A DNA stretch of 55,053 nucleotides from an uncultured Polyangiaceae bacterium (GCA_964585665.1 CAZPEY010000003.1:1203-56255); one strand, 5' to 3'; positions 1 to 55,053 are shown, numbered from the stretch's first letter. Numbers and translations: made by a program. Notes: generated from the letters alone by a model not told the origin.

Positions 1-109
1 AACCTCGTGCTCGAAGCGCGCAAGTAACGCCGCCGCGGCTCACTTCGTGAGCAGCCAGATCATCTTCGAAGCGCGGCGTTCTCTGCGAACCAGACTACAG
101 ATCACCTTT

Positions 110-126
110 GGTCAAGTTTGTTGACC
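110..126. promoter_or_regulatory. Inverted repeat GGTCAA-N5-TTGACC upstream of the hypothetical/acyl-CoA dehydrogenase gene pair; candidate operator
   Basis: Read directly: ggtcaa (110-115), gtttg, ttgacc (121-126). It lies 35-60 nt upstream of the possible start codons at 161 and 185. Confidence 0.3.
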
Positions 127-160
127 TTTTCGAATCGCCGCGAAAGCGGACGCTCCGTCT

Positions 161-820
161 GTGCTAGGGTGGCACCCAAGCGTCATGCAGCCGCCGATCG
201 TCGACAAGCCGTGGTCCGCCTGCCTGGGCCCCTGCCTGCAGGACGTGCTGGCGGCCGCCGGGGTCGCCGCCCACGTCACGACCAGCTACGAGCAAGCCGG
301 TCCGCTGGGAGCTCCGCCCTCCCCTGGGCTGCTCGCGGTCGTCAAGGTGACGACGCCGGACCTCGATCGCGCCGGGGAGATCGTGCTCGACGCACAGGCG
401 CGGTGGGAGATCTTTCGGCGCGCGACCTACTGCTTCGTCGATTGGCAGCGGACGATGCAAGCGTCGCTGGCCGCGCTGCCCTACTGCCCCGCGACGATCA
501 CCATCGAGGAGCTCCGGCTGGGTCCTGAGACCGTGGCGGTGCACCCACGCACCGAGTGGCGCACGGCGCGCCTGCGTGACGAGCCCCCGCCGCCCGAGGG
601 CTTTTCGATCCCCGACGTCACGCTGCGGTTGTGCGCCCGTCAGAGCGAGACGTGGGACGGGCTGCAGTTCGCGCCCGAGATCCGCGATCGCCTGCTCAAC
701 TGGCAGGCGGGCTTCTTCCACGAGGCCGCGATCCACCTCTCATCACTGTCCGTTCGCTTTTCTGACCCGAGCTACGGGGCCCCCCTCCAGCTCGTGCCCT
801 ACCCCGAGGAGTCGCCATGA
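161..820 (+). CDS. Hypothetical protein, translationally coupled to the downstream acyl-CoA dehydrogenase
   Basis: This frame has high third-position GC and a balanced amino-acid composition, whereas the antisense ORF 164..736 is Arg-rich. Its stop overlaps the next ATG (ATGA at 817-820). ATG at 185 is an alternative start. Confidence 0.6.
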   Translation: MLGWHPSVMQPPIVDKPWSACLGPCLQDVLAAAGVAAHVTTSYEQAGPLGAPPSPGLLAVVKVTTPDLDRAGEIVLDAQARWEIFRRATYCFVDWQRTMQASLAALPYCPATITIEELRLGPETVAVHPRTEWRTARLRDEPPPPEGFSIPDVTLRLCARQSETWDGLQFAPEIRDRLLNWQAGFFHEAAIHLSSLSVRFSDPSYGAPLQLVPYPEESP

Positions 821-2052
821 TCGAGTGGTCCGAAATGCACCTCGCCATCCGCGAAAGCGTGCGCCGCTTCGTCGAGACGGAGATCAAGCCAAAGATCGAG
901 CAGCTCGAGCACGGCGACCTGCTGCCGTACGACATCCTGCGCAAGATGGTCGCCACGTTCGGCATGCGCGACATGGCGATCGCCCGCTTCCGCGCGCAGA
1001 TCGAGAAGGAGCGAGCACGCGTCGCCGCCGGTCAACCGGCCACCGCGCCGCCGCGAGAGCCCCGCGCCAACCCTGCCGCCGGCGACGAGGCGGCGATGCG
1101 CATGATCCCGATCATCGAGCTGTGTCGCTACAGCCCCGGCATGGTGACCGCGCTCGGCGTCAGCATGGGCCTGACCGCCAATGCGATCCTGTCGCGCGGC
1201 ACCATCGAGCAGAAGGAGCGCTGGGCGCTCGACCTGCTGACGCTCGACAAGATCGGCGCCTGGGCGATCACCGAACCTGGCTCGGGATCGGACGCGTTCG
1301 GCGGGATGAAGTCGACGGCGCGGCGCGATGGGGATGGCTACGTGCTGTCCGGGAGCAAGACGTTCATCACCAACGGTCCGTACGCCGACACGCTGGTGTT
1401 CATCTGCAAGCTCGACGAGGGCAACGATCCGAAGGATCGAAAGGTGCTGTCGTTCGTGCTCGATCGGGGCATGCCGGGCCTCGTCCAGAGCAAGCCGCTG
1501 CGGAAGATGGGCCTGCACGCCTCGCCGACCGGCGAGCTCTTCCTCGAGGACGTACGCGTTGGCCGCGATCGACTGATCGGCGAGACCGAGGACGTCCCGG
1601 CGCGCCAGGGCGCCAAGGACACGTTCGCCGCCGAGCGCACCGGCGTCGCCGCGATGGCGCTCGGCATCGTCGAGCAGTGCCGCATGTTATGCATCGACTA
1701 CGCCAAGACGCGCGTCCAGTTCGGGCGGCCGATCGGGGAGTTTCAGCTCGTCCAGCTCAAGCTCGCCAAGATGGAGGTGGCGCGCATGAACATCCAGAAC
1801 CTGGTGTTCCGTCAGATCGAGCTGGCGGCCGCGGGCAAGGGCATGTCGCTCGCCGAGGCGTCGGCGTGCAAGCTCTACTCAGCGCAGGCTGCGATGGAGG
1901 TCTGCCTGGAGGCGGTGCAGCTCTTCGGCGGCAACGGCTACATGGCCGAGTTCCAGGTCGAGCAGCTCTGCCGTGACGCCAAGGTGCTGCAGATCTACGG
2001 CGGCACCGACGAGATCCAGATCTCGCAGATCGCACGCAACCTGCTGAGCTAG
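817..2052 (+). CDS. Acyl-CoA dehydrogenase family protein
   Basis: Motifs WAITEPGSGSDA and GGNGYMAEFQVEQLCRDAKVLQIYGGTDEIQ are typical of the ACAD family. At 411 aa the length also fits. Confidence 0.92.
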   Translation: MIEWSEMHLAIRESVRRFVETEIKPKIEQLEHGDLLPYDILRKMVATFGMRDMAIARFRAQIEKERARVAAGQPATAPPREPRANPAAGDEAAMRMIPIIELCRYSPGMVTALGVSMGLTANAILSRGTIEQKERWALDLLTLDKIGAWAITEPGSGSDAFGGMKSTARRDGDGYVLSGSKTFITNGPYADTLVFICKLDEGNDPKDRKVLSFVLDRGMPGLVQSKPLRKMGLHASPTGELFLEDVRVGRDRLIGETEDVPARQGAKDTFAAERTGVAAMALGIVEQCRMLCIDYAKTRVQFGRPIGEFQLVQLKLAKMEVARMNIQNLVFRQIELAAAGKGMSLAEASACKLYSAQAAMEVCLEAVQLFGGNGYMAEFQVEQLCRDAKVLQIYGGTDEIQISQIARNLLS

Positions 2053-2066
2053 GCTGCGAAGCACAG

Positions 2067-2732
2067 ATGAAGCTACTCGATGCGCTGTACGCCGAGCACG
2101 AGCTGATCGAGCGCGCCGTCGGTTCGCTGGTGACGTTCGCCGGCCGCGTCGCGACGATCGACCTCGCGAACGCGACCGCGGAGGCCGAGCGCTATCTGCG
2201 CTTCTTTCGGCTCTTCGCCGGGCGGTATCACCACGGACGCGAAGATGGCGTGTTGTTCCCCGCGCTCGTCGCCGAGACCGGCGTCCCGGCAGACCGCGGC
2301 CCGATCGCCGTCCTGCTCGCCGATCATCGACGGATGGAGGGGTTGCTCGCCGAGCTTGGGCCGCTCGCGGCGCGGCTCGGCGTAGGCGACGGCGCGCGGT
2401 CGTTCGCCGACGTGGTCAACCGCTACGCGGTGGCCTTGTTGCAGCACATCGACGCCGAGAACTCGGTGCTGCTCCCGGAGAGCGCGGCGCGCTTCCGCGG
2501 CGCGGCGATCGTCGAGCTCCCCGATCGCGATCTCGACGACGAGGAGCGCGAGGCACGCGACGCGATCGCCCCGCTCCTCGTCACGCATCCGCCCACCGAT
2601 CCGCCGGGTCTGCATCGCGGCGAGGGCTGCTGCGCCTGCCCCGCCTACGGCGAGTCTTGCGACGGCATCGAGTTCGAGTGGTGGAGCGAGGCAGAATGGG
2701 AAGACGCGCGCGATCGGCTCGGTTCGCAGTAG
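2067..2732 (+). CDS. Hemerythrin-like domain protein with a Cys-rich C-terminus
   Basis: Hemerythrin-type His/Glu pattern (YAEHELIE, HHGREDGVLFP, ADHRRMEG, LLQHIDAENSVLLPE). The C-terminus contains GEGCCACPAYGESCDG. Confidence 0.78.
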   Translation: MKLLDALYAEHELIERAVGSLVTFAGRVATIDLANATAEAERYLRFFRLFAGRYHHGREDGVLFPALVAETGVPADRGPIAVLLADHRRMEGLLAELGPLAARLGVGDGARSFADVVNRYAVALLQHIDAENSVLLPESAARFRGAAIVELPDRDLDDEEREARDAIAPLLVTHPPTDPPGLHRGEGCCACPAYGESCDGIEFEWWSEAEWEDARDRLGSQ

Positions 2733-2739
2733 CAGCCCG

Positions 2740-4852
2740 ATGAGCAGATCGACGAGCGCCGACTGTCCGCCCGACGAAGTGCTCGGCCAGCTCATGGACG
2801 ACTCGCTCGAGCCTGGGCTGCGGGAGCAGCTGCGACGCCACATCGCGACCTGCGCGGATTGTCGCGCCGTCGTCGTCCAGGCGCTCCGCCACATGGACTC
2901 GCGCGAGCCGACGGCACCGACGCCGCCGCCACGCGCCGGGCGCTATCTGCTCAGTCGCGTCCTCGGCATGGGGGGCATGGGAGTCGTCTACGCGGCGGAG
3001 GACCCGGAGCTCGGGCGCGCCGTCGCGATCAAGGTCTTGCGCGCGCCGCATGACACGACCTCGGCGTCGCGCGAGAGCACCACCGACGAGGGCGTGGCAG
3101 GTCGCCAGCGCCAGCGCCTGTTGCGCGAAGGCCAGAGCCTGGCGCGCGTGGTGCACCCCAACGTCGTCTCGGTCTACGACGTCGGACAGACAGACGGTCA
3201 GGTCTTCGTCGCCATGGAGCTGGTGGAGGGCGGCACCTTGCGCGACTGGATGAAGCGCGGCGGCTACTCGTTTGCCGAGGCGATCGCGATGTTCCGCGCC
3301 ATTGGCCAGGGGCTGGCTGCGGTGCACGAGGCAGGCGTCGTCCACCGCGACTTCAAGCCCGAGAACGTACTGCTCGGCAGCGACGGGCGGCCTCGCGTCA
3401 CCGACTTCGGCCTGGCGCGCTACGCGGAGGAGGATCTCGACGAGCCGAATGCACCGCGGTCTGTGCCTGCGTCCGCGTCTCTGACCCAGACTGGGGCGCT
3501 CATCGGCACGCCGTCGTACATGGCGCCCGAACAGCTCGCACGCCGGAGCGTCGGCCCCCCCGCCGACGTCTTCGCGTTTGCGGTGACGCTCTGGGAGGCG
3601 CTCTACGGCAAGCGACCGTTCGCCGGCGAGAGCATCGAAGCCCTCGAGAGCACAATCCGCAGCCGTCGCACGCACCGCATCGACAGCCAAGCCCGGGGCA
3701 CGCCACGCCGGGTCCGGCAGATCCTGCTGCAGGCGTTGGCGGTCGAGCCGGGCGATCGCCCCCCCCTGTCCGAGCTGCTCGCTCGCCTGGATGCACTCAC
3801 CGCTCCGTCGAGGCTGCGCGGGCCGCTCGGGGTGGCGCTGGTCGCAGGCGTCGTGCTGGCGCTGGGCAGCTCGACGCTTCTCCTGCAACGCTTGTTGGAT
3901 CAACGGCGCTGCCAGCAGCGCCCTTTCGCCGACGCATTCCCCCCGCAAGCGCGTGAAGCGTTGCGCGAGCGGCTGGAGACGATCGTGGGCACCAGCGATG
4001 CGGCCGCGTTGATCGGCGAGCTTGCCGACTACGTGGCCTCGCTCGACGCAACGCACGCTGCGAGTTGCGAGCAGACCTTCGTGCAGCACACGCTGAGCCA
4101 CGATCGTTTCGCCGCGCAGGGCGCATGTCTTGCGCAGCAGCGGTACCGGTTCGAGCTGACGCTCGCAGAGCTCGGGGGAATTGTGGCGCCGCCGAAGCCG
4201 CCAGCGACGCTCCATCCGATCGACGCGTTGCCCCCCGCCTCTGTCTGCCTCAAGGCCGCTCCCCCGAGTCGCCCGCGCACGGGCCCCGAGCAGGCCCGGG
4301 AGGAGGCCCTCGTGCGCAAGCTCGCGCAGGCCACTACCGCCTCCTCCTTCGGTCGCTCCACCCACGCGCTCGGCCTGTTTCGCCAGGCGGCCGAGCTCGC
4401 CAGCCTCGAGCACACGCCGAGCCTTCTCGCGCAGGCCCAGGCCGGTGAGGGCGCGGCGATGGTGTCGCTTGGCCAGCTCTCTGAGGGTCAGCAGCGCCTC
4501 GAGACGGCGATCCAGTCGGCGCTCTACGCATCCGACTACGGCACCGTCGCGAGCGCGAGCCTCGCCCTGATCGAGCGCGGAGATGCGCTCCGGCTTCCGG
4601 CGCGTCGCATCTACGAGCTCGCCGTCCTCCTCCACTGGGCGAGCGAGCGCGGACGGCTCGACGAACGCTTCCGGGCCCGCAGCCACTACGTCGTCGGCCA
4701 GCAACACCTCCATGCAGATCGGCTCCTCGACGCAGAGATCGAGCTGCGGGCGGGTCTCGCGCTCGCCGAAGACGCGCGCCAGCGAGAGCAGCTGAACCGA
4801 GCGCTGATCGACTTGCTCAAGCAGAGCGGCCGTTCGACACTCTCCACCGGGA

Positions 4853-4866
<14 letters not shown>
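2740..4866 (+). CDS. Hanks-type Ser/Thr protein kinase with an N-terminal zf-HC2-like motif and a helical C-terminal region
   Basis: Gly loop LGMGGMGVVY, AIKVL, HRDFKPENVLL, DFGLAR and GTPSYMAPE. The N-terminal HIATCADC matches H-x3-C-x2-C. A transmembrane-like segment LGVALVAGVVLALG follows the kinase domain. Confidence 0.92.
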
Positions 4867-7618
<2,752 letters not shown>

Positions 7619-7663
7619 CCGCCATCACCGCGACGACAGCAGCTCGACGCGCGCGCATTTCAC

Positions 7664-7692
7664 TTGCCGGTTAATTAACCGTTCAGTACATT
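7664..7692 (+). promoter_or_regulatory. Candidate sigma-70-type promoter of the ArsR gene (-35 TTGCCG, 17-nt spacer, -10 TACATT), implying a leaderless or near-leaderless mRNA
   Basis: TTGCCG at 7664-7669 and TACATT at 7687-7692. The start codon at 7701 lies 8 nt after the -10 hexamer. This is the most AT-rich spot in the surrounding sequence. Confidence 0.4.
7668..7681. promoter_or_regulatory. Perfect 14-bp palindrome CGGTTAATTAACCG in the promoter spacer; candidate ArsR operator
   Basis: The sequence is self-complementary (read directly). It lies 20 nt upstream of the ArsR start codon. ArsR/SmtB repressors typically autoregulate through AT-rich palindromes that overlap their promoter. Confidence 0.55.
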
Positions 7693-7700
7693 ACCACCCT

Positions 7701-8126
7701 ATGCAGGACGCGCTCAGCCGGACCTTCACGGCGCTCGCCGACCCGACCCGGCGCGCCATCCTGGCGCGTCTGTCGCGCGGCGAGGCGACCGTCAAGGAGC
7801 TGAGCAAGCCGTTCTCGATCTCCGCACCCGCGATCTCGAAGCACCTCAAGGTGCTTGAGTCCGCACGGCTGATCTCCCGCGGTCGCGAGGCGCAGTGGCG
7901 GCCTTGCCGCCTCGAGGCAGCGGCGCTGCGCCAGGTCGCGAGCTGGGTCGAGGAGTATCGCCAGCTCTGGGAAGAGCGCTTCGATCGACTGGACGCGTAC
8001 CTCAAGACCCTGCAAGCCGCCGAGCCCCCCCAAGCGACGAAGCCGCCCCGCCTGACCAAGCCCAAGGCCGCCCGCCCAACGGCGCGCGCGCCCCGGAAGG
8101 GAGTCCACCATGCCCGCAAGAAGTAG
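7701..8126 (+). CDS. ArsR/SmtB family transcriptional regulator
   Basis: FTALADPTRRAILARLSRGEATVKELSKPFSISAPAISKHLKVLESARLI is a canonical ArsR winged helix-turn-helix. I trimmed the start to the ATG at 7701, because the upstream part of ORF 7575.. is His/Arg/Ser-rich and looks non-coding. Confidence 0.88.
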   Translation: MQDALSRTFTALADPTRRAILARLSRGEATVKELSKPFSISAPAISKHLKVLESARLISRGREAQWRPCRLEAAALRQVASWVEEYRQLWEERFDRLDAYLKTLQAAEPPQATKPPRLTKPKAARPTARAPRKGVHHARKK

Positions 8127-9060
8127 GCCCAACGAGCTCCACCTCTCTCGAGTCTTCGACGCCCCGGTCAAGCGCGTCTGGGAGGCGTGGACCGATCCGG
8201 AGCAGGTCGCCCAGTGGTGGGGTCCGCGCGGCTTCTCGATCACCACCCAGCATCGGGACGTGCGCACCGGCGGATCGTGGCGGTACGTCATGCACGGCCC
8301 TGACGGCACCGACTACCCCAACGACACCAAGTACCTCGAGGTCGAGCCGTACGCGCGGCTCGTCTACGACCACGGCGGCTACGCCGACCGACCACCCTTG
8401 TTTCGCGTCACCGTCACCTTCGAGGAGATCGATGGCAGGACGCGGATGGAGATGACGATGGCGCTGGCGACCGCAGAGGCGGCGCAGCAGATGAAGAAGT
8501 TCATCAAGGACGCGGGAGGGGACGCGACCTGGGATCGCCTCGCCGAGCACCTCGCGCCCGTCGATCGCTTCGTCATCAACCGCAGCTTCGACGCGCCCAT
8601 CGCGCGGGTGTTCGAGCTGTGGACGACCCCGAAGCACCTCGAGCAGTGGCTGCCTCCGACGGGAGCGACGATGGAGTTTCGGCGCGCCGACCTGCGCCCT
8701 GGGGGCGAGACGTTCTACTGCATGCGTGCCGCCAACGGCCTGACGATGTGGGGCAAGATCCGCTATCGAGAGATCGATCGGCCGCGCCGCATCGTCTACA
8801 CGCAGAGCTTCTGTGATGAGCAGGAGCAACCGGCGCGTCACCCCCTGGCGCCGACCTGGCCGGCGGAGATGCTGACGACGATCACCTTCACCGAAGAGGC
8901 AGACGATCGAACGCGCATCACCGTCGTCTGGGAGGTTCACGGCGAGGCGACCGCCGAGGAGCGCGCGACCTTCCATGGCGGCAAGCCAGGCATGACGCTG
9001 GGCTGGACGGGATCGTTCGACAAGCTCGAGGCCGCGCTGGCTCCATCGAGCGGGACGTAG
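8110..9060 (+). CDS. SRPBCC superfamily protein with two tandem AHSA1-like domains
   Basis: The motif recurs as RVFDAPVKRVWEAWTDPEQVAQWWGP and RSFDAPIARVFELWTTPKHLEQWLPP. The gene overlaps ArsR by 17 nt, and ArsR-AHSA1 is a common gene pair. Confidence 0.85.
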   Translation: MPARSRPNELHLSRVFDAPVKRVWEAWTDPEQVAQWWGPRGFSITTQHRDVRTGGSWRYVMHGPDGTDYPNDTKYLEVEPYARLVYDHGGYADRPPLFRVTVTFEEIDGRTRMEMTMALATAEAAQQMKKFIKDAGGDATWDRLAEHLAPVDRFVINRSFDAPIARVFELWTTPKHLEQWLPPTGATMEFRRADLRPGGETFYCMRAANGLTMWGKIRYREIDRPRRIVYTQSFCDEQEQPARHPLAPTWPAEMLTTITFTEEADDRTRITVVWEVHGEATAEERATFHGGKPGMTLGWTGSFDKLEAALAPSSGT

Positions 9061-9063
9061 CGG

Positions 9064-9594
9064 ATGGCGCTCACCGCGACGATGCGGCGCTTCGAGATCG
9101 CGCTCGCCGACAGCGATCGGGACCACTACGTCGACCTCGATCTGCGGGTCGCGCAGCATCCGTCCGAGACCGATCGCGGCCTCGTGGCCCGCGTCGTCGC
9201 GCGGGCGCTCGAAGATCGCGACGGCGTCGAGCTCACCCGCGGCCTCTGCGTCACCGACGAGCCGGCGATCTGGCAGCACAACCTACGCGGCGAGCTCGAG
9301 GCCTGGATCGAGGTCGGCCATCCATCGCCGGAGCGCCTGCACAAGGCCCAGAAGGCCTGCGCCCGCGTCGCCGTCTATGCGTGGCGTCGAGTCGAAGCGC
9401 TGGCGAGCGAGATCCGCGCCGCCAAGATCCACCGCGCCGAGACGCTCGAGCTCTACGCTTTCGAGGAGAGCTTCCTCGATGCGCTCGCGGCCAAGCTCGA
9501 GCGCAACAACCGCTGGGCGCTCTCCCGCAGCGGCGGCTCGCTATACATCGACGTGGCCTCGTCGTTGTGCGAGGGGACCGTGCGCACGGTCTAG
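9064..9594 (+). CDS. yaeQ: YaeQ family protein
   Basis: N-terminal MALTATMRRFEIALADSDRDHYVDLDLRVAQHPSETDRGLVARV plus TRGLCVTDEPAIW follow the YaeQ pattern that I recall from E. coli YaeQ. Confidence 0.82.
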   Translation: MALTATMRRFEIALADSDRDHYVDLDLRVAQHPSETDRGLVARVVARALEDRDGVELTRGLCVTDEPAIWQHNLRGELEAWIEVGHPSPERLHKAQKACARVAVYAWRRVEALASEIRAAKIHRAETLELYAFEESFLDALAAKLERNNRWALSRSGGSLYIDVASSLCEGTVRTV

Positions 9595-9739
9595 CCCCCT
9601 GCTCGCCCAGCTGGCGCGGCCGCACTCGTGGGCTACGTCGCGCACGGCCTCAGCGACGGGATCCCCGGCTGACCTGGCGCATCCTCCGCCTCGCAGACGC
9701 GCTCGGTTGAGCGGCCAGCGGGCGTGGTAAGGTCCGCCG

Positions 9740-11179
9740 ATGAGCCATCATGAGTTTCTCTTCGAAGACCTGACCGCCGACGTCGACGCCGCGTTGACGA
9801 TCGAGGGATCGCTTCCCGAGGGCTTGGCCGGGACGTTCTTCGCCATCGGTGGGACCGGCATTCGCATCGGCGAGACGGCCGTGCACGGGTTCGATGCCCA
9901 TGGGCGTGTCACGGCGGTTCGACTCGGAGGAGGCACGACACCGTTCCTGCGCGCCCGCATGGTCGATACTCCCCTGCGCCGTGCCGAGCTCGAGCAGAAG
10001 ACCATCGTCAAGCGCCGTCTGTTCACGAACAAGCCCGCGCGCTGGTCGAACTTCGCCAACCTCGATTTCGGCAACAACGCCTGGCACAACGTGGTCCCTT
10101 GGGGCGACGCGATCATCGCCGCCAACGATCCGGGCTTCTTCCTGCTCGATCGCCAGTCGCTGGCGACGCGAGGGCCAGCCCCCCTGGCTCCACAGAAGGG
10201 TGCGACCTTCTCACCCATGCCCCACGTCGATCGTCACGCGAGCGGTGGTCGACTCGTGCTCATCGAACAGCGCCCGGGGCTCCGCGACACGCTCGTCGTG
10301 CGCGAGCTCGACGAAGGCTATCGCGTCACGGCCGAGCAGTCCTACAAGCTGCCGCGCGGCGCTCTGCTGATTCACGATGTCGCCTTCACGGAGCACTATT
10401 ATCTCGTCGTCCAATGGGCCTCGCTGTCCCTGCCCACGGCCTTGTGGGGCGCCAAGCCGCTCGCGGACGCCGTCAAGTTCGACGCCGCCCAGACACCGAT
10501 GGCCTACCTGCTTCCTCGTCGCGGCGGCGAAGCGATCGCCGCGCCGCTCCCGGGAGGGCGCCTGCACTTTCACTTCTGGAACGCGTTCGAGCAGGACGGC
10601 AAGGTCGTCCTCGATACGATTGGCTACGCAGGGCGTGTCGCGTTCACCGGGCTCTATCCGCCCGAGACGCGCAAGGCCCTCGGCGTCGGCGTCGAGCAAA
10701 CGCCCAGCAGCGCGACCTACCGCTACACGATCGATCCAAGCACGCGCGCGGTGCACGAGCAGACGCTGACGAGCGTTGCTGCCGAGGCACCGGCGATCAG
10801 AGAGGATCGCCGCGGGCGCGCCTATCGCTACGGTTGGGCCCCGACCCGCGGCTCTGCCGGCGACGAAGAGGATGCCAACGCCTACTTCTGGTTTCACGCG
10901 CTGGCGCGCCATGACTTCGAGGGCAAGCAGAGCACGACCTGGGACGCGGGCCCCTCGGCGTTCGTCTCCCCTCCCGCGTTCGTGCCACGCCCCGGCGGCA
11001 CCGACGAGGATGACGGCTGGGTCGTAGCGCTCCATCAGGACGCCGCGGCGCGCACCAGCGCGCTGCTCGTCTTCGACGCGCGCGACATCGCTGCGGGCCC
11101 GATCGCTCGGCTGCGCGCCCCCGCTAGCGCGGGGCTCCTCGGCGGGATCAGCCACGTGTCGTTCGCAGCCGACGCGTAG
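9740..11179 (+). CDS. Carotenoid oxygenase (carotenoid cleavage dioxygenase / RPE65) family protein
   Basis: GSLPEGLAGTFF, HGFDAHGRV, IHDVAFTEHYYLVV and HFHFWNAFEQDGKVVLD carry the conserved His-containing motifs of this family. Confidence 0.85.
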   Translation: MSHHEFLFEDLTADVDAALTIEGSLPEGLAGTFFAIGGTGIRIGETAVHGFDAHGRVTAVRLGGGTTPFLRARMVDTPLRRAELEQKTIVKRRLFTNKPARWSNFANLDFGNNAWHNVVPWGDAIIAANDPGFFLLDRQSLATRGPAPLAPQKGATFSPMPHVDRHASGGRLVLIEQRPGLRDTLVVRELDEGYRVTAEQSYKLPRGALLIHDVAFTEHYYLVVQWASLSLPTALWGAKPLADAVKFDAAQTPMAYLLPRRGGEAIAAPLPGGRLHFHFWNAFEQDGKVVLDTIGYAGRVAFTGLYPPETRKALGVGVEQTPSSATYRYTIDPSTRAVHEQTLTSVAAEAPAIREDRRGRAYRYGWAPTRGSAGDEEDANAYFWFHALARHDFEGKQSTTWDAGPSAFVSPPAFVPRPGGTDEDDGWVVALHQDAAARTSALLVFDARDIAAGPIARLRAPASAGLLGGISHVSFAADA

Positions 11180-11261
11180 CCGCGTATCCCACCTCACTTT
11201 CTTTCAACCAGCCGTAGTCCTGCCGGCACTAGTCAGAGGATCGACTAGCCCGGAGGCATCC

Positions 11262-13811
11262 ATGATTCGTTTGCGATCGACCCTTGCCCTCGCTTCCCTC
11301 ACCTTGTTGTTCGCCGTAGGTTGCAAGAAGAGCCCGCCCGCTGCTCCGTACGTCGACCCCGTCACGTCACCCACCAGCCTCACGCAGCAAGACATCACCG
11401 GCTACGCCAAGTTCGGCTCGACCGTCACCATCGAGGGTGGCGCCGCCGTCGCGACGACCACGGCCGATCCGTACGTTGGTCGCTTCCGCGCCACCGTCAT
11501 GCTCAAGCCGATGGCGACCAACACGCTCTCCGTCACCGCCAAGGATGGCAACGGCACGTCCAAGCCCACCGTCGTCACCATCGTCACCCCCGCGCCTCCC
11601 GATCACCTCACCCTCGAGCTGAGCCGCTCGACGATGAAGGCGGGTGAGTCGGTCATCGCCAAGGTCGTCGTCTACGACATCAACGGCATGCCCACCGGCA
11701 CCTTGATTGCGCCCGCCGTCACGGGCCCGACGGGCACCGGGGCCGTCACGGTCAGCGGCACGGGCACGACGGACGATCCGTTCAAGCTGACGGGCACCCT
11801 CACCGGCGAGTACACGGTCACTGCCACGCTCGACGCGACCAAGACCGCCAGCGCGACGCTCACCGTCGTCCCCGCCGCAGCGACGATGGCCCCCGATCTC
11901 CACGTGCGCCTCGCTAGCGACCCGCAAGGCGCCGACGCGACCAACATCACCGCCGGCACCGAGCTCGTCTATCGCTACTCGGTCGTCGACCAGTACGGCA
12001 ACAACATCCCGCTGCCCAACGTCACCGTGACGACCAACATGCTCGGCGCCGTCATCGGCCCCGTCGACACGCAGGAGACCGACAGCGCCGGGCTCATCAT
12101 CTATCAGGGCCCCATCCTCAACTTCGTCCGCTCCGGGACCTCTTCGGTGTCCGCGCATCTGGCCGGCACGTCGCTGACCCAGACGCGCATGGTCACCGTC
12201 GGAACCGACACGGCCGCGCTGGTCGCGCACCTCACGCTGTCGAACAACCTGACGCAGGTCGGCAACCCGATCAGCTACAAGGTCGTCGTGCTCGACGAGT
12301 TCGGCAACGAGGACGCCGAGGCTCTGACGCGCCTGGCGCTGACGTTCACCCCGGCCCCCGCCAGCGCCCCGGCCTGCAGCCCGAGCGCGTGCGACGCCGC
12401 GGCCTCCAGCGGAACGATCAACTTCCTCGAGGCTGGCAGCTTCCAGATCTCGGCGACCTTCAGCGGCACGCCGACGGTCATCTCCGACTCGCTCTTCGTC
12501 TCGGTGATCAACGCGCCAGTCCCGCCGACCCTGAGCATCTTCGACCCGCAGGCGACCGATGTGTTCGCACCGGGCGACACCGTCGAGCTCCGCTTCCAAT
12601 CGCACACCGCGAGCACCAGCGGCGGCACGGCTGCCTTCATCACCAGCGGCCAGTTCACGCGCTCGGGCGTCGCGCAGATCGGACAGGATGTCTGCCCCGC
12701 CGGCGCGGATACGTGCGCGCCGACTCTGACGTTCGACATCCCGAACGGCACGATCTTCGGCACGCAGTCCGTGTTGATCGTGATCACCGACGGTACGAGC
12801 GGCGCGTCGATCACCAAGAGCGTCACGTTCACCATCGACCCCGCGAGGCTCATCGTCGCCAACGGCGGGCGCACCGTCACGGTCGTGGCGCGCGCCGGCC
12901 GCTTCAACACGCCGATGGGCCTGACGCTGTTCGGCACTGATCTGTATGTTGCCAACAACGGCAACGGCGAGGTGCTCAAGATCGATCTGACGGCGACCCT
13001 GCCCGTGTTGCCCAACAACGCCAACCGCTTCTCGACGGGAATCCAGGGCATCGCGGACGTCGAGCTGCAACCGCTCAGCTCGGCCCTCGACGTGTATCCG
13101 CCGGCCTCGTTCCAGGGATTGTTTGCTGGCAACGACAACGGCGGGAGGCTGCGGTCGATCAGCAGCGGCGGGCTACCGACCAACCTCGGTACAATGCAGG
13201 ATCTGACGACGGTCGCCTACCAGGCGGTGCCCGTGCCGCTGGCGCTGCCGACGACGGGTAACCACGTCCCGCGCCTGTTCGTCGCGGACTTCAACAACAG
13301 CCGCATCCATGTCCTCGATCCGCTGACCGGCGCCAACCTGCAACCGAGCAATGGCGCGCTCGACTTCAACCTCGACGCGCCGTGGGGCGTGACGTTCTAC
13401 ACGAGCGCCGGCAGCACCAAGGTGATCGCGGGCAACGATGGCAACGATCGGATCCGCCAGTGTGATCTCGGCACGGGCGCACCGTCGGAGTGGGCGACGA
13501 GCTGCTCGGGCAATCAGACGACGCTCGCCAACCCGAACCAGGGCGCGGCGATCCGCGAGCCACGCGGCCTCGCGATGGGCCCGACGTCCGGCAAGCTCTA
13601 CGCGGTGTCGCGCCGCGGCGCCCGAGGCGTGCTCATGTACGATCAGACGGCGGCGGCCTGCACCAGCAATGGAACCTGCCCCGAGACCGTGATCGTCAGC
13701 GGGTTCCAGTCGCCGAACGGCATCGCCTTCGACGCCGCCGGAAACATGTACGTCAGCGACGAAGACCTGAACCTCGTCGTGCGCGTCTCTCCCGGCAGCA
13801 CGCCCTTCTAG
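11262..13811 (+). CDS. Lipoprotein with Ig-like (Big) repeats and a C-terminal NHL-repeat beta-propeller
   Basis: Signal peptide with lipobox LLFAVGC. The middle is made of Thr/Val-rich Ig-like repeats. NHL-type motifs are LYVANNGNGEVLKIDL, PRGLAMGPTSGKLYAV and PNGIAFDAAGNMYVSDEDLNLVVRV. Confidence 0.82.
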   Translation: MIRLRSTLALASLTLLFAVGCKKSPPAAPYVDPVTSPTSLTQQDITGYAKFGSTVTIEGGAAVATTTADPYVGRFRATVMLKPMATNTLSVTAKDGNGTSKPTVVTIVTPAPPDHLTLELSRSTMKAGESVIAKVVVYDINGMPTGTLIAPAVTGPTGTGAVTVSGTGTTDDPFKLTGTLTGEYTVTATLDATKTASATLTVVPAAATMAPDLHVRLASDPQGADATNITAGTELVYRYSVVDQYGNNIPLPNVTVTTNMLGAVIGPVDTQETDSAGLIIYQGPILNFVRSGTSSVSAHLAGTSLTQTRMVTVGTDTAALVAHLTLSNNLTQVGNPISYKVVVLDEFGNEDAEALTRLALTFTPAPASAPACSPSACDAAASSGTINFLEAGSFQISATFSGTPTVISDSLFVSVINAPVPPTLSIFDPQATDVFAPGDTVELRFQSHTASTSGGTAAFITSGQFTRSGVAQIGQDVCPAGADTCAPTLTFDIPNGTIFGTQSVLIVITDGTSGASITKSVTFTIDPARLIVANGGRTVTVVARAGRFNTPMGLTLFGTDLYVANNGNGEVLKIDLTATLPVLPNNANRFSTGIQGIADVELQPLSSALDVYPPASFQGLFAGNDNGGRLRSISSGGLPTNLGTMQDLTTVAYQAVPVPLALPTTGNHVPRLFVADFNNSRIHVLDPLTGANLQPSNGALDFNLDAPWGVTFYTSAGSTKVIAGNDGNDRIRQCDLGTGAPSEWATSCSGNQTTLANPNQGAAIREPRGLAMGPTSGKLYAVSRRGARGVLMYDQTAAACTSNGTCPETVIVSGFQSPNGIAFDAAGNMYVSDEDLNLVVRVSPGSTPF

Positions 13812-13827
13812 CGGGCGGCGCGCGGAC

Positions 13828-15597
13828 TCAGTCTGCGAGCTCGAGCCAGTCGAACCACACCGAGTAGTTGCGCTTGTACCAGGCCAGCACCTCGCGCAGA
13901 GCGTCGCGATTCTCCTGCGACATCAAGCTCTCCTCGATCCGATCGAAGTGCACCCGGATCCGCTCGCCATCGTAGGCGAGCGCCTGCGAGAACATCGTCT
14001 GTAGCTCGTTGCGAATGCGACCCGAGTCCGAGATCTTCACCGCGCGCTCATGCACGTCGACACCCGACAAGAAGCGTACGAGTAGCGGGCTGAACACCAG
14101 GCGCGCCTCGTCGAGCTCGTCGAGCAAGCGGAACGTGAAGGTGACGCGCGAGTTGGCGTTGCGGGTCGTCAGCCGCGTCACGACGCGGTAGTTGCCGTTG
14201 GCGAGCCGCTCGACCCCTCGCGCGCCGGTATACGGATCGTCACACATGTAGCCGGTGCACGCGAGCACGCCCCACCCCTTCTCGGGCAGCAGATCGTCGG
14301 CGCGCAGGACGCGGCGATCGAGCGGCACGTTGGATCGACGCGCCTCGCGCAGCGCCTCGGCATACAGGCTCACCCGCTCGTCGTCGAGCGGCTCGCCGCC
14401 GAACACGCCGCGCAGCGCCTCGACGAACGTCGGCGCCTCGGGATCGAGCTTCATCAAGCGATACTCGTCGTCGTGCGGGCGCTCGAACTTGGGCGAGAAC
14501 GGCGCCATCGTGCAGTCGACATCGAGGACCTCGGCCAGGCTGGCTGCCTGCATGGCCTCGGCGGACGCGGCGTACCCATCGCACACGAAGACGTGCTGCG
14601 CGCCCGCTTCGTCTCGCCAAGCACCGACGAGAAACGTCGGCGCGTAGGTCCCTGAGTCGGTGAACACCGGCAGCCCCGTCGGCGCGATCCAGCCGTCGTC
14701 GACGAGATGCGCACCGAGCGCCTCCCACTCCTGCCAGAGCCGCGACATTCGCTTGATGCGGCTCTTGCCCCGCAGCGTCCACACATGGATGTTGGCGCGC
14801 GCGATGCCGGGATAGGCGCGCTCGATCGCTTCGACGACCCGCGCGCGCGGCGTGCAGTAGTCGAGCAGCACCGCCTGCTCTTCGGCGGCCGCGACGACTC
14901 GACGCGGCACCGTGAGGCACCCCATGTAGGACTCGTAGGGTCGCGTCACCGAGAGCGGCGCATCGAACAGATGGAGCACCGTCATCGGCCCGGTCTCGCG
15001 CCCCTCTGCGAAGCGCGACGTGTTCTCGAGCGTGTCGACCGCCGCCCCCCAGACGGTGATGCCGCGCCGCCGCAGCTCTTCGTGAAAGTCCTCGAAGCAG
15101 CAGCGCTCGTCGTTGAGCAGACGATGCACCGCTGCGTCGACGATTCGCGCCACCTCGGGGCGCGCGTAGACACGGCCAAAGCCGAGCAGTGGATTGGCTC
15201 CCATCTCGGGCGTCTCGCCGGCCTTGGGCATCAACCCCTCGCCGAGCGACACCATCACCGCGTGATTCTCGGGGAGCTGGCGCGTCAGGTACCAGAGCCC
15301 CTCGCTCATCACGTAGGCCGACACCGCGTCGGCCGCCTTCTTCATCTGGTTGTAGCGATGCTTGTCGGCCCCCTTGCCCTCGCCGAAGTGGCCGAACAGC
15401 CGCGTCCCGAGCGCCGTCGCTGCGGCGGTCATCGCCAGGCAGCGCGTCAGGCCGCGCGGCACGAAGGCGTGGGCGGACACGGGATCCTCCTGGGCGCGCT
15501 CGACCTCGACGTCTTCGAGCCAAAGATGAAATCGCGTCAGCACCGGACGCGTATCGAACGCCCACTGCGCCACCAGATCACTTCGCTTCGCGGTCAT
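13828..15597 (-). CDS. Conserved hypothetical protein with distant GlpX-like (class II fructose-1,6-bisphosphatase fold) similarity
   Basis: A 589-aa ORF with normal composition. Several segments resemble GlpX blocks as I recall them: SLGEGLMPKAGE; VWTLRGKSRIKR...LGAHLVDDG; DGYAASAEAMQAASLAEVLDVD; ACTGYM...RVVTRLTTRNANSRVTF. The coding call is solid, but the fold assignment is tentative. Confidence 0.7.
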   Translation of the reverse strand: MTAKRSDLVAQWAFDTRPVLTRFHLWLEDVEVERAQEDPVSAHAFVPRGLTRCLAMTAAATALGTRLFGHFGEGKGADKHRYNQMKKAADAVSAYVMSEGLWYLTRQLPENHAVMVSLGEGLMPKAGETPEMGANPLLGFGRVYARPEVARIVDAAVHRLLNDERCCFEDFHEELRRRGITVWGAAVDTLENTSRFAEGRETGPMTVLHLFDAPLSVTRPYESYMGCLTVPRRVVAAAEEQAVLLDYCTPRARVVEAIERAYPGIARANIHVWTLRGKSRIKRMSRLWQEWEALGAHLVDDGWIAPTGLPVFTDSGTYAPTFLVGAWRDEAGAQHVFVCDGYAASAEAMQAASLAEVLDVDCTMAPFSPKFERPHDDEYRLMKLDPEAPTFVEALRGVFGGEPLDDERVSLYAEALREARRSNVPLDRRVLRADDLLPEKGWGVLACTGYMCDDPYTGARGVERLANGNYRVVTRLTTRNANSRVTFTFRLLDELDEARLVFSPLLVRFLSGVDVHERAVKISDSGRIRNELQTMFSQALAYDGERIRVHFDRIEESLMSQENRDALREVLAWYKRNYSVWFDWLELAD

Positions 15598-15642
15598 GAT
15601 CGCCCCCTTCGATACCTCTCAGCTTACTCCTCCTGGAGGGTG

Positions 15643-15963
15643 ATGAAGATGGCGACGGACATTGCCTTCCTGGCTCGATCGCGCGATCCTTGGCAGATGA
15701 TGCGCGTCTCCCTGCTCGCCTTGATCTTGGTTGCTGCCCCCACGCTCGCAGGCGCCGACAACGTTGCCAAGAACACGATCAAAGCGGGCGCCAAGACCGG
15801 AGGACACGCGGTGCGCGATGGCGCGCGCACCGGAGGACGAACCGTCAAGACGTTCTTCCAGAGCGGCGCGGGCGCCGCCAAGGCAGAAGCCAAGGCAGGC
15901 GGCGCCAAGACCAAGGCCAACGCGAAATCCAACGCCGCCGCCACCAAAGCCGCCGCAAAGTAG
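15643..15963 (+). CDS. Small secreted Ala/Lys/Gly-rich protein
   Basis: GGAGGG (15634-15639) precedes the ATG at 15643. ATG at 15697 is an alternative start that gives the signal peptide MMRVSLLALILVAAPTLAGA. The mature part is low-complexity AK/G-rich sequence. Confidence 0.55.
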   Translation: MKMATDIAFLARSRDPWQMMRVSLLALILVAAPTLAGADNVAKNTIKAGAKTGGHAVRDGARTGGRTVKTFFQSGAGAAKAEAKAGGAKTKANAKSNAAATKAAAK

Positions 15964-16127
15964 CAACTCGATCGCACAGACGCGAATAGGCTCGCTCGCG
16001 CATCCGTTGCGCTCGCTTTGCGCGGTGCGTTCGCAGAACCTGCGTTAGAACCCACCCTCGCTTCGATCACGAACAGTCAACCATTCGAAACTACGACGGG
16101 TCGCGCCAAGCCAACGCGCCCGAGCCC

Positions 16128-16143
16128 TGGCAGGTGCATTGCA
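16128..16143 (+). promoter_or_regulatory. Sigma-54 (-24/-12) promoter candidate upstream of the decaheme cytochrome gene
   Basis: TGGCAG-gtgca-TTGCA against the consensus TGGCAC-N5-TTGCW: one mismatch, with correct GG/GC spacing. The predicted +1 is about 16154. The 38-nt leader carries GGAGG (16180-16184) 7 nt before the ATG at 16192. Confidence 0.6.
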
Positions 16144-16191
16144 CAGCAGATTGCAGTGAGGACGGAACCCTGCCCGCCCGGAGGCTCGATC

Positions 16192-19100
16192 ATGCGTAGA
16201 ACACATCTATTGAGTAGTCTGCTCCTAACGATCGCTTTGGCGGGGGGTGGGTGCAAGGGACCGGCAGGCAAGCCTTGTACAGTCGCCAGCAATGGCGATG
16301 GCACCTCGACGATAAGCTGCCCTGACGGCACGAAGGTCACCGTCAAGGACGGCGCCAACGGCACCGACTGCAGCGTCAAGGACAACACCGACGGCTCGAA
16401 GACCGTCACGTGCACCGACGGCACGACGGTCACGGTGAACAACGGCACCAACGGGACCGATGGCACCAAGGGCACCGACGGCACCAACGGCACCAACGGC
16501 ACCAACGGCACCAACGGCACCAACGGCTCGAACGGCGCCGACGCCAACCTGCTCGTCACCAATTTCCACGGCGTGCAAGCGATCCTCGACGAGGAGCTCA
16601 AGAACGCCAACAAGAGCTACGTCAAGATCGTCGACATCTCCGCGACCGCCGGCGCCGACGGCATCGTCACGGTCAACTACACGGTCAAGGACAAGGACGA
16701 CAAACCGGTCCTCGGAATCGTCGGCACGACGACGAGCTACAACATCGTCAAGCTGATGCCACCGGGCGCGACCGAAACGACCACCTACTGGGTGCCCTAC
16801 ATCTGGCGCACCGAAGAGGTCAAGACCACGGGCTACCCCAACGACAAAGGCACGAAGACCGAGCAGGGCTATCGCGAGAACAACGGCAGCTTCAACGAGC
16901 TCGGCGACGGCAAGTATACGTACACGTTCAAGACCAACCTGTCGGCGGTCACGACCCCAGTGACCATGCAGCCGGTCTCCTTCGATCGCAATCGCAAGCA
17001 CCGCGTCTCGATCATGATCGGCGGACACAACGGACCGACGGGAACGGCGACGTTCGACTTCGTTCCGGACGGCTCGACCGACACGACCTCGCGCGACATC
17101 CTGTCGACATCCTCTTGCCAGACCTGCCACGGTCCCTTCTTCGCGGGTCACGGTGGCGATCGCATGACCGTCGAGAACTGCGCTACCTGCCACACCAAGG
17201 GCAGCTACGACGCACAGAGCGGCAACACGCTCGATCTGCCAGTGATGATCCACAAGATCCACGCGGGCGCCGAGCTGGCCAGCATTCCGGGAGACGACGG
17301 AGAGGTGTGGGACGACCCGGCCACCCTCGTCGATGAGTCGGCCGACAACGGGCACTACGTGATGTACGGCTACATGGATCGCAAGGTCGAGTGGTGGGAC
17401 GTCGGCTTCCCAGCGGTGCTCGAGAACTGCACCAAGTGCCACAACGGCTCGGGCGCCGATGTCGACAACTGGAAGAACAAGCTGTCGCGCGAGACCTGCG
17501 GCTCTTGCCACGACACGACGAGCTTCGACTTCCCGGCACCACAGGGCATGGTCATGCATGGCGGCGCGGCGGTCCCGAACGACGACACGATGTGCAAGAA
17601 CTGTCATCAGTCCGACAACAAGGGCCTCGGCCCGAGCATCGAGGCCGCGCACGACTGGACCACCAAAGATCCGCAGCACATCCCTGAGTTCGTCGCCGAG
17701 CTGTCGGTGACGCTGCCCGACGGCAAGGCCCCAGCCGGTGGCTTCTTCACCAAGGGTCAGCAACCGATGGTCACGATCAGGCTGCGCGACAACGAGCTCA
17801 ACGGCAAGCCGTACCTGCCGAACCACGAGCTCTACGCAGACGACGGGATCACCGCAGTCCCACCAGGTGACGGCCCCGAGGGTTGCACGCCGAACAACGA
17901 CAAGACGGCCTGCCTCGAGGATCGAGACGGCAAGCTCCCAGGCGCCAAGCTGTTCGTGCACGGCCCACGCGCCCGCCGCGTCCCGGTGCTGTCGACGCTG
18001 GCACGCGTCGTCATGAAGAGCACGGTCAACGGCACGTTCGCCTTCACCGACGCAACGTTCAAGGCCAACGTCAGCTTCAAGGTCGACGCGGGGCGCGATC
18101 TCTACGAGCAGGACGTGAGCGGCGGCGACGTCGTCTTCCCGGGCTCGTTCACGGTGCCGGCCTTCTCGGCGGGTGCGACGGGCCAGGTCGCCAGTTCGCC
18201 AGCGCCGAGCACGACCTCGTTCACCGACGCGAACCAGCAGCTCCTCGGCGTCAACCAGTCGTGGCGCGACCACCAGTACGCTGGCTGGACGATCGTCTTC
18301 ACCGACAACACCGATACTGCCAAGCCGACGGCGAGCGGCGTCATCGTCGACAACGTCGGCCCCACTGTGACGCTCAAGAGTGGTGTCTCGCTCGTCACGA
18401 CGGCCAACCACATCATCACGTACGCAATGTTTGCGCCGGCCGGGTCGTATAGCGGCCGTGCTTCTGCCGTGACCGCTACGACGCTGACCGACTCGACGGC
18501 CAAGTGGCGCAGCGGACAGTACCTCGGCTGGACGGTCGCCTTCATCGGTGGCACGGCCGACGGCAAGACGGCGACGATCACCGGCAACGATGGCACCGGC
18601 CTTACGTTCGACACGCTCGCCTTCGCGTTCGACGCCACGCAGCTCTACCAGATCCGCCCGTGGGTCGACACCGCCAAGGTCACGCCCAAAGAGGTCGTGC
18701 TCTGGCTCAACGCCAACGCCGGCTTCGCGGCGCGCGCGGTCGCGTACCTGGAGGACTCGTACATCTCTTCGACGCTCGCGGCGGCGATCACCACGACGCC
18801 GACCAACACCTTCACCGTCAAGACCGGCGAGGGCGCGATGTTCCCGGCGAGCGGCAGCGTGACCATCGATCGCGTGCTGTCCGGCGTTGGCACGCTCGCG
18901 ACGACCGCTGAGACGTTCGACTACACCCGCAGCGCGGACACCTTCACGCTGACGAGCGGCAGCACAGCGCTCGCGCACGCCAAGGGCGCCAACGTCGTCG
19001 TCCGCAATCCGAGCGGTGTCGTCGTGCGCAGCCGCAACCTCGGCAAGGTGTTCTCGATCCAGGGCGTCTCGACCGGCCTCACCGACGCGATCTTCCCCGC

Positions 19101-19923
19101 CGACAAGGTCTGGGGCTACCCGGTGCACGTCCTCGGCAGCAACGCGCCCGGCGCGTTCGACACCAAGGGAACGGCGTCGACGGTAGGCAACAACCTGGCG
19201 CGGCAGACCGACACCATCAAGGAGGACCCGAAGGTGACCTGGTCGAGCGACTCGATCCAGTACGTCCTCGATCCAGTCGACGATCTCGAGCCGGGCACGT
19301 ACATCGCCGACGTCGAGATCACCGACCGCGGCCTGCTCAGCAGCACCGCGAGCTACAAGACCCCGACCGTGGCCCGCATCACCTTCCAGGTCGGCACGGC
19401 CACGGAAGAGAAGGCCCCAGCGAACAACTGCGGCAAGTGCCACACCGATCCGACCGACACCAAGGGCTACGTGCTCGACTTCCAGCGGCACAACAAGCTC
19501 TTCAACAACACGGCGGTCGATCTGTGCGGCAACTGCCACGACTACCAGCCGCAAGCGGCGACGGGAACGGCTTGGTCGGGCGCGGTGTCGATCTCGCGGC
19601 GCGTGCACAGCGTGCACAACGGCGCGCATCTCAACTACCCGAACACGACCGTCGCGCACTCGGACGGCGAGGTCGGACGCAACTGGGGCATCGGCATGCC
19701 GCTCGACCTGCGAACCTGCGACCTCACCTGCCACCCGTCGACGGCGCCGCTCGGCACCACGGCGAGCAGCGGCTCGTGGAAGACCAAGGCCGCGCGCCTG
19801 CCGTGCGGTGGCTGCCACGACTCCGATGCAGCGCAGGCGCACTTCAAGGCGATGACCTGGGATCCGACGCCGAACGATCCGTACAGCGGCGACGAGGGCG
19901 AGTCCTGCCAGACCTGCCACTAG
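16192..19923 (+). CDS. Decaheme c-type cytochrome lipoprotein with an MtrC/OmcA-like 5+5 heme layout and an N-terminal collagen-like stalk
   Basis: Signal peptide with the lipobox-like LAGGGC (Cys at 16252). Nine CXXCH motifs and one CX3CH form two clusters of five. I trimmed the start from ORF 16018 to the ATG at 16192, which is preceded by a Shine-Dalgarno sequence. Confidence 0.9.
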   Translation: MRRTHLLSSLLLTIALAGGGCKGPAGKPCTVASNGDGTSTISCPDGTKVTVKDGANGTDCSVKDNTDGSKTVTCTDGTTVTVNNGTNGTDGTKGTDGTNGTNGTNGTNGTNGSNGADANLLVTNFHGVQAILDEELKNANKSYVKIVDISATAGADGIVTVNYTVKDKDDKPVLGIVGTTTSYNIVKLMPPGATETTTYWVPYIWRTEEVKTTGYPNDKGTKTEQGYRENNGSFNELGDGKYTYTFKTNLSAVTTPVTMQPVSFDRNRKHRVSIMIGGHNGPTGTATFDFVPDGSTDTTSRDILSTSSCQTCHGPFFAGHGGDRMTVENCATCHTKGSYDAQSGNTLDLPVMIHKIHAGAELASIPGDDGEVWDDPATLVDESADNGHYVMYGYMDRKVEWWDVGFPAVLENCTKCHNGSGADVDNWKNKLSRETCGSCHDTTSFDFPAPQGMVMHGGAAVPNDDTMCKNCHQSDNKGLGPSIEAAHDWTTKDPQHIPEFVAELSVTLPDGKAPAGGFFTKGQQPMVTIRLRDNELNGKPYLPNHELYADDGITAVPPGDGPEGCTPNNDKTACLEDRDGKLPGAKLFVHGPRARRVPVLSTLARVVMKSTVNGTFAFTDATFKANVSFKVDAGRDLYEQDVSGGDVVFPGSFTVPAFSAGATGQVASSPAPSTTSFTDANQQLLGVNQSWRDHQYAGWTIVFTDNTDTAKPTASGVIVDNVGPTVTLKSGVSLVTTANHIITYAMFAPAGSYSGRASAVTATTLTDSTAKWRSGQYLGWTVAFIGGTADGKTATITGNDGTGLTFDTLAFAFDATQLYQIRPWVDTAKVTPKEVVLWLNANAGFAARAVAYLEDSYISSTLAAAITTTPTNTFTVKTGEGAMFPASGSVTIDRVLSGVGTLATTAETFDYTRSADTFTLTSGSTALAHAKGANVVVRNPSGVVVRSRNLGKVFSIQGVSTGLTDAIFPADKVWGYPVHVLGSNAPGAFDTKGTASTVGNNLARQTDTIKEDPKVTWSSDSIQYVLDPVDDLEPGTYIADVEITDRGLLSSTASYKTPTVARITFQVGTATEEKAPANNCGKCHTDPTDTKGYVLDFQRHNKLFNNTAVDLCGNCHDYQPQAATGTAWSGAVSISRRVHSVHNGAHLNYPNTTVAHSDGEVGRNWGIGMPLDLRTCDLTCHPSTAPLGTTASSGSWKTKAARLPCGGCHDSDAAQAHFKAMTWDPTPNDPYSGDEGESCQTCH
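16444..16542 (+). repeat. Coding 9-bp tandem repeat encoding 11 Gly-X-Y triplets (GTN/GTD/GTK/GSN/GAD)
   Basis: Five perfect consecutive copies of GGCACCAAC span 16480-16524. Diverged copies flank them on both sides. Confidence 0.9.
17116..17607 (+). other. Heme-binding cluster 1 of the decaheme cytochrome (5 CXXCH)
   Basis: CQTCH 17116-17130, CATCH 17179-17193, CTKCH 17428-17442, CGSCH 17497-17511, CKNCH 17593-17607. Confidence 0.9.
19429..19920 (+). other. Heme-binding cluster 2 of the decaheme cytochrome (4 CXXCH plus 1 CX3CH)
   Basis: CGKCH 19429-19443, CGNCH 19525-19539, CDLTCH 19717-19734, CGGCH 19804-19818, CQTCH 19906-19920. The stop codon follows the last motif directly. Confidence 0.88.
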
Positions 19924-19969
19924 CTCCGTAGTCCTTCTCTTTCCACCTCCATCTGAGCGAGTATCGACG

Positions 19970-20884
19970 GTGTGCTCTCACCTCCACTTCATTCCGATCG
20001 CGGTCTGGCTCGTCTCGGCGGGCGCGCTCGGAGCCTGTAACGCGCCACCGTCGTCGCCTCCCCCTGCAGCCACGTCGAAGAGACCGCACCCGGAGACGCC
20101 GGGGGGCAGGGTGGTGGCGACGGTCAACGGCAAGAGCCTCACCGAGCTCGACTTGATGACCAAGCTCAAGACCGACAGCCACCAGGACGAGCTGCGCCCC
20201 GAGTATCGCAAGAACGTGCTCGAGCTCCTCGTTCGCGACGAGCTCGTCCATCAAGAGGTCGTGCGCCTCGGGCTCGACTCCGATCCTGCCTTCGCCGAGC
20301 CGGTGCGACGGATGGAGGCTCAGCTCGCGCAGCTCCGCCGCAACAAGGCGGCGGAGGTCTATTTCCGCGCCGAGATCATGGGCAAGGTCGAGGTGACCGA
20401 AGAGGACGCGCGGCGCTTTTTCGAGGAGCAGAAGGCGCGGCTCGGCACCGAGCTGCATCTGCTCCAGATCCTGCGGCGTTCGCGGGCGTCAATCGACGAA
20501 GCCAAGGCAGCGCTCGATGCTGGCAAGCGGTTCGAGGAGGTCGCGCAGCAGGACCTCGTCGGCGTGTCGCCCGAGCAGCGTGCGTGGGACCTCGGCTACC
20601 TGCGCTGGGCGCAGATCCCCGAGGCCTGGCAGCCCGTCGTCGAGAAGCTCAAGCCGGGTGAGACGAGCGGTGTCCTCGCCGGCCCCAAGGATCGCTTCTG
20701 GATCATCAAGCTCGTCGAGCGCCGTGCGACGACGCCGGACTTCGCCGTCGAGAAGGCTGGGCTCATCGCCACGCTCAAGGCGCGCCGCATCGAGGCGCTC
20801 CGGACGGAGCGAGAGCAGGCGCTGCGCAAGCAGGCGACCATCGTCATCCCCGAGGTCAGTGCACCTCCCGCACCCGCAAACTAG
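19970..20884 (+). CDS. Peptidyl-prolyl cis-trans isomerase lipoprotein (SurA/PrsA-like N-terminal region plus a PpiC/parvulin domain)
   Basis: GTG start and lipobox ALGAC. The chaperone-like N-terminal part contains VATVNGKSLTELDL. The parvulin-like block is LHLLQILRRSRASIDEAKAALDAGKRFEEVAQ...WDLGYLRWAQIPEAWQPVVEKLKPGETSGVL. Confidence 0.78.
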   Translation: MCSHLHFIPIAVWLVSAGALGACNAPPSSPPPAATSKRPHPETPGGRVVATVNGKSLTELDLMTKLKTDSHQDELRPEYRKNVLELLVRDELVHQEVVRLGLDSDPAFAEPVRRMEAQLAQLRRNKAAEVYFRAEIMGKVEVTEEDARRFFEEQKARLGTELHLLQILRRSRASIDEAKAALDAGKRFEEVAQQDLVGVSPEQRAWDLGYLRWAQIPEAWQPVVEKLKPGETSGVLAGPKDRFWIIKLVERRATTPDFAVEKAGLIATLKARRIEALRTEREQALRKQATIVIPEVSAPPAPAN

Positions 20885-20925
20885 AAAAAGATCAACCTTG
20901 GTTCCGCGGATGCGGATCTGCGACG

Positions 20926-22260
20926 ATGAAGGCCATGCCTCGTCATCCTCGTCGCGGTAGGCTCGTTCACTTCAAGCATCCTCACGACGAGCGGCCGATC
21001 GTCGTCGGTGCGTGCCACATGGATCCCGAGGACGGCGACTACGAGCACTACGGGGCGCACCACGACTCGGCGCTCCGCGTGCCGAACTTCGTCGACCTGC
21101 GCGCTCACATGACGCCGATCGAGGATCAGGGCGACATCGGCAGCTGCACGGCCAACGCGCTGGCTGGCGCGCTCGAGTACCTGCAGAAGCGAACGCGCGG
21201 CGACTTCGTCGACGTTTCGCGCTTGTTCATCTACTACAACGAGCGCGACCTCAACGGCGAGACCCACGAGGACTGTGGCGCCAACCTCGACCTCGGCATC
21301 CAGACCCTCAAGGCCGAGGGCGCTTGCGCCGAGGATCTGTGGCCCTACGACATCAAGAAGGTGCTGCGCAAGCCGCGGGAAGAGGCCTACGCCGCGGCGA
21401 CGAACCACACGATCGACGAGGCGCGGCGCGTGCCGATCGAGCTCGATGCGATGCGCCACTGCCTCGCCGAGGGCTACCCGATCATCTTCGGTCTACAGGT
21501 CTACGACTCCTTCCAGGAGGACGGACAAAAGAACCGGGGCCGAATTCGCATGCCTCACCCCAAGCGCAACGAGCACGCCGGCGGACACGCCATGCTCGTC
21601 GTCGGCTACTCCGACGAGGACGAGGTCTTCGTCGTGCGCAACTCGTGGGGACCCAAGTGGGGCGACAAGGGCTACTGCTACATCCCGTACGCGTACATGT
21701 CCGACGGAGACTACGCGCACGACCTGTGGACGATCCGCCGCGCTCACAATCTCGACTTCACCAAGGGGATCGGCGGCACGCCGAACGCGCGCGGCGAGAG
21801 CCAGACGACGTTCTTCCCGAACATCACCTCGCTCATCATGTCGATCGGCTCGGCCCTCGCCGGCGGCAAGCAACCCGAGGAGGTCATGGAAGCTGCACAG
21901 ACCGAGGGGTTGAGGGAGGAGTCCATCGCCACCGACGAGGAGGAGGGCGATCAGGAGACGGCCAAGCTTGAGGCGGACATCGAGCGGCTCAACCGCGAGA
22001 TCGCCGAGACGGAGGCTGAGCTGGCGCGGCTCGAGGCCGAGGGCGACGGGGAGGAGTCGGACGAAGACGAGTCAGACGACGAGTCGGACGACGACGAGTC
22101 GGACGAAGAGTCGGACGAAGACGAGTCAGACGACGAGTCGGACGACGACGAGTCGGACGAAGAGTCGGACGACGACGAGTCGGACGAAGAGTCGGACGAC
22201 GAGGACGAAGACGACGACGAGGACGAGGACGACGAGGACGACGAGGACGAAGACGACTAG
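20926..22260 (+). CDS. Papain-like (C1 family) cysteine peptidase with a coiled-coil segment and a poly-acidic Glu/Asp/Ser C-terminal tail
   Basis: Catalytic-site blocks are QGDIGSCTANA (Cys), HAGGHAMLVVGY (His) and VVRNSWGPKWGDKGY (Asn). No signal peptide is evident. The last roughly 69 residues consist only of E, D and S. Confidence 0.85.
   Translation: MKAMPRHPRRGRLVHFKHPHDERPIVVGACHMDPEDGDYEHYGAHHDSALRVPNFVDLRAHMTPIEDQGDIGSCTANALAGALEYLQKRTRGDFVDVSRLFIYYNERDLNGETHEDCGANLDLGIQTLKAEGACAEDLWPYDIKKVLRKPREEAYAAATNHTIDEARRVPIELDAMRHCLAEGYPIIFGLQVYDSFQEDGQKNRGRIRMPHPKRNEHAGGHAMLVVGYSDEDEVFVVRNSWGPKWGDKGYCYIPYAYMSDGDYAHDLWTIRRAHNLDFTKGIGGTPNARGESQTTFFPNITSLIMSIGSALAGGKQPEEVMEAAQTEGLREESIATDEEEGDQETAKLEADIERLNREIAETEAELARLEAEGDGEESDEDESDDESDDDESDEESDEDESDDESDDDESDEESDDDESDEESDDEDEDDDEDEDDEDDEDEDD
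22057..22191 (+). repeat. Perfect 54-bp coding tandem repeat, 2.5 copies, inside the acidic tail
   Basis: 22057-22110 and 22111-22164 are identical (tcggacgaagacgagtcagacgacgagtcggacgacgacgagtcggacgaagag). 22165-22191 repeats the second half of the unit. Confidence 0.95.
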
Positions 22261-22267
22261 CGTCGCC

Positions 22268-23158
22268 TCACGCGGCCGCGAGGAAGCGCAAGCTGCCCGT
22301 GTGCCGCGCCTCGTAGCCCGACACCTCGGCCAGCGCCCGCCGGAAGCCCCGCGATTGCGCCGTCTCGCACAAGCGGACGATCTCTGACCGCCCCAGATCG
22401 GCGGCGCGCACCATCAAGCCGTAAGGCTCGGCGAGCAGCGGCTTGAACGTCAGCCCGAGCTCCGCCGCCCACGCGCTCGATGCCAACCCGATGTCCGCGT
22501 CGCCGCGCGCCACGGCGCAGACGACTTGCCGGTGTGACGGCAGGAGCAAGGCCCGCTCGTGGAGCAGCGCAGGATCGATGCCGGCGCGCCGCAGCGCCGC
22601 GTCGAGGTAGTCGCGCACGCCCGCCGTCGAGGGCCGACTGGCCCACCGCAGCTTCGACATCTCCGGCAACGCCGCGATGCGCCCGCGACGGCGAACCAAC
22701 CCGATCTCGCGATCGACGAGGTGCAGCCAGGCGAACCGCTCCTGCTCCCCATGCCCGATGGCTTCGTGACCGTGAACCCCAGTGGCCAGCACCGATCGTC
22801 GCTGCAAGAGCGACAGCCCCGTACCTCGGTCGGCTTGCACGAAGCCCATGGTCGCGCCGCCCACCTCCCCCGCATGTCGCAGCAAGAGCTCGACGGCGAG
22901 GTCGCCGTTGGCCGCGATGAGGGGCGGCGGCAGAGCCCCTGTGGCGCCCACGGACGGGTCGCTCGACGGTCCGCCCTGGCCGCGAACCTCCGCCCACGCC
23001 AGCACCGCCGCGCGCTCGAACAGCCACTTGCCGCCAACGCGCTTGGCCGGCAAGCCGCGGTGCAGCAGGCGGTACACGTGCTTCGGATGGATCCGCAGCA
23101 GCTCGGCCACCTCGGCGCTCGTCAAGAGGGTGGACATCTGAGTAACCATTCTCTTCAA
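22268..23158 (-). CDS. Transcriptional regulator with an excisionase/MerR-type HTH fused to a periplasmic-binding-protein-like (COG1910-type) ligand domain
   Basis: N-terminal LLTSAEVAELLRIHPKHVYRLLHRGLPAKRVGGKWLFERAAVLAW is an excisionase-family HTH. The rest resembles the molybdate/oxyanion-binding PBP-like domain that is commonly fused to this HTH. ATG at 23137 is an alternative start. Confidence 0.78.
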   Translation of the reverse strand: MKRMVTQMSTLLTSAEVAELLRIHPKHVYRLLHRGLPAKRVGGKWLFERAAVLAWAEVRGQGGPSSDPSVGATGALPPPLIAANGDLAVELLLRHAGEVGGATMGFVQADRGTGLSLLQRRSVLATGVHGHEAIGHGEQERFAWLHLVDREIGLVRRRGRIAALPEMSKLRWASRPSTAGVRDYLDAALRRAGIDPALLHERALLLPSHRQVVCAVARGDADIGLASSAWAAELGLTFKPLLAEPYGLMVRAADLGRSEIVRLCETAQSRGFRRALAEVSGYEARHTGSLRFLAAA

Positions 23159-23188
23159 ATTGTCACAGCAAGCAACTATCTTCTACCA

Positions 23189-24490
23189 GTGCTACCACGC
23201 CACGCTCCTTCGCTTGGGCTCTGCACAGCGCTCGCTGTGGTGCTCTTCCATGTCCCCCGCGCTGACGCGCAGCCTTGTCCCGCGTCGCCCCCGAGCTGCG
23301 ACGACGCCTCCGCGATCGCGAATCCCGTGTACGTCCTCGCTGCCGACACGCAGGTCCCGGTGCTGCACAGACTCGGAAAGCGACTGCGCAGCGACGCGAA
23401 CCCGATGACGGTCGTCTACGTGCCGAACGGCTCGTGCACGAACCTCGCAAGCCTCTACGCGCAGCCACCCAGGCTCGCCGTCGGTGTCGGCGGCGGGCCG
23501 TACTACGTCCCGGCCGACCCTGCATTCGACCCGGCCTCCAAGACAGCGTGCGCCTGCACACCGCCAGCGACGGAGCTGCAGCCAGATCTCGCGATCACGA
23601 TCGTCGTGCCCGATGCCAAGAGTTGCCCGAGTGCTCCGGCCAAGCCGCCGGGGATCGCGACGACGCGCGGGCCGGTCCAGGCGATGACGTTCGTCGTGCC
23701 GTTCGACACCGCCACCAGCGTCGGCTCGTCGCAGCGCGCGATCACCGCCGAAGAGGCGTACCTCGTGTTCGGCCTCGGTCCGACCAAGGCGATGGTCGCG
23801 CCCTGGCTCGATCCGACCTACCTCTATGGGCGCCCGGCCTCGAAGGGGACGCAGATCAGCATCGGTGAGAACATCGGCGTCCCAGCCGCCAAGTGGAAGC
23901 TGCTCGCCGACCCCGAGCACCAGATCGATCAATCCTCCGCGCTGGCCGCGCAGCTCGGCTCGCTGGCAACCGATCCGAACGCCGAGAAGGCGCTCGGCAT
24001 CCTGGGCACCGAGATCTACGACAAGGCCGCCAACCGCGCCAAGCTGCACGCCCTCGCCTTCCGCGCCTTCGGGCAGAAGCGTGCGTACTGGCCGGATCGA
24101 GCCCCGACGACCTTCGACAAGCAGAACGTGCGAGACGGCCACTACCCGCTGTGGTCGTACGTACACTACCTGGCTCCCAGCGACGGCAGCGGCAAGGCGC
24201 TCAAGGCTTCGGCGCAGACCCTCATCGATGCGCTCATCGGCAGCAGCGCGACCTTCAGCCCCGCCTTCGAGCCGCTCGACGACGTGATCGCGAGCGGGCT
24301 CGTACCGATCTGTGCAATGAAGGTGCAGCGCTCGACCGAGGGCGGCGAGCTGTCGCCGTACGAGGACACGGCGCCCTGCGGTTGCTACTTCGAGGCCAAG
24401 GTCTCTGGCGCATCGACCTGCACGCCGTGCAGCGTGAGCAGCCCGTGCACGACTGGCGTCTGCCGCCACGGCTACTGCGAGGTGAGGTGA
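23189..24490 (+). CDS. Secreted PstS/PBP_like_2-type substrate-binding protein with a Cys-rich C-terminal tail
   Basis: The GTG start gives the signal peptide MLPRHAPSLGLCTALAVVLFHVPRADA. PBP-like blocks are VVYVPNGSCTNLASL, GRPASKGTQISIGENIG and DGHYPLWSYVHYLAP. The tail is APCGCYFEAKVSGASTCTPCSVSSPCTTGVCRHGYCEV. The upstream part of ORF 22559.. is antisense to the regulator gene. Confidence 0.65.
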   Translation: MLPRHAPSLGLCTALAVVLFHVPRADAQPCPASPPSCDDASAIANPVYVLAADTQVPVLHRLGKRLRSDANPMTVVYVPNGSCTNLASLYAQPPRLAVGVGGGPYYVPADPAFDPASKTACACTPPATELQPDLAITIVVPDAKSCPSAPAKPPGIATTRGPVQAMTFVVPFDTATSVGSSQRAITAEEAYLVFGLGPTKAMVAPWLDPTYLYGRPASKGTQISIGENIGVPAAKWKLLADPEHQIDQSSALAAQLGSLATDPNAEKALGILGTEIYDKAANRAKLHALAFRAFGQKRAYWPDRAPTTFDKQNVRDGHYPLWSYVHYLAPSDGSGKALKASAQTLIDALIGSSATFSPAFEPLDDVIASGLVPICAMKVQRSTEGGELSPYEDTAPCGCYFEAKVSGASTCTPCSVSSPCTTGVCRHGYCEVR

Positions 24491-24491
24491 C

Positions 24492-24734
24492 ATGCGAACG
24501 CTCGCTCGATGCGCGCTCCCGCTCGTCGTCGCACTCGCTTGTGGCGCCTGCCCTTCTGGCGCCAGCAGATCCATCGACCTCGGCGGGCAGACGACCGATC
24601 TGGCGCCGAGCTGTGTCGTCACGCCGACGAGCCACCTCGAGCTTCTCAACGCCTGCACCAACGCCGAGAGCTTCGACAAGCAGCCCTTCTATCCAACCCT
24701 CGCCCCCGACGGCGAGCTGCCGCCGCTCCCGTGA
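24492..24734 (+). CDS. Small (80 aa) lipoprotein
   Basis: The ATG lies 1 nt after the upstream stop codon and is preceded by GAGGTGAGG. Signal peptide with lipobox VVALACGAC. Confidence 0.55.
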   Translation: MRTLARCALPLVVALACGACPSGASRSIDLGGQTTDLAPSCVVTPTSHLELLNACTNAESFDKQPFYPTLAPDGELPPLP

Positions 24735-24741
24735 GCTTTTC

Positions 24742-26169
24742 GTGACCAGAACGTTCGCGCTCCTCGTCGCTGCCCTCTGCTGGTGTCACATCGCCGGCGC
24801 CGATCCGGCGCCGCAAGATCCGCCGCCTGTCAGCGAGATCGCCGACGGCCGCGAGATTCGAGAGATCCGCGTGCGCCTCGATGAGCAGCAGCGACAGCTC
24901 GCCGAGCAGCAGCGACAGCTCGCCCTCCAGGCGGCCGAGATCGATCGTCTGCGCAGCGTTCAGGACGCCACCCGCTCGCTGCCGCTGCTGTTTCGCACGG
25001 GAGGGCTCGCTGTCCAGCTCTCGGGCTTCCTACAGGCCGATGTCGTCGCCTATCACGCCGCATCCGTCGATGAGCTCAACCCCGCCTCTGGCGAGCCGCT
25101 CAACGAGACGCGCTTCCTGCTCAGCCGCGCCCGCCTGCGGCTCGACGTTGAGTACCGCTGGATCTCCGGGTCGCTCGAGATCGACGGCAATACGGTACAC
25201 GGCGCCACCGTGCGCATCTTGAACGGTGATGTCTCCGCGCGCTGGGCCGCTCCTGGCGCCGAGGTTCCGTACCTCATGGCGTCGATCGGGCTGCTCCGCA
25301 TTCCGTTCGGCTGGGAGGTGCAGGAACGAGATTTCGTGCGTCTCTTCTTGGAACGGTCGAACGTGATTCGAGCCTTCTTCCCCGGCGAGTTCGACCTCGG
25401 CGCGCGCCTGCAAGGCGGCTGGCGCTTCTTCCGCTACCAGATCGCGGCGATGAACGGCCAGCCAGTCGGTGCGCGCCAGTTCGCCGCGCGCGATCCCAAC
25501 CGCTCCAAGGATCTGGTCGGTCGCCTCGGTGTCGAGGCCCGGATCACGCCTCGCTGCACCCTCGCGATCGGGCTCTCGGGCCTCTATGGACAGGGCTTTC
25601 ATAGCGGGACGCCGGCGACCAAGAACACGCTCGTCTGGAGCGACGCCAACTTCGATGGCCAGGTCGAGCCGACCGAGCTCGTCGGCGTGGCCGGCCTCCC
25701 CGCCACCCCCTCGCGGAGCTTCTCGCGCTACGCGTTCGGCGGCGATCTGCGCCTCGCCGCCGAGCTGCCGCGTCTCGGCGAGCTGGTGATCTACGGCGAG
25801 GCGATCGTCGCGCGCAATCTCGACCGGGGCCTCGCGATGGCCGATCCGGTGAGCGCCGGCCGCGCGCTGCGCGAGCTCGGCTGGTACCTCGGCGTCACGC
25901 AGGCGCTGACGCGCTGGGCGGCGATCGGCGTTCGCTACGACCAGTACAACCCCGACCTCGACTCGACCGATCGCAGCGGCGCGCGAATCGTGCCGCGGGA
26001 CAAGCGCTACACCACGCTGGCCATCGCCGTCGCGGCCGTCTATGCGCCGTACGCTCGCCTCGTCGTCGAGTACGATCGTCACACCAACGCGCTCGGGCGA
26101 GCAGCGTCCGGGGCGCCAGCGACGCTCGGCGCCAACGTGCTGACGATCCGAGCCCAGGTGACGTACTGA
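24742..26169 (+). CDS. Outer-membrane porin, OprO/OprP-like (phosphate-selective porin family)
   Basis: The GTG start gives the signal peptide VTRTFALLVAALCWCHIAGA. An N-terminal Gln-rich coiled coil (EQQRQLAEQQRQLALQAAEIDRL) is followed by a long amphipathic beta-strand pattern. The C-terminus ends in an aromatic residue (IRAQVTY). Confidence 0.62.
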   Translation: MTRTFALLVAALCWCHIAGADPAPQDPPPVSEIADGREIREIRVRLDEQQRQLAEQQRQLALQAAEIDRLRSVQDATRSLPLLFRTGGLAVQLSGFLQADVVAYHAASVDELNPASGEPLNETRFLLSRARLRLDVEYRWISGSLEIDGNTVHGATVRILNGDVSARWAAPGAEVPYLMASIGLLRIPFGWEVQERDFVRLFLERSNVIRAFFPGEFDLGARLQGGWRFFRYQIAAMNGQPVGARQFAARDPNRSKDLVGRLGVEARITPRCTLAIGLSGLYGQGFHSGTPATKNTLVWSDANFDGQVEPTELVGVAGLPATPSRSFSRYAFGGDLRLAAELPRLGELVIYGEAIVARNLDRGLAMADPVSAGRALRELGWYLGVTQALTRWAAIGVRYDQYNPDLDSTDRSGARIVPRDKRYTTLAIAVAAVYAPYARLVVEYDRHTNALGRAASGAPATLGANVLTIRAQVTY

Positions 26170-27035
26170 TGCGCCGCGCCCGGTTCGCCGCCCTGGCGCC
26201 TCGCTTCTCGGCGACGCTGCTCCTGGTGTCGACGCTCATCGCCTGCCAGCAGGCCTCGACCGATCCGGGCAGCGCCGCTTGGTTGCGCGTCGCAGGCGCG
26301 CAGTATGTTCCGGCGTCGCTCCCCGCTGCTGACGGCGGCCCCGAGATCGTGGCGCTCAGCCTCGCGGACGGCACGATCTTCGCGGGCGCGATCGATCGAC
26401 CGCTGCTCGGGACCCTGCCGAGTGACGCCACCGCCGCCGCGATCGGGCTGCGCGGGGATCGCGGCTATTTCCTCGTGCCGGCTGGCATCCCCGACACCGA
26501 GACGCCGACGCTGCCCAGCCTGTCGGCCCGCCTGTCGTTCAGCCTCGACCTGCCCCCGGGAGAGGCGCTGCTCCTCGTCAGCGCCGTGGATGCACGCGGT
26601 CGCTTCGGCCCACCGCGCTCGCTCGCGCTCTCCGTCGCGCCGGCGCCCCCGCCATCCGGGCGCTTGCTGTTCCGCCTCGCCTGGCCGGACCCGGTCGATC
26701 TCGATCTGCACGTCGTCGAGCCGAGCGGCGCCGAGGTCTGGGCCGGCGCGCGCAGCGCCGACGGCGCGATCGACGTCGACGTCAGCTCGCAGTGCGCGGT
26801 CGGTGGGCTGGGCCGCGAGACGATCCGCTACCCGCTCGAGGCGCCGCCCGGCCGCTATCTGGTGCGCGTCGACACCTTCTCGCTGTGCGCACGAACGCAG
26901 GCGGCCTGGTTCGTCGACGTGTTTGTCGACGGCGCGTGGCGCACCGGCGCGAGCGGTATCGCGACCGAGGCGGACACGCGGGGCCCGCATGGCCAGGGTG
27001 CCGGCCTGCTCGCGCTCGAGCTCGAGCTGCCGTGA
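26169..27035 (+). CDS. Lipoprotein with a C-terminal DUF2135/YfaP-like domain
   Basis: The start overlaps the porin stop (TGATG). Lipobox TLIAC. The block LLFRLAWPDPVDLDLHVVEPSGAEVW...GRETIRYPLEAPPGRYLVRVDTF resembles the DUF2135 signature as I recall it. Confidence 0.62.
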   Translation: MRRARFAALAPRFSATLLLVSTLIACQQASTDPGSAAWLRVAGAQYVPASLPAADGGPEIVALSLADGTIFAGAIDRPLLGTLPSDATAAAIGLRGDRGYFLVPAGIPDTETPTLPSLSARLSFSLDLPPGEALLLVSAVDARGRFGPPRSLALSVAPAPPPSGRLLFRLAWPDPVDLDLHVVEPSGAEVWAGARSADGAIDVDVSSQCAVGGLGRETIRYPLEAPPGRYLVRVDTFSLCARTQAAWFVDVFVDGAWRTGASGIATEADTRGPHGQGAGLLALELELP

Positions 27036-29392
27036 AGGGACGCGGTGCACGCGCGACGAGCGCAGTCGCCCGGTGGGTCCTCGCGTTCCTGGTCGGCCTC
27101 CTCGCCTGCGCCGCCGACGCGGAGGAGACGATCGCGACCGAAGACGCGGTGCTCGAAGGCACGCTCGTCGATCGGGACTCGGGTCGGCCGATCGGTGGGG
27201 TCGAGGTCGCGTTGCCGAGCCTTGGTCGCCGGACGCGCACCGACCCAGCGGGGCGGTTCGTCTTCCCAGCGCTCCCTGCCGGGCGACACTCGATCGTCAT
27301 CTCCGGGACCGGCATCGATCCCACCGAGGGTGAGGAGGACCTGCGGGCGCACGAGCGTCGCACCACGCGCTACCTGGTCTCCCGCTCGTTGGGAGGCTCG
27401 GCGCGAGCCACCCCGCCGCGCTACGAGACCGTCGTGCGCAGCACACGCACCGCCGAGCCCGCCGAGATCCGTGTCGGCCGCGACGAAGCGCAGCGAACCG
27501 CCGGATCTCTGGGCGATCCGATCAAGATCCTCGAGAGCCTCCCGGGGATCGCGCGACCGTCGCTCGGTGCGGCGCCGCTCATCATCTGGGGCGCGGCGCC
27601 GCAGGATACGCGCCTGTTCATCGACGACCTCGAGGTGCCGCGCCTCTTTCACCTCGGCTCGTTTCGCTCGACGCTCAACCCGATGCTCGTCGGCGATCTC
27701 CGCCTCGCCGGGGGTGGCTTCGGCGCAGCCTACGGACGAAGCCTCGGCGGCTTGGTGCGCATCGAGACGCGCGAGCTCCCGACCGAGGGCGTGCACGGAT
27801 CGGTCGGGGCCGATCTGCTCGACGCCTCGGCCTTCCTCACCGCCGCGCTCGGCAAGCAGGCTCAGATCGCCATCGCCGGACGCTACGGCTACCTCGATCG
27901 CCTCGCGGCGCGGGCGCTGTCCCAGGAGGCTCGGGCGTTCGTGCCGATCTCGCGTTACGACGACTACCAGCTCAAGGCTTCGCTGCGCGTCTCGTCAGCC
28001 GCATCGCTGGCGCTCCTCTTTCTGGCGGCCGACGACGAGCTGCGCCGCGCGCTCGATTCGGCCGATCCGTCGAGCGTACGCAGCGACGCGCGGACGCTGC
28101 GCAGCTACCGCGTCGGCCTTCGCTACCTGTACGACCTCGATGGTGGCGCGCGGCTCCGCGTCGCGCCGATGTTCGGCTTCGATCGCGATCGCTCCACCGG
28201 GCAGATCGGCGCGTCCTCGACGAGCAGCCAGAGCGATCAGTACCGCTACGGCCTGCGCGCCTCGTACGAGCGCGTCCTCGGGCGCCGCCTTGCCTTATCG
28301 ATCGGGCTCGACCTCGACGGCCGATCGGCGCGGGTCTCGCGCTTCGCCGCGCCGACGGTACCAGGGCGAGAGGGTGATCCTTTCGTCTTTGGCCAGGCGC
28401 CCTCCAGTCAGGCCGCCGCCGAGCGCTATCGCACCTCCCAGCTCGACGTCGCGCCGTACGTGAGCGCCGAGATCTCGGTCGGGTCGCTGCGCATCACGCC
28501 AGGCTTGCGCGCCGGAGTCCTGCTCCTCGAAGGCGATCGAAGCCTCCCTCAGAAAGGGGACACACCCGTCCTCGGATTTCTCCGCTTCGAGTGGTTCGCC
28601 GAGCCGCGCCTCGCGCTCGCGTGGCGCGCCCACCCGCGGCTCTCTCTCTCCGCCGCTGGTGGGCTCTACCACCAAGCGCCCTCCGTCGACGATCTCGGCC
28701 CGGTGCTTGGCAACCCCTCCCTCGGCCTGCAGCGCGGCGTGCACGCGACTGCGAGCGCTACCGTTCGCGTGACCGACACCCTCACGATGTCGATCGACGG
28801 CTACTACCGACACCTCGATCGCTTGGTGGCGCGCAGCCCGCTACCCTCGCCCGCGATCGGTCAGTCGCTCGTTCAGAGCGGGCGGGGCAGCGCCTTCGGT
28901 GGACAGCTCCTCGTACGACAGGTCGTCTGGCGTGGACTGCAGGGCTGGGTCAGCTACTCGCTCTCCCGCAGCGAGCGACGCGATCGCCCCGATGCACCGC
29001 GCCGCCTCTCCGACTACGATCAGACGCATCAGCTCATGCTCGTTGGCAGCTACGAGGTGCGCGGCTGGAGCCTTGGTGTGCGGCTGCGCTACTCGAGCGG
29101 CTTTCCGCGCACTCCAGTGATCGGCGCCTTCTACAACGCCCATGACGATCGCTACGAGCCGCGCTTCGGTGCCATCAACACGATGCGTATGCCGGCCTTC
29201 TTCTCCCTCGATCTTCACGTCGAGAAGACGATCACCTGGCAGCGCGTCGCGTGGACGCTCTACCTGGATCTGCAGAACGTGACGAACCGACGCAACGCAG
29301 AGGAGATCGTCTACAACGAGGACTTCAGCGAACGCGGCTATCTCGTCGGCCTCCCGACGCTCGCCGTGGCTGGCACCCGGGTGAGTTTTTGA
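27032..29392 (+). CDS. TonB-dependent receptor with an N-terminal carboxypeptidase-regulatory-like domain
   Basis: The GTG start overlaps the upstream stop (GTGA). The CarboxypepD_reg-like block is GTLVDRDSGRPIGGVEVALPSLGRRTRTDPAGRFVFPALPAGRHSIV. The plug block is GDPIKILESLPGIARPS...RLFIDDLEVPRLFHLG. The barrel ends in the C-terminal residues TRVSF. Confidence 0.85.
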   Translation: MKGRGARATSAVARWVLAFLVGLLACAADAEETIATEDAVLEGTLVDRDSGRPIGGVEVALPSLGRRTRTDPAGRFVFPALPAGRHSIVISGTGIDPTEGEEDLRAHERRTTRYLVSRSLGGSARATPPRYETVVRSTRTAEPAEIRVGRDEAQRTAGSLGDPIKILESLPGIARPSLGAAPLIIWGAAPQDTRLFIDDLEVPRLFHLGSFRSTLNPMLVGDLRLAGGGFGAAYGRSLGGLVRIETRELPTEGVHGSVGADLLDASAFLTAALGKQAQIAIAGRYGYLDRLAARALSQEARAFVPISRYDDYQLKASLRVSSAASLALLFLAADDELRRALDSADPSSVRSDARTLRSYRVGLRYLYDLDGGARLRVAPMFGFDRDRSTGQIGASSTSSQSDQYRYGLRASYERVLGRRLALSIGLDLDGRSARVSRFAAPTVPGREGDPFVFGQAPSSQAAAERYRTSQLDVAPYVSAEISVGSLRITPGLRAGVLLLEGDRSLPQKGDTPVLGFLRFEWFAEPRLALAWRAHPRLSLSAAGGLYHQAPSVDDLGPVLGNPSLGLQRGVHATASATVRVTDTLTMSIDGYYRHLDRLVARSPLPSPAIGQSLVQSGRGSAFGGQLLVRQVVWRGLQGWVSYSLSRSERRDRPDAPRRLSDYDQTHQLMLVGSYEVRGWSLGVRLRYSSGFPRTPVIGAFYNAHDDRYEPRFGAINTMRMPAFFSLDLHVEKTITWQRVAWTLYLDLQNVTNRRNAEEIVYNEDFSERGYLVGLPTLAVAGTRVSF

Positions 29393-30294
29393 GGTCGACA
29401 GCCCTCGTCCTCGCGCTCGCCGCTGCCGCGTGCAGCCCGGAGCTCGGGCCGCCGCCGTGGTCGATCGACGCTCCGCGCTTGCTCGCGGTGCGCGGCGAGC
29501 CGGCCGAGGCGACGCCCGGCGAGCGGGTCGCATGGAGCGCGCTCGTCGTCGGACCTGATGGGACGAGCGCTGCGCCGGCGCTGTCCTGGTCGTTGTGTCG
29601 AGCCCCTCGTCCGCTTGGACAAAACGCCGCGGTGGCCGACTCCTGCCTCACGGCCGCCACGGTCGCTCCCCTCGACGAGGGCGCCACCGCGAGCGCGCTG
29701 CTGCCGAGCGATGCCTGTCAGCTCTTCGGCTCCGAGCTCGAGCCGCAGAGCCCCGATCGGCCGCCCAGCCGCCCGCGCGACCCCGACTTCACGGGCGGCT
29801 ACTACCAGCCCGTCATCGTCGGTCTCGACGGCGCACTGAGCGTCGGCCTGCAGCGCCTGCGCTGCAACCTCGTCGGCGCCTCGCTGGAGGACGCGCAGGC
29901 CTTCCGCGCGCGGTACGTCGCCAACCGTCACCCGCGCGTCGCTCGCTTGCGCGTCCTGCAAGGAGGCGTCGAGCGAGCCGACCCCGTGATCGCGGCCGGT
30001 TCGAGGTCGGAGCTCGTCGTCGAGTGGGCGAGCGAGGACGCCGAGGTCTATCCGGTGTTCGACGTGGTCGCGCAGCGGTTGATCGATCGCCGGGAGCAGC
30101 TTCGCGTTTCGTGGTTCGCCAGCAGCGGACACCTCGCCGAGGCGCGCACCGGCCCCGACGACCTCGACGCGCTGAGCGCCCGCAACGAGTGGATCGCGCC
30201 GGCAACGAGCGGCCCCGTGCACCTCTGGATCGTGCTCCGCGACGAGCGCGGCGGCGTCGACTGGCGCGAGCTCGACCTCGTCGTCGCCCCGTGA
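29389..30294 (+). CDS. Hypothetical lipoprotein
   Basis: The TTG start overlaps the receptor stop (TTGA at 29389-29392). Lipobox LALAAAAC. The composition is normal. The upstream part of ORF 29251.. lies inside the receptor gene. Confidence 0.6.
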   Translation: MRSTALVLALAAAACSPELGPPPWSIDAPRLLAVRGEPAEATPGERVAWSALVVGPDGTSAAPALSWSLCRAPRPLGQNAAVADSCLTAATVAPLDEGATASALLPSDACQLFGSELEPQSPDRPPSRPRDPDFTGGYYQPVIVGLDGALSVGLQRLRCNLVGASLEDAQAFRARYVANRHPRVARLRVLQGGVERADPVIAAGSRSELVVEWASEDAEVYPVFDVVAQRLIDRREQLRVSWFASSGHLAEARTGPDDLDALSARNEWIAPATSGPVHLWIVLRDERGGVDWRELDLVVAP

Positions 30295-30298
30295 AAGA

Positions 30299-31078
30299 TC
30301 AGGCTCTGGCGGCCGCGGCTCTTTGCCGCGTGTAGCGCCAGAGCGCGACACCAGCGATCGTCACCAGCACCGATAGATATTGCGCCGGAGTGTGACCGAG
30401 GTAGCGCGGATCGGGGTTGGTCGTGTCCTCGGCGCGCAGGTAGTCGAGGACGAAGCGCACCGGGCCGTAGCAGATCGCCAGCAGCGCGAGGTAGGTACCA
30501 GCGGGTCGCTTTGGGTTCTTCGCCCACAGGATCTCGAAGAGCACCACCATGCCGAGCGACCAGATCGCCTCGTAGAGTCCGAGGTCATGGCGGGCGCCCG
30601 TCGGATACTGGACCGCGAGGAAGAAGTCGGTCGGCTTGCCTGGATGATCGTGGATCGCGAAGCAGCCGAGCCGGCCGAAGAACCACCCCGCGGCGATGCC
30701 GTAGCCAACGCAGTCTGCGTAGGGGAGGCGCGGCTCCCCCTTCCACCAGCACCACAGAAAGAGCCCGGCTGTCGCCCCGAGAAAGCCGCCGTACGACGAC
30801 ATTCCGTCGAACAGCGCGACGAGACGCGCGAACGTGATCGGCTCCTTCTGGTACGCGAGCACATCGAGCACATGCGAGCCGACGATGCCGACCAGCAGCG
30901 TCACGCCCATCATCCAGAACACGTTGTCGTCGTCGAGCCCGAGCGCCTTGCCGCGTCGGCGCATCAGCGTCGAGCCGACGATGACGCCAGTCGCGACCAG
31001 CAAGCCGAAGGCGTTGTACTGCACGGGTCCAAGGTGCAGGACACCGAGCTCGAACCACGGGATCATGTGCGCTGACAT
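30299..31078 (-). CDS. lgt: Prolipoprotein diacylglyceryl transferase
   Basis: A polytopic membrane protein containing GGFLGA, FFGRLGCF and HDLGLYEA blocks typical of Lgt. Met5 (31066) is an alternative start. Confidence 0.88.
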   Translation of the reverse strand: MSAHMIPWFELGVLHLGPVQYNAFGLLVATGVIVGSTLMRRRGKALGLDDDNVFWMMGVTLLVGIVGSHVLDVLAYQKEPITFARLVALFDGMSSYGGFLGATAGLFLWCWWKGEPRLPYADCVGYGIAAGWFFGRLGCFAIHDHPGKPTDFFLAVQYPTGARHDLGLYEAIWSLGMVVLFEILWAKNPKRPAGTYLALLAICYGPVRFVLDYLRAEDTTNPDPRYLGHTPAQYLSVLVTIAGVALWRYTRQRAAAARA

Positions 31079-31086
31079 CGCATGTT

Positions 31087-31641
31087 TTGCGTCGTCACCA
31101 AACAGAAATGGCGCGGTACGATGGCGGCATGGCCGAGAGTCTTCTGGGTGTCGAGCTCGACAACGGCGGCGTGCTGATCAAGTTCGTGCAAACCACCGTC
31201 GAGACCAACGGGGCGCTCCATCGCCAAGAGGCGCGCTATCCACCGCGTTCGCCGCTGCCGCCGTATCATCGCCACCCGCGCCAGGACGAGCGCTTCGAGA
31301 TCGTCGAAGGAGAGCTGCTGTTTCGCGTCGACGGCGTCGATCGTCTGGTGCGCGCCGGCGAGCACCTCGACGTACCGCGCGGCGCCCTTCACCAGGCGCG
31401 CAACCCGGGCGACCACCCGACCCTGGCGATCTGGGAGACCCGCCCAGCGCTACGCACCGCCGACTTCTTCGTCGCGATGAACCGTGCGATGCGCAGCCGC
31501 GCCAAGCCTGGCTTGCTCGACGCGGCAGCGATCCTCAACGAGTATCGCGACGAGTTTCAGCTCGCCAAGCCGCCGCTGCTCGTGCAGCGCCTGGTGTTCG
31601 GCTGCCTGGCGCCGTTCGGGCGCCGTGCACTGCGCCCCTGA
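31087..31641 (+). CDS. Cupin domain protein
   Basis: PPYHRHPRQDERFEIVEGELLFRVDGVDRLVRAGEHLDVPRGALHQARNPG is a cupin motif 1 / motif 2 arrangement. The start is more likely 31108 or 31129, because 31087 leaves only 8 nt to the divergent lgt. Confidence 0.75.
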   Translation: MRRHQTEMARYDGGMAESLLGVELDNGGVLIKFVQTTVETNGALHRQEARYPPRSPLPPYHRHPRQDERFEIVEGELLFRVDGVDRLVRAGEHLDVPRGALHQARNPGDHPTLAIWETRPALRTADFFVAMNRAMRSRAKPGLLDAAAILNEYRDEFQLAKPPLLVQRLVFGCLAPFGRRALRP

Positions 31642-31647
31642 AGGGGG

Positions 31648-34600
31648 TCATTGCTTGGCGTGCGCCGCGAGCCACTGCTTGGCCTCGCGCTCGCCATCCG
31701 CGTCACCTGCCTTCTGAAACGTCGCTGCTGCCGTCGTCGCGAGCGTTCGCGCCCGACCGAGATCGCGAGCGCCGAGCGCGCGCGCCAGCTCGAGCTGCGC
31801 CCGCGCCACCTGTGTCGGTCGACAGGCCGTCTTCTCGATGAGCGGCAGCACCGCTTCGATCATCGGCACGGCCTTGTCGCTGCCGTTCGACTCGGTCAGC
31901 GCGCGCGCCACGCTCACCGTTGCCATCGCGGCTGTCGTGCTCCCCGGCCCCGCCGTCTTCGAGTGAATCGCCAGCACCTGCTCGTAGAGCTTGAGCGCCT
32001 TGTTCGCTGCGCCACGCTTGAGCTCGATATCGCCGAGCTCGGCGAGGGCGCCCGCCGTCGCCGGGTGGTCGGGGCCCAGGGTCTTTTCGAGCACCTTGCG
32101 GGCTTCGTTGGCCGCCCCCTCGGCCTCGGCCAGTTGGCCCTTCTCGCGATGCGCGATCGCCAGCCCGAGCAAACACCCACCCACGGAGGGATGATCGTGG
32201 CCAACAATCTTTTCAAAGGTGGCCTGGGCGCGCTTCACGTACTTGAGCTGCTCGTCGTACTGGTTGTTCGCACCGTACGCCATGCCGACGTTGAGCAGGC
32301 TGTCGGCGGTCTCGGGGTGATTGGCGCCGATCACCTTCTCGCGCAGCGCCAAGGTCTCGCGACTGATCTGCAGCGCCTTGGGATAGTCGCCCACCATCGA
32401 CTGCATCGCGCCGACGTTGCTGAGGTACATGAGAGTGGATGGATGCTCGGGGCCGAGAGCGGCACGCCCCAGAGCCGTCGCCTGCTCGTAGCGTGACAGC
32501 GCCGCGCGACACTGGCCCTTTCCCATCAGCGCCGCGCCGAGGCTGTTGTAACTGTCGGCGACGTCGGGGTGGTGCTCGCCGAGGCGCTTGAGCCGGATCT
32601 GCAGGCCGCGCTCGAGCGCCTTGATCGCCAGCTCGTAGTCACCGCGCGAGTAGGCACCATTGCCGAGGTTGTTGAGCGCGTCGGCGACCGCCGGATGATC
32701 GGGTCCGTAGAGTTTTTCCCGGATCGTCAGCGCTGCTTGATCGTGCTCGTCGAGGGACTTGTTGTCTCCCTTGGTCGCGGCGATCGCGCCCATCGTGTCG
32801 TGCCAGTTCGCCTCGAGCTCGTTGCCCCCGCCGGTGCGATCGAGGATCGCGCGCGCGAGCCGCCCCCAGCGGAGCCCCTCCTCGGGCCTCGCCAGCAAGT
32901 AGCCAACCACGCCGGCGAGCTGGTTGGCTGCCATGGTCTTGACCTCGTCGTCGCCGCCCGCCTCCGCCTTGAGATACGCCTCCGTGAGCAGCGTCTCTGC
33001 TGCTGGCACGTCGCCGCCACGACGCTTGAGCCGCGCCAGGCGATGCGCGGCCGCCGCGACGAGCGGCGAGTAGTCCAGCTGCCTCGCCCGCGCCATGACG
33101 GGCTCGAGCAGCTTGGCACCGTCGGCGAACTTGCCCAGATCTTCGAGCTCGCGCGCTTCGGCGATCTTCTCGCGCAACGCCGCAACCTCCTTTTGCACCG
33201 CCGGTTCGCGCGGCGGCTTGACCCGAGCGGACAGGGCTCGCACGTCCGCACACGCCGCGATGGGCGACAGACCGAGCGCCACCTTGAGACCACCACGCAC
33301 CACTTGCTCGTCTGCGGTCGCGAGCTGACTGACGAGCCCCTTCATCTCGCTGCGTCGATCGGCGAGGCACTGCATGCGCAGGTCGAGCAGCTCCTCGGAC
33401 TGCTCGTGGCGGACCCAGGTCGCCTCGCACGCCTCGCGTGCCATCGTCGTCCACGCCGACGCCTGACGATCGATCGTCTGCTCGATGCCACTCCAAGCGT
33501 CTGCGGCGTACGAAAGGCCTGTGGCGACCATCGCCTGCTTAGCCTTGGCCTTGACCGCTCCGTCCCAGATCCCGACGAGCTTGTCGCCGAGATCGCGGCA
33601 CGGACGGCTGCGCAGCTCGAGCACGAGGCTCGTTCCGCCGACTGCGGCAGCCACCGCAGCGACGGCGCCTGCCGCCAACCAGAGCCTGCGACGCGCTGCC
33701 TTGGGATCGTAGGACAGGTCGGCGAGCAGCGCGGCCATCGACGGATAGCGCTGCGCCGGATCGAGGTTGAGGCCGCGCAGCAGGATACGCCGCAACCACT
33801 GCGGGACTGCGCGGCCGTTGTGCGGCTCGCGAAAGGCGAAGCTGAGACTCGACGGGAGGGCGCTGGTCGGCCCCTCGGAGCCGTCCGTGCTCTCGGGCGA
33901 CGGCACCTCGGCAGCGGGCGAACCGGCGGGGCGCGTCACCTCCGTGCGCTCGAAGGGGAACTCCCTGTAGAGCGCGCGGAACAGCGCGACGCAGTAGCTG
34001 AACTGATCCGACTTGCCGTCGATCTCCTCACCGCGCGCCTGCTCTGGCGACATGAAGGCGGGCGTGCCCGCGCCCCCGGCGAGGAGGTCGCGATCGCCGG
34101 ACAGGAGGCTGGGCCGCGAGCGAAGCTGTGCCAGCGAGCCAGGCGATGAAGGGACCGGCCCTTCCGAACCAGAAGGAGGGCTCGCCGTCAGCACGGCAGC
34201 ACCGCCACCCGTCGATCCGCCGCTCTCGCGCGCCAGACCGAAGTCAGCGACGCGAACCCGACCGTCCTTGCCGATCAGAATGTTCGATGGCTTGAAGTCG
34301 CGGTGCACGAGGCCTGAGGCGTGCGCGGCCGCGAGCCCTTCGCCCGCAGCGCGATAGACCGCGAGGATCTCGTCGAGGGTTCGCTCGGCCTGCTTCTGCC
34401 AGGCCTCGACCGTCGATCCCTCGACGAACTCCATCGCCATGAACAGCTGCCCCTCGGTCCCCTCCTGCCCCGCCGCGCCATGAAACACCCCAACATCGTA
34501 GACGCCGACCACGTTCGGATGCGTGAGCTTGGCGAGCGCCTGCGCTTCGGCGAGCAGCAGATCGCGCCCGCGCGGCCCCCACTCGGTCGTGTTCATGACC

Positions 34601-34731
34601 TTGAGCGCGACGCGGCGGTCGAGCTCTGGATCGTACGCGGAGTAGATGACGCTCATCCCTCCCGCACCCAATCGCTCGAGGACAATGTAGCGCCCGAGCG
34701 CAGCGCCCTGGCGAAGCGGATCGCCGCTCAT
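31648..34731 (-). CDS. Ser/Thr protein kinase with a transmembrane segment and a long TPR-repeat C-terminal region
   Basis: LGAGGMSVIYSA, ALKVM, HRDFKPSNILI, DFGLAR and GTPAFMSPE. The C-terminus has many TPR_12-like repeats (ADALNNLGNGAYSRGDYELAIKALERGL, among others). Confidence 0.93.
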   Translation of the reverse strand: MSGDPLRQGAALGRYIVLERLGAGGMSVIYSAYDPELDRRVALKVMNTTEWGPRGRDLLLAEAQALAKLTHPNVVGVYDVGVFHGAAGQEGTEGQLFMAMEFVEGSTVEAWQKQAERTLDEILAVYRAAGEGLAAAHASGLVHRDFKPSNILIGKDGRVRVADFGLARESGGSTGGGAAVLTASPPSGSEGPVPSSPGSLAQLRSRPSLLSGDRDLLAGGAGTPAFMSPEQARGEEIDGKSDQFSYCVALFRALYREFPFERTEVTRPAGSPAAEVPSPESTDGSEGPTSALPSSLSFAFREPHNGRAVPQWLRRILLRGLNLDPAQRYPSMAALLADLSYDPKAARRRLWLAAGAVAAVAAAVGGTSLVLELRSRPCRDLGDKLVGIWDGAVKAKAKQAMVATGLSYAADAWSGIEQTIDRQASAWTTMAREACEATWVRHEQSEELLDLRMQCLADRRSEMKGLVSQLATADEQVVRGGLKVALGLSPIAACADVRALSARVKPPREPAVQKEVAALREKIAEARELEDLGKFADGAKLLEPVMARARQLDYSPLVAAAAHRLARLKRRGGDVPAAETLLTEAYLKAEAGGDDEVKTMAANQLAGVVGYLLARPEEGLRWGRLARAILDRTGGGNELEANWHDTMGAIAATKGDNKSLDEHDQAALTIREKLYGPDHPAVADALNNLGNGAYSRGDYELAIKALERGLQIRLKRLGEHHPDVADSYNSLGAALMGKGQCRAALSRYEQATALGRAALGPEHPSTLMYLSNVGAMQSMVGDYPKALQISRETLALREKVIGANHPETADSLLNVGMAYGANNQYDEQLKYVKRAQATFEKIVGHDHPSVGGCLLGLAIAHREKGQLAEAEGAANEARKVLEKTLGPDHPATAGALAELGDIELKRGAANKALKLYEQVLAIHSKTAGPGSTTAAMATVSVARALTESNGSDKAVPMIEAVLPLIEKTACRPTQVARAQLELARALGARDLGRARTLATTAAATFQKAGDADGEREAKQWLAAHAKQ

Positions 34732-34833
34732 CGCAGCTCCTGTGGCGAGCGCACGAAAGACGGAAGTCGCATCGTGCTGACTACGTTACCACTTTGCATT
34801 TTCATTTTCGCGCTGCCACGCGATGCTCGTACC

Positions 34834-35808
34834 GTGAAGCCCTGGACGCTGCTGCTGCTCGTCGTCGCGTGCGCCGCGGTCGGCGTCGGGTTGACGCAGC
34901 TCAGCCGCCACAACGCCGCCAGCGGGCCGATGTGCACCGAGCAGGCGACGCTCGTCGACACCGGCGGCCGCGCGACCCTCGTCGCCAAGCTGCAGACACG
35001 TCGGGGGCTGAGCGCGTTCGAGCGGGTCGTCGCCGTCGACGCGCGAACCGGCGCCGTGATCGCCAACGCGCGCGTCCCGATCGGCACCAGCTTCCTCGGC
35101 GCGTTTGGGGATGACTGGTGGTTCTCGTCGATCGACTCGTCCCTCGGCATCCATCGTCGTTCGCCGACGACCCTTGCCCCCACCCTCGCGCAGCCGGCCT
35201 GGGCCACGGGCACCGTCGTCCCATCGCCACGCTCGGTCGCCTTCGCGTTCGAGGGCGGGCTGGCGTTCCAGATCGAGCGAGGCGGCTGGGCGAAGCTCGA
35301 TCCGCGAACGCTGGAGACGTCGCCGCTCCCCGGCCAGCATCCGCCGACGGCGAGCGTCGGCGCGTGGGCCGAGGGGCATCGCAACCCGACCCTCGCGACG
35401 CTGTCGCATCCGCTGGCTCCGACCCTGAGCGGCGGCGAGGCGGCGACCCTGAGCTGTCGAGGTCACGCGCCTTCGACGCAGACCTACACGCGAGCGCGCT
35501 TCGTGAGCTGGTCGCAGCGCGACAGACGCCGGGACCCGCCCCCGCTCGTGCTCGGCGAGGGCGAGTTCCTGGTGGTCCACCAGCGCGGCCTCTCCGATGC
35601 GAGCCTGCAGCTCAGCCGCGTGGGCTGCGATGGCGCGGCTCGCTTCACGCTGGCCCTCGACGGGACCGAGCTCGTCGGTGCTTTCGCCGCGCCTGGCGGC
35701 GCCCTGCTCGTCGTCCACGCCGCTGCCGACGTGCGCGGCGATAGCGGCGATGTTGCGCTGCTGGTCGACACCGACGGCGGCAGGCTCGTCTGGAGCCGAC
35801 CGCTGTAG
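34834..35808 (+). CDS. Hypothetical membrane-anchored protein
   Basis: The GTG start gives the N-terminal anchor VKPWTLLLLVVACAAVGVGL. The frame has normal composition. The upstream part of ORF 34321.. is antisense to the kinase. Confidence 0.55.
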   Translation: MKPWTLLLLVVACAAVGVGLTQLSRHNAASGPMCTEQATLVDTGGRATLVAKLQTRRGLSAFERVVAVDARTGAVIANARVPIGTSFLGAFGDDWWFSSIDSSLGIHRRSPTTLAPTLAQPAWATGTVVPSPRSVAFAFEGGLAFQIERGGWAKLDPRTLETSPLPGQHPPTASVGAWAEGHRNPTLATLSHPLAPTLSGGEAATLSCRGHAPSTQTYTRARFVSWSQRDRRRDPPPLVLGEGEFLVVHQRGLSDASLQLSRVGCDGAARFTLALDGTELVGAFAAPGGALLVVHAAADVRGDSGDVALLVDTDGGRLVWSRPL

Positions 35809-35822
35809 CGCTTGGACGCGCC

Positions 35823-36884
35823 ATGCTCTTCGCAGCGACGCGTCGCTGGTGTACGTTGAAGCGCACCAAGATGGCCGCGACGAATCCACGCTCCGCTGGG
35901 CTCTCCGTGCGGCGTGCTCTCCCGGACGACAAGCCCCGGATCATCGCCACCCTCGCCGAGTATCTGCCCACCCTCGACGCCGAGCAGCGCTGGCGGTGGC
36001 TGTACGAGACCAATCCGCACGGCCGAGCGATGACCTGGTTGGCGATCGAGGACAAGAGCGGCGAGGTCGCGGGCATCACCTCGTTCTTCGCGCGCCGCCT
36101 GATCGTCGACGGAGAGATCGTCGCCGGTGCCCTGGGTGGCGACGGCTACGTGCGCCCGGCGTTTCGTCGGCGGGGGCTCGGTGAGCGGATGCACGCCGCC
36201 TCGCGCGCCGACATGCCTGCGCTCGGCCTCGAGATCATGTTCGGTACGCCCATGCCCGCCAACCTGACGCCGCTGACCAAGGCCGGCGCCCGCTCGATCG
36301 CCGAGACTGTTCGCTATGTCCGCCTGCTCGACGCTCGCGCCCTTGGGTTATCGCGGCCGTGGGGGCGGAATTTGCTGCGGCTCGCTTCGCTGCGCCAGCG
36401 CACGGCGCGCCTCGAGCCGATGCAGCCGAACGATCCGCGCGTCGACGAAGCCTGGCAACGCACCGTCGGGGAGCTGCGCATCGCGACCGTGCGCGACGCC
36501 GCCTTCTACACCTGGCGGTTTCTGCAGAGCCCATCGCAGCAGCAGCGTGGCTATGTCGTTCTCGATGGAGCGCGCGTCCTCGGTGCGTGCGCGCTGGAGC
36601 GCATGGGCGATCGTCTGCGCATCGTCGACCTGGTGGTGCCGCGCGGCGATCTGGGCGCCACCTTCGACGCGATCGAGCACGCCTTCCCCGACGTCGTCGG
36701 GCTGGAGCTCAAGCTGACCGACGCGCACGGGCGCGCGCTCGGCATCCACCGCCACGGCTTCTTCGCGCGCGGCGAGAAGCCGCTCAACCTGCTCCTGCCG
36801 CCGGGGGAGCCGCGCGCCGCCGTCTACTACGATCCCACCCGCTGGTACTTCTCGTGGGCCGATTCGGATATGGACCAGGCCTGA
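35823..36884 (+). CDS. GNAT family N-acetyltransferase
   Basis: Acetyl-CoA binding motif A, VRPAFRRRGLGERMH. ATG at 35871 (MAATNP) is an alternative and perhaps better start. Confidence 0.72.
   Translation: MLFAATRRWCTLKRTKMAATNPRSAGLSVRRALPDDKPRIIATLAEYLPTLDAEQRWRWLYETNPHGRAMTWLAIEDKSGEVAGITSFFARRLIVDGEIVAGALGGDGYVRPAFRRRGLGERMHAASRADMPALGLEIMFGTPMPANLTPLTKAGARSIAETVRYVRLLDARALGLSRPWGRNLLRLASLRQRTARLEPMQPNDPRVDEAWQRTVGELRIATVRDAAFYTWRFLQSPSQQQRGYVVLDGARVLGACALERMGDRLRIVDLVVPRGDLGATFDAIEHAFPDVVGLELKLTDAHGRALGIHRHGFFARGEKPLNLLLPPGEPRAAVYYDPTRWYFSWADSDMDQA
35833..35848. promoter_or_regulatory. Perfect 16-bp palindrome CAGCGACGCGTCGCTG, either a terminator-like hairpin or an operator
   Basis: Self-complementary (read directly). 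It lies 25 nt after the stop at 35808 and 23 nt before the ATG at 35871. Confidence 0.35.
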
Positions 36885-36933
36885 CCGCCGACGGCTGCGG
36901 GCCTCGTCCGCGCCGCTGCCCCTCGGGTGATCC

Positions 36934-36969
36934 TGTACGAAACTTGCGCAGTGTACGTCCGCTGCGCAG
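36934..36969 (+). promoter_or_regulatory. Copy 1 of a conserved bipartite intergenic element: TGTAC-N5-TTGCGCAG, a 10-nt loop, then CTGCGCAG
   Basis: tgtac (36934-36938), gaaac, ttgcgcag (36944-36951), tgtacgtccg, ctgcgcag (36962-36969). It lies about 100-130 bp upstream of the sigma-54 promoter at 37067. Confidence 0.5.
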
Positions 36970-37066
36970 CGCCGCCTGTGCCGACGATGCCGCACAGACT
37001 CGCACAGCGACGGAGCGAAGCGAGCCGCAATCCGAGTTGCCGTAGCGTCGTGCCCCGCTCGTTGCT

Positions 37067-37082
37067 TGGCACCTGCGTTGCT
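37067..37082 (+). promoter_or_regulatory. Sigma-54 (-24/-12) promoter, perfect core match
   Basis: TGGCAC (37067-37072), ctgcg, TTGCT (37078-37082). The predicted +1 is about 37093, and the Rieske gene ATG is at 37096. Confidence 0.7.
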
Positions 37083-37095
37083 TTGAAGGCGGCGC

Positions 37096-37734
37096 ATGAG
37101 CGACACCGAGCGTCCCGCCAAGCATCGCTGCCCCAACAGCGCGATTACTCGACGCAAGTTCTGCGCTGCCGCCGCCGTCGGCTCCGGCCTGGTCGTGCTC
37201 GCGGCCAACGGCTGCGAGTCACCCAACCCGCGGCTCTCGCTCGGCAACAACGTCGGTGACGATGAGCCGCTGCCGGATCCGAGCGTCGACGGCGGCAGCG
37301 AGGACTCGACCGACCTGGCGCAGTCCTCGTCGTCCAAGGACATGAAGAAGTCGAGCGACCTGTCCAAGCCTGCCGACCTCACCCAGCAGCCCGTCAACAA
37401 CTGCTCGGGCCTCGTCGAGTGCGGCGTCGCCGCCGACATCACCGATGGCAGCGCCAAGCGCTACACCGACAACTACAACTACGACTTCTTCGTCTGCCGC
37501 GACGCCGCTGGCCTCTACGCGCTGTCGTCGCTGTGCACGCACGACTACCGCCCGGTCAAGAAGCAGACGTCGCGCTTCTACTGCCCCTATCACGGCGCGA
37601 CCTTCGATCTCAACGGACAGAAGCCAACCAAGCCCGCGTACAAGGCGCTCGAGCACTACGCCGTGTGCGTCGACGCCAGCGGCAACGTGCAGGTCGACTA
37701 CAACACCGTCGTCGATCCGTCGACGCGCGCCTGA
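37096..37734 (+). CDS. Tat-exported Rieske [2Fe-2S] domain lipoprotein
   Basis: Twin-arginine signal ITRRKFCAAAAVG with lipobox-like LAANGC. A Ser/Asp-rich linker follows. The Rieske motif is CTHDYRP...FYCPYHGATF (CxH...CxxH). Confidence 0.85.
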   Translation: MSDTERPAKHRCPNSAITRRKFCAAAAVGSGLVVLAANGCESPNPRLSLGNNVGDDEPLPDPSVDGGSEDSTDLAQSSSSKDMKKSSDLSKPADLTQQPVNNCSGLVECGVAADITDGSAKRYTDNYNYDFFVCRDAAGLYALSSLCTHDYRPVKKQTSRFYCPYHGATFDLNGQKPTKPAYKALEHYAVCVDASGNVQVDYNTVVDPSTRA

Positions 37735-37763
37735 AGTTCTTGCGATCCCGAGGAGGAAGTCCG

Positions 37764-38264
37764 ATGCGTCCCCTGCTCGCTCCGCTCGCTGCTGCGCTCA
37801 CGCTCCTCTGCTCGACCTACGCTCCGGCCGAGGTCAAGCCGGGCTCGCGACCGCTCGACTTCCAAGGCAAGACCACCCAAGGCGAGCCGTTCCGCCTCGC
37901 GCAGCTCCGCGGCAAGGTCGTGCTGATCGACTTCTGGGCCTCGTGGTGCGAGCCCTGCAAGAAGGAGCTGCCGTTGCTGCACAAGATGGCGCAGCGGCTC
38001 CGCGGCCAGGGGATCGAGATCGTCACTATCAACATCGACGACGATCCCGCCAACGCACAGGCCTTCATGCGGCAGAAGCGGCTCGAAGGTCTGACCGTCG
38101 TCGCCGACACGGACAAGCACATCGTCGACAAGTTCGAGCCACCGAAGATGCCGTCGTCGTTCCTGCTCGACAAGAACGGCGTCGTGCGTGCCGTCAACGC
38201 CGGCTTCGACGAGGGCGATGAGGCCAAGCTCGAGCAGCAGCTCAAGGGCCTGGCCGACAAGTAG
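37764..38264 (+). CDS. TlpA-family periplasmic thiol:disulfide oxidoreductase (thioredoxin fold)
   Basis: AGGAGG precedes the ATG at 37764. Signal peptide present. The block GKVVLIDFWASWCEPCKKELP contains the CXXC active site. Confidence 0.9.
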   Translation: MRPLLAPLAAALTLLCSTYAPAEVKPGSRPLDFQGKTTQGEPFRLAQLRGKVVLIDFWASWCEPCKKELPLLHKMAQRLRGQGIEIVTINIDDDPANAQAFMRQKRLEGLTVVADTDKHIVDKFEPPKMPSSFLLDKNGVVRAVNAGFDEGDEAKLEQQLKGLADK

Positions 38265-38269
38265 CCCGC

Positions 38270-38836
38270 ATGCGCCTCGCCTCCCTCCCGATGCTCCTCG
38301 CCCTCAGCCTCGGCGCCTGCCAGTCCGTCGAGCCGGACACCGGCCTCGATCAGACCGCCATCGAGGAGTCGTTCGACTACAACCGCTTCGTCTGCGAGGC
38401 GCAGCCGGTCCTGATCCGACGCTGCTCGTTCCTCGCCTGCCACGGCGACGCCACCCACGCCTTTCGCGTCTACTCGGCGGGCAAGCTCCGCTTGACCCCG
38501 CCGACCAATCGCGACGAGCGCGACGCGCCGCTCACCGCCGACGAAGTCGAGCGCAACTATCTGTCGGCGGCGGGCGTCCTCCTCGGCGCGACCGTCACCG
38601 ATCGCGAGTCGCTCGCGCTCGAGCGCTTGCCGCTGCTGCGCAAGCCGCTCGCCGCGCGCTGGGGCGGCGATGAGCACGCCGGCGTCGCGATCTTCCCGGT
38701 GCCCCCGATCGAGTCGCCCTCCGACGATCCCGAGTGGTCCGCGCTGGTGGCGTGGACCGCTGGCTCACCGCTGCCCAAGCCACTGGCCACCGACTGCACC
38801 GACCTCTTCGACACCCTGGGACTTCAACCCCGATGA
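38270..38836 (+). CDS. Lipoprotein with a CX4CH motif (PSCyt-like segment)
   Basis: Lipobox LSLGAC. FVCEAQPVLIRRCSFLACHGD resembles a planctomycete-type cytochrome c N-terminal segment, but with four residues between Cys and Cys-His. Confidence 0.62.
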   Translation: MRLASLPMLLALSLGACQSVEPDTGLDQTAIEESFDYNRFVCEAQPVLIRRCSFLACHGDATHAFRVYSAGKLRLTPPTNRDERDAPLTADEVERNYLSAAGVLLGATVTDRESLALERLPLLRKPLAARWGGDEHAGVAIFPVPPIESPSDDPEWSALVAWTAGSPLPKPLATDCTDLFDTLGLQPR

Positions 38837-39060
38837 GACTGCTCCGCATGTTGCTCGCCGGCCTGGCGCTCGCGCTGTACTTGATCGCGCTCGAGGGCTG
38901 TGTGCCGGTCAAGCCCTACCAGCGCGAGATCTTGGCGCTGCCCACCATGACCTTCGGGCCCGATCCGCACGAGGATCTGCTCGACCTCCACATGCACGAG
39001 GCACGCGAAGGATCCGTCGGCGGCTACGGCTCGGCTGGCGGGGGCTGCGGCTGCAACTGA
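38833..39060 (+). CDS. DUF4266 family small lipoprotein
   Basis: The ATG overlaps the upstream stop (ATGA). Lipobox LIALEGC. The family-typical C-terminus is SAGGGCGCN. The upstream part of ORF 38734.. was trimmed. Confidence 0.8.
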   Translation: MRLLRMLLAGLALALYLIALEGCVPVKPYQREILALPTMTFGPDPHEDLLDLHMHEAREGSVGGYGSAGGGCGCN

Positions 39061-39062
39061 CG

Positions 39063-40142
39063 ATGCGCGCCCTCCTCTTCTGCGCCGTCGGCGCGCTCGT
39101 CCTTGTCGCGACGCCTCGCTCGGGGCGCGCTGACAACACGTTCGACGCCAAGACGCAGGTCTACGCCGACAGCGATCATACGGTGGTCGTCTCGCCGCTG
39201 GTCGCGATCAGCCGCGACGCCTGGCGCGGCGGCACGCTCTCGGCGAGCTACGTCGCAGACGTCGTCTCCTCCGCGTCGATCGACGTGGTGTCGAACGCCA
39301 CCAAGAAGATGGAGGACTTCCGCTCCGAGATCTCCGGCTCGATCTCGCAGAAGGTGCGCGGCACGACACTGTCGGCGAGCTACGTCTACTCGATCGAGCA
39401 CGACTACTCGTCGCACAACGCCAGCTTCGGCCTGTCGCAGGATCTGTTCCAGAAGAACACCACGCTCGCCCTCGGCGCGAGCTTCTCCTACAACGCCGTC
39501 GGGCGCGCCGGCGACCAGTCGTTCCATCGCTCGCTGTGGACCGCCGGTGCGAGCGCCTCGTGGACCCAGACGATCACGCGCAAGACGATCGCGCAGCTCA
39601 GCTACACCTTCTCGTACAACAACGGCTATCAGGCGAGCCCGTACCGCTGGGTGCGCATCTACAACAGCGACGCCAGCGACGTGCTCTACAAGGTCCCCGA
39701 GATCACGCCGGGCCTGCGCTATCGCCACGCGTTCGTCCTCGGCCTCAACCGCTTCCTCGGCAAGGGCACGTCGCTGCAGGGCGACTACCGCATCTACTTC
39801 GATGACTGGGGGCTCCTGTCGCACACGCTGCAGGCGCGCCTGTTCATCACGATCAAGGATCTGACCATCCGGCTGCGAGAGCGCTTCTACTACCAGCGCG
39901 GCGTCAACTTCTACCAGCCGTACTACCAGCAAGTGCAGCCGTACATGACCGCGGACCGTGAGCTGACGACGTTCGCGTCCAACCTCCTCGGGCTCAAGCT
40001 GATCTGGAAGCTGCCCTTCCTCGAGCGCGCGCTCGCCGCCGAGATCAAGGGTGACTTCCTCTACTTCCACTACAACGAGTTCCCGCTGCTCAACCGTCGC
40101 TACGGTGGCACCGCGGAGCTCGGGCTGAGCCTGGTGTACTGA
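39063..40142 (+). CDS. DUF3570 family outer-membrane beta-barrel protein
   Basis: Signal peptide MRALLFCAVGALVLVATPRSGRA. The sequence is Tyr/Ser-rich with alternating strands and ends in an aromatic residue (LSLVY). Sitting directly downstream of DUF4266 is the usual context for this family. Confidence 0.78.
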   Translation: MRALLFCAVGALVLVATPRSGRADNTFDAKTQVYADSDHTVVVSPLVAISRDAWRGGTLSASYVADVVSSASIDVVSNATKKMEDFRSEISGSISQKVRGTTLSASYVYSIEHDYSSHNASFGLSQDLFQKNTTLALGASFSYNAVGRAGDQSFHRSLWTAGASASWTQTITRKTIAQLSYTFSYNNGYQASPYRWVRIYNSDASDVLYKVPEITPGLRYRHAFVLGLNRFLGKGTSLQGDYRIYFDDWGLLSHTLQARLFITIKDLTIRLRERFYYQRGVNFYQPYYQQVQPYMTADRELTTFASNLLGLKLIWKLPFLERALAAEIKGDFLYFHYNEFPLLNRRYGGTAELGLSLVY

Positions 40143-41485
40143 TGGCACGCTGGCCCATCCACGCTCGCCCCTGGCTCGTCGCGACGCTCCTGCTCGGTCT
40201 GGTGGCGCACGCGCCGATCGCCCACGCCAAAGACGTCAGCCGCATCGTCTTCCTCGGCGTTGGCGGCACGGGTGGCGCGCCGTTCGCCGAGCTGCTCCTC
40301 CAGGATCTCTCCGACGCGTACACCGTCCTGTCGGGCGAGACCTATCGAAAGACGGCGCAGAAGCTCGGCCGCATGAGCGCCAACGAGGACGACGTACGCG
40401 CCGTCTGCGGCACGATCGGCGCCGATGCACTCGTCGCCGGCACGGTGCGCAGCGAGCCGGGCGGTCGCATCTTCCAGCTGTCGATCCGCGACGGCGTCAC
40501 GGGGCGCATCGTGCAGCGCATCCGCTACCCGCTGGTCGGGACGACGCTGCCGCAGATTCGCGACAAGGTCGTGTTCGATCTGGTGCGGCAGCTGTCGCGG
40601 CTGGATCAGCCCATCGGGCAACCCGGCGGTGACGATGAGAAGCCGCTCAAGTCGACCGCGCCGCCCGCCAACCAGCCCGACGCCGGCCAGGGCGGCGACG
40701 CCAGCGAGGGCGACGACGCGCCGCTCGTCACCCCTGCGACGACCAAGAAGGCGCCGTCGATCGATCGCACCTTCCGCGGCCTGCAGTTCGGCGTCGGCCC
40801 GTCGCTGACCACGCGCTCGCTGCGCTTCGACAACCTCGCCGCGCCCGGCTACTTCGGCGGCACCGTCTACGGGATCAAGGCGTACGTCGCGGTGTTTCCG
40901 ATCGCGCTGTCGGCAGAGCTCGCCAATGCTCACCCGGTGCTCTCGTCCTTCGGCGTCGAGGCCGAGTACGAGCGCGTCTTCCGCTTCACCTCGGACAACG
41001 GCCTGGTCGCCACCGACGGCAACGCCTCGCGCTGGATGGTGCGCTTCGTCGGCCGCATCCCGCTCGGCAGGGCGGCGCGCGGCGGCCATCTGTCGCTGCA
41101 GAGCGGCTACCAGCACCTGAGCTGGCACTCGAGCTCTCCGGCCGATCTGCGCGTCCCCAACGTCGACTACCGCCTCTTCGACGCCGGTCTCGCCTGGGAC
41201 AAGACGCTCGGCACGCGCTACGTCGTCCTGTCGCTGCGCCTCGGGGGCCTCGCCATGCTGTCGGGCGGCGGGATCACCTCGATCGAGGAGTACGGCTCGG
41301 CGCGCGGCGGGGGCCTCGACGCCTCGGCGAAGCTCGAGCTCAAGCCCAAGGACTGGCTGTCGCTGCGGCTCGGCGCGCAGTACACCGGCCTCTTCTTGCA
41401 GTTCGATGCGACGGGCGCGCGCTTCGCTCGCTCGGCCAAGGATCAGTTCGTCGCTGGCACGCTGGAGATTGGCTTTGCACTCTAA
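40142..41485 (+). CDS. Secreted protein with an N-terminal TolB-N/LpoB-like domain, a Pro/Asp-rich linker and a C-terminal predicted beta-barrel
   Basis: The ATG overlaps the upstream stop (TGATG). Signal peptide ...APIAHA. The C-terminal half has alternating strand patterns and ends in EIGFAL. Confidence 0.68.
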   Translation: MARWPIHARPWLVATLLLGLVAHAPIAHAKDVSRIVFLGVGGTGGAPFAELLLQDLSDAYTVLSGETYRKTAQKLGRMSANEDDVRAVCGTIGADALVAGTVRSEPGGRIFQLSIRDGVTGRIVQRIRYPLVGTTLPQIRDKVVFDLVRQLSRLDQPIGQPGGDDEKPLKSTAPPANQPDAGQGGDASEGDDAPLVTPATTKKAPSIDRTFRGLQFGVGPSLTTRSLRFDNLAAPGYFGGTVYGIKAYVAVFPIALSAELANAHPVLSSFGVEAEYERVFRFTSDNGLVATDGNASRWMVRFVGRIPLGRAARGGHLSLQSGYQHLSWHSSSPADLRVPNVDYRLFDAGLAWDKTLGTRYVVLSLRLGGLAMLSGGGITSIEEYGSARGGGLDASAKLELKPKDWLSLRLGAQYTGLFLQFDATGARFARSAKDQFVAGTLEIGFAL

Positions 41486-42359
41486 CCGTTCTCTCGTCGC
41501 GCTGCTGCTCGGGGCGCTCGTCACGGCGCCGGCGGCGGCGCACGCCTTCGAAGACTCGGGCCAGTTTCTCGCCGGCTCGCTCCCCCACGCTGCGACGCTC
41601 ACGTCGTCGTCCGAGGGCGTCTACTTCACCGGCGCGCCGCGCTTCGCCGGGCTCGACTGCAGCGCCTGCCACACCGAAGGACGCAAGGACATCGCGCTTC
41701 ACCTCGACGCCGACGACGGTTCCCTCTTCACCCGCGGCTACCAGCCCGGCCAGGTCTACGAGCTGGTGGTGCGCTTGCGGCGCGAGAGCGCCGGGCTCGA
41801 CTATTCGTCCCCGACCTGCACCGAGGTCTCGGCAGGCGACGCGTTCGTCCCGTGCAACAACAACAACTTCGCGCTCGAGATCGATCAGGAGCTCGGGCCG
41901 CTCGCCGGCCCGGGCGTCTTCTGCTCTCGCCCACCCGTCGACGGCAACTGCCCCTCCGCCGACGAGACGACCGACGAGGTGCTGATCGCCCCCGACGGCG
42001 ACGCGGTGTTCGGCAACCGCACGCACGACCCGGGGGACGACCGCATCGTCACCCGCAACGGCGCGACCTCGTGGCGGCTGTGGTGGACCGCTCCCCCCGA
42101 GGGTACGGGCCCGCTCAAGATCTTCATCGGCGCGGTCGACGGGAACGGCGGCGGCGGCACCGTCGACGACAACCAGGATCCGACGGGCGACGACACGGTG
42201 CGCGGCGTGATCGCGATCGGCGAAGCAGGCGCACCGCTCGACCTCAGCGCGGCGGCCGGCTGCCAGGTCGACGCCTCGCCCCAGCCCCCACCACCGTCGC
42301 TGCTCCTCGGCTTCGCCGCCCTCGTCCTGGCGCGGCGGCGGCGCCTCACTCGAAGGTGA
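41475..42359 (+). CDS. Monoheme (single CXXCH) secreted protein with a MYXO-CTERM-like sorting tail
   Basis: TTG at 41475 follows GGAG (41464-41467) and gives the signal peptide MHSNRSLVALLLGALVTAPAAAHA. ATG at 41406 is an alternative that would overlap the previous gene by 80 nt. The heme motif is LDCSACHTEG. Confidence 0.68.
   Translation: MHSNRSLVALLLGALVTAPAAAHAFEDSGQFLAGSLPHAATLTSSSEGVYFTGAPRFAGLDCSACHTEGRKDIALHLDADDGSLFTRGYQPGQVYELVVRLRRESAGLDYSSPTCTEVSAGDAFVPCNNNNFALEIDQELGPLAGPGVFCSRPPVDGNCPSADETTDEVLIAPDGDAVFGNRTHDPGDDRIVTRNGATSWRLWWTAPPEGTGPLKIFIGAVDGNGGGGTVDDNQDPTGDDTVRGVIAIGEAGAPLDLSAAAGCQVDASPQPPPPSLLLGFAALVLARRRRLTRR
42258..42356 (+). other. MYXO-CTERM-like C-terminal sorting signal
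   Basis: GCQVDASPQPPPPSLLLGFAALVLARRRRLTRR: Gly-Cys, a spacer, a hydrophobic helix and an Arg cluster. Confidence 0.7.
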
Positions 42360-43863
42360 AGTCGATCGTCGTCGGCTCGCCACCGCGCAGCACGATCGCG
42401 CGCTCTTGTCGGTCGTCGAGGCGACGCACGGTGAGCTGATGACGACCGCTCGGCAGCGTCAGCTGATGCGTCCGTCCATCGGCCCCCCGGACCTTGCCGT
42501 CGACGAGCAGCTCGCACCACGGCGTGCAGCGCACCAGCACCGGCGCGGTCGCGAGACGCGACTCGGGAGCGCTCACTGCCGACGCGTGAGGAGTGGGCTT
42601 GGCCGTCGGGGAGACGGGCTGCGGCAGCGGCGTGATCGTCGGGGAGGCAGGAGGAGCCACGGGCGGCGAGCCCGTCGTGACCGCCGGACCTGCCTCGGTC
42701 GGCACCCGCTGGGACGGCTGCGGGCGCGCCGGGCGCACCGCCTGCAAGACGACGCCGAGCACCACGAGCGCCGCCGCGAAGAGGATCGTCGCCCCCCAGC
42801 GCGCTCGCCCCGCAGCCATGGTCGGCGCCGGCGCGTCGAGCACCTCCTTGACGAAGGTCTCGTCGGACTTTCGCCCGAGAAAATAGGTGGCGGTCTGTGC
42901 GTCGGGATCGGGCGCGCCGAGGGTGCTGACGTCGCTCAGCGTCGGCGCAGTGACGGCCGCCTCGAACGGCGCGACCTGCATCGACTGGATCGCCGGATCT
43001 CCGTCGGTGGGCGCTTCGACGAGCGCCGCGAGCTGTCGCGCTGCGCTGGCCACGCCCCCCTCGGCTTGCGCCACCTGCTCGAGCGCGAGCTGCAGCTCCT
43101 CGCCCGTCGCGAAGCGCCGCGCAGGATCGGCCTGCGTGAGCCGCGCCAGGATGTCGTGCAGCGGTCCGGGCACGTCGACCGGCTCGGCGGTGCGCGCCTG
43201 CTCGAGCGCTCGCTCCGGGTCGGCCGAAGGGCGCACCCGCTGCCCGAGCACCGCCTCGGCGAGCACCACGCCGAGCGAATAGAGGTCGGCGCGTCCGTCG
43301 ATGGCCTCGCCCCGAGCCGCCTCGGGCGCGATGTAGGCGAGCGTGCCGCAGATGCTCGCCGCCGCCGCATCGTCGACCGCCAGCGCAATGCCGAAGTCTG
43401 ACAGCTTCACCTCGCCGTCGACCGAGAGCAGGATGTTGCGCGGCGCCACGTCGCGATGGACGAGGCGCTTGCGGTGCACGTAGCCGAGGCCGCGCGCCAC
43501 CTCGATGCCGATGTACGCGACCAGGTTGAGCGGCAGCGGGTGCGATTTGCTCCGCAGCCTGTCGAGGAGGGAGTATAGATCCTGGCCAACGACGAGCTCC
43601 ATCGCGATGAAGTGCGAGTTGCCGACTCGCCCAAAATCGAAGACGGGTACCAGGTTGCCGTGCGACAGGGCCGCGTGCGTCCGCGCCTCCTCGAAGAACA
43701 GCGACAGCAGGCGCCGATCGCGCACCAGCTCGGGCAGCAGCCGCTTGATGACGAGGCGCTTCTCGAACCCCTCGGGGCCGACGTAGCGCGCCAAGAAGAC
43801 CTCCGCCATCCCTCCGCGACCGAGGGGACGCATCAGGTCGTAGCGGCCGAAGCGCTGCGTCAC
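42346..43863 (-). CDS. Ser/Thr protein kinase with a transmembrane segment and a C-terminal PEGA-like domain
   Basis: GTG start. LGRGGMAEVFLA, VIKRL, HRDVAPRNILL, DFGIA and GTLAYIAPE. The C-terminus is LVRCTPWCELLVDGKVRGADGRTHQLTLPSGRHQLTV. Its 3' end overlaps the convergent monoheme gene by 14 nt. Confidence 0.9.
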   Translation of the reverse strand: MTQRFGRYDLMRPLGRGGMAEVFLARYVGPEGFEKRLVIKRLLPELVRDRRLLSLFFEEARTHAALSHGNLVPVFDFGRVGNSHFIAMELVVGQDLYSLLDRLRSKSHPLPLNLVAYIGIEVARGLGYVHRKRLVHRDVAPRNILLSVDGEVKLSDFGIALAVDDAAAASICGTLAYIAPEAARGEAIDGRADLYSLGVVLAEAVLGQRVRPSADPERALEQARTAEPVDVPGPLHDILARLTQADPARRFATGEELQLALEQVAQAEGGVASAARQLAALVEAPTDGDPAIQSMQVAPFEAAVTAPTLSDVSTLGAPDPDAQTATYFLGRKSDETFVKEVLDAPAPTMAAGRARWGATILFAAALVVLGVVLQAVRPARPQPSQRVPTEAGPAVTTGSPPVAPPASPTITPLPQPVSPTAKPTPHASAVSAPESRLATAPVLVRCTPWCELLVDGKVRGADGRTHQLTLPSGRHQLTVRRLDDRQERAIVLRGGEPTTIDFTFE

Positions 43864-43896
43864 GCGCGAAGTCTAGTCGAGGCCGCGCTCAAAGTC

Positions 43897-45057
43897 CTGC
43901 GCCCGTCGACGATCCCGTCGCCGCTTCGGCGCCGGTGGTTCGGTATCGGGCTGCTGTGCCTCGTCGCGGCGGTCGGCGCGACGGCCGAGGCCGAACCGGC
44001 AGAGCCGCTGTCGTTGCTCGGCTTCTACTGGCAACCGAGCGAGACGCCTCCGTCGCTGGCGCAGGTGCAGGCCGCGTTCCGCAGCGAGCTCGGAGCGCGG
44101 GCCGGCCGGATGCTGCCCGCCATCGCCACCAGCAGCGAGGCCCCGCAGCTCGGCCCCGCGCTCGCCGCGGGCATAGCGAGCTTCCGCGCGTTCCGCTTCA
44201 CCGAGGCGGTGCGCCAGCTCGGCGAGCTCGAGCGTGCCGTCGAAGCCACCGGCGGCGGCGGCCTCGATCCGAAGCAGCTCTCCGATCTGTATCTCTACCG
44301 CGGCCTGTGCCGCCTGGAGAGCAACGACAGCGAAGGAGCGTGGGCCGACCTCGTGCGCTCGGCGCGCCTCGACCCATCGCGCACCCTCGATCCAGCGCAG
44401 ATCCCGCCGCGCGCGCTGCAGACCTTTCGTCGCGCCGCAGCCGAGGTCGCGCAGCAGCCACGCGGCGAGGTCGCACTGCGCGTTCCCGAGGGCGCCACGG
44501 TGCTCATCGATGGCCGCACGCACCGCGGCACCGCGACGCTCGGCCTCGGCCGGCACCTCGTGCGGGTCGAAGCGCCCGGCTACGAGCCCTTCATCGGCGC
44601 GCTCACCGTCGAGAGCGACCACGAGACGTTCGAGCCGAGCCTGCAGGCCAAGGCGCCCCCCCAGCTCGATGCCCTCGTCGAGCGACTCCACGCGGAAGGC
44701 AACCACCGCGACACGCTGCTGTTCGCCGCGCTCCGTCGGAGCGGCCCGGCGTGGCGGCTGGCCGTCCGGGTCGTCGAGCTCAGCACGGGTGCGGTGCGCG
44801 GCGAGGAGCTCTCCGTCGAAGGCAAGGACGTCGGTGCGACCCTGCACGAGCTCGTGCCGCGGCTCCTCGAACCGAATCGGCTGACCGCCCCGGTGGTGAT
44901 CCAACCGCCGCCCCCCAAGAAGCGATCCCTGGCCTGGCTCTGGGGACTGGGCGCGGGGGTCGCCGCCGCGATCACGGTCGCCGTGCCGCTCGGCGTCGTC
45001 TACGGTCGCGCGTCGCGGAGCGGCGTGGTCGGCGGCTCGCTGGAGCGACTGCCGTGA
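43897..45057 (+). CDS. PEGA domain protein with an N-terminal signal/anchor; no canonical start codon is available
   Basis: The block VALRVPEGATVLIDGRTHRGTATLGLGRHLVRVEAPGYEP contains the literal PEGA motif. The hydrophobic segment WFGIGLLCLVAAVGATAEA begins at codon 43936. The only in-frame candidates upstream of it are CTG 43897 and ATC 43912, so the start coordinate is provisional. Confidence 0.6.
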   Translation: MRPSTIPSPLRRRWFGIGLLCLVAAVGATAEAEPAEPLSLLGFYWQPSETPPSLAQVQAAFRSELGARAGRMLPAIATSSEAPQLGPALAAGIASFRAFRFTEAVRQLGELERAVEATGGGGLDPKQLSDLYLYRGLCRLESNDSEGAWADLVRSARLDPSRTLDPAQIPPRALQTFRRAAAEVAQQPRGEVALRVPEGATVLIDGRTHRGTATLGLGRHLVRVEAPGYEPFIGALTVESDHETFEPSLQAKAPPQLDALVERLHAEGNHRDTLLFAALRRSGPAWRLAVRVVELSTGAVRGEELSVEGKDVGATLHELVPRLLEPNRLTAPVVIQPPPPKKRSLAWLWGLGAGVAAAITVAVPLGVVYGRASRSGVVGGSLERLP

Positions 45058-46454
45058 GACGAACGGCGCGGTGCCTGCTCGGCCTCGCGGTCGCGCTCGG
45101 CGCGGTCGGCTGCCGCGAGATCGATCCCGAGCTCAAGCTCCGCATCAGCCTGCCTGCCGATCGCGAGCTGCTGCGCGCCGTCGTGCGCCTCGATCTCCAC
45201 GCCGAGCGCGACGGCCGCGTCATCGCGCAGCACACTTTCCCGGGCGACGCGACCTATGTCTCTCTGTCCGGCGTCAGCCATGGCCCGAAGACCATCTTCG
45301 AGCTCGACGGCATCACCGCGCAAGGCGACGTCGCCGGTCGCGGTCGCTCATGTCCGACCAACTATACGGGGCCGGGGCCTGAGGTGCCGCTCTACTTTGC
45401 GCCGCTCAACTTCTTCAACCCGACCGCGCCACCCGCTGCCTCGCGCACGCAGGCCTCGGTGCTGCAGCTCGACTCCGGCGAGATCTTGCTCTTCGGCGGC
45501 AGCGTCGAGGGCATCCCGCAGGCGAGCGCTGAGCGGTTCACCGCCGGGCTCAACCAGTTCACCGCCGCGCCGACGAGCGCGCTCGGCAACGCCCGGGCGC
45601 GCGCCGTGGTCTCCCCGATCCCGAACATCGGCACGCTGGTCAGCGGCGGCATCGGCGTCGATGGCAACGCCATCGGCAACGCCGAGGTGTGGCGTCCGAC
45701 CATCGGCGCGTTCGTGCCCCTGCTCAACCCTCGCCTCGTGCCACGCGTCGATCACATCGCGGTGACGCTCGCCGATGGGCGCGTCTTCATCGCCGGGGGG
45801 CGCGCCAGCAACACGGGATCGGCGCTCGCCTCGACGGCGATCGTCCGCGTCCTCAACGACGGCACGGCGGTGGTCAACGACGGTCCGACCCTCGGCGTCG
45901 GCCGCCACAGCTTCGCCGCCGTCGTCGCGCCTGGCTCGGTCGTTTTGTTCGGTGGCTACGGCGACGGAGTGGGTGGGCTGCAGCCGCTCGACTCGATCGA
46001 GATCATCGATCTGCACGCTGGCGTCACCACCACTCCGACGGTCAAGCTCATCCCCGAGCACCTCAACGCGCCGCGCGCCGAGGCCACCGCGACGCTGCTC
46101 GAGGACGGCACCATCCTGCTGGTCGGCGGCAAGGACGCAGCCTCGACGCACGACGACGCCGAGCTGTGGAACCCGGTGACGCGGCAGAGCGAGTCGCTCG
46201 CGCTGGCCACGGCGCGCAGCGGCCACCAAGCGACGCTGCTCGATGGCGGCCGCGTCCTGATCACAGGCGGCGTCGACAGCACCGGTACGCCGCTGCACTC
46301 GGTCGAGCTCTATATCCCCGGCGTCGGCTTCGTCTCCGAGCGACCGCTCGCCAACGCGCGCGCTGGCCACGTCACGACGACGCTCTGCGACGGCACCGTG
46401 CTGGTCGTCGGCGGCGGCAGCGGCGCCGAGGTCTACACACCGCCCTCCGGGTAG
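45054..46454 (+). CDS. Kelch-repeat lipoprotein
   Basis: The GTG start overlaps the upstream stop (GTGA). Lipobox LGAVGC. Kelch-like blades repeat (ILLFGGSVEG, RVFIAGGRAS, VVLFGGYGDG, ILLVGGKDA, VLITGGVDS, VLVVGGGSG). Confidence 0.8.
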   Translation: MRRTARCLLGLAVALGAVGCREIDPELKLRISLPADRELLRAVVRLDLHAERDGRVIAQHTFPGDATYVSLSGVSHGPKTIFELDGITAQGDVAGRGRSCPTNYTGPGPEVPLYFAPLNFFNPTAPPAASRTQASVLQLDSGEILLFGGSVEGIPQASAERFTAGLNQFTAAPTSALGNARARAVVSPIPNIGTLVSGGIGVDGNAIGNAEVWRPTIGAFVPLLNPRLVPRVDHIAVTLADGRVFIAGGRASNTGSALASTAIVRVLNDGTAVVNDGPTLGVGRHSFAAVVAPGSVVLFGGYGDGVGGLQPLDSIEIIDLHAGVTTTPTVKLIPEHLNAPRAEATATLLEDGTILLVGGKDAASTHDDAELWNPVTRQSESLALATARSGHQATLLDGGRVLITGGVDSTGTPLHSVELYIPGVGFVSERPLANARAGHVTTTLCDGTVLVVGGGSGAEVYTPPSG

Positions 46455-46463
46455 CAGCCCAGC

Positions 46464-48137
<1,674 letters not shown>

Positions 48138-48149
48138 GGCACGCGCCAG

Positions 48150-48181
48150 TGTACAATCCTTGCGCAGCGTCGGTGCTGCAA
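48150..48181 (+). promoter_or_regulatory. Copy 2 of the TGTAC-N5-TTGCGCAG element, with an imperfect hairpin partner
   Basis: tgtac (48150-48154), aatcc, ttgcgcag (48160-48167), cgtcggtg, ctgcaaa. It lies 13 nt upstream of the EBP start on the opposite strand and about 30-60 bp upstream of the sigma-54 promoter at 48208. Confidence 0.5.
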
Positions 48182-48207
48182 ACGTCTCATTTCGAACCCC
48201 TACCCGA

Positions 48208-48223
48208 TGGCACCAGGCTTGCT
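48208..48223 (+). promoter_or_regulatory. Sigma-54 (-24/-12) promoter, perfect core match, divergent from the EBP gene
   Basis: TGGCAC (48208-48213), caggc, TTGCT (48219-48223). The predicted +1 is about 48234. Confidence 0.7.
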
Positions 48224-48256
48224 GTGAAAACGCCCGTGCGGTCCTCCCTGGCGACG

Positions 48257-48844
48257 ATGATGGCTCTCGGCGTAGCCGCACTCGGCGGCTGCGGCGGCTC
48301 GGCCATCACCCAGCCACCCGCCCCGGGCGTGCTGACGGTCGCGTGGTCGCCAAGCACCACCTCGACGCTGGGGCCGATCGCCGGCCGGATCCTCTTCGAG
48401 GAGGTCTTCGTCCTCGGCGACACGGCGATCGATCAGCGCGCGATGATGCGCGACATCCCGGTGCCCTTCGAGTCGCCGAGCGAGCTCCCGTTCACCGACC
48501 TGCCGCAGGGCATCTACAGCCGGTATCGCTCCGAGGTTCGCGGCGTCACCCTCGACGGACAGTACGGCGGTACGCCGCTCCACATCGACGTCCTGCTCGA
48601 TCACCTGTTCATCGATCTGCGCGGCGACGGCGTCGAGATCTCCCTGGGTCACTCGGGGCGGTTCCTGGTCGGTTTCGATCCGGCGAGCTGGTTTGCCGCC
48701 GGTGAGCTCGATGCGGCGGAGCAGACCGAGGGAGAGATCCTCCTCGATCCGACGCACAACGTCGATCTGCTGCTCCGCGTCCTCAATCGGATGCCGGACA
48801 ACTTCAGCTTCGCGACGCAGGCGACCGTAGCCACCACTCCCTGA
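48257..48844 (+). CDS. Hypothetical lipoprotein (sigma-54-dependent candidate)
   Basis: MMALGVAALGGCGG carries a lipobox. I chose the ATG at 48257 because the alternative GTG at 48224 lies inside the -12 region of the predicted promoter, upstream of the predicted transcription start. Confidence 0.62.
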   Translation: MMALGVAALGGCGGSAITQPPAPGVLTVAWSPSTTSTLGPIAGRILFEEVFVLGDTAIDQRAMMRDIPVPFESPSELPFTDLPQGIYSRYRSEVRGVTLDGQYGGTPLHIDVLLDHLFIDLRGDGVEISLGHSGRFLVGFDPASWFAAGELDAAEQTEGEILLDPTHNVDLLLRVLNRMPDNFSFATQATVATTP

Positions 48845-48871
48845 GGTCCGGAGCCCCATGGCCACCGGGGG

Positions 48872-48908
48872 TGTACGAAAGTTGCGCAGTCGCCCCGCGC
48901 CTGCGCAG
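48872..48908 (+). promoter_or_regulatory. Copy 3 of the TGTAC-N5-TTGCGCAG element with a CTGCGCAG hairpin partner
   Basis: tgtac (48872-48876), gaaag, ttgcgcag (48882-48889), an 11-nt loop, ctgcgcag (48901-48908). It sits in the convergent gap between the lipoprotein gene and the small Cys-containing protein gene. Confidence 0.5.
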
Positions 48909-48939
48909 GCCAGCCCGCGACACCATCGGCTCAGTCGGC

Positions 48940-49380
48940 TCAGTTCGTCAGCGGGGCCGTGTAGGCGAGACGAAAGCTCCGCATGGTGCCGTCCGGCATC
49001 CGCACCTCGGCGAGGCACTCATAGGAGCTCGGCGCCTCGTGCATCTCGACGGCGACCCGCACCAGCAAGCCGCCGCTGCCCAGCGTGGCGAGCTCGCCCT
49101 GCCACTCGAACGGTCCGAAGTCGACCGGACACGGGTCGGCGCGCACGTACGGATCATCGTCGCAGGTGATGTAGTTGATGTGGAAGAGCCGCAGGTGGCC
49201 GCAGGGCTCTGTGGGCACCAACCAGAGCGTCTCGTAGCCGAGACCGAGCTCGAGGCGCAGGTCGATCACCTCTCCGGCCTGGTTGGCCTCGAGGGCGAAG
49301 TGGTCGACGTCATACTTGCCCGCGACGGTGCACTTGCGAGGAGGCGTGAGCCGGATGCACTGGATCTGGTCGCTCGTCAT
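48940..49380 (-). CDS. Small (146 aa) Cys-containing hypothetical protein, translationally coupled to the upstream methyltransferase
   Basis: The ATG at 49380 overlaps the methyltransferase stop (ATGA on the minus strand). Composition is normal (MTSDQIQCIRLTPPRKCTVAGKYDVDHF...). The longer ORF 48940..50310 is an Arg-rich out-of-frame extension across the methyltransferase. Confidence 0.58.
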   Translation of the reverse strand: MTSDQIQCIRLTPPRKCTVAGKYDVDHFALEANQAGEVIDLRLELGLGYETLWLVPTEPCGHLRLFHINYITCDDDPYVRADPCPVDFGPFEWQGELATLGSGGLLVRVAVEMHEAPSSYECLAEVRMPDGTMRSFRLAYTAPLTN

Positions 49381-50384
49381 GCGAGAGGCTTGCGGGCCAT
49401 GACGGGTGCCATGACGCCGGGGAAGGGCAGCGCTCGCACCTCGACGAAGCCCGCGCGCTCGAAGTCGCGGATCAGCACGTCGGCGACGCGGCGCCCACCG
49501 CCCCACAGCCCCGTCTTGAAGCGAGAGAGCGCCGCGATCGAGTCGTCCCCTTCGCGACACGTCGCCACGGTGAACACCGCCGCACCGGGCTCGAGCGCCC
49601 GCAGGATGCGTGGGAGCGCGCGCTGCCACGCGTCCTCGGGAAAGAACATCTGCGCCACGTAGACGAGGGCGTACGCGTCGACCTCGTCCAGATCGTCTGC
49701 GACGCCCGCGCGCAGCTCGATCCGCTCGCCGAGGCCGCTGGCCGCGATGCGCTGTCGACCGATCGCCAGCGCCACCGGGGACGGCTCGATGCCGACGGCC
49801 CGCCAGGCAGGGCACTGGCGCGCGAACGCGACCAGCGCGCCAGCACCGCCCGCACCGAGGTCGAGCATCGCGCCTGGGCGCGTCAGCCGCTCGGTGAGCC
49901 CGGGCACCATCGAGAACAGCATCGGGTTGATCATCAGCGTGAGCGCCTCCGAGAGGCGCGCCTGCGCGTCCACGACGCCAGGCTCCTTGGCGCTCCATCC
50001 CTGCAGCGCCTCGCCACGGTCGGCGAGCCGGCTCCACAGCTCCGCGTGCTGCCCGAGCGAGCTGGCCAGATCCGCGAACTGCATCGCCTCGGTCGGCCCG
50101 AGCAGCGCCCGCCCCTCGGCCGTCAGCGCCCACCCGATCTCTCGCCGCTGCACCGCGCCAACCGACGCCAGATAGTCGAGGAGCCCGCGCAGCACGTCGG
50201 GCCCGAGGCCGCTCCTCTCTCGCAGGGCCTCTTCGTCGAGCGCGGTCGCGCTGGCCAGCGCGTGCAGCACGCCTCGCTCGTAGGCGGTGCGCATCGCCGA
50301 GAGAAACCACAGCCCGGCGTACCCCTCGTTGAATCGCTCCCCAAGACTCGCGCTCATTCCGTAGGCCTCCTCGACAGGGACCAT
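49377..50384 (-). CDS. Class I SAM-dependent methyltransferase with an N-terminal winged-helix/dimerisation-like domain (O-methyltransferase family 2-like)
   Basis: SAM-binding motif I, MLDLGAGGAG. The post-I acidic residue is in GIEPS. The N-terminal LLDYLASVGAVQR segment is typical of the dimerisation domain. Confidence 0.82.
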   Translation of the reverse strand: MVPVEEAYGMSASLGERFNEGYAGLWFLSAMRTAYERGVLHALASATALDEEALRERSGLGPDVLRGLLDYLASVGAVQRREIGWALTAEGRALLGPTEAMQFADLASSLGQHAELWSRLADRGEALQGWSAKEPGVVDAQARLSEALTLMINPMLFSMVPGLTERLTRPGAMLDLGAGGAGALVAFARQCPAWRAVGIEPSPVALAIGRQRIAASGLGERIELRAGVADDLDEVDAYALVYVAQMFFPEDAWQRALPRILRALEPGAAVFTVATCREGDDSIAALSRFKTGLWGGGRRVADVLIRDFERAGFVEVRALPFPGVMAPVMARKPLA

Positions 50385-50450
50385 AGCACCACCCCCCGCG
50401 TCAGGGGCAGCCGCGTACGGCGGTAGGACAGCACGGTCGGTCCTAGCGAA

Positions 50451-50462
50451 GTCAGATCTGAC
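50451..50462. promoter_or_regulatory. Perfect 12-bp palindrome GTCAGATCTGAC in the divergent intergenic region
   Basis: Self-complementary (read directly). It lies between the methyltransferase start (50384, minus strand) and the TPR gene start (50597, plus strand). Confidence 0.3.
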
Positions 50463-50596
50463 ACCCCCCCTTTCAGGCCGTCACGGCCCACTCAGCCGAA
50501 GCCGGTTTCTCGACGGTGATGGTCGCTCGGACAACCTCCGGCACGGGGCGTGCTCAAGCGAGTCTCCACAGACATCTCGACCTACGGAGGACTCGC

Positions 50597-52363
50597 ATGG
50601 CGACCGCAGCGCAGCTACTCGAACAGGCCACTGGCAATCTTGCCGCACAGCGTTGGGACGACGCGATTGATCAGGCGTTGCTCGCGGCGCAGCGGGACGC
50701 CTCCGCGCAGGTCACCGCACAGATGAGCGCGATCTGCGGCACGGCGATGCAGCGCAAGGGGCTGCACCGGGAAGCGATCGACTACTTCACCCAAGCGATC
50801 GTCGTGCAGCCTGACCATGGCGCGGCGTTCGTCGGTCGTGGACGCAGTCGGGTCGCGATCGGCGCGCTGACACTCGGCCACGCGGACTTCGCGCAGGCTC
50901 TGGCGATCAACCCCGAGGACCGCAGCGCCGCGCTCGAGCGGGGCCGCGCGGCACGGGACGCGGGTGATGCAGGAGCGGCTCGTGCCGACTTCGAGCGCGC
51001 GCTCCTCGGAGAGGAGACGCGCGGCCCGGCGCTCTACGAGCTGGCGCTGCCGGTGATCACCACCGACCCGAAGCAGGCGCGCTTCTGGCTCGAAGAGGCA
51101 GCCGACCTCGGTGTCGGGGAGGCGGCCGCGCTCCTCAAGGAGCACTTCGCGCTGCGCACCGGCAAGCAGCACCTCCACTACGCGCGCCTGCTGCACCGTC
51201 GCGACGACCGCGGCGGAGCGCGCGTCGCCTACGATCAGGCGATCCGCGTCCTCAAGACGCAGGAGGAGCGGCGAACCGCGACGCTCGAAGCAGCGATCGT
51301 CGCCAGCGAGCTGCGCGATCACGAGGGCGCGATCTCCATCCTCGACGCCCTCCTGGAGGAGTGCGAGGACGCCGAGCTGCGCGCCTGGCGCGGCCGCTGC
51401 CTGTTCAACCTGTCGCGCGACGACGAAGCGCAGACCGAGCTCGAGGCGGCCACGCAGCAACAGCCGGCGCTCGGCATCGCCCACCGCTTCCTCGCCGAGC
51501 TGCACCTCGTCAGCGACCGACCCCAAGCTGCGATCGCGTCGTTCGACGCCGCCCTCGCCGCCGATCCGCGCGACGGGCGGAGCTACTACTTCCGCGCGGT
51601 CGCCCATGGAAAGATGGACGACGAGGCGCGCCGCAAGGCGGACCTGCTCGCCGCCGAGCGGTTCGGCTATGCCAAGGCCAAGAGCGACCGCCGGGCCGAC
51701 TTCGGTCTCGAGACCGGTGACGACTGGTACGACGCTGGCCTCGACGCGCTCGATCAGGGCGACTCGATGCAGGCCGTCGATTGCTTCACCCGCGCCATCG
51801 CCGCCTTCACCAAGGAGTCGCACGCGCCGAACGACCGCGCCGACCGCTTCCGCATCCGCAGCCATTCGAACCGCGGCATCTGCGAGTCGATGCTCAACCA
51901 GCTCGAAGAGGCGCGCGACGATCTCGACGTCGCCGTCGCTGCGCAGCCCTACTTCGTCGACGCCTGGAGCAACCTCGGCAACGTCCTCGGCAAGCTCGGT
52001 GAGCACGCCGAGGCGATCGCCGCCCACGACAAGGTGATCGCGCTCGCGCCCCAGAACCCGGCGGGCTTCTACGGCCGCGGGCGCGCCCACCTGGCGCGGC
52101 GCGACTTCGAGGCGGCGGAGCGCGACTTCGACCTGGCGATCACGCTCGGCTATCGCAACCCACGTCAGCAGGCCGACGCGCACTACAACCGCGCCCAGGC
52201 ACTGCGTCCCCTCGGTCGGTACGCCGAGGCGCGGCGCGAGCTCGTCACGGCTCGCGACCTCGCGTACCCCGATCTCGATCGCGACATCGTCCTGCTCGAC
52301 CTCGAGGCGCGCCACGGCGTGACCGTGTCGAGCGTCGATTCCTCATCGAAAGAGCGCTCGTAG
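50597..52363 (+). CDS. TPR repeat protein
   Basis: GGAGG (50587-50591) precedes the ATG at 50597. There are many TPR-like repeats (AIDYFTQAIVVQPDHGAAFVGRGRS, AIAAHDKVIALAPQNPAGFYGRGRA, among others). No signal peptide is evident. Confidence 0.85.
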   Translation: MATAAQLLEQATGNLAAQRWDDAIDQALLAAQRDASAQVTAQMSAICGTAMQRKGLHREAIDYFTQAIVVQPDHGAAFVGRGRSRVAIGALTLGHADFAQALAINPEDRSAALERGRAARDAGDAGAARADFERALLGEETRGPALYELALPVITTDPKQARFWLEEAADLGVGEAAALLKEHFALRTGKQHLHYARLLHRRDDRGGARVAYDQAIRVLKTQEERRTATLEAAIVASELRDHEGAISILDALLEECEDAELRAWRGRCLFNLSRDDEAQTELEAATQQQPALGIAHRFLAELHLVSDRPQAAIASFDAALAADPRDGRSYYFRAVAHGKMDDEARRKADLLAAERFGYAKAKSDRRADFGLETGDDWYDAGLDALDQGDSMQAVDCFTRAIAAFTKESHAPNDRADRFRIRSHSNRGICESMLNQLEEARDDLDVAVAAQPYFVDAWSNLGNVLGKLGEHAEAIAAHDKVIALAPQNPAGFYGRGRAHLARRDFEAAERDFDLAITLGYRNPRQQADAHYNRAQALRPLGRYAEARRELVTARDLAYPDLDRDIVLLDLEARHGVTVSSVDSSSKERS

Positions 52364-52372
52364 GAGGTCCCC

Positions 52373-54691
52373 ATGCGCCCACTCTTCGCCTTGCTCGTTC
52401 TGTTGTCGTGCGCGGGCGTGAGCCGCGCCGCGACCTTCACGGTGACCAAGACCACGGACAGCGCGGACGGCGTCTGCGACAGCGACTGCTCGCTGCGCGA
52501 GGCGATCACGCTCGCCAACGCCAACGCCGACGCCGACACGATCACGCTCGACGCCATCGGAACGTACACGCTCGGATCGGTGCTGCCCGCGATCACCTCC
52601 TCGGTGACGCTCGTGGGCAAGGGGGCGAGCCAGACGATCCTCGACGCGAGCGGCGGCTGGCCGGCGCTGAGTCTGGGTGCGTATGACCCGACTGCGGCGA
52701 CGTTCGTGATCTCGTCGCTCACGGTCCGGGGCGGCACCCGCGGCCTGCAAGCCGACTACCTCGTCGGTGATACGCTCACGGTGACGGACTGCATCTTCAG
52801 CAACAACTCGGACGCTGGCATCTACCTGTACGCCCCGGCCAACAGCGGCACCGTCACCCTCGACAACGTCATCTCGCGCAACAACGCCATCGGCATCTAC
52901 GCCACGACCGGTGGCTACCTGACGATGACGCTGCGCAACGGCTCGGTCATCGAGAACAACTCCTCGTACGGCGTCCAGATCGCGGGGGGCAACACGAACG
53001 GCTCGATCGTCGACACGACGATCGAGGGCAACGAGCATGGCGTGTCGGTCAACACCTCGGGCTCCTTCGAGGTGTCGCGCTCCCTGCTGCGCGACAACAT
53101 CGTGACCAGCGCTGGCCTGCCCCACGGCGCCGGCATCGTGCTCCTCTACGGCAATCTCAAGCTCGTCAACAGCACCCTCAGCGGCAACAAGGCGCTGCAG
53201 TACGGCGGCGGCATCGCGGTGCTCGGCGGTACGCTCCAGGTCAACAACGTCACGCTGTCCGGCAACGTCGCCGATCGCAGCGGCGCCGGGACCGGAGACG
53301 GCGGCGGCTTCGCGCTGCTCAGCGGCAGCGCGACCATCAACAACACGCTGTTCGCCAACAACGTCGACAGCGGCGGACAGGCGCCCGACTGCTCCGGCTC
53401 GCTCGGCGGCGGCGACTACAACCTGCTGACCTCGGCGACGGGATGCACCGTCGGCGGCGTGGCCAACCAGGTCGCCGCGCCACTCGTCGACGTGCTCGCC
53501 AGCAACGGTGGAAAGACACAGACGCACAAGCTCCTCGCCGGCAGCCCGGCGCTCAACGCGGGCCGTCCCACCGTCGGCGCGGGCAGCGGCACGCCGTGCG
53601 AAGCGGGCGATCAGCGGAACCTCGCGCTGCGCAGCAACTCGCCGCGTTGTGACATCGGCGCGCTCGAGAGCGAGCTCGTGGAGCTGCAGCTTCAGGCTAG
53701 CGCTTCGCCGAGCTCGCTCGTCGGTGGCGGAACGTCGACGCTGTCGTACACGGTCAGCACGCTGCAGCCGAACCCGGCCAACAACCTGTCGCTCGTCGTC
53801 ACGCTGCCCTACGGCATCAGCCTCGCACCGAGCAACCCGTTTACCTCGAAGAACGGTAGCTGGAGCTGTAGCGGCTCGAGCATCGTGACCTGCACGCTCG
53901 GCATCCTCGGCGTCGGTGCCGCGGCCACGGTCGAGATCGCCGTCCAGGTCAACAGCGGCAGCGCCACCCGTTCGGTCAACGCGAAGCTCACGTCCGACGA
54001 AACGAAGGGCGATCTGTCGGGCGATTTCGTACCCAGCAACAACCAGACAGTCACCGATCTCCTGATCAACCCGGCCGACCTCAAGATCACCGTGCAGGCC
54101 GCCGGCGATCCGACCGTGCTCAGCAGCACCGTGGTCTTGACGCTCACCGCCACCAACCAGGGACCGGCGGGCGCCGCGAGCGTCCTCGTCTACGACCTGC
54201 TCCCACCCGGCCTCCAGCTCGTCAGCGCGGCGCCCAGCCAAGGCTCCGTCTGCGCGGGCACGACGACGATCGAGTGCGCGCTCGGCACCATCGCCAACGG
54301 CGCCTCGGCCACCGTCACGATCACCACCAAGGTCGTGCTGCCCGGCCCAGCGAGCAACAGCGCCAGTGTCGCCTCCAACGAGCCCGATCCGAACATCCTC
54401 GACAACGCCGTCACGACCTCGCTCGGTCCGACGCCAGATCTCGGCGGCGCGACCGGCAGCACCGATGGCGGCACGACCGACGGCACCGACGCTGGCACGA
54501 CTGGCGGCGCCGACGCAGGAGGCACGGACGCGCAGCCCGGCAACACCGGCGCAACCGATCTCGGCGCGGATCCCGGCGCGACCAGCACGCCGAAGAGCGG
54601 CTGCAGCCTCGCCGCCGCTCCAAGCCCCGACGCGCTGCCGCTGCTGCTGTCGCTCGCAGGGATCGCGATCCGCACTCGCCGCCGTCGCTGA
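52373..54691 (+). CDS. Secreted CSLREA-domain / right-handed beta-helix protein with DUF11-type repeats and a MYXO-CTERM tail
   Basis: AGGAGG precedes the ATG. Signal peptide ...GVSRA. The motif DGVCDSDCSLREAITLANAN is present. Parallel beta-helix repeats follow (NNSDAGIYLY, NNSSYGVQIAGG, GNEHGVSVN). The DUF11-like repeats include LTLTATNQGPAGAASVLVYDLLPPGLQLVS. Confidence 0.85.
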   Translation: MRPLFALLVLLSCAGVSRAATFTVTKTTDSADGVCDSDCSLREAITLANANADADTITLDAIGTYTLGSVLPAITSSVTLVGKGASQTILDASGGWPALSLGAYDPTAATFVISSLTVRGGTRGLQADYLVGDTLTVTDCIFSNNSDAGIYLYAPANSGTVTLDNVISRNNAIGIYATTGGYLTMTLRNGSVIENNSSYGVQIAGGNTNGSIVDTTIEGNEHGVSVNTSGSFEVSRSLLRDNIVTSAGLPHGAGIVLLYGNLKLVNSTLSGNKALQYGGGIAVLGGTLQVNNVTLSGNVADRSGAGTGDGGGFALLSGSATINNTLFANNVDSGGQAPDCSGSLGGGDYNLLTSATGCTVGGVANQVAAPLVDVLASNGGKTQTHKLLAGSPALNAGRPTVGAGSGTPCEAGDQRNLALRSNSPRCDIGALESELVELQLQASASPSSLVGGGTSTLSYTVSTLQPNPANNLSLVVTLPYGISLAPSNPFTSKNGSWSCSGSSIVTCTLGILGVGAAATVEIAVQVNSGSATRSVNAKLTSDETKGDLSGDFVPSNNQTVTDLLINPADLKITVQAAGDPTVLSSTVVLTLTATNQGPAGAASVLVYDLLPPGLQLVSAAPSQGSVCAGTTTIECALGTIANGASATVTITTKVVLPGPASNSASVASNEPDPNILDNAVTTSLGPTPDLGGATGSTDGGTTDGTDAGTTGGADAGGTDAQPGNTGATDLGADPGATSTPKSGCSLAAAPSPDALPLLLSLAGIAIRTRRRR
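54596..54688 (+). other. MYXO-CTERM-like C-terminal sorting signal
   Basis: SGCSLAAAPSPDALPLLLSLAGIAIRTRRRR. Confidence 0.75.
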
Positions 54692-54718
54692 GCGTTCATC
54701 AACCTGGAGGTCCGCGCC

Positions 54719-55053
54719 ATGCACTGCCGTTCGATCCCCCACCTCGTGCTGCTCCCCCTCTCGATCGCCTGGGCGCTCGCTGGCTGCCAGTCGCAGCCGC
54801 CCGACGCGAGCCTGCACCAGGATCCGCCGCGCGGCCCGCAGGACGACGAGCGCGTCGCCCGCCGCGGCGCCCCTGTCACCGTCGAAGTCGTCGACGATCC
54901 GACGAAGGCGCCCGATCCACGAGACCACCCCGCCGAGGTCACGGTGCTCGACGGCAGGCTCGGCGTGCACGACCTCGACGGCCCCGCGAAGTCCACCGAG
55001 GTCGTGATGGGCCGCGACGATCGCTACCGCGTCTCACCGACCAACACCTTCCC
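54719..55053 (+). CDS. Lipoprotein, 5' partial at the window edge; possibly a trypsin-like (S1B glutamyl endopeptidase-type) serine protease
   Basis: GGAGG (54706-54710) precedes the ATG at 54719. It has a perfect lipobox, WALAGC. The frame stays open to the end of the window. VMGRDDRYRVSPTNTF resembles the mature N-terminus (DDR..V) of S1B proteases. It is absent from the ORF track because no stop codon is reached. Confidence 0.55.
   Translation, partial: MHCRSIPHLVLLPLSIAWALAGCQSQPPDASLHQDPPRGPQDDERVARRGAPVTVEVVDDPTKAPDPRDHPAEVTVLDGRLGVHDLDGPAKSTEVVMGRDDRYRVSPTNTF

Follow-up and report, generated by a model that had tools for sequence, protein, structure and literature searches.

The closest described counterparts of the protein analysed here are the outer-membrane multiheme cytochromes of Shewanella, namely MtrC, OmcA, MtrF and the undecaheme UndA (structures 4lmh, 4lm8, 6qyc, 3pmq and 3ucp), with which it shares a lipoprotein signal and a four-domain order. 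Ten heme motifs and a CX8C cysteine pair in domain III are also common to it and the Shewanella decahemes. This CX8C motif was defined in MtrC, where the disulfide controls flavin reduction (PMC9973256, PMC4486940). The Pcc proteins of Geobacter and Anaeromyxobacter are described as phylogenetically unrelated to the Mtr proteins, and the Anaeromyxobacter Pcc clusters comprise a porin and a periplasmic multiheme protein, the gene for an outer cytochrome being missing (PMC4245776). The mtrC genes of Desulfobacterota often lie apart from mtrAB (PMC12133095). Among the Myxococcota, Fe(III) reduction is known from members of the genus Anaeromyxobacter (PMC4245776), and surveys mention MtrC-type genes both in Anaeromyxobacter and in Myxococcota MAGs (PMC3669403; bioRxiv 10.1101/2022.03.26.485925).

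The window, i.e. the whole stretch of DNA that was analysed (55,053 nt), contains an open reading frame at 16192-19923 on the + strand, which translates into a protein of 1243 aa. A GGAGG motif lies 7 nt 5' of the start ATG at 16192, and the frame has a GC3 of 0.88. The sequence-only reading had described ten heme c motifs in two clusters of five, a lipobox, Cys repeats, a Gly-X-Y run and an internal duplication; all of these are present, the heme motifs exactly at the positions claimed. Nine are CXXCH (nt 17116, 17179, 17428, 17497, 17593, 19429, 19525, 19804 and 19906), and the tenth, heme 8, is the CX3CH motif CDLTCH at nt 19717. The two groups span aa 309-472 and aa 1080-1243 and are separated by 607 residues (473-1079) free of heme motifs, while the His of the heme-10 motif is the C-terminal residue of the protein. 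When every ORF of 100 aa or more in the six frames of the 55 kb was scanned, a single further CXXCH turned up; thus, the clustering of the ten motifs is not a chance occurrence. The features of the locus are listed in Table 1.

Table 1. Features of the decaheme cytochrome gene and the gene that follows it (nucleotide positions counted from the first letter of the window)
Feature	Position (nt)	Residues (aa)	Strand	Evidence
Signal peptide with lipobox LAGGGC (Cys21)	16192..16254		+	Aligned to relatives' lipoboxes
Two Cys-pair repeats (C29-x13-C43, C60-x13-C74; CTVxxNxDGTxTIxCxDGTxVTV)	16276..16443		+	Weak PF19079/TIGR04203
Collagen-like run, 11 uninterrupted G-X-Y triplets (GTN/GTD/GTK)	16444..16542	85-117	+	PF01391 below cut-off
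Domain I, N-terminal beta domain	16567..17091	~126-300	+	TIGR03507 stretch 155-477, weak PF22112/PF22111
Domain II, pentaheme, hemes 1-5 (CQTCH, CATCH, CTKCH, CGSCH, CKNCH)	17092..17631	~301-480	+	PF22113
Domain III, enlarged beta domain, opening with Cys565-x8-Cys574	17632..19416	~481-1075	+	Alignment, AF2 model
Insertion A, two tandem ~80-aa beta modules (W-x3-Q-Y-x-G-W-T ... D-A-T-x-x-Y)	18172..18690	~661-833	+	Alignment
Insertion B, beta module (F-x-V-x-x-G-x-G-x-x-F-P...E-T-x-x-Y-T-R...A-H)	18754..19026	~855-945	+	Alignment, beta strands in the model
Domain IV, pentaheme, hemes 6-10 (CGKCH, CGNCH, CDLTCH, CGGCH, CQTCH)	19417..19920	1076-1243	+	Second PF22113/TIGR03507 stretch
Parvulin-type (PpiC/PrsA/EpsD-like) peptidyl-prolyl isomerase (PPIase) gene, lipobox LGAC	19970..20884		+	PF13145 Rotamase_2, 4.5e-10

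The product of the ORF belongs to the OmcA/MtrC family and has its four-domain architecture. The TIGR03507 (OmcA/MtrC) profile, proposed by the sequence-only reading as a check, scored 267.8 bits over the whole protein, above the curated cut-off of 209.3 (E 2e-79). PF22113 matched two stretches of the protein (5e-31, 108 bits against a cut-off of 30), the first aligning residues 301-476 with profile positions 1-167 of 176. By sequence, the solved structures of OmcA (4lmh, 3e-25) and UndA (1e-15) were matched, the OmcA alignment running over 145-442. The AF2 model of the polypeptide chain was confident (pLDDT 86.3, pTM 0.84), and domain I is all-beta in it with pLDDT above 90. The top 16 Foldseek matches in the PDB were all OmcA, MtrC, UndA or MtrF (E from 6e-25 to 7e-8), with 465-636 columns aligned to the full-length structures at an identity of only ~20%. 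The model matches the MtrC/OmcA fold, and profiles, model and Foldseek agree on the proposed order of beta domain, five hemes, beta domain, five hemes.

The heme-binding part of the protein is strongly conserved. The ten heme-motif columns are invariant in 14 aligned sequences and nearly so in 92, and at least ten His residues outside the motifs are conserved across the same 92 sequences. Candidates for the distal ligands of a bis-His ligation are at least 12 conserved His (positions 126, 270, 320, 354, 357, 456, 487, 545, 1100, 1139, 1142 and 1217). A C-terminal CXXCH is found in nearly all of 120 relatives too. Heme 8 is bound by a CX3CH motif here, whereas most relatives have CXXCH; this motif and the chain end on the heme-10 His also distinguish the protein from the Shewanella decahemes.

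A further difference from the Shewanella decahemes is an additional N-terminus of ~100 residues, made of Cys-pair repeats and G-X-Y triplets. It is preceded by a lipoprotein-type signal, MRRTHLLSSLLLTIALAGGGC, which fits the general lipobox pattern; relatives' canonical lipoboxes (LAAC, LTAC, AVGC) align with LAGGGC at aa 16-21, supporting the signal claimed earlier. The predicted mature N-terminus is C-K-G-P-A-G, with Lys at +2 after the lipobox Cys. Most relatives have S, E, A, G or T there, and +2 Lys occurs in only 3 of the 93 family members whose lipobox can be recognised, this protein included.

Cys29, Cys43, Cys60 and Cys74 form two C-x13-C-xDGT repeats; the spacing 13/15/13 given by the sequence-only reading holds for the two outer intervals, while the middle one has 16 intervening residues. 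The matches to PF19079 (CFSR; E 0.0026, 18.4 bits, cut-off 27) and TIGR04203 (1.6e-5, 24.9 bits, cut-off 60) fall below threshold, and the same pattern is seen in relatives with precomputed PF19079 matches. Many relatives have one to four copies of the repeat. The 11 Gly-X-Y triplets that follow are encoded by a 9-bp tandem repeat (16440-16536). The run lacks Pro and scores below the PF01391 cut-off (E 4.7e-4, 20.3 bits against 27.2). In relatives, such runs reach up to ~36 triplets, some of them Pro-rich, and ~30 of the 120 best relatives have a precomputed PF01391 match. The N-terminus is also weakly similar to collagen-like adhesins (NF038329, E 7e-4). Scl1/Scl2 of Streptococcus and BclA of Bacillus are bacterial collagen-like surface proteins, and they share with this protein and with CFSR proteins (PF19079) an uninterrupted G-X-Y run adjoining a globular domain. 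The protein analysed here is likewise predicted to be anchored at the cell surface, and its run is flanked by the Cys-pair repeat to which Pfam gives the name collagen-flanked surface repeat. In contrast to all of these, the run here has only 11 triplets and no Pro, scores below the Pfam cut-offs and has a multiheme cytochrome as its globular partner.

Domain III, with ~595 residues and inserted tail-fibre-like modules, also departs from the Shewanella decahemes. The domain III of MtrC is several-fold shorter, as the sequence-only reading also had it. The distance from heme 5 to heme 6 is 612 aa, compared with 320-345 aa in most relatives, which are typically 850-1000 aa long. The CX8C pair reads C565-TPNNDKTA-C574, and of the 105 sequences with the anchor motif, 96 have a Cys pair at this position, with a spacing of 4-16. 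By analogy, the pair probably forms the disulfide that acts as a redox switch in Shewanella MtrC.

The internal duplication, WRDHQYAGWTIVF (18262-18300) and WRSGQYLGWTVAF (18505-18543), is real: the two ~80-aa segments are 32% identical, with a pairwise E of 3e-7. They make up Insertion A, which was found only in this protein and in eight relatives (P0001-P0008) and whose sub-model has a pLDDT of 85. Insertion A matches phage tail-fibre and tailspike proteins over ~90 aa at 23-35% identity, and its module occurs in ~100 other protein clusters. Modules of the domain III insert are also shared with an RHS-repeat protein. Structural matches of the domain III insert are weak (TM 0.2-0.5). Insertion B is missing in P0007 and P0008 and multiplied in P0006. 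The additional residues of domain III number ~290 here and range from 170 to 520 across the nine proteins; most likely, they provide an additional surface with which to bind a solid or polymeric partner.

The sequence-only reading had regarded such a cytochrome in a myxobacterium as unexpected biology. The analysis does not support this: the architecture recurs in 264 or more species-level genomes, the majority of them Myxococcota MAGs but also the cultured Anaeromyxobacter sp. PSR-1. The OmcA/MtrC-type family has been recognised before and is frequent in such genomes, and public records name the relatives OmcA/MtrC family decahemes. Identity to the relatives of the Myxococcota-centred clade is 40-63%. 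The myxobacterial relatives, PSR-1 included, share the lipobox, the CFSR repeats and/or collagen-like run, the decaheme body, the terminal CXXCH and a 3' PPIase gene. Nearly every relative examined has the collagen-like/Cys-repeat N-terminus, and the whole architecture including it recurs in hundreds of database proteins. The proposed myxobacterial origin fits both these relatives and the genes found in the window. In the literature searched, we found no experimentally characterised member of the clade.

Unlike the Shewanella genes, the gene has no adjacent mtrAB, and a conserved PPIase gene lies 3' of it. The PPIase gene starts 46 nt past the cytochrome stop, with no terminator-like site found between the two genes, and is probably co-transcribed with the cytochrome gene; its matches to EpsD/PrsA are weak. 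Of the 66 non-redundant loci of relatives, 49 have a PPIase homolog directly 3' in the same orientation. As the sequence-only reading had noted for the adjacent genes, mtrAB is not linked: tblastn and Pfam searches found no MtrA- or MtrB-like gene anywhere in the window, and no other multiheme, porin-cytochrome or type II secretion genes were found in it. Of 79 loci of relatives, only two showed linkage to mtrAB, both from Gammaproteobacteria MAGs (L037 and L038). In these, the order is mtrA (10 hemes), mtrB (PF11854, 3.7e-182), the family member, which also has G-X-Y runs, and the PPIase gene; this links the family to a real Mtr conduit. The locus of another relative (L004) has a divergent Pcc-like set, consisting of a 412-aa protein without a Pfam match and proteins with 13 and 11 hemes. 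An unlinked outer cytochrome has precedents in the Anaeromyxobacter Pcc clusters (PMC4245776) and in mtrC of Desulfobacterota (PMC12133095).

We consider it reasonably probable that the protein is a lipid-anchored OmcA/MtrC decaheme at the outer surface, fed by an unlinked conduit and reducing extracellular acceptors. Its most likely function is that of an outer-surface terminal electron-transfer cytochrome, a conclusion for which the +2 Lys urges caution. The data show the family and the architecture of the protein, and we infer its place at the surface, its electron donor and acceptor and its oligomeric state. The protein would be exported by Sec, lipidated at Cys21 and supplied with its hemes in the periplasm; the adjoining PPIase lipoprotein would then aid folding, and the decaheme would be transferred to the exterior side of the outer membrane. 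The pentaheme domains II and IV, packed on the beta domains I and III, would form a ten-heme electron wire. Electrons would arrive from a porin-cytochrome conduit of MtrAB or Pcc type encoded elsewhere in the genome (a Pcc donor is a possible pairing, with no Pcc genes in the window) and pass on to Fe(III)/Mn(IV) oxides, humics or flavins outside the cell. The Cys-pair repeats and the 33-residue G-X-Y run may serve as a spacer between lipid anchor and cytochrome body, lifting the latter through the surface polysaccharide layer.

The decaheme could instead be a periplasm-facing electron carrier or store without contact to extracellular substrates, which we regard as unlikely. A +2 Lys marks 8 of 12 inner-membrane lipoproteins in Myxococcus xanthus, although the matrix lipoprotein FibA of the same species is exported despite it (PMC3222651) and most relatives lack it. 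The absence of secretion system and porin-cytochrome genes from the window would suit a periplasmic protein, as would the closest relative's locus (L001), where Rieske/cytochrome b, NapC-like and further multiheme genes lie nearby; however, one relative is encoded together with mtrAB. Collagen-like runs and "surface repeats" are, in addition, typical of exposed proteins, and those members of the fold that have been characterised (MtrC, OmcA, MtrF and UndA) are all described as outer-membrane or extracellular cytochromes (PMC9973256, PMC4486940).

Rather doubtful, in our view, is a surface decaheme with another role in a mainly aerobic host, either accepting electrons that Fe(II), Mn(II), reduced humics or a partner cell supply, or protectively reducing H2O2, iodate or flavin. 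Many relatives come from presumed aerobic taxa; Polyangiaceae and Sorangium, for example, are generally regarded as aerobes. Mtr-type wires are described as possibly bidirectional, and MtrA homologs such as PioA are needed for Fe(II) oxidation (PMC3669403), but the sequence gives no sign of electron direction, and in the Mtr-type clusters known to oxidise Fe(II) the outer component MtrC is missing (PMC4245776). As for protection, MtrCAB reduces H2O2 during iodate reduction (PMC9732548), and the conserved CX8C pair ties MtrC to oxygen/ROS control (PMC9973256); on the other hand, Anaeromyxobacter, the cultured genus with a relative, is a metal reducer. A chiefly adhesive or contact function, in which stalk and tail-fibre-like modules bind prey, polysaccharide or mineral and the hemes are secondary (redox damage to prey, sensing), is very improbable despite the modules shared with phage and RHS-repeat proteins and the weakly adhesin-like N-terminus, because heme sites and putative distal His are kept across 92 relatives and the insert, with its weak structural matches, in only about nine sequences, which makes electron transfer the conserved function.

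The ten-heme cytochrome encoded here is a myxobacterial version of a known family, through which bacteria such as Shewanella deliver electrons to minerals outside the cell. What sets this version apart is its collagen-like tether, the enlargement of its middle domain and the conserved gene for a folding helper next to it. The G-X-Y run would be roughly 9 nm long as a triple helix and might trimerise. A bolder form of this reading, to which we give little credence, is a trimeric stalk of about 10 nm that lifts three decahemes above the outer membrane, with domain III modules specifically docking to mineral, polysaccharide or cell and maturation by the PPIase, without linked MtrAB. If true, the protein would be a myxobacterial "electron plug" on a stalk, dependent on contact, and a dedicated PPIase would mature it as prolyl isomerases assist collagen folding.

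The decaheme cytochrome gene has a GGAGG 7 nt 5' of its ATG at 16192, and the third-position G+C of its frame, 0.88, is that of a real gene in a window of 68-70% G+C. The possibility that the start was mis-called, with a TTG frame from 16018 adding 58 residues, was discarded: the extension has no signal peptide, and alignment with the relatives sets in at the shorter frame's ATG. Translation placed all ten heme c motifs where the sequence-only reading had put them, nine as CXXCH and one as CDLTCH; it also reproduced the claimed ending of the protein on the His of the tenth motif and the long middle stretch without any heme motif (see table). Since the remainder of the window has a single further CXXCH in ORFs of 100 aa or more, the motif cluster is not a product of chance. 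In the alignment of the cytochrome with its relatives (A1), the heme-8 site is CX3CH in the cytochrome itself, in P0001 and in P0004-P0008; P0002 and P0003 have CXXCH there, as does most of the clade (P0001-P0008 being the relatives with an expanded domain III). P0001 presents CX3CH at heme 5 too. Evidently, a heme motif of this family can accommodate an insertion of one residue.

Features of the decaheme cytochrome and of its surroundings (window positions; residues of the cytochrome)
Feature	Window position	Strand	Residues	Remarks
Large ORF	13828-15597	-		
Decaheme cytochrome ORF	16192 (ATG) to 19923 (stop)	+		1243 residues by translation
Lipobox-like LAGGGC			16-21	
Uninterrupted G-X-Y triplets			85-117	11 triplets
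9-bp tandem DNA repeat	16440-16536			10.8 copies, 87% matches
Stretch without heme motif			473-1079	
Insert: two tandem modules			661-833	~80 aa each
Insert: different module			855-945	missing in P0007/P0008, multiplied in P0006
Insert: short loop				
Heme-8 motif CDLTCH	19717		1176-1181	
Parvulin-type PPIase with own lipobox	19970-20884			PF13145; weak EpsD/PrsA similarity
C1 (papain-family) cysteine peptidase	20926-22260	+		
Large ORF	23162-24490	+		
Gene run with Rieske protein	37087-42359	+		
CXXCH in choice-of-anchor V ORF	41658			

Membership in the OmcA/MtrC family, proposed from the motif order, was borne out by NCBI's curated model TIGR03507, with 267.8 bits vs a cut-off of 209.3. The Pfam MtrC/MtrF domain II/IV model matched in two stretches (5e-31), and sequence alone was enough to find the solved structures of OmcA (4lmh, 3e-25) and UndA (3ucp, 1e-15). 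A protein-only AlphaFold2 model of residues 118-1243, built on a 92-sequence alignment, was confident (mean pLDDT 86.3, pTM 0.84). Its best 16 Foldseek matches in the PDB were all OmcA, MtrC, UndA or MtrF (E 6e-25 to 7e-8). At the start of domain III, the Cys565-x8-Cys574 pair has the CX8C spacing of Shewanella MtrC, where the disulfide gates flavin reduction and protects cells from reactive oxygen (PMC9973256, PMC4486940). At least 12 non-motif His are kept across the relatives in the alignments, a number that would suffice for bis-His ligation of ten hemes. The gene encodes a ten-heme protein of MtrC/OmcA fold with a lipoprotein signal. This family assignment, supported by curated thresholds and by the predicted fold, is not itself new, since standard annotation would name the gene correctly.

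At the N-terminus, the lipobox-like motif and the uninterrupted G-X-Y run were found as read. The four Cys described between them are also present, at residues 29, 43, 60 and 74; the second and third are separated by 16 residues instead of the 15 stated. The DNA behind the collagen-like run is the 9-bp tandem repeat CAACGGCAC, at which replication slippage could alter stalk length between strains. Among the relatives, the stalk ranges from 0 to about 36 triplets. Most of the best 120 of 569 related proteins have G-X-Y runs, some Pro-rich, that reach 30 triplets (in the genome loci, about 36). The Cys-pair repeat is present in many of the 120, in one to four copies, and nearly all have CXXCH as their C-terminal end. 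Because 64/66 complete loci encode the N-terminal stalk, the collagen-like tether is a hallmark of the clade and not peculiar to one gene.

The distance from heme 5 to heme 6 is 612 residues in the decaheme cytochrome vs 320-345 in most relatives, and a similar expansion (500-850) was found only in P0001-P0008. The internal duplication noticed in this region holds, with the two segments aligning at 32% identity (pairwise E 3e-7). No Pfam model covers the modules of the insert at E up to 10, and PHROGs gave a chance-level match only. A separate predicted model of residues 648-950 is all-beta and confident (pLDDT 85.2). Its matches in the PDB were weak (phage depolymerase 7vul, E 7e-4). Among predicted viral structures, tail-fibre/tailspike proteins aligned with it over ~90 residues (identity 23-35%, rmsd 3.4-4.2 Angstrom). 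About 100 other protein clusters proved to contain the second module in an exhaustive HMMER search, often as multiple copies; among them are an RHS-repeat protein, a phage BR0599-like protein and a beta-helix/pectate-lyase-like protein. Together with the viral matches, this marks the insert as an acquired set of small surface-protein modules, for which we infer a plausible binding role. Across these clusters (proteins P0123-P0224), the ~80-aa module has the pattern W-x3-Q-[WY]-x-G-[WFY]-T ... D-x-T-S-x-Y, often stands in 2-7 copies and is mostly without Pfam coverage; it has the appearance of a repeat family of phage-tail and bacterial surface proteins that is still uncurated.

The PPIase gene starts 46 nt past the cytochrome stop. 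All five loci fetched by protein identity, and 49 of the 66 non-redundant complete loci overall, have a homolog of it as the next gene on the same strand; cytochrome and PPIase are a conserved two-gene unit. The PPIase is found in 0/2 loci without a stalk vs 49/64 with one, numbers too small to link it to the collagen-like stalk. Scanning for promoters and terminators returned nothing informative. Just past the PPIase lies the C1 peptidase gene, whose product has a C-terminal tail of ~75 residues, nearly all of them Asp, Glu or Ser. By GC3 (0.82-0.88), the two large ORFs flanking the cytochrome region are strongly coding, and neither matches a Pfam or NCBIfam model. The content of the window (Ser/Thr kinases with TPR domains, a sigma-54 activator with an FHA domain, a TonB-dependent receptor, Lgt and the C1 peptidase, among others) fits a myxobacterium. 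Farther along, a Rieske gene, a DUF3570 gene, an unassigned 476-aa ORF and a choice-of-anchor V ORF, the last containing the window's sole other CXXCH, may form a separate envelope redox unit.

The sequence-only reading had noted no adjacent MtrA or MtrB; none is present anywhere in the 55-kb window, nor is any type II secretion or other multiheme gene. Similarly, about three quarters of the relatives' loci lack any further multiheme gene within 6 kb. In two Gammaproteobacteria MAGs (loci L037, 2277-9603, and L038), mtrA (10 hemes) and mtrB (PF11854, 3.7e-182) are followed by a family member that has G-X-Y runs and then by the PPIase. This order indicates that the clade can supply the outer part of a genuine Mtr conduit, and that it crossed phyla together with the PPIase. 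In L004, another relative's locus, a 412-aa protein that matches nothing in Pfam and two multihemes, of 13 and 11 hemes, are encoded divergently from the relative's gene (3614-7570, -), an arrangement resembling the porin-cytochrome (Pcc) clusters of Geobacter. In L001, the locus of the closest relative (63% identity), the region 5' of its gene (1-9700) holds transposase, NapC/NirT-like, Rieske and cytochrome b genes, genes for a 9-heme protein and for two small c-type cytochromes, and another MtrC-like gene. Together they are a candidate for a complete electron path, which the window lacks.

Searching proteins gave 569 relatives, of which the best has 63% identity. With an alignment-based query, at least 264 were found among genomes taken one per species. 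The best 80 of these are mostly Myxococcota (Polyangiaceae, Archangiaceae, Anaeromyxobacteraceae, Sandaracinaceae, Kofleriaceae and Myxococcaceae), including the cultured Anaeromyxobacter sp. PSR-1, along with a few Planctomycetota, Gammaproteobacteria and Acidobacteria. The locus is part of a large, uncharacterised Myxococcota-centred clade. Surveys note MtrC-type genes in Anaeromyxobacter and Myxococcota MAGs (PMC3669403; bioRxiv 10.1101/2022.03.26.485925). The mtrCAB survey PMC8805035 makes no mention of Myxococcota, Deltaproteobacteria or Anaeromyxobacter, and the 'mtrC' of a Bradymonabacteria paper was set aside as an irrelevant efflux gene. The suggestion that such a cytochrome would be unexpected biology loses force, since the clade is large, has been annotated automatically already and counts a known metal-reducing genus among its members. 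Still of interest is a distinct and undescribed variant architecture, with a repeat and collagen-like tether, a conserved PPIase partner and independence from mtrAB, to which a small subclade adds tail-fibre-like modules inserted in domain III. No description of stalk, PPIase partner or insert was found in the literature searched, and searches for collagen-like multiheme cytochromes were without result.

We propose that the cytochrome is exposed at the cell surface, where it would receive electrons from an unlinked porin-cytochrome conduit and pass them to extracellular acceptors; the stalk may be a spacer through the polysaccharide layer, and the PPIase a dedicated foldase. Precedents for an unlinked conduit are the Anaeromyxobacter Pcc clusters without outer cytochrome (PMC4245776) and the Desulfobacterota mtrC genes unlinked from mtrAB (PMC12133095). 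The main caution against this mechanism is residue +2 to the lipidated Cys, Lys in the decaheme cytochrome vs S/E/A/G/T in most relatives: in M. xanthus, a +2 Lys marks inner-membrane lipoproteins, although export of the matrix lipoprotein FibA was not blocked by it (PMC3222651). The protein could, as a rival, be a periplasm-facing carrier. Another reading is reversed or protective electron flow. Lastly, the role could be mainly adhesive.

To our knowledge, MtrC-type extracellular electron transfer is understood almost only from Shewanella. There, the outer component has a short linker, whereas the clade described here has a tether of repeats and collagen-like sequence, large insertions are tolerated in its domain III, a PPIase is its dedicated partner, and porin-cytochrome genes are usually not linked to it. 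Should these proteins be active at the cell surface, the reduction (or oxidation) of iron, manganese and humics by soil and sediment myxobacteria may be more widespread than assumed, and the tether and insertions would be natural examples of how a heme wire can be extended or functionalised.
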